Source: Phyllobates terribilis
Lineage: Eukaryota
Assembly: GCF_046119375.1 (NCBI RefSeq)
Contig: NW_027362764.1
Coordinates: 480,190,001 to 480,254,000, forward strand
Length of the DNA: 64,000 nucleotides
Direction of reading: 5' to 3'
Shown here: piece by piece, positions 1-64,000 of the stretch
Layout of the letters: each line of letters opens with the position of its first letter
Position numbering within the stretch: the first letter of the stretch is position 1
Program-made: the position numbers and the translations under genes
The notes under the pieces: generated by a model
Databases searched by the model: none
What the model was told of the DNA's origin: nothing
The model's input: the letters and a program-made list of their open reading frames with translations, nothing else

Positions 1-13711: not shown

Positions 13712-13919
13712 CCTACATTGAATAAAACCATTGGAGACTGTAGATTAATGGAGTATTTGGGCAATCCTGGGTGGGGAGTGATGAGAACTAGGCATTGCAA
13801 ACAAGTTCCAGCAGCTAGCACTTAGCAGAGCCGGATAGAGAAGGGAAGGGAAGAGAGGAAGGGAAGAGCTTGGGATGGGTCGCACCACTAGGAGAGGGGA
13901 GGATGGCGCTCAGCCCCTG

Positions 13920-14000
13920 CCCACCCCCTGCCTGGAGCTGACGTGAGGAGGCTGGCGATGCACCAGTTGCTTTTATATAGAGGATCCCCATTTATAGTCA
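13920..14000 (-). promoter_or_regulatory. nrn1: Candidate nrn1 core promoter
   Basis: TATAAAAG on the minus strand (13977-13970); CRE-like TGACGTGA (13939-13946); GC-box-like GGGGGTGGG (~13920-13928); CArG-like CCATTTATAG (~13988-13997). The TSS is not observable. Confidence 0.55.
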
Positions 14001-14240
14001 TCAGATGCTGGGACTAGCCACATACAACCACATTCACACCAGTTCCTATGCTTTACCGACCATATAAAGTGGCAGCAGTGACAGCAGAGGAGAGGCCTGG
14101 CAGTGGTTAGCCATGGCCTTACTGCTGGCTTTTCTCACAATTCTCCATCCTATAATGTGTGGCAGCCAGGTGGACCATGTACCAGGGCAGTGACACCTGC
14201 CACAGTCAGGTGCAGGGGAGACACCGCGGACACGAGTGGG

Positions 14241-14600
14241 GAGGGGGCCAATGACAGCACTGAGAGGGCCCCCACTGCTGCCGGGGAGGGGGCCAGTGAC
14301 AGCACTGAGAGGGCCCCCACTGCTGCCGGGGAGGGGGCCAGTGACAGCACTGAGAGGGCCCCCACTGCTGCCGGGGAGGGGGCCAGTGACAGCACTGAGA
14401 GGGCCCCCACTGCTGCCGGGGAGGGGGCCAGTGACAGCACTGAGAGGGACCCCACTGCTGCCGGGGAGGGGGCCAGTGACAGCACTGAGAGGGCCCCCAC
14501 TGCTGCCGGGGAGGGGGCCAGTGACAGCACTGAGAGGGCCCCCACTGCTGCCGGGTAGGGGGCCAGTGACAGCACTGAGAGGGCCCCCACTGCTGCCGGG
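14241..14600. repeat. GC-rich 45-bp minisatellite, 8 near-perfect copies
   Basis: Unit GAGGGGGCCAGTGACAGCACTGAGAGGGCCCCCACTGCTGCCGGG; single substitutions in units 1, 5 and 8. Confidence 0.97.
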
Positions 14601-14857
14601 GAGGAGCCGCAAAGGACAAGATGATGTAACCGATCCCTGACTCTCATCAACTCACCTACAGTATTCCTGCCATGTAGTAATGCCGGAGCCTCCTCAGCCC
14701 TCAGTCACACTGCCACTGTTCTCATTGACAGCTTATCTAGCTATAGATTCCTTTATTATCTATCTATTCATCTGTCATCTCTATATATTGGATCTATTTA
14801 TCTATGATCTATTATCCATCCGTATATCTAGCTATCCATCCATTTATCATCCATCTC

Positions 14858-14911
<54 letters not shown>

Positions 14912-15313
14912 CCTTATCTATTCATCTTTTATTTATCTATTCATTCATGATCTTTCTATAATCCAACCGTGTGGCTATTTATCCACCCATCCATCCATCT
15001 ATGATCTGTCTCATAGACATACAATTTGATTATTTAATTACCATTTTTCCTGCCCATCAACCTTTATTATGCCATTTTTTTCTATCCCATTTTAATTTGC
15101 TTATCTCTTTAAGTATATATGTGTGTAACCTAATACAGTATATTCTTTATCTCTAGCCAATTTATCTATATAACCTATTATTTTACTGTATCAATTATGT
15201 AGTTATTAAATCAACCAACATACAATCACCTCCTCACTTAATCTATTTATCTATCAGTCTATCCATCATCTATCTCTTCTTTCATTCTTTTCTTCTACTT
15301 CTTTCCTTCTCTA

Positions 15314-15454
15314 NNNNNNNNNNNNNNNNNNNNNNNNNNNNNNNNNNNNNNNNNNNNNNNNNNNNNNNNNNNNNNNNNNNNNNNNNNNNNNNNNNNNNNN
15401 NNNNNNNNNNNNNNNNNNNNNNNNNNNNNNNNNNNNNNNNNNNNNNNNNNNNNN
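15314..15454. other. Assembly gap (141 N)
   Basis: Run of N. Confidence 1.
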
Positions 15455-15510
15455 TTAACTTATAGTGTATTCTTAATGTGGAAATTGACACTTTGGTACT
15501 GATATGAATA

Positions 15511-15511
15511 A

Positions 15512-15580
<69 letters not shown>
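15511..15580. repeat. (TATC)n microsatellite; another at ~14858-14910; (TA)n tracts at ~1148-1193, 9935-9981 and 12929-12971
   Basis: Directly visible tandem tetra- and dinucleotides. Confidence 0.95.
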
Positions 15581-15581
<1 letters not shown>

Positions 15582-15589
15582 GGGTAGCA

Positions 15590-15650
15590 GTATTTATTTT
15601 ATTCACTCATATAGCGCCATTTATTCCACTGCGCATTACAGACATTTTAT
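15590..15650 (-). mobile_element. Short L2-type LINE 3' tail fragment
   Basis: Reverse complement TGTAATGCGCAGTGGAATAAATGGCGCTATA...AATAAATA resembles the L2 tail at 58259-58310. Confidence 0.5.
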
Positions 15651-18600
15651 CAAGCTACCTGTTATGTAGAGGAACTGCATGTGATCATAAACAGTAAATT
15701 GAATTAAATCCAAATATCTTCATCGCTTAAGAACTCATATTCTTTATCTATCGGTCCACCAAGTATAATAATCACCTCTTCTCATTACTCATAGTTATTG
15801 GGAGACTTATGGATCACTCCTGCCTCCTCCTGATATAACCTATAGAGCCTGCTTTTTGGCATATCCCTACAAAGATCTGCTTTCCTCTGACTGCAACCTC
15901 GGTTTCTCTAACCCCCCACTAATCACCCCCAACCTCAGCAGGATCCTCCTAGGTGACGTCAGCAGGGGATTGCTGTGACGTCAGCAGGGAGGTGAGTAGC
16001 GTTTCCCCTGCACCTGCTCAGCATCCTAATCGGCTTCTCTAAACCAAGGAGCCTGATAGACTTGGCTTCTGTCGGCTGCTCCAGTGGTGGAAGGGGAGGA
16101 GGGAGGGAATCCTTCCTGATCCAAGTGATTAAGCACTTTGTCCTTCCAGCTTGACTTCAGGATGCAGCACAGGTAATAGGAGGGAAAGCAAAAGCCCTTG
16201 AGCTGCCCCCTCCTCTAATCCCCCCGTGCTCCCCCACCTCCCGGTCCCCTATCTTCTCTGCCCCAATTTTCTGCCGCATTACATAGAGCATTCAGTCCAG
16301 GTCTGTTACTGAACAATGAGTCTGATAACCAAAATAAGATAATGCAGAGGCTTACCTGCAGTCCTATGTAAAGCCATAGCTACATCATGAGAACAGCACA
16401 ATAACACCATAAGGTGTACCATGCTGATTTTAAAGGACACGTTTTAGTTCTTCTTTTTTTTAAAATTTTTCCCAGCCAATTAGTTCACTCCTAGTTTTTG
16501 AAAAGAAAAAATAAAACGCATGAAAACACTAAAATCTGCATCAAATAGTAGGTGTGAATTTAGCCATGGTTGTTATAGTGTACATGAAATCTGAAATAAT
16601 TGGACTGTCCCACATGTTTTGTTTGGTATTAGTAGCAAGAAAGGAAATACTTCACATTTATCTTATAAATGTAATAATTATTATTGTAATCAGTCAGATT
16701 GTCAATATTTTCTGACAGGTTCTGCTAAATCTCCCTATATGTCCATCAGTGAAGAATTCTTAAATTAATTGCTGCATCTAATGTTCTTGAAACCATAGCC
16801 AGAAGGTAGATTTCCATATTTACATCATTCTTTTGGTGTCTCATTCATATGAGTAGGGTTTGCAGAAAACAATGCACATGTTGCAAAAAACCCTATTCAG
16901 ATATAGAGACTAGCTTTCTCAGTCTGTGCTTTACACTGTTAGCACGGTGTTGAAGGGGTTGTTCACCTTTGGGGTCTATTTTATTTTATTTTTTTTACTT
17001 AAATGCATATATTTGAGGCTCAAAATAATTTTTCAATTCAGCTTAAAGGGGCTGCCCACTACTCTGACAACTTCTTCTTAAATACAAAGTCATACAAGCC
17101 TTGGGAGATCGGGCACGAATGTTACTGGAATGGCACCGGTATGGCATGTGGGTATAAGGTGTTTTTATTTTACATTAGAGAATGAAGTATCTAAGAAGCA
17201 ATTGTTCCAATAGTAGGCAACCCTTTTCATTAAAAAATTTGCACCGTTTTGCTTTTCTTTTCCTACACATTCAACTTTGATGTGATCATAAATCAGCTGT
17301 AGAAAAGGAGGAGAAGTTCCAGCTCAGGAGTAGTCCAGAAAGTCTTCTTTATTAAAGATTAAAAACAGATACCATAGTACATTTCCAAAGAAAAGAGAGA
17401 GCAATGCGTTTCGAATGCGAGTGTTGCATTCTTTGTCAGAGCTCTGAAGAAGATTTTTTGGACTATTCCTGAGCTGGAACTTCTCCTCCTTTTCTAAATT
17501 TATGCTACAAAGTGGTTCCTCGTGTTCCGCGCTCCAGGACGCTAGAGCACAGGTGAGCTGGTGATTTCCCCTTTTTCTACTATTGTCATAAATCAGCTGA
17601 CAGGAGCTCAAAAAAGAGAAAAAAAAAAGAGATAAAACTCTCCAATTGGACCATTAGGCTAACCTCACTGACAGATTCTCAGTTAACCCATTCTAAAGCC
17701 AGCCATGACAGACCTTGTAGAAGGCAAATGATGCAAAATGTTTAATGAAACCCAATTATCAAAATGATTTTTAGCCAAGAATTCATGCAATTAACTAAGA
17801 AAAAAATGACACCAAAGGAGGAGAACCCCTTTAACATGCAAACAACATGCCCTTGCCCACAGGCGATAATCACCTCGGTATTACTTTGTTTGACTTGTGC
17901 CCCCCAAGACTGCTGCATTTTAGAGCATAATGTCTCCTTTCTACTGCAGTCTACTTTCTTACAGTTAATTAGGTCCCAGGGCAAAGCTCTACATGGCAGC
18001 TGTTTCCTTGTGGCTGTCTTCAGATAGGAATACATGTGGTTATAGGTTCCTACTTAGAGACATGAATCCTATTTTATGATCTTGAGCATGTAGTGTAAAG
18101 TATTCAGTCCATTCTTCCCTAGAGGTACTCTTATTCACTCACCATGTGGAATATTAATGGAGAATTAAGCATAAGTTTATCAGCATTATTCATTCCAAAT
18201 CCAAGTGTTACACCCTGAAAATGGGCAGATCAAATCAATGATTGCAATGTGTCCTGTAGGTATGGTCATAGGCACATGAATATGGAGCTGACCAAGCTGC
18301 TACTGAATTAGTTTTGTGATTGCTAATGATTGGTCACCACTTCACATTATTTAGCAAGATGACTGGTCATGTCATTGCTTTATGTACTGGTTGGCAGTGG
18401 CAGGCACCTGTCAAGGAGGTCACGTCAAAAGCAAATCAGAACCATGAGATTGACTCACATCCCATCCCAGGCTGAACTCTTATTTTCAATTTCTTCAGCC
18501 CAGTGAATGATAATTTGCCTGAAGGCATTAATCTGTAATAGTGCGGATTCCATACACACAAGTACACAGTGCAGTGATCTCAACCAAGTCTATAGATTAA

Positions 18601-19299
18601 TGGCCTAGATAAGAAATACTCAACCTATTATAAGAGACAGATTGCAGCACACAGTGGGGACTAAAGTCCAGCAGAAGACAACCTCATTTGGAGGTGGCTT
18701 TGGAGCCAGTCAATTACTATTAGGGTCTACTTGTATTGAATCACAACCTATTTGTGGGCTTATTGATGATATGTCATGGGTGTGTAATGGAGCTGGGGGC
18801 TGAGTCCTCCAGATCTTTCCCAATTTTGAACCCCTGAACCTTAGTGTGATTTTGATACTTATTAATATACAATGTAAAATTAAGACATGTTCAAGCATAA
18901 CATCTCACTTTCAGATGTTTATTCCATTGAGTGTGAGATGATTCCTGACAAGTGCACCTATTCTCGCTCATGCCCAGCCTTGTGCCACCGCCATCAGCTT
19001 GACTTGTGTTTGTTTAATGCTACTGGTAACAGGAACATAGATGTGCTAAACAGCCGACAGTTAAGCCCATGGGTTGACACTATCAACCACACCAGAATGC
19101 CAGCGTCTCTGCTATTTTCCATATAGCAGCTATTTTCCCCAATTGGGTGCCAAAAAAAGAAAAAAACATAGCCCTTGTAGCCAAAGTGGAGGTAAAGCTG
19201 CAGACATCTGAGCTCAGCAGTAGGACACCAGTGAAGCTAATCACAGCAGCTCTTCATCTTCAACTTGACATACCTGTTGCAAACAGAAGTCAGAACCTA

Positions 19300-20879
19300 C
19301 AGTTGTGCTCAAAAGTTTACATACTCCGGCAGAATTTTTCCTTTCTTGACCTTGTTTCAGAGAATATGATTGATAATAAAAAAACTTTTTCTCCACTCAT
19401 GGTTATTGGTTGAGTGAAGCCATTTATTGTCAAACTAATGTGTTTTCTCTTTTTAAATCTTAACGACAACTAAAAATATTCAAATGACCCTGATCAAAAG
19501 TTCACATACCGTGGTGATTTTGGCCTGATAAGATGCACAGAATTTGACACAAATGGCTACTAAAGGTAATATCCTCACCTTCAAGACAGACTCTTGCATC
19601 TTTCATCCAGCCACTGATGTTTCTGGATTGTGAGTCATGGGGAAAGCAAAAGAATTGTCAACGGATCTACGGGAAAAGGTAGTTGAACTGTATAACACAG
19701 GAAAGGGATACAAAAAAATATCCAAGGAATTTATAATGCCAGTCAGCAGCGTTCAAACTGTGATTAACAAATGGAAAATTAGGGGCTCTGTAAAAACCAA
19801 ACTATGGTCAGGTAGACCAACAAAAATTTTGGCCACAACTGCCAGGAAAATTGTTCGGGATGCAAAGAAAAACCCACAAATAAAATCAGCTGAAATTCAG
19901 GACTCTCTGAAAATTAGTTGTGTGGCTGTTTCAAGATTCACAATAAGGAGGCACTTGAAGAAAAATCGGCTGCATGGTCGAGTCACCAGTAGAAAGCCAT
20001 TACTGCACAAATGCCACAAAGTATCTCGCCTACAATACGCCAAACAGCACAGAGACAAGCCTCAAAACTTCTGGAACAAGGTAATTTGGAGTCATGAGAC
20101 CAAAATTGAACTTTTTGGCCACAACCATAAACGTTGCATTTAGAGAGAGGTCAACACGGCCTATGATGAAAGGAACACCATTCCTACAGTAAAGCACGGA
20201 GGTGAATCACTGATGTTTTGGGGATGTGTGAGCTACAAAAGCACAGGAGACTTGGTAAAAGTTGAAGGAAAGATGAATGCAGCACATTATCCGCAAATAC
20301 TGGAGGCAAATTTGCACTCATCAGCCCGGAAGCTGCGCATGGGACGTACTTGGACGTTCCAACATGACAACGATCCAAAACACAAGGCCAAGTTGACCTG
20401 TCATTGGCTACAGCAGAACAAAGTGAAGGTTCTGGAGTGGCCATCTCAGTCTCCTGACCTCAATATCATTGAGCCACTCTGGGGAGATCTCAATCGCGCA
20501 GTCCATGCTAGACAGCCCAGGAATTTACAGGAACTGGAGGCTTTTTGCCAAGAAGAATGGGCAGCTTTACCATCTGAGAAATTAAAGAACCACATCCACA
20601 ACTACCACAAAAGACTACATGCTGTCATTGATGTTAGAAGGGTCAATAAATGATATTAAGAACTGGGGGGTATGTGAACTTTTGATCAGTGTCATTTGGA
20701 TGTTTTTGATTGTCATTAAGATTTAAAAAGAGAAAACACAGTAGTTTGACAATAAATGGCTTCACCCAACCAATAACCATGAGTGGAGAAAAAGTTTTTT
20801 TGTTATCATTCATATTCTCTGAAACAAGGCCAAGAAAGCAGAAATTCTGCCGGAGTATGTAAACTTTTGAGCACAACTG
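19300..20879 (+). mobile_element. Full-length Tc1 DD34E transposon with IR/DR-type TIRs
   Basis: 211-bp TIRs (19300-19510 and 20669-20879), each with outer AAAAGTTTACATAC and inner AAAAGTTCACATAC direct repeats; TA TSD. Confidence 0.95.
19637..20653 (+). pseudogene. Tc1 DD34E transposase, inactivated
   Basis: One frame with an internal TAG at 20141; first catalytic D mutated to H (WSHETKIE); FQHDNDPKH to SPDLNIIE spacing is 34. Confidence 0.92.
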
Positions 20880-21313
20880 TATATTCCTACTATACACTTT
20901 GTAAAACCAAACCTTCTTGTCACACTCTCAACATAATGCCCAAGAATAACCAAAAAAGAGAATTAAAAGAACAGACAGATTAGATAGGAGTGTTATGGAT
21001 CCGGGTGGTGGAACCTCTGTGCTGCGGTGCAAGGAGGGACCCAGAGGGGCGTAACTAAGTATCAACTCGGACCGACCTAGGTCGTTCGGCGGCTAACGAC
21101 TCCGTGACCAAGGAGGGACCGAGCAGAGGGACCAGATGCTACTCTGGGGACGACCTTGTAAGAGAGAAGGTGACTCCCACGGGTCAGATGGCTGGGACTG
21201 ACCGATACTGCAGATGGGCACAGCAGGCAGGCTGACGAGAGATCCGGGTAGATGAACTGGCAGAGACAGCAGGCGACAGGCAGGAGCCTCTAGGTAGGCT
21301 GTCAGGTGGTCAA

Positions 21314-21589
21314 GGCAAGTGACAGGCAGGAGCCTCCAGGTAGGCAGACAGGTGGTCACGGCAAGTGACAGGCAGGAGCCTCTAGGTAGGCTGTCAGGTG
21401 GTCACGGCAAGTGATGGGCAGGAGCCTCCAGGTAGGCAGAGAGGTGGTCACGGCAAGTGACAGGCAGGAGCCTCTAGGTAGGCTGTCAGGTGGTCACGAC
21501 AAATGACGGGCAGGAGCCTCCAGGTAGGCAGACAAGTGGTCACGGCAAGTGACAGACAGGAGCCTCCAGGTAGGCAGACAGGTGGTCAC
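21314..21589. repeat. 46-bp tandem repeat inside element A LTRs (6 copies here, 4 copies at 34891-35074)
   Basis: Unit GGCAAGTGACAGGCAGGAGCCTC(C/T)AGGTAGGC(AGA/TGT)CAGGTGGTCAC. Confidence 0.92.
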
Positions 21590-22249
21590 TAGTGTTGAGC
21601 GAGCACTAAAATGCTCGGGTGCTCGAAGCTCGGGCCGAGCTCGCCGTGATACTCGGGTGCTCGACCCGAGCAACGAGCCCAATGTTAGTCTATGGGAGAC
21701 TCGAGCATTTTTGCGGTGGCACCCCCGGCAGTCTTTAAAAAGCCTAACAAGTGCCCAAAACGATAGTGACAGTGCTCAAATGACATGGGGACAGCATGGG
21801 GATCGCCCCAGGAAGCATTTCTGACCCCCAGGTCACTGCTGTCAACAACGTGGTCAGAGGTAGTAAGCCACTTTTACAGGCTCACAATAAAACGAAAGTG
21901 AAACTTTTTTCCTGTGAAATATGTTAAGGAACATCCTTTCCAGGGAAAAGACTTGTGTATAAGTTAAAATAAATGACCAAAAACAAAAATACTCCTCCAC
22001 ACCTTCGGCTATGTTCACAAGTGGCATTTTTTATGCGTTTTTGCACTTTTGTATTGCGTTCAACTATGACAAATGCATTCACCGGGAAATGTCATTTTAA
22101 CATTTTACAACCTTATCTGGCCATGTGCTGTGTGACACATGCATAAAGTGCTGAAAAGACATGGGAACAGCATGGGGAAGACCCCTGGAAGCATCTCTGA
22201 CTCCCAGCTCACTGTCTAAAAGTGTGCCCATCATAAGTGATCCTTGCCG

Positions 22250-23650
22250 CATCAGAAGATGCAGACTTGCAACTATCCCCATGCAAGTTCTAGTCCCAGG
22301 GCAGTGTTCAATTGTACCTCCCCCATTCCTTGCAATACAAGCGCAAGTATGCAGCCTGCCACCCACCCACCCCCAGGCTGCAATACCATACTGCTTGCTT
22401 GAACTTGAAATTGGGCCTTTTAGGCATGTGGAGGCGGAATCTGGCCACCACGTCATGGCTGTGTTAGCGGCCTGGAATCCATACTCTGTCCCCAGCCGCC
22501 CGGCGGCCGGGTGTCCATACTCAGTCCCCAGCCGCCCCGCGGCCGAGTGTCCACACGGTCCCCAGCCGCCTGGGGGCAGTCGGGTGTCCATAAACGGTCC
22601 CCAGCCGCCTCCATTTCTCCTTGGAACATCCCCCCACACATTTTTCTTAGCCCGGCCTGCTTTAGGCAGCATTGGACGAGTCCACCAGAGAACCAGACTC
22701 CTCCGGTGGGCCCTGACTTCTCCATCGGTGGAGTTGAGAATGCCAAGGTGAGGAGCATAATGATGATGACAGAAGTTAGCATCTGCTATGTTTTCTTTTA
22801 ATGCAAGTGTAAGTGTGCAGCCTGCCACCCACCCACCCCCAGACTGCAATTCATACTGCTAGCTTGCACTTGAAATGGGGTCTTTTAGTTTAGAGGAGGC
22901 CGAAGCTGGCCACTACCTCATGGCTGCTTCGGCAGCGAGGTATCCATACTCAGTCCCCAGCCGCCCCTATTTGTCCTGGTGTGCCTTATACATAAGATTA
23001 AGTGTGTATACCAAAACATTACCTGTGCCCTCCCCAGTGCATTTAGTGGGAAGGAGAGCCTATTCCGCTGTAGTGTGTGCATGCCAAACCCCTGTTCATG
23101 GTACATGCGAAGATGCCTCCCACCTTGCACCTGTCATTGCAGACTTGCAACTATCCCCATTCAAGTCCTTGTCCCAGGGCAGTGTTCAATTGTACCTCTC
23201 CCATTCCTTGCAATGCAAGTGCAAGTATGCAGCCTGCCACCCACCCACCCCCAGGCTGCAATACCATACTGCTTGCTTGCTTTCACTTTAAATTGGGTCT
23301 TTTAGGCATGTGGAGGCGGAATCTGGCCACCACGCCATGGCTGTGTCGGCGGCCTGGTATCCATACTCAGTCCCCAGCCGCCTGGTGGCCGGGTGTCCCC
23401 GCTTGCTCCCCAGCCTCCAGGGGGTGGCCGGGTGTCCATACTCGGTCCCCAGCCACCCCTATTTGTACCGGTAACCTTTCCCACACTTTTCTTAGCCTGG
23501 CCTGCTTTAGGGCAGCATTGGCCGAGCCCACCGGACTATCAGACTCCTCCGGTGGGCCCTGGCTTCTCCATCAGGGGAGTTGAGAGTGCCAAGGTGAGGA
23601 GCATGATGAGGATGATAGAAGTTAGCATCTGCTTTGTTTTCAAGGAATGC
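22250..23650. repeat. Internal ~880-bp segmental duplication within hAT-1 (plus a partial third copy ~22800-22980)
   Basis: GCAGACTTGCAACTATCCCCA at 22261 and 23139; GCAGCCTGCCACCCACCCACCCCCAG at ~22350, 22815 and 23228. Confidence 0.85.
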
Positions 23651-24132
23651 AAGCGCATGTATGTAGTAGTGGCTAGGCCTGAGTTGGTAAGCGTTTTGGC
23701 GCATATCCTACCTCCTCCGAGGATTGCTGGATGTTTTCCTGCTACTATCCAAGTTCTATGACTCCCGTTAAAACAAAGCTTCAGGTGATAAATTATGGAT
23801 GAGGTGGTGGCAAAGGAGAAAGAGCAGGAGGAACAGGGACCAATCACATCAATATCAGGCCAGGCAACCACATATGTCTTGTAGGATATGTTTCTGTAAC
23901 AAAAGGAGCGGTTCGGCTACACAGTTATAGGGCATACAGTGAGTGCAATGCCTACCAAAAATTTCGAGGCACTCCAATGCCCCTTGGAAATGACATGGAG
24001 GTCAGAGGGCGTTAACTAAACCTTTTTTTCCATTTATAGCAACTGGGTCTCCTGTGCACTGTTGGCCTAAGCAGTGAATGGAATGCTTTCCAAAAATTAT
24101 GAGGTACTGCAATGCCCCTTATAAGAGCCATG

Positions 24133-25157
24133 TGTGGCACCCCAGGGGTCTGGTCACCACAGTAATAGAGATTACGTCGGAGAGCAAGTGGGAGGTTTCC
24201 TGGTCAGGATCCCTTAAACATGCAACATCCTCCTGCCCCAGTCCTGGGAGGGGAGAATTCTGCCCTTATAAACTGGATCTGGGGTGGGGTTGAGTGAGTC
24301 AGAGAACAGAGAACAGTCAGAGTCAGAGTGAGAGCAAGGGAAAGTAACAGCAAGGAGCTCTGTAGGAGCTAGGAGCTAAAGACGAGGGGCTGGAAGCTGA
24401 GCAGAGCTCGCCCTGGCAGAAGACAATAGGAACCGGACACAGGAGTCCGAAGCTGTGAGGACTTATATATCCAGCAGCAGAAACCAACCGGCAGGGGATT
24501 TCAGGTCCTCTGGCCATAGAAGCCCGGAGGCTCAGTCACAAGCAAGGGACCAGCACCGCCGTCGTGGAGCGGAGGCTAACAGAAGGCCCCAAGTCACCAG
24601 CCATACGGGTGAGCACTACACGGTACACTCAGGGACGTGGGCTACTTCTACCCGCTTACAGCAAGGTAGCCAGGAAGAGTGCAGACAGACGGGGAGGCCT
24701 ACAACTCCACCTGGCCAGGGGAACTCCTGCTTGCTCACAGACTGACCAGGCCTCTTATGCTAGCCAGTACTCCTGGGAGGGTCTACCTTATAATCATCAG
24801 TAAAGACCGTGAACTGCACTGCAAAGACTCTGAGTCATTCCTGCTGCGCTCGTGCACCATCACCCCCATCATCCACACTCACTGCCCTGAGGCTGTACTC
24901 CTCCCGAGGGGAGTTATCCCATTTTATGCTGCGCACACAACACCAGCCTCAGCGGTCAGCCTCGCAGCGGTGGTACTCCCTGACCGCAATCCACGGGTGG
25001 CGCAGTCGGACAATTAACCTCAAAACCTAAGAACGATTGCCACTGGTTTGACCAGCCTGAGCCACGGGACCGGGTCACCGCCACGGAGACTACAGACCCC
25101 AGAGACCCTTCACTGGGTATCCCACACACGTGTACACACGGCCCAGGGGGCGCGTCA
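24133..25157. mobile_element. Solo Gypsy-type LTR inside hAT-1
   Basis: TGTGGCACCCC...GGGGGCGCGTCA ends; 4-bp TSD CATG (24129-24132, 25158-25161); interrupts a ~132-bp tandem repeat whose intact copies read GAGCCATGCAGTAC. Confidence 0.85.
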
Positions 25158-25688
25158 CATGCAGTACAGCATATTACAAACATAAGTCCCATTATTGGGG
25201 AGTGGGTGTCCCATAGTATTTGCTTATGCCTTGCAAGCAAAAGCTGCCAAAAATTAGGACGGAGCAACTTGCAATGCCCCTTATAAGAGCCATGCAGTAC
25301 AGCATATTACAAACATAAGTCCCATTATTGGGGAGTGGGTCTCCCATAGTATTTGCTTATGCTTTCCCAGCAAAAGCTGCCAAAAATTAGGACGGAGCAA
25401 CTTGCAATGCCCCTTACAAGAGCCATGCAGTACAGCATATTACAAACATAAGTCCCATTATTGGGGAGAGGGTGTCCCATGGTATTTGCTTATGCTTTCC
25501 CAGCAAAAGCTGCCAAAAATTAGGACGGAGGAACTTGCAATGCTGGCACCCTGGTGGTATAGTGGTGGTGGAGGCTGAGGATAAGGAGAAGAAGATTAAA
25601 CAGCTGAAACGAGGAAGCGTATACCCATGTGTGGGTCTGAAGCGGTGCATGTGAATACACCTCCCGAAATAACACAGTGGATTTGACT

Positions 25689-28600
25689 TCATGTTACTCT
25701 GCTGTCATTTGGTGGTGATGAGAAGTCTGGCCCAATCCAGCCCTTGTTCATTTTGATAAGGGTCAGCTTGTCAGCATTGTCAGTTGACAGGCGAGTGCGC
25801 TTATCAGTTATAATTCCCCCAGCGGCACTAAAAACACGCTCCGATAACACGCTAGCGGCAGGGCAGGCCAGGACCTCCAAGGTGTACAGAGCGAGTTCAT
25901 TCCAAGTGTCCAGCTTGGATACCCAATAATTAAAAGGCACAGAGGAATCACGGAGGACGCTGGTACGATCGGCAAGGTACTCCCTCACCATCTTTTGAAA
26001 CTTTCCACTCCTTGTGAGAGTACCCCGCGCCTCAGGGCCTATAAGCTGGGCGGGTGTCAGAAAACTGTCCCAGAACGTTGACAGTGTTCCCCTGCCTCTG
26101 CTGGATTGGAGTTGCATCTCTCTCGCCTGTACGCCTTGGTTGGGCAATGAACTGCAGCAAGGGCCTTCTGGTATTGCCCCATTTTTGTAGACCTCTCCAC
26201 CTCAGGAAAAAGAGAGTGAAAGTTCTCCTTGTAGCGGGGGTCTACAAGTGTCACCAACCAGTAATGACTGTCACCCAACATTTTGACAACGCGAGGGTCA
26301 CGGTTAAGGCAGCGTAACATAAAGTCAGCCATGCGTGCCAGACTGGTAACGGGCAAGATTTCCGTGTCCTCACCAAGATGACGACTGACCATGCTCTCCT
26401 CCTCCTCCTCCTCTTCCTCCTCCCCCCTGTCCTCAGGCCACCCACGCTGAACCGACGATATGACACTTGTACAGGTACTACCGTCTACAACGCATGATAG
26501 CAGCTCCTGTTCTTCCTCCTCCTCCTCCTCCTCTCCCTCATTGTCCCCCAATGCATGTTGGGATGAGATGAGGCTGGGCTGTGTGTAATCGCCCGCTACG
26601 GCTTCTTGATTCATCTCATCATACTCTGGCTGCAATGCCTCCTCTTTAATTCTCTGCAGAGAGCGTTGCAAAAGACAGACAAGTGGGATGCTGACACTAA
26701 TGATGGCGTCATCGCCACTCACCATCTTGGTGGCCTCCTCAAAGTTTGTCAGGATGGTACATATGTCAGACATCCAGGTCCACTCCTGAGGTCTTATGTG
26801 TGGAGTCTGACCTGAATATCGACGGCCTTGTTGCAGCTGGTACTCCACAACTGCTCTCTTCTGCTCACAAATCCTTTGCAACATGTGGAGGGTAGAGTTC
26901 CAACGTGTGGGGACATCACACACCAGTCGGTGTGCCGGAAGCTGCAAACGCTGCTGCAACACAGCAAGGGTGGCGGAAGCTGTAGCCGACTTGCGAAAAT
27001 GAGCTGACAGGCGGCGTACTTTCACGAGCAGATCTGGCAACTCGGGGTACGATTTAAGAAACCGCTGAACCACGAGGTTAAGCACATGAGCCAGGCATGG
27101 TACGTGTGTGATCTCACCTCGCCTCAGAGCCGCCACCAGGTTACGGCCATTGTCACACACGACCATGCCGGGATGTAGGTTCAGCGGTCTCAGCCACAGA
27201 TCTGCCTGCTCTTTCACAGCTGTCCACAACTCACAAGCAGTGTGAGGTTTATCACCTAAGCTTATGAGTTTCAGCACAGCCTGTTGCCGCTTGGCGGAGG
27301 CAGTACTGCAATGCTTCCAGCTTGTAACTGATGTGGTGATATCTGAGATGGAGGCTGAACATGAGGAGGAGGAGGAGGAGGAGGATGCGCAGGAGCTGTA
27401 CACTGTGGGGGCAACTCTGACTGACATAGGGCCCGCAATCCTCAGTGTGGGGAGGATGTGTTCCGTCCCAAGGTCCGCCTGGGCCCTGGCTTCCACTATG
27501 TTTACCCAGTGTGCCGTCAGAGAGATGTACCGTCCCTGGCCACAAGCACTTGTCCACGTGTCCGTTGTCAGGTGGACTCTCCCAGTAACTGCGTTGTTGA
27601 GGGCACGGCAGATGCTTTGGGACACGTGCTTGTGTAGTGCGGGGATGGCACACCGGGCAAAATAGTGTCGGCTGGGGACCGAGTACCGAGGGACGGCCAC
27701 CGCCATAAGATTGCGGAAGTATTCCGTCTCCACCAGCCTAAAAGGCAGCATTTCCAATGCAAGCAGTCGTGAAATGTGCGAATTTAGGACTGTGGCCTGT
27801 GGGGCGTTAGCTGCGAATTTCCGCTTTCGTTCAAAGGTCTGGGATATGGACAATTGAACGCTGCGGTGGGACGTGGACGTGGACGTTGATGCTGTTTCTT
27901 GAGAAACTGCCATAACAAGTGAAGACTGAGAGGAGGGGGCATCTTTACATGCAGTATGGACAGGAGATTGCCTTGCACACACAACAGGGGGTTCTATTGC
28001 ACGCACAACAGTGGAAGAAGCAGTGGTGACACCCGCTGACACTGGTCGTGGACCCTGGGTTTCGCCCCACAAAGTCGGGTGCTTTGCTGCCATGTGCCTG
28101 ATCATGCTGGTGGTGATCAGGCTGGTAGTTTTGTCACCCTTGCTGATGCTGGCATGGCAGGTGGAACATATGGCCTTTTTGGGGTTATCAGCAGAGTCTT
28201 TAAAAAAATTCCAGACTCTGGAAGACCTACCGCTTGTACTGGCAACGTCCCTCGTGTTGTTGCTACGGGGAACGGTTGCCTGCCTTCTGTCTGTGGCCAC
28301 CACACTGCTTCTTCCTGCCTGTTGGGGTACTCTGCCTCCCTCCCCCTGTGTGCTGATGGCCTCACCCTGCATGTCCTCCTTCCACGTTGGGTCAGTTACT
28401 AGATCATCCACCACCTCCTCCTCTTCCACTTGCGCACCACGATCCTCCTCCTCACTTCCTGGCAATTGTGTCTCGTCATCGTCCACCTCTTGTGACAGAT
28501 TGCCAACGTCGACTTCCTGTGGCCGTGGCTGTTCAAATATTTGGGCATCGCAACATGGGATCTCCTCTTCCACCACTTCAAGCGTATCAGGCGAGGGGCC

Positions 28601-29008
28601 CAAATATGGAAATGGACCAGTGAACAGCTCTTCAGAGTGTCCAAGTGTGGGATCACTTGCTGTCTGACGACACTCGGCATGGTGGGAGGAAGGAGCATCA
28701 GGGTGAGGAGGAGTATGCAGTCGAGACTCATGGCTACTAAGAGTTGACCGTGTGGAAGACAGACCGGAGGTGGTGGTGCCCAGGTAACTGGAAGTATTGT
28801 CTGCTATCCAATTAATAACCTGTTCACACTGATCAGTTCGCAATACTTGTGTTGTAGCGTGCTTCCCTAGTAATTCGGTCAAGAAGTGGGAGCGAGAAGA
28901 TGTGGCTGTTGGTTGTGGCACATTTTCACCTTGGCCACGGCCCCGTCCTCTGCACGAACCATCACCAGAACGTCCATTTCCACGTCCCTTGCCACGCGCC
29001 TTGCCCAT
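25689..29008 (-). pseudogene. hAT (Ac-like) transposase of hAT-1, one frameshift near 26150
   Basis: BED finger (VWNFF...C..C...H...H), HLTTDTWTS, VCDNGRN, CLAHVLNL and TRWNST in the 26057-29008 frame; dimerisation domain CPAASVLSERVFSAAG in the 25689-26147 frame. Confidence 0.93.
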
Positions 29009-30223
29009 TGTAAATGAAGTAAAATAGCTTACACTTGCACTATCAATGGAAAAAGGGTAATAAAGAGTAGATTAGAACCGTGGAAGAGGAAAACCACAGT
29101 TATTGTTTACTGGGGTATACCACACTTTTTTAAATAGAGATATTTGCAGCTGAACAGTGAGCGACACACTCAAACTGCTTTTTTTTTAGATACCAAAGGC
29201 CCAAAACTGGATAGTACAGCGATTTGACCCGTGGAACTGCGAAACCACACTGGGATGTCGGGCCTACACAAGACTATTTTCAACAGATATATTTTTATGT
29301 CACAACAGTCAGGAGACACTACTGTTTTTCTTTACGGAAAAAACTACCAAAACCTGAATAATAGAGATTTTTTACCGTGGAACAGCAAAACCACAGTTAT
29401 AATTTACTGGTGTATACCAGGCTTTTTAAAATATATATATATTTGCGGCTGAACAGTGAGCAACACACTCAAACTGTTTTTTTTTAGATACAAATGGCCC
29501 AAAAGTGGATAATACAGAGGTTTGTACCGTGGAACTGCAAAACCACACTTGTATTTCTCGGGCCTATACCAGACTATTTTCAACAGATATATTTGTGTGT
29601 GAAAAATCAGGGAGACACTATTTTTTTTTTTTTACAGCAAAAAATGCAAAAAGCAGGATAATAGAGATTTTTTACCGTGGAACAGCAAAAGCACACTTCT
29701 GTCTCTCTGGCCTACACCAGACTATTTTCAACAGATATATTTGTGTCTCCTGCCCGAGTAACCCGGAAATGCTCGGTGCTCGCCGAACATCCCGAGTAGC
29801 GTGATGCTCGGGCGAGTATCGAGCAGTGTCGAGCATGTTCGCTCAACACTAGTGGTCACGGAAAGTGACGGTCAGGAGCCTCCAGGTAGGCTGACAGGTA
29901 ACAGGCAGGTGCTTCCAGGTAAGCAGGCGGGCAAAGCCCATAGACAGACTGCCGGACTGAACGGAAGACAGACTGTCGGGCTGAAGAGTAGTCAGGCTGG
30001 CGGACTGGACTGATAGTCAGGCTGGCGGGCAGGACTAGTAGTCAGGCTAGCAGTGGGACCTGAGGGCTGAAGCAGAGGTAAGTACACTGTACATCAACTA
30101 TTGCTCCGACACCTCCATATTGGAGGAGGTGCTTTATATATGGGAGGACCTCCGGCAATTGGCCGGGGACTCCTTAGGGCGGCGCACGCGGCCCCTTTAA
30201 GAGGGAGGGAGCGCGCTCGCGCC

Positions 30224-33200
30224 CTAAGCACAGTGCCCGGGAATCAGCGCGCGCCGGCAGAAGCAGGAAGAGGAGCGCTGGAGGACGTCGGGCGGGGAGC
30301 GCGGCGGTGAGAGGGACGGCGTCTCTACCTGGCAGGGGGCAGAGACGCCGATGCTACAGTACCCCCCCTTACGCCCCCTCTTTTTTAGGCCAAAAAGAAA
30401 ATTTTCAAGGAGAAGCGGGGCATGAATGTTCTCCCTGGGTTCCCAAGTTCTCTCCTCTGGGCCAAACCCCTTCCAATCCACCAGAAAAAAGGTTTTTCCT
30501 CTTACCGTCTTGGTGGTCAGAATGTTCTCTACCTCAAAAAGGTCCTCAGCGGAAACTGGAGCAGGGGGAGTACCTGGACTGTTGGAAAAAGAATTAAACA
30601 CAACTGGTTTGAGGAGAGATACGTGGAAGGAGTTGGGAATCAGTAAGGTGGCCGGGAGTTTTAACTTGTAGGCCACTGGGTTGATTGGTTTCAGGACTTC
30701 AAATGGACCGATGAACCAAGGACCCAATTTGTAAGAGGGTATTTTGAGCCGAACATGTTTGGAGGAGAGCCAAACCTTGTCTCCTGGACGGAATTAAGGC
30801 GGATCCAGACGTCTCTTGTCAGCATATCTCTTCATCCGCTCGGAGGACTGAAGAAGTGCGGACCTAGTGTTTTCCCAAATGGTGGAAAATTCGCAGACCA
30901 GAGACTCCACGGCAGGGTTGTCCACGGAAGTGGAGACGGGAAACGGAATCCGGGGATGTTGACCATAGTCTACAAAGAACGGGGACTTGGAAGTCGATTC
31001 GCTCTCATGGTTGTTGTAGGAGAATTCGGCCCATGGTAGGAGGTTCACCCAATCGGTATGGTGAGCATTAACAAAGTGCCGGATGTAGCTGGTAAGGATC
31101 TGGTTGATACGCTCCACTTGGCCATTGGACTGTGGATGGTAAGCGGAAGAGAAATCCAGGGTGACATCCAGCAGTTTACACATAGCTCTCCAGAAGCATG
31201 AGGTGAATTGAACCCCTCGATCCGACACAATGTGGAGGGGTAGGCCATGGAGACGGAAGATGTGAAAGAAGAAGTCCTTAGCCGGCTCTGATGCGGACGG
31301 GAGACCAGGCAGAGGGATGAAGTGGGCCATTTTAGAAAAGCGGTCGGCGACCACCCAAATGACTGTACAGCCGGCAGAAACAGGGAGATCTGTAATAAAG
31401 TTCATAGCAATGTGTTGCCAAGGGGCAGCAGGTACGGGAAGAGGCAGGAGGTGACCGGCTGGAAGATGTCTGGGAACTTTGTTGCGGGCACAAGATGAAC
31501 AGGCCGCAACGAAGTCTACCACATCCTTGCGCAGGGTAGGCCACCAGTAATGCCGGGTAATGAGCAGGAAAGTTTTCTTTTGACCAGCATGGCCGGCTAG
31601 TTTAGATGAATGACCCCAGTGAAGAATCTTCTGCCGATCTGGAACCGTTACAAACATCTTACCGGGTGGGAGACGAGTCAGATCTAAGGGGGCCACATTC
31701 ATCACTTTGGAGGGGTCGATGATGTGCATAGGCTCCTCCTCTAGATCGGCGGACAGGAAGGATTGGGACAAGGCGTCAGCTTTAACATTCTTGTCCGCCG
31801 GGCGGAAATGTAGGATAAAGTCGAAGCGAGCGAAGAACAAAGACCACCGGGCCTGACGCGGATTGAGTCTTTGGGCATTCTGGAGATATGCAAGGTTTTT
31901 GTGATCAGTATAGATGATCACTGGGTATAGAGCCCCTTCAAGCAGGTAACGCCACTCCTCCAGCGCCAATTTGAGGGCTAGCAGTTCTCGGTCTCCTATG
32001 GAGTAGTTGCGCTCAGACGAGGAGAAGAGTTTGGAGAAGAAGCCGCAGGTTACCATTCTCCCGGATGAAGATCTTTGGGTGAGCACCGCTCCGGCTCCGG
32101 AGGAGGAAGCATCAACCTCCAGGAAGAACTGTTTGCTGCAGTCCGGACGGTGCAGCACTGGGGCAGAGGAGAAGGCTTGCTTTAAGGAAAGGAAGGCCTC
32201 CTCAGCTTCGGGCGGCCATACCTTGGGATTTTCTCCCTTACGGGTGAGCGCAGAGATAGGAGCAGTCCGGAAAGAGAAGTGCGGGAAGAAGAGACGGTAG
32301 TAGTTGGCGAAGCCCAGGAATCGCTGAATCGCCTTCAACCCCTCCGGACGGGGCCACTTTAAGACGGAAGAGAGCTTCTCGGGGTCCATTCTTAGACCTG
32401 TCTGGGAGATAATATAGCCCAGGAATGGAAGGGAGGTCTGTTCGAAGAGGCACTTCTCAAATTTGGCATAGAGGTGATTCTGCCTGAGCCTAAGCAGGAC
32501 CTGACGAACATCCCTCTGGTGTGTGGGATGGTCCGGAGAGAAGACCAAGACGTCATCCAGGTACACCACCACACAGGAATATAGAAGGTCACCGAAGATG
32601 TCATTGACTAATTCTTGGAAGACGGCGGGAGCATTACAGAGAACGAAGGGCATCACACGGTATTCATAGTGACCGTCCCAGGTATTGAATGCCGTCTTCC
32701 ACTCGTCTCCTTGACGGATCCGGACCAGGTTATACGCCCCACGTAGATCCAGCTTGGAAAAGATCCTGGCGCCCTTAAGGCGGTCAAACAACTTGGAGAT
32801 GAGCGGCAGGGGGTATTTGTTTTTGACCGTGATTTGATTGAGTCCTCTATAGTCAATACAGGGGCGTAGCGAGCCATCCTTCTTCTTGGCGAAGAAGAAT
32901 CCGGCTCCAGCCGGGGAGGTAGATTTCCGGATGAATCCCCTAGCCAGATTCTCCTTAATGTACTCCGACATGGCCCGGGTTTCGGCCGACGACAACGGGT
33001 AAATACGCCCACGGAGTGGAGTGGCTCCGGGTACCAGGTTGATCGGGCAATCATATGGCCTATGAGGTGGCAGTGTCTCTGCTTCCTTTTTGTCGAAGAC
33101 ATCTGCATAGGACCAGTAAGGTGCCGGTAAACCGGGTAGATTAGCCGGGGTGGGTGGAGGATGAACCGGGCGGACCGGGACCAGACAGGTCTTATGGCAA

Positions 33201-33613
33201 TCCTGCCCCCAACGGAGAACTTCACTGGATTGCCAATTCAGCACAGGTTCATGTTTCTGAAGCCAGGGTAGACATAGCAATAGGGAGTGAGAGAGACCGG
33301 AAAGCACATGGAAGAAGATCCTCTCAGAGTGCAGCATTCCCACCTGCAGGGTTATAGGTTCAGTGACGAGCAGGATGGTCACCGGAAGAAGTCTTCCATC
33401 CACAGAGGCGACTGCCAATGGTTCAGCCAGAGGTTTGGTGGGAATGTGATATTTCTCTACCAGGGACTGGGAAATGAGGTTCCCAGCAGCTCCAGAATCT
33501 AGGTGTGCAATTTCAAAGTAGCGGTTCTCTCCCCAGGAGATGGAGACAGACAAAGTCAGGGAAGGAAAGGGTTTACTTTTGCCTAGGATGACCTCTCCGA
33601 GTGTCCAAGACAC
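30224..33613 (-). pseudogene. Element A pol (protease-RT-RNase H-integrase-chromodomain)
   Basis: LDSGAAGN, YLDDVL, VDASSSG, SDRGVQF and GQVERINQ; chromodomain FEVENIL...FLVDWKGFGPEERTWEP. One in-frame TAA at 30794-30796; the frame runs on into the 3' LTR. Confidence 0.95.
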
Positions 33614-34554
33614 TGGCGTTTCCCGGCTTCACCGGGCAGGAACGGATGAAGTGCTCCTTACAGCCACAGTAGAAACAGCTCCCCTCGGCTCGGCGTGACT
33701 CTTGGCGAGATTTGACCATCTTGGTCTGGTCGACCTGCATGGGTTTGGGCGAGCGTGTCCGGGGAGTTGCTATTTGAGAGGCAGGTCTCTGGAAAGTAGG
33801 AGCAAGACGAGGAAATCTTCGCTCCCGGGTAGTCTCTTTAGCACGTTCCAGGAAACGGATGTCAATCCGGGTAGCTAGCGACACCAGGTCATCCAGGGTG
33901 GTAGAAATGTCCCGGCCGGCTAACTCGTCCTTAATCCGACCGGAAAGGCCCTCCCAGAATATGGACACCACGGCCTCGTTGTCCCAGGCAAGCTCAGAAG
34001 CGAGGGTACGGAACCGTATGGCATATTGGCCCACGGTGAAACTCCCTTGGCGGATACGAAGTAGAGAGAAGGCAGTAGAGGATTTTCGTCCTGGTTCATC
34101 GAAGACTTTCCGGAAAGCAACGAGGAAAGACGATAGATCAGACACCAGGGGATCCCCTCTCTCCCACAGGGGATTTAGCCATGCCAGTGCTTCTCCAGTG
34201 AGGTGAGATACGATGAACGCCACCTTGGCCCTGTCGGAGGGAAACTGATGTGCCAAAAGTTCAAAGTTCAGGATGCACTGGTTTATGAAACCCCGAGCTA
34301 GAGCGGGGTCACCTCCAAAATGAGGAGGTGCAGAAAGCCGGGGACCTGGGTTGGATGCCGTGGTATTGGTGGGCAGCGGCGCTGCCGGAGCGGGAGTCGC
34401 ACGACTCGAGGCGGACACAGGTGGTACAGACAGCGTGTCCAGTCGAGTGTTGACAGACCGCAGGTAGGTCAGGATGGTTCCTGTTGGGATCTCTGACAAG
34501 AAACCTCCTGGTACAGGTCAGCAAGCGAAGGAGCCTGGGGCCACCGGGTTCCAT
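33573..34554 (-). pseudogene. Element A gag (PEG10/sushi-like capsid plus CCHC knuckle)
   Basis: FGGDP...KVAFIVSHLTGEALAW...LRIRQG; CFYCGCKEHFIRSC. The probable ATG at 34554 is out of frame with the main ORF (N-terminal frameshift). Confidence 0.9.
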
Positions 34555-34555
34555 G

Positions 34556-34565
34556 GTCGGAGCAA
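34556..34565 (-). other. Self-priming PBS of element A (TTGCTCCGAC)
   Basis: 2 nt inside the 5' LTR with no TGG tRNA match; complementary to GTCGGAGCAA, which lies 30 nt downstream of the LTR TATA box (30101-30110; one mismatch at 35316-35325). Confidence 0.8.
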
Positions 34566-35743
34566 ACTGTTACGGATCCGGGTGGTGGAACCTCTGTGCT
34601 GCGGTGCAAGGAGGGACCCAGAGGGGCGTAACTAAGTATCAACTCGGACCGACCTAGGTCGTACGGCGGCTAACGACTCCGTGACCAGGGAGGGACCAAG
34701 CAGAGGGACCAGGTGCTACTCTGGGGACGACCTTGCAAGAGAGCAGGTGACTCCCACGGGTCAGATGGCTGGGACTGACCGATACTGCAGATGGGCACAG
34801 CAGGCAGGCTGACGAGAGATCCGGGTAGATGAACTGGCAGAGACAGCAGGCGACAGGCGGGAGCCTCTAGGTAGGCTGTCAGGTGGTCACGGCAAGTGAT
34901 GGGCAGGAGCCTCCAGGTAGGCAGACAGGTGGTCACGGCAAGTGACAGGCGGGAGCCTCTAGGTAGGCTGTCAGGTGGTCACGGCAAGTGATGGGCAGGA
35001 GCCTCCAGGTAGGCAGACAGATGGTCACGGCAAGTGACAGGCAGGAGCCTCCAGGTAGGCAGACAGGTGGTCACGGAAAGTGACGGGCAGGAGCCTCCAG
35101 GTAGGCTGACAGGTAACAGGCAGGTGCTTCCAGGAAAGCAGGCGGGCAAAGCCCATAGACAGACTGGGGGACTGAACGGAAGACAGACTGTCGGGCTGAA
35201 GAGTAGTCACCCTGGCGGACTGGACTGATAGTCAGGCTGGCGGGCATGACAAGTAGTCAGGCTAGCAGCGGGACCTGAGGGCTGAAGCAGAGGTAAGTAC
35301 ACTGTACATCAACTATTGCTCTGACACCTCGATATTGGAGGAGGTGCTTTATATATGGGAGGACCTCCGGCAATTGGCCAGGGACTCCTTAGGGTGGCGC
35401 GCGCGGCCCCTTTAAGAGGGAGGGAGAGCGCGCCCTAAGCACAGTGCCCGGGAAGCAGCGCGCACCGGCAGAAGCAGGAAGAGGAGCGCTGAAGGACATT
35501 GGGCGGGGAGCGCGGCGGTGAGAGGGACGGCGTCTCTGCCTGGCAGGGGGCAGAGACGACAATGCTACAGGAGTATATAGGGAAAAAACCAAGCAATGTG
35601 AACTGAGGTCTAAGATGGTACACATGCAAGAAATAGGAGCATGTTCACACTAGCAAAAAGATGCAAAACCTACAAAAGACAAAAAATATCTCATACCCTA
35701 CCATCATTATATATAAATGTAAAGCAAAGTTGCATATGAAATA

Positions 35744-35827
35744 TAGGGTACTTAGTGAACTATTTTTGATCAAAAAAAGTATACAAGCCGTCCCACCAGC
35801 GACAAGGTGACCCTAAGTTGGGACGGT
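35744..35827 (-). ncRNA. Predicted HDV/CPEB3-like self-cleaving ribozyme, copy 1
   Basis: P1 CCGUCCC/GGGACGG, P2 UAGGGU/ACCCUA, P3 ACC/GGU, L3 UUGUCGCU, P1.1 G-C plus U.U, P4 hairpin, J4/2 CUAAG (candidate catalytic C at 35755). Confidence 0.65.
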
Positions 35828-36172
35828 CCTACACTGTCTATATTAAAAACCTTACTGTATATCAAAGTTGAAGTAATGCATATAAAAGGGTAGACAAATA
35901 GAACCGGGTCCCAATATCAGACCACCTAAGCCTGTGGTAAGCTACATATATACTAACCAGCTCAACAAGGGGGATGCCACACCCCTAATTTGCACAGAAT
36001 GCAAACAAGACAAAAAAACAAGCAATGTGAACTGAGGTCTAAGATGGTACACATGCAAGAAATAGGAGCATGTTCACACTAGCAAAAAGATGCAAAACCT
36101 ACAAAAGACAAAAAATATCTCATACCCTACCATCATTATATATAAATGTAAAGCAAAGTTGCATATGAAATA

Positions 36173-36256
36173 TAGGGTACTTAGTGAACTATTTTTGATC
36201 AAAAAAAGTATACAAGCCGTCCCACCAGCGACAAGGTGACCCTAAATTGGGACGGT
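36173..36256 (-). ncRNA. Predicted HDV-like ribozyme, copy 2
   Basis: Same helices as copy 1. Confidence 0.65.
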
Positions 36257-36601
36257 CCTACACTGTCTATATTAAAAAAATTATTGTATATCAAAGTTGA
36301 AGTAATGCATATAAAAGGGTAGACAAATAGAACCGGGTCCCAATATCAGACTACCTAAGCCCGTGGTAAGCTACATATATACTAACCAGCTCAACAAGGG
36401 GGATGCCACACCCCTAATTTGCACAGAATGCAAACAAGACAAAAAACCAAGCAATGAGAACTGAGGTCTAAGATGGTACACATGCAAGAAATAGGAGCAT
36501 GTTCACACTAGCAAAAAGATGCAAAGCCTACAAAAGACAAAAAATATCTCATACCCTACCATCATTATATATAAATGTAAAGCAAAGTTGCATATGAAAT
36601 A

Positions 36602-36685
36602 TAGGGTACTTAGTGAACTATTTTTGATCAAAAAAAGTATACAAGCCGTCCCACCAGCGACAAGGTGACCCTAAATTGGGACGGT
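36602..36685 (-). ncRNA. Predicted HDV-like ribozyme, copy 3
   Basis: Same helices as copy 1. Confidence 0.65.
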
Positions 36686-37030
36686 CCTACACTGTCTATA
36701 TTAAAAAAATTATTGTATATCAAAGTTGAAGTAATGCATATAAAAGGGTAGACAAATAGAACCGGGTCCCAATATCAGACTACCTAAGCCCGTGGTAAGC
36801 TACATATATACTAACCAGCTCAACAAGGGGGATGCCACACCCCTAATTTGCACAGAATGCAAACAAGACAAAAAACCAAGCAATGAGAACTGAGGTCTAA
36901 GATGGTACACATGCAAGAAATAGGAGCATGTTCACACTAGCAAAAAGATGCAAAGCCTACAAAAGACAAAAAATATCTCATACCCTACCATCATTATATA
37001 TAAATGTAAAGCAAAGTTGCATATGAAATA

Positions 37031-37114
37031 TAGGGTACTTAGTGAACTATTTTTGATCAAAAAAAGTATACAAGCCGTCCCACCAGCGACAAGGTGACCC
37101 TAAATTGGGACGGT
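37031..37114 (-). ncRNA. Predicted HDV-like ribozyme, copy 4
   Basis: Same helices as copy 1. Confidence 0.65.
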
Positions 37115-37459
37115 CCTACACTGTCTATATTAAAAACCTTACTGTATATCAAAGTTGAAGTAATGCATATAAAAGGGTAGACAAATAGAACCGGGTCCCA
37201 ATATCAGACCACCTAAGCCCGTGGTAAGCTGCATATATACTAACCAGCTCAACAAGGGGGATGCCACACCCCTAATTTGCACAGAATGCAAACAAGACAA
37301 AAAACCAAGCAATGAGAACTGAGGTCTAAGATGGTACACATGCAAGAAATAGGAGCATGTTCACACTAGCAAAAAGATGCAAAGCCTACAAAAGACAAAA
37401 AATATCTCATACCCTACCATCATTATATATAAATGTAAAGAAAAGTTGCATATGAAATA

Positions 37460-37543
37460 TAGGGTACTTAGTGAACTATTTTTGATCAAAAAAAGTATAC
37501 AAGCCGTCCCACCAGCGACAAGGTGACCCTAAATTGGGACAGT
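37460..37543 (-). ncRNA. Predicted HDV-like ribozyme, copy 5
   Basis: Same fold; one P1 C-G pair becomes U.G (plus-strand G>A at 37541). Confidence 0.6.
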
Positions 37544-37888
37544 CCTACACTGTCTATATTAAAAACCTTACTGTATATCAAAGTTGAAGTAATGCATATA
37601 AAAGGGTAGACAAATAGAACCGGGTCCCAATATCAGACTACCTAAGCCCGTGGTAAGCTACATATATACTAACCAGCTCAACAAGGGGGATGCCACACCC
37701 CTAATTTGCACAGAATGCAAACAAGACAAAAAACCAAGCAATGTGAACTGAGGTCTAAGATGGTACACATGCAAGAAATAGGAGCATGTTCACACTAGTA
37801 AAAAGATGCAAAACCTACAAAAGACAAAAAATATCTCATACCCTACCATCATTATATATAAATGTAAAGCAAAGTTGCATATGAAATA

Positions 37889-37972
37889 TAGGGTACTTAG
37901 TGAACTATTTTTGATCAAAAAAAGTATACAAGCCGTCCCTGCAGCGACAAGGTGACCCTAAATTGGGACGGT
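37889..37972 (-). ncRNA. Predicted HDV-like ribozyme, copy 6, P3 disrupted
   Basis: Plus-strand CCACCAGC becomes CCTGCAGC, changing the P3 3' strand from GGU to GCA. Confidence 0.45.
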
Positions 37973-38437
37973 CCTACACTGTCTATATTAAAAACCTTAC
38001 TGTATATCAAAGTTGAAGTAATGCAGGAGTATATAGGGTTAGGAGGATACATTCACTGTGAAGTGTACTGTGAAGTTGTATGTAGATGTCACTGCAGCTC
38101 TGGATGTGACTGGAGTATAAGACATGATGTTAGAGCAGAATAGTGACTACAGCTCTGGATGTGACTGAAGCTTTTCCTGTGCTGTGATCTCCCCTACATC
38201 TGCCTCTTGCATTCACTTGGTGTATTCTTTAACTACACACTGCTCCCCTAACCCCACTTTTATTTATGACCTCCTTGTTTATTCTGCCCTGAATGTCCAA
38301 CATCTGGCTCCACATTAATCAACTGACCAAGATGAGCACAGGCCACTCCTCTCTGGTTCACACCTGAATGCATTCTGTAGTAAATAAATTGTGAACTACT
38401 TATCTGCAATGACTTTAGTCTGCGTCCATCATCCTAA

Positions 38438-38815
38438 GGGTATGTGCAGACGATCAGTAAACGCTGCAGATTGAACGCAGCAAACTTGTGCTACGTGCAA
38501 TCCGCAGCGGCCAGATGTTACAGCACAGTGGATGGGATTTGTACAAATCCCATGCCCACTATGCGTTCCCGTGTTCCTGCGGCTTACTCACGGAGATAGA
38601 CATGCGGTGCGTCTTCACAGACCGCAGCATGTCAATTTCTCTTGCAGAGATGCTGGTCTCCGCAAGAGAGATTCTACGAATGGAATGGATAGAATGCGGT
38701 GAAGCCGCATGTGTTCAATGAACACATGCAGCTCCAACTACGTGCAGCGCTTTGAACGCAGCATCAAGTATGCTACGCTCAAAGTGCTACCATTCCTGAC
38801 GGTGTGCACATACCC
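38438..38815. mobile_element. PIF/Harbinger MITE
   Basis: TIR GGGTATGTGCA(G)AC / GTGTGCACATACCC; TAA TSD (38435-38437, 38816-38818). Confidence 0.88.
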
Positions 38816-39069
38816 TAAGTGTCTCATTGCTTAAGTGTGAGAAATAAGAATTATACCTGAATTGGAACTGAAGGTAACTGGATACTTGGACACTGTAAAC
38901 AATGTTTGTGTTTGTTTTCACTCTCACCCCCTTAATCCTTCACTTTTAACAACCACCCCCAATCCCTACACCTAGTAAGGAACTGGTCATCTCTCCCTCC
39001 ATCCTCCCCATTCATTTCAACACCTCCTCAAAACTATTCCTCAACATTCAATCCTGTGTCTCTCCACAC

Positions 39070-39332
39070 ATTCCTCAACCACGAATCGGCAAAAACACTA
39101 GTGCACGCCCTTGTCATCTCCCATCACGACTACTGCAACCTCCTGCTGTGTGGCCTCCCTTCTAATACTCTTACACCCCTATCCTAAACTCTGCTGCCTG
39201 ACTAATCCAGCTGTCCCCCCGCTATTCCCCGGCATTTCCTCTCTGTCAATACCTTCACTGGCTCCCCATTGCCCAGAAACTCCAGTTAAAAACCCTAACC
39301 TTGGCATACAAAGCCATCCACAACCTGTCTCC
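39070..39332 (+). mobile_element. L2 LINE, RT C-terminal fragment (left part)
   Basis: Degenerate ...ESAKTLVHALVIS..DYCNLLLCGLP...YKAIHNLSP; continues after Gypsy B at 57869. Confidence 0.85.
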
Positions 39333-41074
39333 TGATGCGCCCAGGGGATGGGGACGACTTGGCGCCCGGGCCTTGTTGCCTGGTCTTGGGGATGTCGCGG
39401 TGGTCGGCTCCCGGGCCCATACCCTGGGCCTCTCTTTAAAAGGGTGGATAATTATGTGAAAGTTCGTGACGCCACCCGTGGTGTCTGGTGAAGACCACCA
39501 GCGCTGCTGCAGTCCTCTGAGGCCGGTGATCAGGCAGCTAGATGGTGTGGCTCCCCACAGGTGGAGCAGGGCCTCAGGGCAGCGTAGAAGGGGGGGGTAC
39601 AGCACAGAGGGGACCCAGCCGGGTCGGAGGAAGAATAGGCACACACACGATAGTTCACTTCAATACCTTTACTGGTGGTGTTTCAGGCACGATCCAGGGC
39701 ACTGTAGGGTGAAGGGTGCATTTCAGGACTCTCCCCAGTGAGCGGGTGTGGGGCCTCCTGTTCTTTGCCTTTCCTTAATAAGTTTCTGACCTGCCTGGAG
39801 CTAGGCCTAACTTTGTATCTGTCTTGCATCTGCTGATCCCGGTGATAGGGCCTTCTATTGGAGTTCACACTCCCTGGTTTCTGGGGTTTTGGTAACTCCT
39901 GACCCTGGTACATTGTCAGCGCTTGGGTTAACCTGGGACATATAGTTCGCCAGGGGTTCTGGTGGTTTCTGCTGGTCCTAGAGATCCTTGCAGACATGGA
40001 CCCGGTGTCCGGTATATGGTCTTGGGGTGAGCTGGCTAAGCTCCTCTGCCCCCTATGTAGCTCGCTACTCCACTTGCCTTCAGCCACGCTCGGGCCCTCA
40101 CTAGGCTACACCCAGCAGTAGGCCTCGCTACTCTTCACCGCTCTTATGGCGTCGGCACGCCTTGGGCTCACTAACCTGAGCTCTCTGAGTCTGGACTGTG
40201 CTCCACTGCAGGATGGCTTCTGCAGGAGCTCCTCTCAACAGGCTTCCTTCTACAGACTGGATTCTCACAGACTGGAACTAGCTCTGTCCCCTGAGGAAAC
40301 TGGACTTCAGACTTACTCCAGACTCCAGACCAGACTGACTGCCTGGCTCCACCTTCCCTATTTATATCCTTAACGGGCTCCCTCTGGTGGTCTGAGGTGG
40401 AAGGTGGAGGTGTGTGTATGCTGTGGGGGCCTCTTGTGGAGGAATCCGTCCATGCACCCCTCTAGGATCTGTGGCACTAATGCGCAGCAGGGCGCCACAT
40501 TCCCCCCTAGCAAAGCTCAGTACTCCCGGACTGAAGTACTTTTTATAACAACAATAACAATAACTCTTCCCTTTATGGGAGGCACTTTGCTTAAACGTTA
40601 CATATAAAACAGTATAAATAATAAATAGATATGTTCATATAATAAGCAACCCCAGAATTCAAGTCTCTTGCGGTGAGGTTCCCTGACAGGATGTCCATCT
40701 CACAGGGTAGAGTACTTGGTAGCTTGAGGGACCTGTCCCAAACCCTCCACGTAGGCCCTGGGGTGGCTGCAGGGCATGGAGATCCTGAGTTGGACCTCCG
40801 TTAGTGCCACGCCAGACAGGTTTTTCTTCTGAGGTCACCTAAAGGGGCACTCCAGGGAGTGCAATTATTTACAAGAAGCAGTTTTTGGGCTACACATAGT
40901 CCTCAGCCACAGAGTTCTTTAAGTACCCTAATGGGTAGTTAGAGGCAAACAAGAAAAGTGTCCATATCACTTAGATTGTCCATTAGAAGGCAAAACACAA
41001 GTTAATAAATACATATATGAAAATACACAATATAATACCCCAGGGGCAACTATCTACACTGTCAGAGTTTCACT

Positions 41075-42177
41075 TTACTCTCTGTACCTGACCGGGGGTT
41101 GACCTCTCGTGCTACGTGTTGATCTGCGTAGTGCGGGGGTCTGGGTGGTATCAATGTCTGCATTGTCAGTTACCCTACCAGTTCTACGTGTGACTAAGTT
41201 GTAAAACTGCCTTAACCTTTCTCTGGGACTGGCAAGTGTGCCATTGGCTGGGCCTTCTTGCTCTTCTCCTGCCGGGGATCCTTCGTCCGGGGATTCTTCT
41301 TGAGCTGGCTCTTCTGCAGCACTAGGCTCTTCTGCAGCACTTACAGGTTTAACTTGCTGTGGAGGGTCTTCTGGCTGTTGGAAGAAGTGGAGTACAGGTA
41401 TTATTACTGCTCCTCCTAGTTGAGGCCAATCTGCTGGGAAGTCTCCTAAGTCAGTATGGATTACTGCTTCTTTAGGTTCCTCCGGGATAATGAGAGGCAC
41501 TTCTTCTTGGGGCTTTAGCAGATCTGGACACAACTTCATGTGGTCTCTAGATACCGTAGCAGTTGTTCTTCCCCCGTCTTTGCTAATCAAACAGGTTTTC
41601 TTATTATCAAATCTTGAATTCAACACAGTGTAGGGTTCTCTCTCCCACTGGTCATCAAGTTTGTGGTTCCTTCTTTTCCTTTTTAACACTACTGCACCAG
41701 GTGTGAAGGGTTCTGCTGGGGCACCTCTGTTGTATTGAGCTTCCTGCTTGTCCCTCACCCGAGTGAGACTGTCTTCGACACAGGCTTGTACTCTTCTGTA
41801 CTGCTCCTGTCTGGTCGTGTCCCAGTCCTCAGTGGTCACATCTGCTTCTGGTTCTACAACACCGAGCTCAATGTCCTTGGGCAACTTTCCTGGTCTTGCC
41901 CGCATGAGATATGCTGGAGTGCAATTGGTGGAACTTACAGGTATGTGATTGTACAGATCTACCAGGTCAGGTACTAGGTCTGGCCACTGATTTCTCTCTT
42001 CTAGTGGTATGGTCTTCAGCAGGTCGATGATGATGTTATTCATCTTTTCACAGAGACCGTTGGTTTGGGGGTGGTACGGTGTAGTCCTGATCTTTTTACA
42101 CCCATACAAATGGCAGAACTCTTTGAACAACTCAGCCTCAAAGGCTGGGCCTTGGTCCGTCAGCATCTGCTCAGGGT
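41075..42177 (-). pseudogene. Element B integrase, C-terminal half
   Basis: QMLTDQGPAFE...TTPYHPQTNGLCEKMN...LRRSTRSTRGQPPVRY. Removing hAT-2 plus one TSD restores GYPE|QMLTDQG in frame with 52238-52990. Confidence 0.93.
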
Positions 42178-42675
42178 TAGTGTTGAGCCACCCCCGTAGT
42201 GTTCGAGTTCGGTTCGGTTCGTCGAACACCCGTGTGTTCGTCGAACTGTTCGTCGAACACCTTCGAACACCGTTAAAACCAATGGCAGGCAAACAAAAAC
42301 ACATAGAAACACATAGAAAACACCTTCAAAGGTGTCCAAAAGCTGACAAACTGCTCTGAAGACACAACTAACACATGGAAAAGTGACAAGTACATATAGT
42401 CATGCGAAAAGAAAAGAGGTGGAGGAGTAAAAGGAGGGGGAGACACAGATATAGGCATGTCATGCCCTTCTAAAATCCAAAAAGTGAGAAGCCGACACGT
42501 TCAGTCCGCTCCTGCCCGTGCCACCTCCGTGTCGCCGGGTTTGTGCCAGAGCCGCGGTGAACCCTGACGGCCAGCCCCCCTCTCCCAATACTGGTGCCTG
42601 TCCGCTGGTGGGTCGAGCGAGCCCCCCTGTGGTGGAGGCAGCTCTAAGCTTTTTAATTTAAATTGTCTCTCTACT

Positions 42676-42935
42676 TTGAATGAATACACTTTAAATCCAT
42701 TTACAAGGATCTATTGGAGGGCAAGTCTCATGCCAGCAGCCGCGTAATTCCAGCTCCAGTAGCGTCCACTAAAGCTGCTGCAGTTAAAAAGCTTTTAGAA
42801 GGATCGAGCTCGGCTGTCCACCGCAAGGCATCCTACTGCCAGTCCCAGCCCCTATGCCTTGGGGTGCCTCCTGATGCTCTTCACTGAGTATGCCGTGGTC
42901 CCGAAGCATTTCCTTTGAAAAAATTAAGTGTCAAA
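42676..42935 (+). pseudogene. Degenerate 18S rRNA fragment
   Basis: ACTTTAAATCC..T..AAGGATCTATTGGAGGGCAAGTCT..TGCCAGCAGCCGCG-TAATTCCAGCTCCA...GCTGCAGTTAAAAAGCT...CCGAAGC.TT..CTTTGAAAAAATTA follows the eukaryotic 18S segment around the universal GTGCCAGCAGCCGCGGTAA motif into V4, with indels. Confidence 0.9.
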
Positions 42936-43054
42936 ACTACAGGTGGTGTAGCTTGCTTAACAGCCGGGATAATCCACTGACTAGCAAACACTGCTACTAG
43001 GCACAAAGTATTTCCTGGGCTAGATGCAGTTAAAAATTTGTAATTAGATACTCT

Positions 43055-44358
43055 CGTTGGATGCTGAGAAAGCATTCCATAGAGTCTCCTGGCACGCCAT
43101 ATATGATTCTCTTAAAAAGCTTGGGGTAGGGGTCTAGGGGACCCTTTTATAGCCAAAATCACGGCCCTGTATCGCAATACGTCACCTAGGCTGAAGATAA
43201 ATGGAACTGTATTACCCTGAGGGCTCGGTTGCTACAGAGGTATTGCACCTCACCCAGAGGTGTGATATCTCACTCTCAGGTAAGGATGGAGTGTGGATCA
43301 GGACGCGACACCTGCATGCATTACACCACATTGCCGTGGGGCAGGGCGACCAATATGCCCCTGAGATGGGCACGACAGTCCCTGTCCCTGGCTGGAGTGG
43401 GGGGAGGGAACACTGAGGAAGGGGAACCCTGTAGTGCAGGAGCAGGGAGGAAGCAGTTCCTGGGTGCATTGAGAAGGGAGTATAAAAGGTGGGCACCATC
43501 TTAGTTCAGTGCAGAGAAGTCTGAGCAGAAGTGGCAGGGAGCAGGGGCTCTGCATGAGCTCTGCTCCGGAGGCGGTCCTAGTAACAGAGGCCCAGGCCTG
43601 GAAGAGGGAGAAGGAAGGAAGAGGAGCGGAGAAGGCTCCAGGAACGAGGAATGAAGGGATCCCAGGGGTGCGGACGGGCGAGTCGCCACCGCACGCCCGA
43701 ATCCACCTGCGTGGAGGGGTCAGGCCAAAGGGGGAGACCGGTCCCCGAAACTAGTGGAGGCAGGAAACGACCCTCAGCTAGAAACCGGAGGCTGTGACAT
43801 TTTATGTGGCGCAGCCCCTCGCTACACCCGCTAGGAAGGCACCACATAGGGTCAGGGAAACTGGCACCAAGTTTACCAAGAGGAGGCCCGAGGCAGCCGG
43901 ACAGAAGGGTTGGTAAGAAAGGTCAGACAAAGGACACACAAAGGGGGTCCTGTGAAGCGCTCCAAAGTTATCTGGGAGTTGTCTGAGCCCCTCACCTGGT
44001 GAGCACAGTACGACGTGGGCAGCCATAACCCCAATATTAGGTGGGAGGCACCGAGTACAAGTGCTCTCTATTTGCTGATGATGTCCTAGTATATATCACT
44101 CAATCACATATATCCATCCATGCTGTTATGGCTGAAATAGATCACTTTGTTACATGGTCAAATTTTAAAATCAATGCAGCGAAGTCTGAGGCCCTCGATG
44201 TCTCCCTCCCCAAATCCATATAGGATTCCATCCAGTCCAACTTTCCCTTTGCCTGGCCCTCACAGGGTATCAAATACTTAGGAATGCCTATTCATAGAGA
44301 CCTCTCCCATCTATGTTATCTTAATTTTGGGCCCTTTATTGAACAACTCCATACAGAC
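43055..44358 (+). mobile_element. L1/Tx1-clade LINE RT fragments (43055-43210 and ~44030-44358) separated by an LTR-like segment
   Basis: LDAEKAF.RVSW...ITALYRN...KING, then GGTEYKCSLFADDVLVY...KINAAKSE...IKYLG. The intervening 43210-44028 has TATAAAAG and an LTR-like composition, without a clear TSD. Confidence 0.8.
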
Positions 44359-44428
44359 CACGGTTGGCAAGTTAGAACTGTAAGATTCACTACGTGAACC
44401 ACTGGTGTTTTGTGGAAAAGCACATGTA

Positions 44429-45790
44429 CACTGTGTTCCAAATTATTATGCAAAAAAGTGTTTAGGAGTGCTAAGGGAAGAATTTGTTTGTTTGTCAGTT
44501 AAACTCATTGATGGTGATGTGTGTCAGGGCTCTATATCACTGTAAGCAATTGCAGACACCTGTGCTAATTAGTTTGGCAGGTGTGTCCAATGAAAGGCAA
44601 GACTACTTAAGAAGGCTGTCTCACATTATTAAGCAGCCTACATTTTCTGCCAAAATGGGAAAGAAAAAGGATGTGTCGGCTGCTGAGAAGCAACAAATTG
44701 TGGAGTGTTTAGGTCAAGGCATGACTACAATCAACATTGTGCGATGATCAGGATGAAGTGTCTTGGCAATCAAGAAGTATGTAGCTGATTCACAGTACAC
44801 ACGTGTGCGTGCTGATAAGGGCAAATTGAGGACTCTTTCCTACAAGCAATTACGTCAGGTTAAAAGAGCAGCGGCAAAAAAGCCTTGTCATAGCAGCAGA
44901 CAAGTTTTTGAAGCTGCTGGTGCCTCCAACGTCCCCAGAACAACAAGATGCAGGGTCCTTCAGAGGTTTGCAGCTGTGCATACGCCATCCTGTCGACCTC
45001 CTCTATCCACTTCACACAAGCAGAAACGGCTCCAGTGGGCCAAACATTACATGAAGACTGATTTCAAAACTGTTTTGTTCACGGATGAGTGCCGTGCAGC
45101 GCTCGATGGTCCAGATGGATGGAGTGGAGGATGGCTGGTTGATGGACACCCCACGCAAACACGGCTACAGCGCCAACAAGGAGGAGGTGGAGTAATGTTT
45201 TGGGATGGAATCATGGGGAGAGAGATTGTCGGTCCCTTTAGGATCCCTGAAGGCGCTAAAGATGAACTCCATAATGTATGTGGATTTTCTCAAACAGCAC
45301 TTCCTGCCATGGTTCAAGAAGAAGAACCGTGTATTTCACAGCAAGATAATTTTTTTGCATGATAATGCACCATCTCATGCTGCACATAAAACATCTGCAT
45401 CTCTGGCTGATATGGGCATAAAAGGGGACAAACTTATGGTGTGACCCCCATGCTCCCCTGACCTCTACCCCATTCAGAACCTCTGGAGCATCATCAAAAG
45501 GAGTGTCTATGATGGCGGGAGGCAGTTCACATCTAAGCAACAGCTCTGGGAGGGTATTCTGTCCTCATGCAAAACAATTGAAGCAGAAACCATCCAAAAC
45601 CTGACAAATTCAATGGACGAGAGAGTTCAGAAGCTCCTTTCGAACAAGGGGTCCTATGTGAAAATATAACATCACCTAGAATAAAGTTTTGAGTTGAAAA
45701 CTGTTTGATTTCAGTTTCTAATAACCTGCTAATGCTTATAATTTCAAAAATGACCATTTTTTTGGTCTTTATTAAAATGAAAAGGTTGAT
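44429..45790 (+). mobile_element. Right-truncated Tc1-family DD37E (TRT-type) element
   Basis: TA followed by left TIR CACTGTGTTCCAAATTATTATGCAAA. Broken ORF 44655-45669 with VLFTDEC, QQGGGGVMFW, LHDNAPSH and SPDLYPIQ (37 spacing, E to Q). No right TIR. Confidence 0.88.
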
Positions 45791-46236
45791 CGAAAAGTTT
45801 GGCGGATCTAAGAGTGTGGCAACCCAGTAGTCATGATTACTTCGAATTCTGACAATATGAGGGTCATGTTGCAGGTAGTGCAGCAAGAAGGCACTTATGT
45901 GTCTTGCGCATCTCGGAGCCCCAAAATTATTTTCCGGGCTAGATGCAGCTAAAAATTATTATTAATTTTAAATCTGGTGGAGCTTAGTATAGATGGCCTA
46001 ATAGGATCAGTGCTGCACACTGCTACAAAGCCCAAATTATTTTCCAGCCAAGATACAGATAAACATGATTAGTAATTTTAAATCTGGTGGAGTTTATTAT
46101 AGATGGCCTAATAGAATCAGTGCTGCACACTGCTACAAAGCCCAAATTATTTTCCAGCCAAGATACAGATAAACATGATTAGTAATTTGAAAGCTTAAAA
46201 CGGTTGGTAGGGTGATTTTAACCAATCATCCATCTT

Positions 46237-49200
46237 TTACTCTCCCCAGGATGACACAGGGGTAGAAAAGTCGTTTCGGATCCATGATTTGTTCATCTTT
46301 ATGAACGTGAGTCTGTCTACATTATCAGTGGAGAGCCGCGTGCGCTTATCTGTCAGCACACCACCAGCAGCGCTGAACACACGTTCAGACAGAACGCTGG
46401 CTGCGGGGCATGACAAGATCTCCAAGGCGTAAGTGGCTAGCTCTGGCCATTTATCCAGATTGGAAGCCCAAAAAGAGCAAGGGTCCAGTGACACAGTCAT
46501 GGCTTCAATGTTTACTTGGAGATACTCCTGTACCATCGTCTCTAGGCGTTGACTATGTGTCAGACTTCTTGTCTCCTGTGGCCTTGCAAAGGATGGGCTA
46601 AAAAAGTGGTGAAATGATTGCGCAAAATTGATGTTACCAGCAGATACTGTGGTTCTGTTATGGTTTGAGTGCTGAACACTTGACGGTCCCATGGTTGGCA
46701 AGTTGGAACTGTGAGATTCACTACGTGCACCACTGGTATTTTGTGGAAAAGCACATGTAAGATTCTGCAACAGTCTCTGCTGATACTCCTGCATGCGTGC
46801 ATCCCTTTCTATGGCAGGAATAATTTCTGCAAATTTACTATTGTACCGGGGATCTAACAGTGTGGCAACCCAGTAGTCAGGATTATTTCTAATTCTCACA
46901 ATTCGAGGGTCATGTTGCAGGTAGTGCAGCAAGAAGGCACTCATGTGTGTTGCGCATCCAGGAGCACCAAGTCCCTGTTGTGTTGGTGGCGAGGTAACAA
47001 TCATGCTTCCTTCCTCTGTCCTCTCCCCCCAACCTCGCACAACAGAAATGTGATCAAGGTCTCCCTCATCTGATGAGTCTTCCATCAGTTCGTCCTCCAC
47101 TTCTTCCTGGGCTCCTGCACCTTCCTCACTAGTTTGGCTGCTACCATGAGCCCTGGTAAAACCATCTCCCCCACCCTCACATGCCTGCCGCCTTGGTGCT
47201 GCCGACCGTCTGGACCTTGCAGATGTTAGCCCTTCCGCATACAACTCCTCCTCCTCTACTTCCTCCACCTCCTCTTGTGCCACCACCTGACTCCGAATTC
47301 TGTTTAACATGTGCTCCAGCATGTAAATCACCGGAATAGTCATGCTGATAATGGCATCGTCAGCACTAAACATCTTCGTCGCCATTTCAAAACTGTGCAG
47401 AAGGGTGCATAGGTCCCTGATCTGAGACCACTCCTCCAGCGTGATTTGCCCCACGTCTGGATCTCGTTGGCCCAGGCTATACGTCAGAACGTATTGCACC
47501 AGGGCTTGTCGGTGCTGCCACAGTCGCTGCAACATGTGCAGAGTTGAATTCCACCGGGTAGGCACATCGCATTTTAGCCGGTGAAGTGGCAGGCCCAACG
47601 ACTTCTGTAGAGATGTAAGTCGCTGAGCTGCGGGATGCGAATGGCGGAAGTAAGCACACAGCGACCGTGCCCTCTGCAGAAGGCCATCTAGTCTGGGATA
47701 GTGGGCTAAAAATTGCTGGACAACCAGGTTCAACACGTGAGCCATACAAGGCACGTGTGTGACATTGCCCCGGCGAAGGGCCGCACCCAGGTTTGCAGCA
47801 TTGTCGCACACGGCCTTCCCTGGTTTCAGGTCCAGTGGAGACAACCATTCATGAAATTGGTTCTCCAGAGCTGACCACAACTCCTCAGCTGTGTGACTCA
47901 CATTTCCCAGACATTTCAAAGTAAAAACTGCCTGATGACGTTGAGCCCTACTGCCAGCATAGTAAGGAGGTGTGCAGGATCCCTTCTGCGCAGTTAGAAA
48001 GCTTGTGGCATGACCAGACAGGCTTTGGGTGCAGGTGGAAGACCGAGAGGAGGTTGAGGAGGCAGAAGCAGTGAAGGAACTTTGACATAAAGAGGATTGA
48101 CGCACAACTCGTGGGGACGGCAAGACTTGGACAGCAGCCCCTTGTCCTGCTGTCACCATAGTTACCCAGTGCCCAGTCAGCGACATGTAACGCCCCTGTC
48201 CATGCCTACTCGTCCAAGTGTCTGTGGTGAAATGCACCCTGTCACACACAGAGTTTCTCAAAGAAGCGGTGATGTTGTGTGCGACATGCTGGTGGAGCGC
48301 AGGCACACCTTTCTTTGAAAAGTAGTGCCGACTGGGCATCTGGTACTGGGGCACTGCGACGGACATAAGGTCTCGAAAATCCTCTGTGTCCACCAGGCGG
48401 AAAGGCAGCATTTCTGTAGCCAAGAGCTTGCAGATGGTGAAATTCAACCTCTTAGCTTTCTCATGGCTAGGAGGAAATGGTCTTTTACTTGTCCACATCT
48501 GAGGGACCGAGGGCTGGCTATTGTGCTTAGACGGGGTTGATAAGGGTGTCCCCGGCAAACTGCCGGTCTGTGAGGAAGATGCAGGCGGACATGTTAGGTT
48601 GCCTTGATCCAAAGGTGGTGCTATCGATGTCGGACAGCGCTCAACACCAGCTGGTGTTACCACCTCCAAAGAAAATGATGACCTGCCAATCACGCTGGCT
48701 GTTGCGGGTAAAGAGGTGGCAGGTCTGCGCCCCAAAACAGGTGTGACTGCTGTCCCCCCAGTCACAGAGGATGAAGAGGCCGCGGATGCACAAGATATGG
48801 CAGACGGTGGTTGGCCCGGCCGGCTAGGCCGCATTGTAGCACACTGAGCTTCCCACTGCAACTTATGCTTCATGTCCATGTGCCGGTTCATGCATGAAGT
48901 ACTCAAACTATGTATTTTTTGGCCTCTACTTAGCTTTTGCTGACAAATGTTACAGATAACACGAGTTGGGTCATCTTTATCGATCTGAAAAAATGCCCAG
49001 GCTATGCAAGGCTTAGCACCCATGCGACCTGAAGAGCCACCACGACTTGTGGTGAGAGGCAGAGTTGTGTTTGAGGATGCAGTTGTTGACGTGCTTCCAG
49101 TACTACGTCTCTGTCCAGGAAGGCGCAACCTGACCTCGTCGTCACTAGCATCTTCCTCCACCTCCTCTGCTGACCTCATCTCTTGGCTGACTGTGGGTTG

Positions 49201-49938
49201 ACAGTAAGTGGGATCTCCAACCTCATCATCATCACCCTGTGCGTTATCACACCCGTCGTCCTCAGAGCCAACCTGTTCCTGCCCTGACAAAAAACTAAAG
49301 ATGTCGCTCCAATCAGGTATTTGAGTCTCATCATCGTCTTCCTCATTGTCTCCACCAACAGGAGTTACAGTTTGGGAATGAGGGTCTACATTATGGTCAG
49401 AACCTTCTGCGTCTGGTCCTGGATCCAACTCATAAAGATTCTGGGCATCAGTGCAGATCATTTCCTCGTCTGGATTCACAGAAGCGCTGGAGTCGACCTC
49501 TGATTCCTAGGCTATAGTATGAGTAAACAGCTCTGCAGACTCAACCATCTGTTCTACCTCATACTCAGACGGGCAGCTGGAGATTTGGGAGCTGTGAGGA
49601 AGCAAGTGCGATTGGGGTGACACCTTTGAGGACTGGAGTATTTGTGATGTTGAAGTTGATGTGGAGGAGAGCCCACTTAAAGGAGCACTTGATATCCGTT
49701 GAAGCACCTGCTGTTTTTGTGCCTCATCTGGAATTTGTAGCGATTGGCGTGGCCGTAAGAAAGGGATCTTATCACATTGTCCGCTAAAAGAAGTAGACAT
49801 TTTAGTTTGGCTGGAAGATGGTCTTTCTTCTGCAGATGTTACTGTTGCTTTAACACCTACCCCACGGACACAACCTTTTTTCCCTTTCCCAACATGCCTA
49901 TTCCCCTTTCCACCAGCAGCAGGCCTTTTTCCACTCAT
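46237..49938 (-). pseudogene. hAT-2 transposase (~1233 codons, single internal TAG at 49507-49509)
   Basis: 49938-49507 and 49479-46237 are in the same frame. BED finger (AWAFF..C..C..H..H), HFTTDTWTS, VCDNAAN, CMAHVLNL, TRWNST and CPAASVLSERVFSAAG. Confidence 0.94.
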
Positions 49939-50039
49939 TTTGGTGGTTAACTAATTCACAACTCTGGAGTTGTTTGCACAAAAAAACAATGGATGGGAAC
50001 CGAGCAGAGCTGAGTGGCCAAACTGTGGTATTAGGCCAA

Positions 50040-51322
50040 AACTATTGGCTGGGTTAGATGCAGAAAAAAATTATATTCAATTTGCAACCTGATGGAGGTC
50101 AGTATAGATGGACTAATAGAACAAGTCCCACACACAGCTAGAAGCCCAAATATTTTTACAGAGGTAGATGCAGAAAAAAAAAAATTCAGTTTGCAACCTG
50201 ATGGAGGTCAGTATAGATGGACTAATACAACAAGTCCCACACACAGCTAGAAGCCCAATATTTTTTCAGAGCTAGATGCAGAAAAAAATTATATTCAATT
50301 TGCAACCTGATGGAGGTCAGTATAGATGGAGTAATAGAACAAGTCCCACACACAGCTAGAAGCCCAAATATTTTTTCAGAGCTAGATGCAGATAAAAATT
50401 ATTTTTAATTTGCAACCTGATGGAGGTCAGTATAGATGGACTAATAGAGAAAGTCCCACACACTGCTAGAAGGCCAAATATTTTTTCAGAGCTAGATGCA
50501 GAAAAAAATTATAGTCAGCTTGCAACCTGATGGAGGTCTGTATAGATGGATTAATAGAACAAGTCCCACACACAGCTAGAAGCCCAATATTTTTTCAGAG
50601 GTAGATGCAGAAAAAAATATATTCAGTTTGCAACCTGATGGAGGTCAGTATAGATGGACTAATACAACAAGTCCCACACACAGCTAGAAGCCCAATATTT
50701 TTCAGAGCTAGATGCAGAAAAAAATTATATTCAATTTGCAACCTGATGGAGGTCAGTATAGATGGAGTAATAGAACAAGTCCCACACCCAGCTAGAAGCC
50801 CAAATATTTTTTCAGAGCTAGATGCAGATAAAAATTATTTTTAATTTGCAACCTGATGGAGGTCAGTATAGATGGACTAATAGAGAAAGTCGCACACACT
50901 GCTAGAAGGCCAAATATTTTTTCAGAGCTAGATGCAGAAAAAAATTATATTCAGTTTGCAACCTGATGGAGGTCAGTATAGATGGACTAATAGAGAAAGT
51001 CCCACACACTGCTAGAAGGCCAAATATTTTTTCAGAGCTAGATGCAGAAAAAAATTATATTCAGTTTGCAACCTGATGGAGGTCTGTATAGATGCATTAA
51101 TAGAACAAGTCCCACACACAGCTAGAAGCCCAATATTTTTTCAGAGGTAGATGCAGAAAAAAATATATTCAGTTTGCAACCTGATGGAGGTCAGTATAGA
51201 TGGACTAATAGAGAAAGTCCCACACACTGCTAGAAGGCCAAATATTTTTTCAGAGCTAGATGCAGAAAAACATTATATTCAATTTGCAACCTGATGGAGG
51301 TCAGTATAGATGGACTAATAGA
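50040..51322. repeat. ~110-bp tandem repeat (~11-12 copies) in the hAT-2 5' region
   Basis: Unit AGATGCAGAAAAAAATTATATTCAATTTGCAACCTGATGGAGGTCAGTATAGATGGACTAATAGAACAAGTCCCACACACAGCTAGAAGCCCAAATATTTTTTCAGAGCT. Confidence 0.95.
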
Positions 51323-52237
51323 ATGATGCTATGCCCAAAAGATTTTACTTCACTAGGTGCAGTAAAAAAATTGGTATTCTATACACAGGTGGTATATCTT
51401 GCAACACAGATAGGCTACTCCACTGACTAACACACTCTGCAATAGGCCAAAAAGGATTAGCTTTGCTAGATTCAGCCAAATGCTGTGAAAAAAACTTGCA
51501 CAGCACTGGCACAGACCTGCCTGGCAAAAACTGATAGGAACTGATGTAACCTAGTCCTGAAAAGGACTCTAATTACAATTAGTCTTTACTCCCACAACCT
51601 ATCTACTTAAGAGCACAGACCTGCCTGATAAAAGTCGTAGGAAATGCTGTAACCTAGTCCTTAAAAGGACTGCAATCACAACTATTCCCTACTCCCAAGC
51701 TATCTGTAGATTTGTGCGAAAATTGGCTTGAAATTAACAAGGTATAGCGCACACAGCAACAGCGGTGCCGTCTAACACGCAGCTGCAGCAGTGAGAAAAT
51801 GGTGGCGACGGGGAAAATGGCTTGGTCTTATAGGGCAAGGACATGTGACATACACTGCCAATGACACATGCCCTTGCTTGTGTGAAAAAAAGCACTTCGC
51901 TCCGTGTGTGCGCTGCTGATAGGCTGACAGATTGCACCTCCCCACTGTAAATGCGGGAAAGAGAAAAAAATGGAGATCTTCATTATTCCTGCAGAGATCC
52001 ATCCCCTGCCCCTCCCCCCACCCCGCTGTACACTCAAACTGCGTATTAACATTAATTTTCATCATTACTGAGAAAAAATCCAGTTATGATTTTGGTGCAC
52101 GAACAGTTATCGAACATAACCTCGAACAGCCGAATTTTTCTCAAATCGTTCGTGTTCGCCGAACGGCTCGAACACCGCCCAAAACAGCTCGAATTTGAGA
52201 TTGGCGAACAGTTCGAGTAGAACAACGCTCATCTCTA

Positions 52238-55200
52238 CTCAGGGTATCCATGGGGCCTGCAGAAGTACGCCTGAAACGTCTTTGCTGCTGTCTCTGCCGT
52301 CAGGTCTTTGACGGTGGCGATCACCAGGAACCTGGAGTAGTGATCCACCATGGTCAGGGCATAGGAGTATCCTGACCTGCTAGGTGACAGCTTGACATGG
52401 TCCAGGGCCACGATCTCCAAGGGTCGAGTCGTCTTGATGGGTTGCTGGGGTGCCTTCTGGCTGCCGTAGTCTTTTCTTCTGAGGCTACAGGGTCCACAGT
52501 TTCGGCACCACCTCTCAATGGAGCTGCGCATTCCCACCCAGTAGAATCGACACTTCAGCAGGGTCTCTAGCTTTTTCCAGCCAAAGAGTCCCACCTGATC
52601 GTGGTAGGCTTCCAACACCATTTGGATGTCTGTCTTGGGCACTACGATCTGCCATACCTTCTCATGGGTTTTGGGGTTGACGTACCTCCGGCACAGCTTC
52701 TCTCTATAGATGAACAGCCGGCTCTTCTCTTTCCACAGCTGCTTAGCTTGGAGAGACGCTTCCTTCTCCAGGGAGGAACCTTCCTGGGTTATCAGTTCTT
52801 TGATACGGCTGACAACCGGGTCGCTGTCCTGGGTCTCCTTCCAGCTGTGGTGAGGCAGGGGGTTTAACGTCTTCCCACGCTGCCTCCTGGAGGCTCGTTG
52901 CTCGTGGATCATCCCATTCCGGTGAAAGGCAGGTAGTTCAATCTCTTCCAGGTCATCCACTTCTTCTTCAGTATCCGACTGGTGAGGCATCCTGGACAGG
53001 GCATCGGCGTTGGGGTTCTTGCGGCCCCCTGGTGCTTAATAGTGAATCGGTAGTTTGACAGATGAGCCATCCACCGTTGTTCCATGGCTCCTAGCTTGGC
53101 TGTCTCCAGATGAGTCAAGGGGTTATTATCAGTGAAGGCAGTGAACTTACTGGAGGCTAGGTAGTGCTTGAACCGCTTGGTGATGGCCCAGACCAGGGCC
53201 AGGAACTGCAACTTGAAGCTGCTATAGTTCTCCGGGTTCCTCTCGGTCGGGTGGATCTTCCTGCTTGCATAAGCGATCACCTTCTCTTTGCCATTCTGCT
53301 TCTGACTCAGTACAGCCCCTAATCCTTCGTTGCTGGCATCAGTGTACAGCAGGAACGGTTGGCTGTAGTCAGGGTAGGCTAGGATCTCTTCGCCGTTCAG
53401 GATCTCCTCCATCACATTAAAGGATTCAGCTTGCTCCTTACCCCACTGGAACGGGGGATTTCTGCCTCTGGGGGACTGTCCTACCAGGAGGTCTTGCAGA
53501 GGCACCGCTTTCTTAGTATAGTCCTTCACAAACCTCCGGTAATACCCGACTAGTCCCAGGAGCTGACGTACCTCCTTGAGGTTCTTCGGCTCCGGCCACT
53601 TCTGGATGGCAGTGACCTTCTCCGGGTCTGGTGCTACTCCCTCTGGACTAACGATGTGCCCCAGGTACTGTACCTTTCTCTTGAGCAGGTGGCACTTTGA
53701 GGGTTTCAGCTTCATCCCCTACCGGGACAGTGACTCAAATACCTCCGCCAGGCGCTTCAAGTGGTCGTCATACGTCTTGGAGTACACTATCACGTCATCC
53801 AGGTATAGTAACACAGTCTCGAAGTTGCGGTGCCCCAGGCAGCACTCCATCAATATTTGGAACGTTCCGGGGGCGTTGCAGAGTCCAAACGGCATACTAT
53901 TGAACTCGCAGAGTCCCATCGGGGTGGTGAAGGCCGTCTTCTCCCGATCCTCCTCAGCCACAGCTACTTGCCAGTACCCACTAGTGAGGTCAAGGGTGGA
54001 AAAGTAATTTGCAGACTTTAAGGCAGCCAGGGATTCGTCAATACATGGTAAAGGGTATGCATCTTTATGTGTAATGCGATTTACTTGTCTGTAATCTACA
54101 CACATTCTCATGCTTCCATCCTTTTTCCTGACTAGAACTAGGGGAGCTGCCCAGGGACTACAACTATCCCTTAATACCCCTGCCTTCTTCATGTCGTGCA
54201 ACATCTCCTTCGCCTTCTGGCAGTGTGCTGGTGGTATAGGCCTGTAACGTTCTTTGATGGGTGGATGGTCACCTGTGGGGATATGATGTTGAACCCCCTT
54301 AATCCTCCTGAAGTCAAGTGGGTGCTTACTGAATACTTGCTCGTATTCCTGAGCCACCCGGTGTACACCCTGCTTCTGATGGGCAGGAGTGGTGTCTGTC
54401 CCAACATGGAGCTGTTGACACCAATCCTCCACCTGGGTTGCCGGGTCATTATCCTCCACTTCGTCTGGTGAGGTTAAGGACTCCGCCGTGTGTATGGAGT
54501 TGTTATTTACTGTGTACAGTTTGGCAACAGTGGCATAGCGTGGTAATCTAACCTCGTCCTCCCCATAGTTTAGGAGGCATACGGGCATCCTCCCATTGCG
54601 TACATCCACTACCCCTCTGGCGATCAAGAGTGTAGGTCTATGCTCCGAGCTAAGGGGCTCTACTACCGCCTGGTAGCTCCGTCCTTTGAGACCTATTGCT
54701 GCTCTACACCAGATAAGCATTTCACTCATTGGGGGAATCACAATGGGTATGGGGTCTGTTACCCGCACATTACCAATCTCACCACCGGATAGCTTTACTT
54801 GTTGCTGGTGCATAAGGGCCCGGATCTCTTTCTGCAGCGCCCTTCTCTGCTCTGGTCTGGCAGTGTCAGCTATCTGTTGGAGCAAGAACAACACTTCTCC
54901 CAAACAGTTACTAACAATATTTGTGCCAAGTACCATATACAAGTCTGTATCATCAGGATTAGTCTCTACTACAATTAGTCCCTGGTCCTTCAGTTCCACT
55001 CTTCCCACCTTTACTGCCACATCCTTAACCCCGACTAGGTTAAGGGGGAGGCCGTTTGTAGCATAAACGGAAAGGTTTGGAGCTGGTGGGCTTAGGTCGT
55101 CCATGCACCAGAACCTTTTGTAGAGGACATCAGGCATGATGGTTACCTGAGATCCTGTATCCAGCAGAGCGGATGTCGCGATGCCGTCCAGCACAATGGA

Positions 55201-55371
55201 CAGGAAAGGTCTTCCTCCCACGAACCTGCTGTACCAGTCTGATGGGCCTGGGGGGTCTACGCCTGGGTGTCGGCCCTCGGCCCCAGGGTTTTCTCGTTTA
55301 AAGGACAGCTCTGGACGGTGTGACCTGTCTTGTGGCAGCGGTAGCAAACAGGGTCCCTCGGCGGGCGGCAT
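52238..55371 (-). pseudogene. Element B pol (PR-RT-RNase H-integrase N-terminal half), frameshifted
   Basis: LLDTGSQVT, SPWAAP..RMCVDYR, YLDDVIV, YTDASNEG, integrase zinc finger (YHDQVG...C..C) and IVALDHV; frame changes near 53717 and 53030. Confidence 0.93.
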
Positions 55372-56318
55372 TGGTCACTGGTCCTCCTAGGGGGCGGCGT
55401 TGTCCTCCTCCTCCTTCTCATCCAGGGGACATCCTCAGGGCTGTGGGCTAGCAGGATCCTTCCTTCTGCCTCGGGCTCCGTCCTCAGCTGCAGGGCACTC
55501 AGTACAGTGGTCAGGGTTTTGCTCAACTGACGCACTTCTGAGCGCAGGGTGTCCAGCTCACTAGGGGACGTTGCTTGCACCTTGGCTTCAGCAGCTACCG
55601 GAGAAAAGGTGGATGCTGCAGGCACTGGGGTGGCCCCACCCTGGTAACATTGGATAGCAGTTGTTTCCAGGGGCTGCAGTCCTTTTATAGCCATGTCCTT
55701 AAGGGTGTCAAAGGTGGCATCTGGATGATCCAGGGACCACCAACGCACAGTCCTACTCTCCTCTTGAGACCTCAGTCCCCGGATAAACTGTTCCTTCAGC
55801 ATTTTATTTTCATCATTGATGCTGGTTGGACTAACCTGTTTCAGAGCCCACAGGACCCCTTAAAAACGCCAGGCATAGTCCCGAACACTGTCCTCCGGTT
55901 GCTGAGAGCAGTTGTAGAACCTCATCTGGAGGTCTGTCTCAGTACGATTCTCAAAGACAATCTGTAACTTTTTAAAGATTGCGGACACTGACTCCTGGTC
56001 TGCAGCCGACTAGGTTTCTACTTCTCGCTCCGCAGCACCAGTCAATTGTCCTAATACAACAGCAGCTCTTTGCTTGCCTGTCATAGAGTACATGTCCAAT
56101 ATACCGCATATTTTCCGCTTAAATCCAGACAGGGTATCTGGTTTGCCGCTATACTGGGGGAGCCACTTCGCTCCAGGGATGTACGGCAGGGCCATGAGTA
56201 TGACAGGGGTTACAGGCCCTGCTGGTGGAGCGGCTGCTTCGGCCTGCTCGACGCCGAGCTCGGGTGGAACATCAGGGCGGTTAACCGGTGCTCCGGCGTT
56301 GTGCTGTTCTTCGGACAT
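55257..56318 (-). pseudogene. Element B gag with CCHC knuckle, disrupted
   Basis: LPQYSGKP...QLTGAAEREV (internal stop)...LKEQFIRGL...CYRCHKTGHTVQSC. Confidence 0.85.
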
Positions 56319-56683
56319 TCTGGCGCCCCCCTAGCGAACCGTGGCCTACCTTCTTTTCTTTCCTTCCGGTAGGCCGCAGCTCCGCAGGTGACGGTCTTTT
56401 TCAGGACCTTGCGTCGCTTGCATCCTACGTCAGAGCATTCAGCGACGCTCCTTCCAGGACCTGGCGCTTCCTGGTTTGACGTCGAGGCATGGGGCGTGTC
56501 CGGGGCTTCGCGCGCTTTAGCAGGTACGCCTTTCAGTTTTCCCGCGGTTACGCCCTTCTTCCCGCTCGGCGACACAACAATGGCAGCAATCTTCGCCACA
56601 GTTAAAATACACAGTTTTTGATTAAAGGCGCACAGTACCCGGTGGCAACGGGCACAACACTCTGTCGTTGCAGCGGGCACGGA

Positions 56684-56701
56684 ATCCTGTTCGGGATGCC
56701 A
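56684..56701 (-). other. Element B primer-binding site, tRNA-Ser-like
   Basis: TGGCATCCCGAACAGGAT; its complement ATCCTGTTCGGGATGCCA matches 16/18 of the tRNA-Ser(CGA) 3' end as I recall it (ATCCTGTTCGTGACGCCA); 9 nt from the LTR. Confidence 0.6.
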
Positions 56702-57868
56702 GGAAAGAGATGATGCGCCCTGGGGATGGGGACGACTCGGCGCCCGGGCCTTGTTTCCTGGTCTTGGGGATGTCGCGGTGGTCGGCTCCCGGGCCCGTAC
56801 CCTGGGCCTCTCTTTAAAAGGGTGGATAATTATGTGAAAGTTCGTGACGCCACCCGTGGTGTCTGGTGAAGACCACCAGCGCTGCTGCAGTCCTCTGAGG
56901 CCGGTGATCAGGCAGCTAGATGGTGTGGCTCCCCACAGGTGGAGCAGGGCCTCAGGGCAGCATAGAAGGGGGGGATGCAGGACAGAGGGGACCCAGCCGG
57001 GTCGGAGGAAGAATAGGCACACACACGATAGTTCACTTCAGTACCTTTACTGGTGGTGTTTCAGGCACGATCCAGGGCACTGTAGGGTGAAGGGTGCATT
57101 TCAGGACTCTTCCCAGTGAGCGGGTGTGGGGCCTCCTGTTCTTTGCCTTTCCTTAATAAGTTTCTGACCTGCCTGGAGCTAGGCCTAACTTTGTCTCTGT
57201 CTTGCATCTGCTGATCCCGGTGATAGGGCCTTCTGTTGGAATTCACACTCCCTGGTTTCTGGGGTTTTGGTAACTCCTGACCCTGGTACGTTGTCAGCGC
57301 TTGGGTTAACCTGAGACATATAGTTCGCCAGGGGTTCCGGTCGTTTCTGCTGGTCCTAGAGATCCTTGCAGACATGGACCCGTTGTCCGGTATATGGTCT
57401 TGGGGTAAGCTGGCTAAGCTCCTCTGCCCCCTATGTAACTCGCTACTCCACTTGCCTTCGGCCACGCTCGGGCCCTCACTAGGCTACACACAGCAGTAGG
57501 CCTCGCTACTCTTCACCGCTCTTATGGCGTCGGCACACCTTGGGCTCACTAACCTGAGCTCTCTGAGTCTGGACTGTGCTCCACTGCAGGATGGCTTCTG
57601 CAGGAGCTCCTCTGAACAGGCTTCCTTCTACAGACTGGATTCTCACAGACTGGAACTAGCTCTGTCCCCTGAGGAAACTGGACTTCAGAATTACTCCAGA
57701 CTCCAGACCAGACTGACTGCCTGGCTCCACCTTCCCTATTTATATCCCTAACGGGCTCCCTCTGGTGGTCTGAGGTGGAAGGTGGAGGTGTGTGTATGCT
57801 GTGGGGGCCTCTTGTGGGGGATCCATCCATGCACCCCTCTAGGATCTAATGCGCAGCAGGGCGCCACA

Positions 57869-58310
57869 CTCCTCAATAAATCTATGACCTAGTCTCCCAG
57901 TACATACCTGCACGCAACCTCCGATCCTCACAAGATCTCCTTCTCTACTCCCCTCTTATCTCCTCTTCCCACAATCGCATACAAGATTTCTCCGTGCATC
58001 CATCCTACTTTGGAACTCTCTACCCCAATATATCAGGTTCTCGCCTACCGTGGAAACCTTCAAAAGGAACCTGAAGACCCACCTCTTCCGACAAGCCTAC
58101 AACCTGCAGTAACCACCGTTCCACCATACCGCTGCATGACCAGATCTACCCTAACCTACTGTATCCTCACCCATCCCTTGTAGACTGTGAGCCCTCGCGG
58201 GCAGACCTTCTCTCCTCCTGTTGCCTTCACGTTTTGCTATGTATACCCCTTTTTCACATGTAAAGCGCCATGGTATAAATGGCGCTATAATAATAAATAA
58301 TAATAATAAG
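57869..58310 (+). mobile_element. L2 LINE 3' end (right part)
   Basis: ..LVSQYIPARNLRSSQDLLL...LWNSLP...FKRNLKTHLFRQAYNLQ*, then the 3' UTR and GTAAAGCGCCATGGTATAAATGGCGCTATA(ATAATAA)n tail. Confidence 0.88.
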
Positions 58311-58604
58311 TATAAGACATGATGTTAGAGCAGAATAGTGACTACAACTCCGTTTAACCATTTTCAACATTAATTACTTCACATTTTACTAGAGAGAGAG
58401 AGAGAGTGAGGGCACACTATGAGGTTCAATAAAGAGAGTGAGGGCACACTATGGCTGACAGTGTAAAGTGTGAGTTAACAGAATGGGGGCAGTATATAAC
58501 TTGAGACAGGGCCGGCTCCAGGTTTTTGGGTGCCCTGGGCGAAAGAGTCTCAGTGGGCCCCTTTAACACATACCATGATTCGTGATGCACAGATAAGAAA
58601 TATA

Positions 58605-58973
58605 CAGCTCTGGCAAAAATTAAGAGACCACTGCAGAATTTTCAGTTTCTCTTTATAGGTATATTTTTGAGTAAAATGTACATTGTTGTTTTAGTCTATA
58701 AACTACTGACAACATGTCTCCGAAAATCAAAGCTAAAAATTTTGTATTTATTTGTAGCAAATGATAAAGCGTCAAAATACTAAAAAAGAAACAGTGCTTT
58801 CAGACCTCAAATTACTCATGTTTTAACTCAGGAACAGTTCAGAAATCAATATTTGGTGGACTAACCATGATTTTTAATCACAGCTTTCATGCGTCTTAGC
58901 ATACTTTCCACCAGTCTTTCCATGCTTTCCAATGGAAAACTGTTCAGTGGTCTCTTAATTTTTGCCAGAGCTG
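58605..58973. mobile_element. Internally deleted Tc1 (MITE-like) nested in the non-autonomous hAT
   Basis: TIR CAGCTCTGGCAAAAATTAAGAGACCACTG at both ends; TA on the left. Confidence 0.85.
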
Positions 58974-59109
58974 TTTATATAGTACAATGCCAAAGATTTC
59001 ACTTACTTCTTACGTTACATGAGTGATATCTATTGTAAATTCCACAATAGATCAGAAACTGGCGAATCCTCACAGCGCGTGCCCTGGGGGGAGTCAAATG
59101 TTTTCATTT

Positions 59110-59475
59110 TATACCGGACAGTATAGTCCTCCATACAGTATTATGGGCACCACATAGTCTTCCATACAGTATAATGGGCCCCACATAGTGCTCCATACAG
59201 TATAATGGACCCCATATAATTCTTCATACTTGATGGGCCCCATACAATGCTGCATACAACATGGGCTCCATATATTGCTCCATATATAATGGGCCCCATA
59301 TAATGCCCCATATATAATGGGCCCCATATAATGCTCCATACAAGATGGGCCCCATATAATGCTCCATACATGATGGGCCCCATATAATGCTCCATATATA
59401 ATGGGCCCCATATAATGCTCCATACAAGATGGGCCCTATATAATGCTCCATACATGATGGGCCCCATATAATGCT
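59110..59475. repeat. ~28-29-bp minisatellite
   Basis: ATAATGGGCCCCATATAATGCTCCAT(AT/ACAAG/ACATG) units. Confidence 0.9.
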
Positions 59476-59948
59476 GTGTACAGGAAAAAAAAAAATACTT
59501 ACCTCTCCTCGTTTCTTGCTGGCTGCAGCATTACCCCTCCTCAGTGTCACCATCTTCCCGCTCTCTGCCCTGTGATGCTCATAGCAGAGGGCACACTGTA
59601 GTGATGTCATTGCCCCCTCTGCCCTGAGACGTCACAAGTCAGTAGACGCAAAAGAAGCTGGAGCGGGAATGGGGAGAGGTAGGGGTCCCTGACGGCGAGT
59701 GGGCCCCCCCTGCTGGCTCAGGGCCCCGGTACTTGCGTGGGTGCACCGGGTGCTGACGCCGGTCCTGACTTGAGGGCACAGTATGGGGGCAGCATGGGGG
59801 AAAGTGTTAATCGGGGGCACAGTATGGAGAAGTGGCATAGTATGGAGGAGGGGCACAGTATGGAGGGATTATAGTGTGCAGGGGACAGTGTGGAGATAAA
59901 GACAGCATGAAATGGGAAAAGCGTGGGAGCCATTATTTCATAGGGGAG

Positions 59949-62900
59949 TGTTACGGTGCCGGGTGGTGGAACCGGAGGGGCGTAACTAGGGGCCTCACAC
60001 AGACCGACCTTGGCTATACGGCGGCTTAGTCGACTCCGTGAACCAAGGAAGGACTGGCTAGGTGGACCAGGTGCTACTCCAAGACTGTCCTTGTGAGAAC
60101 AGGTGACTCCCACAGAATTGGTGACAGGCGCCGACTGGTACGGCAGATAGGCACATTTGGAAGGCAGTCACGGCTGGTAGACAGGCAGGCGGACACGGCT
60201 GGAAGTCAGGCTGATGGGCACGGCTTGATGGACAGGCTGGCGGGCACGCTGATAGTACAAGGACCTGAGGGCTGGAGAGCGTGTTTAGGAAACAAACTAC
60301 TACATTGCACAGGCACCTCCATTTTGGAGGAGGTGCCTTAACTAGCAGATGTCCTCCGACCATTGGCCGGGGACATTTTAGGACAGCGCGCGCGGCCCCT
60401 TTAAGGAGCAGGGAGCGCGCGCGCCCTAAGCACAGTTCCCGGGGATCTGCACGCAGTATGCGTACCCCGGGCAAGCACAGCATGGGAGCTAGGAGGAGCA
60501 GTGGACAATGCACCGGAGCTGCGGCGATAAGGGGATCAGCGTCTCTGCCGACCAGGAGGCAGAGACGCCGACACTATAGTACCCCACCTTCACGTCCCCT
60601 CTTCTTCAAGCCCGCAAGAAATTTTTCCAGAAGAAGAGGAGCATGAATGTTCTCCCTGGGCTCCCATGACCTCTCCTCAGGACCAAACCCTTTCCAATCC
60701 ACAGGAAAGTGTTTCCTCTTACCCTCTTGGCAGCCTGAATGTTCTCTACCTCAAAAACGTCCTCAGCAGAGACTGGAGCTGGAGTGGTACCTGAGAAAGA
60801 ATTGAGGACGACAGGCTTGAGGAGAGACACATGAAAGGAATTGGGGATCCGTAATGAGGCAGGGAGTTTCAACTTGTAAGCCACTTTATTTATTTGACTC
60901 AGGACCTCGAAAGGACCGAGGAACCACGGGCCCAACTTGTATGATGGAATCTTGAGACGAACATACTTGAAGGATAACCAGACCTTGTTCCCCAGATGAA
61001 ATAGAGGCGGGTCCAGACATCTCTTGTCGGCATGTCTCTTCATCCGCTCAGAGGACTGCAGCAGCACAGACTTAGCGTCCTCCCAAATCTCAGAAAAGTC
61101 TTTGACGAGAGACTCCACAGCAGGATTGTCAACAGAAGTGGAAACAGGAAACGGGATATTGGGATGTTGTCCATACACCAAAAAAAATGGAGACTTGGCT
61201 GAGGATTCCCTCACATGATTATTGTAGGAGAATACGGCCCAAGGCAGAAGTTCCACCCAGTCATTATGGTGAGAGTTGACGAAGTTCTGGAGGAAGCTAG
61301 TGAGGATCTGATTGATACGCTCAACCTGGCCATTGGAATGAGAACGATAGGCCAATGAGAAATCCAACGCGACATTCAGAAGCTTGCTCGTGGCTCTCCA
61401 GAAGCGAGAAGTAAACTGAAGTTCTCTATCCAAGATTATATGAAGAGCTAGGCCATGGGAACGGAAGATGTAAAGGATGAAGTCTTTAGCCAGCACTGGC
61501 GCAGAGGGAAGACCCGGCAAGGGAATGAAGTGGGCCATCTTGGAGAAGCAATCAGCGACCGCCCAAATGACAGTACAACCAGCCAATACAGGAAGATCTG
61601 TGATGAAAGCCATCGCAATATGTTGCCACGAAGCAGAAGGCACAAGTAGAGGAAGAAGTCGACCTCTTGGAAGTTGCTTAGGTGTCTTGTTATGGGCACA
61701 GGAAGAGCAAGCAGAGACAAAAGCCACAACATCCTGGCACAGGGACGGCCACCAATAATGTCGGGAAATTAGCAGCAGTATCTTCCTCTGACCGGCATGA
61801 CCTGCCAGTTTAGACAAATGACCCCAGAGTAGGACCTTCTTCATATCTGGAGCCACACAAGTCAAACGGAGCGACAGTAAGTATTCTGAAGGGCTCAATG
61901 ATGTGTTGAGACTCATCCTCTTGGTCGGTAGACAGAAATGATGGGGAGAGCTCATCTGCCTTGATATTTTTATCTGTCGGATGGACATGGAGAGTGAAAT
62001 TGAAACGGGCAAAGAACAGAAACCACCTGGCCTGACGAGGATTGAGTCGTTGAGTGGACTGCAAGTAGGCGAGATTCTTATGGTTCGTGTAGATGACCAG
62101 AGCCCCTTCTAGTAAGAACCGCCACTCCTCTAGCACCAGTTTGATGGCAAGCAATTCCTGATCTCCAATGGAGTAATTACGCTCCAAAGGTGAGAAGAGT
62201 TTGGAAAAGAAGCCGCTGGTCACCATTCGCCCGGATGAGGATTTCTGGGTGAGAACTGCTTCGGCCCCTGAGGAGGAGGCATCATCCTCCAGGAAGAACT
62301 GCTTATTACAGTCAAGACGTTGTAGCACTGGAGCAGAAGAGAAAGCTTGTTTCAAGGACACGAAGGCACTCTCTGCCTCTGGAGTCCATTCCCTGGGATT
62401 AACCCCTTTGCTGGTCAGGGCAGAGATGGGAGCAGTCCAGGAGGAAAAATGAGGAATGAACAAGCGGTAATAATTAGCAAATCCCAGAAAGCGCTGAATA
62501 GCCTTCAGCCCCTCAGGTCAGGGCCACTTTAGAACGGTAGACACTTTCTCAGGATCCATCTTTAGACTAGTCTCTGAAATTATGTATCCCAGGAATGGAA
62601 GAGAAGTCTGCTCAAATACGCAATTCTCGAATATGGCATACAGACGATTCTTCCTGAGCCTCTGCATTACCTGTCAAACGCCTCTTCGTTGTGAGGGCAG
62701 ATCAGAAGAGAACACCAGGATATCGTGTCTAGGTACACTACCACGCATGAGTATAGAAGATCTCGGAAGATGTAATTTACCAGCTCTTGAAAGATTGCAG
62801 GTGCATTGCAGAGTCTGAAGAGCATCACGTGGCATGTGGTACTCGTAGTGGCCATGCCGAGTGTTGAATGCTGTCTTCCACTCATCACCCTGGCGAATCA

Positions 62901-64000
62901 GGATCAGATTGTATGCGCCATGGAGATCAAGCTTGGTGAATATCTTTGAGCCTTTTAGGCGATCAAACATCTCGTAGATGAGAGGCAGAGGATACTTGTT
63001 TTTGATTAATTTAATTTGATTTAGACCCCTATAGTCAATACAAGGGCGAAGAGAGCCGTCCTTCTTCTTGATGAAGAAGAATCCTGCTCCAGCCGGAGAG
63101 GTGGATTTCTGGATAAATCCCCTAGCAAGATTCTCTTCAATGTACTCAGACATGGCACGGGTCTCGGCCAACAACAGTGGGTAGATTCGACCACAGGGAG
63201 GCGAGGCATCAGGAGCGAGGTCAATGGGACAGTCATACGGCCTATGAGGAGGTTGAGTCTCAGCCTCCTTGTCAAAGACACCACCGTAAGACCAGTAGGG
63301 TGCCGGCAAGTCAGGTAGATTAGCAGGAGTGGATGGAGGCGGGCAGAATGAAGAAGAACCAAGCAGGTCTTGTGACATTCCTGACCCCAGCAGAGCACTT
63401 CTTCCAAACTCCAATTTAAGACTTGTGTCTCCGAAGCCAAGGCAGTCCTAGCAGCAAAGGATGAGAGAGGCCGGACAATACTCACAAGGAGATTTCCTCC
63501 GAATGTAGCTTACCAGTCTGGAGAACTACGAACTTGGTGACAGACAAGATGAACTCGGAAAGGGACCTCCCATCTACAGAGGAGACTGCCAACAGATCCG
63601 GAAGATGTTGGCTAGGGATCTGATACTTCTCCACAATGGCTTGTTGGATGAGGTTTCCAGCAGCACCGGAGTCCAAATAAGCAGTCTCGAAAAAATGGAC
63701 GTTGCCACAGGAAACTGATACAGACAGAGATGGAGAGGAAGAATTCTTGCCCAGGACGGCCTCTCTCAGTTTCCCAGTCTCTCTGGACAGCAGCAGATCA
63801 CATGCTCCGAACTGCCAGAATAAAAGCATCTTCCCTCAGAGCGGCAGACCTCCTGGAGAGACTTGACCACCTTCACTTGATCCACCTGCATAGGTTCTAG
63901 GATAGATGCCAAGGCTGGGGCAGAGGTTTGTTGTGAAAGCGGCCTTTGGAAGGTAGGAGCAAGACGTAGAGGTCTCTTCTCACGGATCACCTCCTTAGAA
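59949..64000 (-). mobile_element. Second sushi-type chromoviral Gypsy (element C), degenerate, runs off the window
   Basis: 3' LTR 59949-60578 resembles element A LTR ends; PPT at ~60579-60600; frameshifted PR (LDSGAAGN), RT, RH, IN and chromodomain; gag end with GGGAAAC at 63769-63775. Confidence 0.92.

Follow-up and report, generated by a model that had tools for sequence, protein, structure and literature searches.

The tandem array at positions 35583-38025 of the window, by which we mean the whole 64,000-nucleotide stretch of DNA analysed, is a single insertion of a highly abundant non-coding family. This family is very probably mobilised by Penelope-like elements (PLEs). The array has a period of 429 bp, 5.7 copies and 98% matches, in agreement with the ~5.7 near-identical units of the initial annotation. 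The minus strand is the presumed RNA strand. When the unit was circularised, no frame held an ORF of more than 57 codons. Across the genome, one family 19-mer has 19,007 exact matches. Hence, like retrozymes, the family consists of a non-coding unit of a few hundred bp that is both tandem and dispersed over many loci. Related sequence also occurs in contigs of four sequencing runs, none on record as RNA and bearing several organism labels, from which no strand, ends or level can be read.

The insertion is flanked by a target-site duplication (TSD). The left copy, AGGAGTATATAGGG, is at 35569-35582 (plus strand) and its first A doubles as the final base of a Gypsy LTR. The right copy is at 38025-38038 (plus strand) and its first A also belongs to the unit. 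Similarly, GGAGTATATAGGG is found at 35570 and at 38026. The exact flanking match is 15 nt, CAGGAGTATATAGGG, because the terminal CA of the LTR and the last CA of the unit both fit. The 13-14 bp TSD described previously is thus directly present, and the 14-mer requires no removal of the Gypsy element, a step once thought necessary to lengthen the match. This neighbour, a Gypsy-type LTR element with TSD GGAG (20991-35569, minus strand), is outside the repeat and sits within sequence of the left TSD copy. It had been considered the later arrival. Note that Gypsy-first and array-first orders generate an identical junction, and that non-CpG divergence (1.2% per LTR, 15/634 halved, versus 0.9% for the array, 22/2381) does not separate their ages.

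One end of family insertions is fixed. Reading the minus strand as RNA, we assigned 72 RNA-3' ends at 52 loci: 36 are at site 1, 34 at site 2 and only 2 elsewhere. The two sites, 78 nt apart, hence account for 70/72 ends and are shared by older related families. The circularly permuted ends that had been anticipated are not supported, since only the 5' end varies. In this array, site 1 (RNA ...UUGGUUUUUU; 35583-35590, minus strand) would be the start point for reverse transcriptase (RT). Site 2 (RNA ...UAGGUUUUGCA; 35655-35672, minus strand) is not the outer end here and is positioned at 35662, then 36091, 36520, 36949, 37378 and 37807. Between the fixed ends is a 78-nt PLE-type 'tail' (35583-35661, minus strand) that recurs in every unit. 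Both fixed ends are in short U tracts, and the array carries on in register. The variable, RNA-5' end (38022-38025, plus strand) corresponds to unit position 297, with the predicted ribozyme cut 54 nt further downstream. Its last bases, TGCA, may represent microhomology with the end at site 2. Neither terminus is at the predicted cut (35826|35827 and its repeats), as first reported, but the left end is a family-wide fixed site and so not arbitrary. Among 30 variable ends, just one lies 5 nt or less from the predicted cut. Two post hoc hints concern the same ends. First, 5/30 cluster at unit positions 157-162, directly 3' of the ribozyme-like fold (p 0.013; the list omits L108, L112 and L114). 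Second, TGC(A) ends occur in 4/16 site-1 one-armed insertions (p 0.0015; one locus is nested).

Many insertions have two inverted arms. All such cases join site 1 with site 2 (20/20, p about 1e-6) and, in six, both arms are more than one unit long. Variants mirrored between the arms formed no clear pattern. We also compared flanks at 45 of the 52 loci, omitting 7 that are interrupted or nested. Exact flanking repeats of at least 10 nt were present at 26/45 loci, compared with 9/1980 mismatched flank pairs serving as a chance control. At 20/45 loci the repeats were 14-16 nt, while 19/45 had no exact TSD of at least 10 nt. The long, locus-specific TSDs expected of target-primed insertion are therefore a property of the family, as is a TSD of more than 4 bp without an LTR, another retrozyme trait.

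Autonomous GIY-YIG/RT elements are present in the same genome. We take these to be of the Neptune clade, given their C-terminal GIY-YIG domain and Cys-rich linker, rather than from a tree. Among eight autonomous inverted PLE pairs, four have TSDs (10, 13, 14 and 18 nt) and only one of the two arms bears a tail, of 83-93 nt, matching the anatomy of the family; the remaining four have no usable TSD. The family also displays what is expected of a non-autonomous PLE: 3' ends fixed at two sites, a one-sided tail, truncated 5' ends and an inverted arm. The accessible text of PMC8557442 reports the tail and the inverted arm as PLE traits and, in vitro, a PLE protein used two internal RT start sites and extended both strands (PMC11167929). 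Since autonomous Neptune-type PLEs have the same anatomy, we regard the family as a non-autonomous, PLE-mobilised element and not a LINE product. Searches for a sequence relationship used 70 PLE loci, sampled from 150 scored among 4370 GIY-YIG candidates. Using blastn, units of families A-C had no homology to these loci, and none displayed pLTR similarity of the kind expected of an autonomous partner. Our ribozyme model, applied to 67 of the 70, had no match. Many of the sampled PLEs contain hammerhead-like motifs instead. In a tblastn search, 88 peptide pieces matched 26 of 128 family loci. Those at L106 and L133/L134, the only matches positioned, are on the opposite strand and 0.3-3.6 kb away.

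LINE-1 also yields long TSDs and 5' inversions. In addition, HDV-like ribozymes are known in R2, RTE and L1Tc LINEs (PMC6765202). We therefore considered a LINE-mobilised SINE with twin priming, together with a DNA rolling circle (eccDNA or Helitron type) and an assembly artefact. However, there is no single 3' end with a poly(A) or simple-repeat tail, and the inverted arms have overlapping sequence and terminate at the second fixed site (20/20), contrary to twin priming. Helitrons make no TSD, while the family has them. An artefact is difficult to reconcile with units that differ mutually and an anatomy repeated at 52 loci. We conclude that this group of explanations is very improbable, and largely refuted by the pairing of sites in two-armed insertions. 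Hence, where the initial annotation proposed a LINE- or Penelope-type RT, the second option stands, on the two start sites and two-armed palindromes, and the first, lacking a poly(A) tail, does not.

We turn now to the template. At unit position 344, 28/29 arrays are uniform for one allele, C or T, inverted arms included. With two long arrays excluded, 26 are uniform; the permutation mean is 7.3, with a maximum of 14 in 10,000. Repeated copying of a monomer circle would lead to one allele per array. Nine young arrays, of 3-16 units, deviate internally by no more than 0.3%. Any two of them are separated by 0-10 changes that are fixed in all units, some of these changes being private to a locus. 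Furthermore, unit positions 241-250, around the predicted cut, contain 0 indels in 188-189 unit passes, a result that speaks against template jumps of RT from one linear monomer to the next. Our data suggest that a monomer circle probably serves as the template. Clonality thus lends indirect support to the earlier proposal of a 429-nt monomer copied several times. Fixed ends, previously listed as grounds to reject a circle, are compatible with one because PLE RT initiates at internal sites (PMC11167929).

Clonality could also result if transcripts came from source arrays that were already homogenised. Here, PLEs would copy long linear read-through transcripts of such arrays, without a circle, and the HDV-like fold would be non-cleaving, with a protein-binding or protective role. 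A source-like array of more than 32 kb, on contig C8, fits this scheme. So too does the observation that PLE protein used uncut RNA in vitro, with the hammerhead dispensable (PMC11167929), and the C1-G37 pair and competing pairings described below may block cleavage. However, units of the C8 array are rich in unit-specific variants, while young insertions are clonal. Since the latter have locus-private changes in every unit, a one-unit bottleneck is needed. Moreover, no 5' flank is carried between array and TSD (junctions viewed by eye, uncounted), and positions of the predicted catalytic core are retained across families only 65-72% identical. On this evidence we consider copying of linear transcripts unlikely.

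A different model is stated in the accessible text of Li et al. 2026 (bioRxiv 10.64898/2026.07.22.740005). Briefly, PLE-type insertions of 1-2 units would later be enlarged by unequal crossing-over. Two observations are consistent with such local amplification. First, loci with the same flanks differ in unit number (L050 has 7 and L063 has 4 counted heads; L048 and L058 also differ), confirming the variable unit number among copies that had been predicted. Second, there are block duplications in L039, L050, L057 and the array studied here; older arrays clearly bear duplications that postdate insertion. Conversely, very young arrays at L103, L104 and L111, with TSDs intact, already have 3-7 near-identical units without shared partial substitutions. 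In addition, the six two-armed insertions noted above have more than one unit in both arms, and an in-register arm of this length can only have been born from a circular or multimeric template. We conclude that growth from 1-2 units is improbable as the general origin of the arrays. At this locus, shared variants suggest that about two of the 5.7 units were probably gained by later duplication. The array would then probably have started with about 3.7 units, rather than all 5.7 arising in one RT run as originally envisaged.

How might a circle arise? Each unit contains an HDV/CPEB3-like double pseudoknot on the minus strand, with P1, P2, P3, P1.1 and P4 nested as in HDV-like ribozymes, and the fold is retained in relatives 65-72% identical. 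In units 1 and 2 it is at 35745-35826 (predicted cut 35826|35827, catalytic-C position 35755) and 36174-36255 (predicted cut 36255|36256, catalytic-C position 36184). The others are at 36603-36684, 37032-37113, 37461-37542 (one P1 pair is now a U-G wobble) and 37890-37971 (two substitutions break P3). We aligned 19 related sequences, noting that 15 were chosen by a pattern fixing part of P1/P2/P3. In this set P1 is 94% paired, with two pairs changed on both sides (CG 9/UA 7; AU 10/GC 4/GU 3/UA 1). Doubly changed cells number 12, versus 4.6 +/- 1.8 in shuffles. The count of covarying pairs, 2, is no excess (shuffle mean 1.9, reached in 400/500 shuffles), and neither P3 nor P1.1 covaries. In a single register, 74% of P2 is paired; a 1-nt bulge is required in families A and C. 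Among 53 copies of family C, the residues retained are U20 (40), G22 (49), G25 (36), C38 (40), C75 (48), A77 (50) and A78 (53). Hence, U20 and G25 in L3, and a catalytic C followed by N-A-A, resemble known HDV-like ribozymes. Note that G25 in family C (36/53) is a CpG site. A descriptor, written after the motif was seen, had one minus-strand match, 0/3000 in shuffles, and no match to the HDV topology on the plus strand.

Some features do not fit. HDV ribozymes favour a purine at +1, which pairs with the U/C that closes P1. The cut-site pair of families A, B and C is instead C1-G37 (CG in 17/19 aligned sequences; in family C, C in 42/53 and G in 47/53). RNAalifold favours a conserved upstream AGG pairing with the CUU required for P1.1 and, in the lowest-energy fold of the monomer, the motif is buried in a rod. 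A search of Rfam with 35400-36600, at E up to 10, returned no ribozyme and one chance match. Neither strand of the unit contains CUGANGA or a PLE-type variant hammerhead core, and GAAA is absent from the RNA strand. Hence, the type I hammerhead that each retrozyme unit should have was not found. Twister, pistol, hatchet and hairpin ribozymes were also rejected, by eye against their consensus sequences and with no Rfam match. On structural modelling, it is an even question whether HDV-like self-cleavage generates the monomer circle.

Our favoured mechanism, which we hold to be somewhat better than even, is that a borrowed PLE (Neptune-type) EN/RT runs several times round a 429-nt circle, which the HDV-like ribozyme is predicted to release from tandem transcripts. 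Arrays would be transcribed from the minus strand. The fold is predicted to cleave once per unit, producing monomers, and a host ligase would close these into circles. Judging from the insertion anatomy, PLE protein would then stagger its cut by ~14 bp and both DNA ends would be primed on RNA, one at site 1 and the other at site 2. Each cDNA would continue round the template and halt at a variable place. The two cDNAs would then be joined, and the product would be a TSD-flanked array with either one arm or two palindromic arms. Afterwards, duplication at the DNA level shifts unit number, as same-flank loci and shared variants show. More tentatively, and with the odds somewhat against it, the complete system may be retrozyme-like: the hammerhead would be swapped for an active, flipped-core (C1-G37, G22-C38) HDV-like ribozyme, the circle would be 420-440 nt, and dimeric Penelope RT would use two sites of the same circle to prime the two ends left by a 14-bp staggered cut.

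We compared the family with known systems. By modelling, it appears to be a variant of the non-LTR retrozymes, with an HDV-like fold in place of the hammerhead. In the accessible text of Cervera and de la Pena 2020 (PMC7229834) and Li et al. 2026, metazoan non-LTR retrozymes are also non-coding, tandem, 150-450 bp and of low GC content. They likewise have a long TSD, dispersed multimers and one ribozyme-like motif per unit, with a circle, PLE RT and rolling copying proposed (PMC7229834; bioRxiv 10.64898/2026.07.22.740005). However, they are defined by a type I hammerhead, while the family unit has an HDV-like fold, and neither of its strands contains a hammerhead core. The accessible text of those two sources mentions neither paired two-site priming nor clonal arrays. 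Neptune-type PLEs, and Poseidon of Anolis, share two-site fixed 3' ends, a one-end tail, 5' truncation and an inverted arm (accessible text of PMC8557442; PMC11167929). The family's ~14-bp TSD and ~80-nt tail agree with PLEs of this genome. Unlike Neptune-type PLEs, the family has no ORF, hammerhead or detectable homology to the 70 sampled loci, and its 78-nt tail compares with 30-40 nt in descriptions of Penelope/Poseidon. The non-autonomous Chlamys PLEs, MRC1 among them, are from green algae, similarity to an autonomous 3' end is known there, and the accessible text of PMC8557442 mentions no HDV-like ribozyme for Chlamys PLEs. With HDV/CPEB3-like ribozymes (PMC4836649, PMC13635239), the fold shares a 7 bp P1, the P2 pseudoknot, a 3 bp P3, L3 with U20 and G25, P4, the C-N-A-A linker and a P1.1 of one Watson-Crick pair plus U-U. 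It differs in its cut-site pair, C1-G37, and in G22-C38 (flipped relative to CPEB3). The fold is also inside a tandem unit, rather than at a LINE 5' end as in R2, RTE and L1Tc; it has no Rfam match and its activity is predicted.

In the accessible literature, with subscription papers and repeat databases outside the search, no retrozyme or PLE was found to be reported as carrying an HDV-like ribozyme. Since retrozymes are defined, and screened for, by hammerheads, a large family with an HDV-like motif would be overlooked. HDV-like circles have been speculated to arise from genomic retroelements with HDV ribozymes (accessible text of PMC7761336), and the family is a candidate for such a source. 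The strict pairing of sites 1 and 2 provides a testable model for the unexplained tail and palindromes of PLEs. Similarly, young clonal arrays can discriminate between rolling-circle copying and local amplification, a choice undecided in current papers. A working pyrimidine-purine pair at the cut site, if true, would broaden the HDV ribozyme consensus. If the reading of an active circle is correct, the family would be an animal example of a protein-free, genomic RNA circle of HDV-like type, and would provide direct evidence, from the genome itself, of rolling-circle reverse transcription.

The tandem array at window positions 35583-38025 (429 bp x 5.7, 98%) is real, as is the repeat that the initial annotation placed on either side. 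Taking the sequence as it stands, target-site repeat AGGAGTATATAGGG occurs at 35569 and at 38025, and the exact flanking match is 15 nt. A Gypsy-type element (20991-35569; target-site duplication, TSD, GGAG) adjoins the array and had been described as the later arrival. The junction gives no order, and dating does not separate the two, with non-CpG divergence of 1.2% per LTR for Gypsy versus 0.9% for the array. If anything, Gypsy, rather than the array, is older. The left Gypsy LTR contains an 8.3-kb hAT-like DNA transposon (21590-29851), bounded by terminal inverted repeats and an 8-bp TSD (GTGGTCAC); its 1003-aa frame (26057-29071, minus strand) includes a BED zinc finger. Elsewhere in the window, 1.17-kb direct repeats (39333-40503 and 56711-57872; 96.8% identical) are probably a second element's LTRs, and 59948-63966 holds a ~72% relative of the Gypsy LTR and internal region. 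MITE-like palindromic or inverted-repeat elements lie at 815-1011, 1180-2837 and 9818-10040; these include a 200-bp palindrome and 286-bp inverted repeats at 96%.

Across the 10.6-Gb genome, a 19-mer from the 429-bp unit has 19,007 exact matches, and its reversed control has 0. Subfamily units (family A) are 429, 431, 432 or 438/439 bp long, and older relatives, families B and C, share 65-72% identity with the 429-bp unit. In the search for these relatives, one pattern gave 1004 matches; family C has 5355 first-look candidates. We retrieved 39 regions surrounding the best matches, plus a further 29, most of which were the first positions on contig C1. Once 9 duplicates with the same flanks, and regions not containing both ends, had been set aside, 52 loci were scored, window array included. 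Unit positions (q) are numbered from window base 36013. At G000:C8:337033001-337065500 (L125, L031, L032 and L126), the 429-bp unit forms a continuous array of at least 32 kb that ends beyond the stretch. Blocks of unit variants recur and the element is, there, a satellite.

On the minus strand, the inferred RNA strand, 72 RNA-3' ends were placed. Site 1 (q1-14) accounts for 36 and site 2 (q66-90) for 34, with 2 elsewhere; both sites consist of GG followed by a short run of U. At their opposite end, insertions either stop at a variable position or have an inverted second arm. Every such two-armed insertion (20/20) terminates in site 1 on one side and in site 2 on the opposite side. TSD length peaks at 14-15 nt, and TSDs of at least 10 nt occur in 26/45 loci versus 9/1980 mismatched flank pairs; the other 19/45 loci have no exact TSD of that length. 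Family C has both fixed ends, as in the 429-bp family, and its TSDs are mostly decayed. The initial annotation predicted circularly permuted ends. Since 70/72 RNA-3' ends are fixed at two sites, the ends are not permuted, and that test fails as written.

Described insertions of Penelope-like elements (PLEs) are 5'-truncated, include an inverted copy and carry a tail on one side (PMC8557442). In vitro, one purified PLE protein, a predicted dimer, cleaved both strands and extended them, and started reverse transcription at two internal RNA sites that define the tail (PMC11167929). Many GIY-YIG/RT elements are present in the P. terribilis genome. Among eight PLE inverted pairs, four have a TSD (10, 13, 14 and 18 nt), and in these just one of the two arms carries a tail, of 83-93 nt; of the rest, three lack a clear TSD and one lacks an inverted match. 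These TSD and tail lengths match those of the array family, where 78 nt separate the two sites. Hence, of the LINE- or Penelope-type enzymes first proposed, the fixed ends, inverted arms and matching lengths point to Penelope-type machinery. No autonomous partner was found: a sample of 70 loci, drawn from 4370 candidates, showed no homology. Many sampled PLE loci bear hammerhead-like motifs. Ten (L072, L073, L078, L086, L095, L171, L174, L177, L186 and L197) are PLE pLTRs with hammerhead-like variants whose core is altered (such as UGAAUAA or UUGGAUAAA, followed by GAAA-CGCG); their tail contains CAG|GTGAG.

An RT circling one monomer would leave every unit of an insertion identical at birth. 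The q344 allele is uniform in 28/29 arrays, inverted arms included. In a permutation test on 27 arrays, 26 were observed to be uniform, versus a permuted mean of 7.3 and a maximum of 14 over 10,000 permutations. Internal deviation is at most 0.3% in nine young arrays, which differ between loci by 0-10 changes, each fixed in all units. Some are private to a locus: L105 has 54A in every unit, L111 has 48G and 386T, and L114 has 207A and 254T. Such clonality, with locus-fixed changes, requires passage through a single unit that is then re-amplified during insertion. Most simply, a monomer circle would explain this one-unit bottleneck; alternatively, transcripts from homogenised source arrays may have been the template. 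No indels occur at q241-250 in 188-189 passes. Hence, there is no sign of RT jumping between linear monomers cut there.

Unit number also shifts after insertion; same-flank loci differ in this respect (L050 vs L063, L048 vs L058). In the window array, four variants are common to units 2-3 and two to units 3-5, a pattern that two one-unit duplications and one recurrent change would explain. The RT product was therefore probably ~3.7 units, and not, as originally supposed, all 5.7 from one run. In young arrays L101 and L116, some units carry a 7-nt duplication near site 2 while others lack it (438/431 and 439/432 bp); 13 arrays have a recurrent C-to-A change adjoining the A run at site 1. Both may be slippage hot spots.

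Neither strand of the unit has a hammerhead core, and Rfam gave no ribozyme match. Minus-strand q243-162 can be read as an HDV-like double pseudoknot, one per unit. The predicted elements are P1 (CCGUCCC/GGGACGG), P3 (ACC/GGU), L3 (UUGUCGCU), P1.1 (G22-C38 and U-U), P4, linker CUAA and P2. The CPEB3 ribozyme has U20, U21, C22, A23, G25 and U26, and its P1.1 comprises a G-C and a U-U pair (PMC4836649); the family C counterpart of U20-U26 is U U G A C G U. In fast HDV ribozymes, different pairs are tolerated in P1.1 (PMC13635239). Over 19 copies, 15 of them chosen with a pattern fixing part of the fold's 5' half, 94% of P1 is paired, and two of its pairs show compensatory changes (12 cells vs 4.6 +/- 1.8). 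Across the same copies, P3 and P1.1 do not covary, and covarying pairs are no more numerous than in shuffles. In P2 of family B, an extra U in the 5' strand is matched by an A in the 3' strand, where families A and C have a bulge. Among 53 family C matches, whose loci were selected on similarity over the whole unit, core positions are conserved (C75 in 48, A77 in 50, A78 in 53, G22 in 49, C38 in 40 and G25 in 36).

Families A, B and C all have C1-G37 as the cut-site pair, whereas HDV ribozymes prefer a purine-first pair. The P1.1 strand is able to base-pair with a conserved AGG lying upstream, and the lowest-energy monomer fold is a rod burying the motif (z -2.6). All three features would count against ribozyme activity. 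We speculate that AGG pairing and the rod could equally keep a ligated circle from re-cutting. Hence, we describe the fold as predicted to act in the manner of HDV ribozymes, and stop short of classing it among them. Note that two minus-strand motifs of each unit are kept in families A-C: GTAAGG, which lies upstream from the fold (window 36279-36285 region), and, at site 2, a run of pyrimidines that closes with TAG|G (36095-36105). Likewise kept are an AT-rich box, possibly a TATA box, and then AGCT. GTAAGG and TAG|G are possible splice sites flanking the ribozyme candidate; units 2 and 3 of the window array have lost GTAAGG.

The life cycle proposed here follows the model already published for metazoan non-LTR retrozymes, in which a tandem transcript self-cleaves, and the resulting circle is copied by PLE RT into tandem cDNA (PMC7229834; PMC7761336). 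A 2026 preprint ties retrozymes to PLE pLTRs and inclines towards local amplification (bioRxiv 10.64898/2026.07.22.740005). Non-LTR retrozymes are defined by a hammerhead, and the 429-bp unit differs in having none. HDV-like ribozymes are known in R2, RTE, Baggins and L1Tc LINEs, and hammerheads are attributed to PLE repeats (PMC6765202). Our literature search found no report of an HDV-like ribozyme in a retrozyme or PLE. We conclude, from sequence comparisons, that the 429-bp family is best described as a putative non-autonomous, PLE-mobilised tandem element working like a retrozyme. If active, its HDV-like fold would be a new ribozyme type for a retrozyme-like element.

Follow-up and report, generated by a model that had tools for sequence, protein, structure and literature searches.

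Does a tandem array in the genome of the frog Phyllobates terribilis represent a retrozyme-like mobile element which carries a hepatitis-delta-type (HDV) ribozyme instead of a hammerhead? This question was raised by a sequence-only reading of a 64,000-nucleotide stretch (NCBI RefSeq assembly GCF_046119375.1, contig NW_027362764.1, positions 480,190,001 to 480,254,000 of the forward strand; hereafter the window, all positions being numbered within it), which proposed that every 429-bp unit of the array carries an HDV/CPEB3-type ribozyme on its minus strand and that the array is a non-coding, ribozyme-processed retroelement. We re-examined the array, its borders, the predicted fold and its variation in sequencing contigs to determine how far this proposal holds.

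The array and its insertion site

As the proposal depends on a regular repeat, we first delineated the array. Tandem Repeats Finder placed it at 35583-38025 with a period of 429 bp, 5.7 copies and 98% matches, and a repeat search recovered six copies in register which are 98-99% identical (Table 1). No ORF longer than 49 aa was present per unit. The flanking direct repeat is perfect and occurs nowhere else in the window, which shows that the array is an insertion with a target-site duplication, although an empty-site paralogue was not found; the other Gypsy LTR ends at the same GCTACA but continues into the interior of the element. Searches for further copies in the window with a 29-nt core allowing 3 mismatches, by blastn of the unit against the rest of the window and by a descriptor of the fold returned nothing outside the array, and apparent inverted matches near 40.6-40.9 kb were unrelated sequence. 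No tRNA-like structure or Pol III-type (tRNA/7SL/5S) head was found, and a scan for bacterial promoters and terminators has no bearing on this genome.

Table 1. Features of the array and its surroundings (window coordinates)
Feature	Position	Strand	Details
3' LTR of a Gypsy element	35067..35570	+	Context; ends ...GCTACA at 35570; the array sits 12-13 bp beyond it in host DNA
Target-site duplication, left copy	35568..35582	.	CAGGAGTATATAGGG; the first 2 nt may belong to the Gypsy LTR end or to a microhomology, so the duplication is 13-15 bp
Tandem array	35583..38023	-	429 bp x 5.69 units, non-coding, 37% GC; the minus strand is the candidate functional RNA strand
HDV-like ribozyme copy 1 (predicted)	35744..35826	-	83 nt, C1 at 35826; predicted cleavage between 35827 and 35826; candidate catalytic C at 35755; J1/2 reads AACU instead of AAUU
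HDV-like ribozyme copy 2 (predicted)	36173..36255	-	Nucleotide n equals plus coordinate 36256-n; P1 1-7/33-39; P2 12-17/78-83 (plus a possible C18-G76 pair); P3 19-21/30-32; L3 22-29 (UUGUCGCU); P1.1 G24-C40 plus U23.U41; P4 47-55/60-68; J4/2 C72-U-A-A; candidate catalytic C at 36184
HDV-like ribozyme copy 3 (predicted)	36602..36684	-	Identical to copy 2; candidate catalytic C at 36613
HDV-like ribozyme copy 4 (predicted)	37031..37113	-	Identical to copy 2; candidate catalytic C at 37042
HDV-like ribozyme copy 5 (predicted)	37460..37542	-	C2->U gives a U.G wobble in P1 on the minus strand (A.C on the plus strand); candidate catalytic C at 37471
HDV-like ribozyme copy 6 (predicted)	37889..37971	-	Probably dead; P3 3' strand GGU->GCA, so P3 cannot form
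A-run at the unit boundary	36441..36446	+	Once per unit; the array starts exactly with it (35583-35588); in organism G it continues as at least 21 A; may be a relic of a plus-sense poly(A) tail or an expanded A tract
Target-site duplication, right copy	38024..38038	.	CAGGAGTATATAGGG

The predicted HDV-type fold of the minus strand

The observation that the units carry sequence in the HDV order of helices is confirmed, with the correction that five copies of six are intact and not every unit. The 84-nt minus-strand string on which the sequence-only reading was based is exact in units 2-4. It fits the nested double pseudoknot in the order P1-J1/2-P2-P3-L3-P3'-P1'-P1.1-P4-J4/2-P2', with a 7-bp P1 (CCGUCCC/GGGACGG), a 6-bp P2 (UAGGGU/ACCCUA), a 3-bp P3 (ACC/GGU) closing an 8-nt L3, and a 9-bp P4 with one U.U, the P1 3' strand being followed by C-U and the P2 3' strand being preceded by CUAAGU. 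U22 and G27 of L3 are placed as the HDV U20/G25 pair, and a candidate catalytic C starts J4/2 with adenosines following, the function of these residues being inferred from sequence alone. Our own descriptor scan recovered the five intact copies on the minus strand. In 3 Mb of random sequence with the dinucleotide composition of the unit, the bare topology occurred 0.042 times per kb, and among those 126 hits none had an L3 matching that of HDV at 6 or more of 8 positions, none passed the tight core filter and only 4 had CUAA in J4/2, which gives an estimated chance of about 5e-6 for one 429-bp unit on both strands.

Against this fit, the Infernal/Rfam search which had been named beforehand as a check was negative, as at E up to 10 neither 35000-38600 nor the 131 nt of 36150-36280 gave anything except weak miRNA-like noise, with no match to the HDV, CPEB3, hammerhead or any other ribozyme model on either strand; these models, however, do not encode the pseudoknots and are narrow. 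The cleavage-site pair is a Watson-Crick C1-G39 in all copies and in the relatives seen, and not the near-universal G.U wobble, a caveat which the sequence-only reading had raised and which is softened by L1TcRz, an experimentally active HDV-like ribozyme whose product starts at C1 and whose P1.1 is a single pair (PMC3185411). The alternative register of that reading, with A(-1).C40 as the +1 pair, was rejected because the -1 base is not conserved in relatives (U in one) and P1 would become 8 bp. J4/2 is also followed by two extra nucleotides, G76 and U77, unless G76 pairs with C18. Whole-unit folds had only modest z-scores (-1.9 for the minus and -1.7 for the plus strand), and an 8-bp long-range pairing of the 5' half of the predicted ribozyme with 36337-36344 was not used, as it is not conserved in organisms E and G, two of the organisms whose contigs hold the family.

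Compared with the HDV genomic and antigenomic ribozymes and the mammalian CPEB3 ribozyme, the motif has the same helix order, a 7-bp P1, a 3-bp P3 (ACC/GGU, as in antigenomic HDV), an L3 with U at position 1 and ...UCGC(U), and the C-U-A-A J4/2 of antigenomic HDV. The comparison of P1.1 with that of CPEB3, which has one G-C plus one U-U and a 4-nt J4/2, is confirmed (PMC4836649), though here the G-C pair is in the reverse orientation, an extra G-U lies between CUAA and P2, and P4 is AU-rich. L1TcRz and its non-autonomous partner NARTc of Trypanosoma cruzi share an HDV-like fold in a retroelement, a product beginning with C1 paired to G in a GC-rich P1, and a P1.1 reduced to one Watson-Crick pair, but L1TcRz sits once at the 5' end of a linear poly(A) element and doubles as a promoter (PMC3185411), whereas the motif here is internal to every unit of a tandem array. 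The R2 and RTE LINE 5' ribozymes likewise are retroelement-borne with a conserved catalytic C, a P1 that is free to vary and a conserved L3 G, which is functionally critical in R2 and is present here, but those elements are autonomous, protein-coding and single-copy per element (PMC3774820), while here there is no ORF and the motif is repeated in tandem.

Conservation of the family in other organisms

To determine whether variation respects the predicted fold, we examined sequencing runs, in which contigs from five other organisms and from RNA-labelled libraries hold the family. The family is very abundant in the RNA-labelled libraries, but as all runs were contigs this abundance carries no strand information and does not separate transcription from DNA carry-over. 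The predicted fold was the least variable part of the unit across organisms. In a variation map from eight runs, 1 of 50 helix positions varied against 9 of 33 loop/linker positions (Fisher 0.0008) and 46 of 276 positions in the rest of the unit (Fisher 0.004). In the organism-G contig, which is ~88% alike overall, helix plus core positions showed 0 changes of 66 against 27 of 276 outside (0.004), and in organisms E and G the only changes inside the predicted ribozyme were J1/2 AAUU->GAA and one base in J1.1/4. The conserved block ends at the predicted cleavage site, where an insertion right after 36256 is followed by many changes, and about 6 nt past the P2 3' end. Both within-family helix changes (36178 T>C, and C2->U in unit 5) give G.U on the minus strand and A.C on the plus strand.

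Conservation without linked compensatory changes does not prove the structure. Soft-clipped contig ends, seen only as unlinked 30-nt pieces, showed diverged relatives that keep 'C ACC UUGYC..' and 'CUAAG' while the P1, P2 and P3 strands vary; the P1 5' strand variants were CCGUCCC, CCAUCCC and CUAUCCC and the P1 3' strand variants GGGACGG and GGGGUGG, and these two sets can pair with each other. Two diverged relatives have A at the critical L3 G position. A metagenome scan with the degenerate core CACCTTGYCRYTGGTGGGRYGG returned 27 loci, all GC-rich, bacterial-looking sequence in which the matching P1 5' strand is absent or only approximate (within one mismatch in 9 of 27) and CUAA is absent throughout, so that no relatives were obtained for covariation. 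A dip in RNA depth at 36250-36279 in runs of organism A was rejected as evidence of cleavage, as other dips exist, organism E shows none and contig depth is not a read-end measure; in organism E contigs cross the predicted cleavage site at high depth. A contig joining 36468 back to 36040 was present in the RNA-labelled run X14 and also in the DNA run X18, so it could reflect a tandem array or a circle.

Origin of the array and competing readings

We consider that the array is best explained as a retroposed multimer of a 429-nt non-coding element whose minus-strand RNA contains an HDV-family self-cleaving ribozyme. In this view, transcription of the minus strand would let each unit fold, C72 would act as the general acid and the chain would be cut 5' of C1 at every 429 nt, releasing unit-length RNAs with a 5'-OH and a 2',3'-cyclic phosphate. 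As in hammerhead retrozymes, these RNAs could be circularised by the cellular RtcB-type ligase, and the reverse transcriptase of an autonomous non-LTR or Penelope-like element would copy the circle in rolling-circle fashion at a staggered chromosomal break, yielding a non-integer multimer flanked by a target-site duplication. Our analysis itself establishes the array, the target-site duplication, the lack of coding capacity, the motif and its improbability by chance, its preferential conservation with changes falling in linkers apart from the helix change counted above, and its presence in several organisms and in RNA-labelled libraries, whereas self-cleavage, the transcribed strand, circularisation, rolling-circle reverse transcription and the identity of the helper element are inferred. 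The interpretation of the sequence-only reading is therefore partly supported. We put the probability that the ribozyme is real, that is, self-cleaving now or until recently, at about 0.7, while the whole retrozyme-like cycle remains tentative and somewhat less likely than not.

The closest systems in architecture are the animal non-LTR retrozymes of axolotl, mussel and coral (Cervera & de la Pena 2020, PMC7229834), which are tandem 150-450-bp repeats with type I hammerhead ribozymes. The array resembles them in its non-coding, low-GC units of a few hundred bp with one (here predicted) self-cleaving motif per unit, a target-site duplication longer than 4 bp, high abundance in RNA libraries, non-integer multimers and occurrence in amphibians, but an HDV-type motif takes the place of the hammerhead and circular RNA is here inferred only. 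No paper describing HDV-type retrozymes was found in the searchable literature.

Some features of the array count against this reading. Units 2 and 3 share a private 3-base cluster, which a single rolling-circle copy of one circle does not predict, and neither array edge lies at the predicted cleavage site. It is unlikely but possible that a real ribozyme works as in L1Tc/NARTc, R2 or RTE elements, where HDV-like ribozymes are established at the 5' ends, by trimming a linear RNA out of a longer co-transcript which is then retroposed by a LINE, the tandem structure arising from an uncleaved multimer transcript, template jumping by the reverse transcriptase or later unequal crossing-over. The private cluster would fit a heterogeneous multimer template or post-insertion array dynamics, the contigs of organism E that cross the predicted cleavage site suggest that many molecules are uncut or religated, and the start of the array at the A/U run could be a fixed 3' end of a minus-sense template. 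However, the right edge of the array is 52 nt upstream of a cleavage site, so that a ribozyme-trimmed 5' end is not what was integrated, and a non-integer multimer with a mid-unit end is what a circular template predicts.

About as unlikely is that no active ribozyme exists and the unit descends from a plus-sense, poly(A)-tailed, SINE-like retroposon which became tandem, the conserved block being a dead relic of an old ribozyme or serving another purpose such as protein or reverse-transcriptase recognition or a plus-strand structure. The organism-G contig, the only one with a long A run, ends in this run on the plus strand exactly at the A-run of the unit, which points to the opposite sense, the helices are equally conserved when read on the plus strand, and the negative Rfam search, the C-G cleavage-site pair, the lack of a demonstrated compensatory pair and the loss of the L3 G in some relatives are in line with it. 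It is opposed by the low chance of the full motif, the exclusion of variation from helices but not from the loops between them, the end of the conserved block at the predicted cleavage site, the wobble compatibility of both helix transitions on the minus strand only and the lack of a Pol III-type head, while the A-run lies at the left (5') edge on the plus strand and the right end of the array is not at the A-run, as poly(A)-primed integration of a plus-sense RNA would require. Least likely is an ordinary satellite amplified at the DNA level, with the flanking repeat arising from an event such as reintegration of an extrachromosomal circular DNA; the unit-end-to-start joints in a DNA run and the variants shared by adjacent units could be so explained, but a perfect 13-15-bp duplication around a non-integer multimer is typical of staggered-nick, reverse-transcriptase-type integration, and neither the ribozyme-shaped conservation nor the abundance in RNA-labelled libraries fits this model.

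The retrozymes described so far in plants and animals use hammerhead ribozymes, whereas HDV-like ribozymes are known in autonomous LINEs, in one trypanosome non-autonomous element, in the CPEB3 intron and in delta-type viruses. It is possible, though somewhat less likely than not, that frogs carry a family of genome-encoded, retrozyme-like elements which are processed by an HDV-class ribozyme with an unusual C-G cleavage-site pair, are transcribed at high level in several species, circularise and are copied back into DNA by rolling-circle reverse transcription, which would make this the first HDV-type retrozyme and a plausible genomic reservoir from which delta-like circular RNA agents could have taken their ribozymes. 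A tandem, target-site-flanked, non-coding element with an HDV-class ribozyme in each unit would show that the retrozyme life style is independent of ribozyme class, would add a vertebrate source of abundant, possibly circular HDV-ribozyme RNAs, and would provide a natural variant with a Watson-Crick pair at the cleavage site which bears on the proposed role of the G.U wobble in metal binding. It also offers a concrete system for testing the proposed evolutionary link between genomic retroelements and delta-like circular RNA agents.

Structure of the tandem array and its insertion site

Tandem Repeats Finder reported a single array with a period of 429 bp, 5.7 copies and 98% matches, and a separate repeat search placed six copies in perfect 429-bp register. 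The array is 2441 bp long, corresponding to 5.69 units, with a GC content of 37% against 46% for the window, and its units differ from each other at 3-8 positions. No open reading frame exceeds 49 codons per unit and ARAGORN found no tRNA-like structure. The array is bounded by a perfect 15-bp direct repeat, CAGGAGTATATAGGG, that occurs nowhere else in the window. The left flank up to 35570 is the 3' LTR of a Gypsy element, and the array therefore sits in host DNA 12-13 bp beyond that LTR as an insertion with a 13-15-bp target-site duplication (TSD), not as a locally grown satellite. The left edge is exactly the A-run of the unit (TSD|AAAAAACC), whereas the right edge is mid-unit (...GTAATGCA|TSD).

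Units 2 and 3 share a private cluster of three substitutions (AAAATTATTG instead of AACCTTACTG), where the other four units and every sequencing run read C, C, C. This cluster is not predicted by a single rolling-circle copy of one monomer circle and requires either later conversion or unequal exchange between neighbouring units or a heterogeneous multimer template.

Coordinates of the array, of the elements of the predicted fold and of neighbouring features
Feature	Position	Strand	Details
Tandem array (Tandem Repeats Finder)	35583-38025		
Left copy of the direct repeat	35568-35582		
Right copy of the direct repeat	38024-38038		
LTR pair of the Gypsy element	29852-30359 and 35067-35570		94.7% identical over 508 bp, both ending GCTACA
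Related partial copy	20991-21589		
Internal 46-bp tandem repeats shared by the copies	34852-35114, 21275-21589		
P1	nt 1-7 with 33-39	minus	CCGUCCC with GGGACGG
J1/2		minus	AAUU
P2	nt 12-17 with 78-83	minus	UAGGGU with ACCCUA
C18	nt 18	minus	follows P2
P3	nt 19-21 with 30-32	minus	ACC with GGU
L3	nt 22-29	minus	UUGUCGCU
C40 and U41	nt 40, 41	minus	follow the P1 3' strand
P4	nt 47-55 with 60-68	minus	9 bp with one U.U
J4/2	C72-U-A-A	minus	followed by G76 and U77
Sequence just upstream of the predicted cleavage site	36257-36262	minus	contains UAGG
A-run of the unit	36441-36446	plus	A6
Private cluster, unit 2	36279, 36280, 36284		
Private cluster, unit 3	36708, 36709, 36713		unit 2 positions +429
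Minor variants in J4/2 and at the P2 edge	36178-36183		T>C at 36178, 36181 and 36182, A>G at 36183
Private change in L3	36231		A at this locus, G in almost all contigs of every run
Inverted repeat just right of the array	38434-38488 / 38765-38819		55 nt, 75% complementary, arms 276 nt apart; may be the terminal inverted repeats of a small DNA transposon
Weak mir-3064-like hairpin hit	38454-38517		far below the gathering score
Dispersed repeat right of the array, unrelated	39333-39596 and 56711-56974		264 bp, 98% identity

The predicted HDV-like fold and its comparison with random sequence

The sequence-only reading had claimed that each 429-bp repeat carries a predicted HDV/CPEB3-type ribozyme on the minus strand, and its sequence and helices are exact in units 2-4; overall, the observation holds for five intact copies of six. 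Nucleotides are numbered from C1, such that n equals plus coordinate 36256-n in unit 2. Unit 1 differs only in J1/2, unit 5 has C2->U which gives a U.G wobble, and unit 6 has GGU->GCA which destroys P3. G76 can pair with C18 if U77 bulges, and this would leave a 4-nt J4/2 as in HDV and CPEB3. The upstream UAGG can pair with the P2 3' strand CCUA in the nested minimum-free-energy fold, a possible alternative pairing that competes with P2, like the inhibitory upstream pairings described for CPEB3 and L1TcRz.

To determine whether the fit exceeds chance, we used a deliberately loose descriptor comprising P1 of 7 bp, P2 of at least 5 bp, P3 of 3 bp, L3 of 7-8 nt, one Watson-Crick P1.1 pair, a C in J4/2 and no rule for the +1 position. 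It recovered the five intact copies along with about seven unrelated loci, mostly AT microsatellite, in the 128 kb of both strands. In 3 Mb of random sequence with the dinucleotide composition of the unit, the bare topology occurred 126 times (0.042 per kb). None of those hits had an L3 matching UCCUCGCU of HDV at 6 or more of 8 positions, none passed a tighter core filter (P2 of at least 6 bp, U first and G sixth in L3, CNAA in J4/2) and only 4 had CUAA. Multiplication of these factors gives roughly 5e-6 for one 429-bp unit on both strands, and the motif is not a chance fold.

However, the comparison with Rfam that had been proposed beforehand was negative, as the 4227 models gave no HDV, CPEB3 or other ribozyme hit at E up to 10 on 3.6 kb or on 131 nt alone, although those models are narrow and cannot encode the pseudoknots. 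The pair at the predicted cleavage site is C1-G39 and not G.U, which is less damaging than it looks, as the experimentally active L1Tc ribozyme yields a product beginning at C1, has a GC-rich P1 base and has a single-pair P1.1. CPEB3 has a G-C plus U-U P1.1, and the L3 G, shown to be essential in an R2 ribozyme, is present here.

Variation of the unit among sequencing runs

The comparison was based on public runs in the form of assembled contigs, which carry no strand and no read ends. The unit was found in DNA runs of the same organism, in runs of five other organisms (coded B-G) and in RNA-labelled runs. At 80% likeness or better, 387-699 contigs matched per RNA-labelled run of organisms A and E, and as many of them are only 80-95% alike, this is a large diverged family. 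Summed word depths reached thousands in organism A and nearly 200,000 in organism E, peaking at 36190-36234, the core of the predicted ribozyme. Almost all contigs in every run read G at 36231, so the family consensus L3 is UUGCCGCU and this locus carries a private C->U change at the position equivalent to HDV U23. In the two RNA-labelled runs of organism A only, the minor variants at 36178-36183 were each present at 7-15% of depth and in 19-33 contigs, which could reflect a subfamily or A-to-I editing of a double-stranded region.

A 428-nt contig of organism G covers 36044-36446 with 38 substitutions and 11 gaps. Inside the predicted ribozyme, the only listed differences in organisms E and G are 36246 and 36248 plus a 1-nt deletion at 36245, which change J1/2 from AAUU to GAA, and 36213 in the J1.1/4 linker. 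We pooled every listed variable position between 36044 and 36402, with ten rows of one variant table left out, more diverged copies soft-clipped rather than counted, and organisms E, F and G sharing most changes and thus not independent. Of the helix positions 1 of 50 varies, namely 36178 T>C, which turns U17-A78 into U17.G78 on the minus strand, against 9 of 33 loop/linker positions (Fisher p = 0.0008 against helices) and 46 of 276 positions in the rest of the unit (p = 0.004 against helices). For organism G alone, helix plus core positions show 0 of 66 changes against 27 of 276 outside (p = 0.004). The conserved block also ends where the ribozyme should end, as immediately 5' of the predicted cleavage site most contigs carry an extra base (an insertion after 36256) and then many substitutions (36261, 36266, 36279 and others), and HDV-type ribozymes need no upstream sequence. 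On the other side, variation resumes 6-7 nt beyond the P2 3' strand.

Soft-clipped contig ends give glimpses of more distant relatives, which on the minus strand include 'CCAUCCC GAA UAGGUU C ACC UUGCCG', 'CUAUCCC GAA UGGGUU C AUC UUGCCA', 'C ACC UUGUCAU GGU GGGGUGG CA', '...CUAAGA ACCCUA' and '...CUAAGG UCCCCU'. The C before P3, the start of L3 and CUAAG persist while the helix strands change. The P1 5' variants with A3 would need exactly the U seen in the GGGGUGG 3' variant, which is what covariation would look like, but the two strands were never seen on one contig. Two of these relatives have A in place of the L3 G, at a CpG, and are probably decayed copies.

A candidate retrozyme-like element with a predicted HDV-type ribozyme

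The sequence-only reading had interpreted the repeat as a ribozyme-processed retroelement using an HDV fold, and this interpretation is partly supported. The insertion, its TSD, the non-random motif and the distribution of variation are established from the sequences, whereas self-cleavage, the transcribed strand, circularisation and reverse transcription are inferred. The most economical reading is a non-autonomous retroelement whose minus-sense RNA carries a real HDV-family ribozyme, which we hold to be genuine with a probability of about 0.7. In this view each unit would be cut 5' of C1, giving 429-nt RNAs with a 5'-OH and a cyclic phosphate. The full retrozyme-like cycle remains tentative (about 0.45).

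The continuation of the organism G contig after 36446 with at least 15 more A, giving at least 21 A on the plus strand exactly at the A-run with which the array begins, stands in conflict with the minus-strand reading. It looks like a plus-sense poly(A) tail, on the strand opposite to the ribozyme, but may instead be an expanded A tract. An inactive or otherwise-used conserved block in a plus-sense poly(A) retroposon derivative is considered unlikely, and a real ribozyme used in linear, L1Tc/NARTc-like 5' processing appears about as doubtful. A further point against the ribozyme-based reading is that neither edge of the array coincides with the predicted cleavage site. A purely DNA-level satellite is the least probable of these readings.

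Full-text searches of the literature for HDV-like ribozymes together with retrozymes, tandem repeats, amphibians, frog or Xenopus returned only hammerhead retrozyme papers and reviews, none of which describes an HDV-type retrozyme, including a 2026 preprint on vertebrate retrozymes and Penelope-like elements that treats hammerheads only. What differs here from the described retrozymes is the class of the predicted ribozyme. By analogy with hammerhead retrozymes, the unit-length RNAs could be ligated into circles and copied by a borrowed reverse transcriptase around the circle, and that would explain a non-integer multimer with a long TSD. Animal retrozymes are described as 150-450-bp, low-GC tandem repeats with a TSD longer than 4 bp when present, and the present array fits every item of this description except the ribozyme class.
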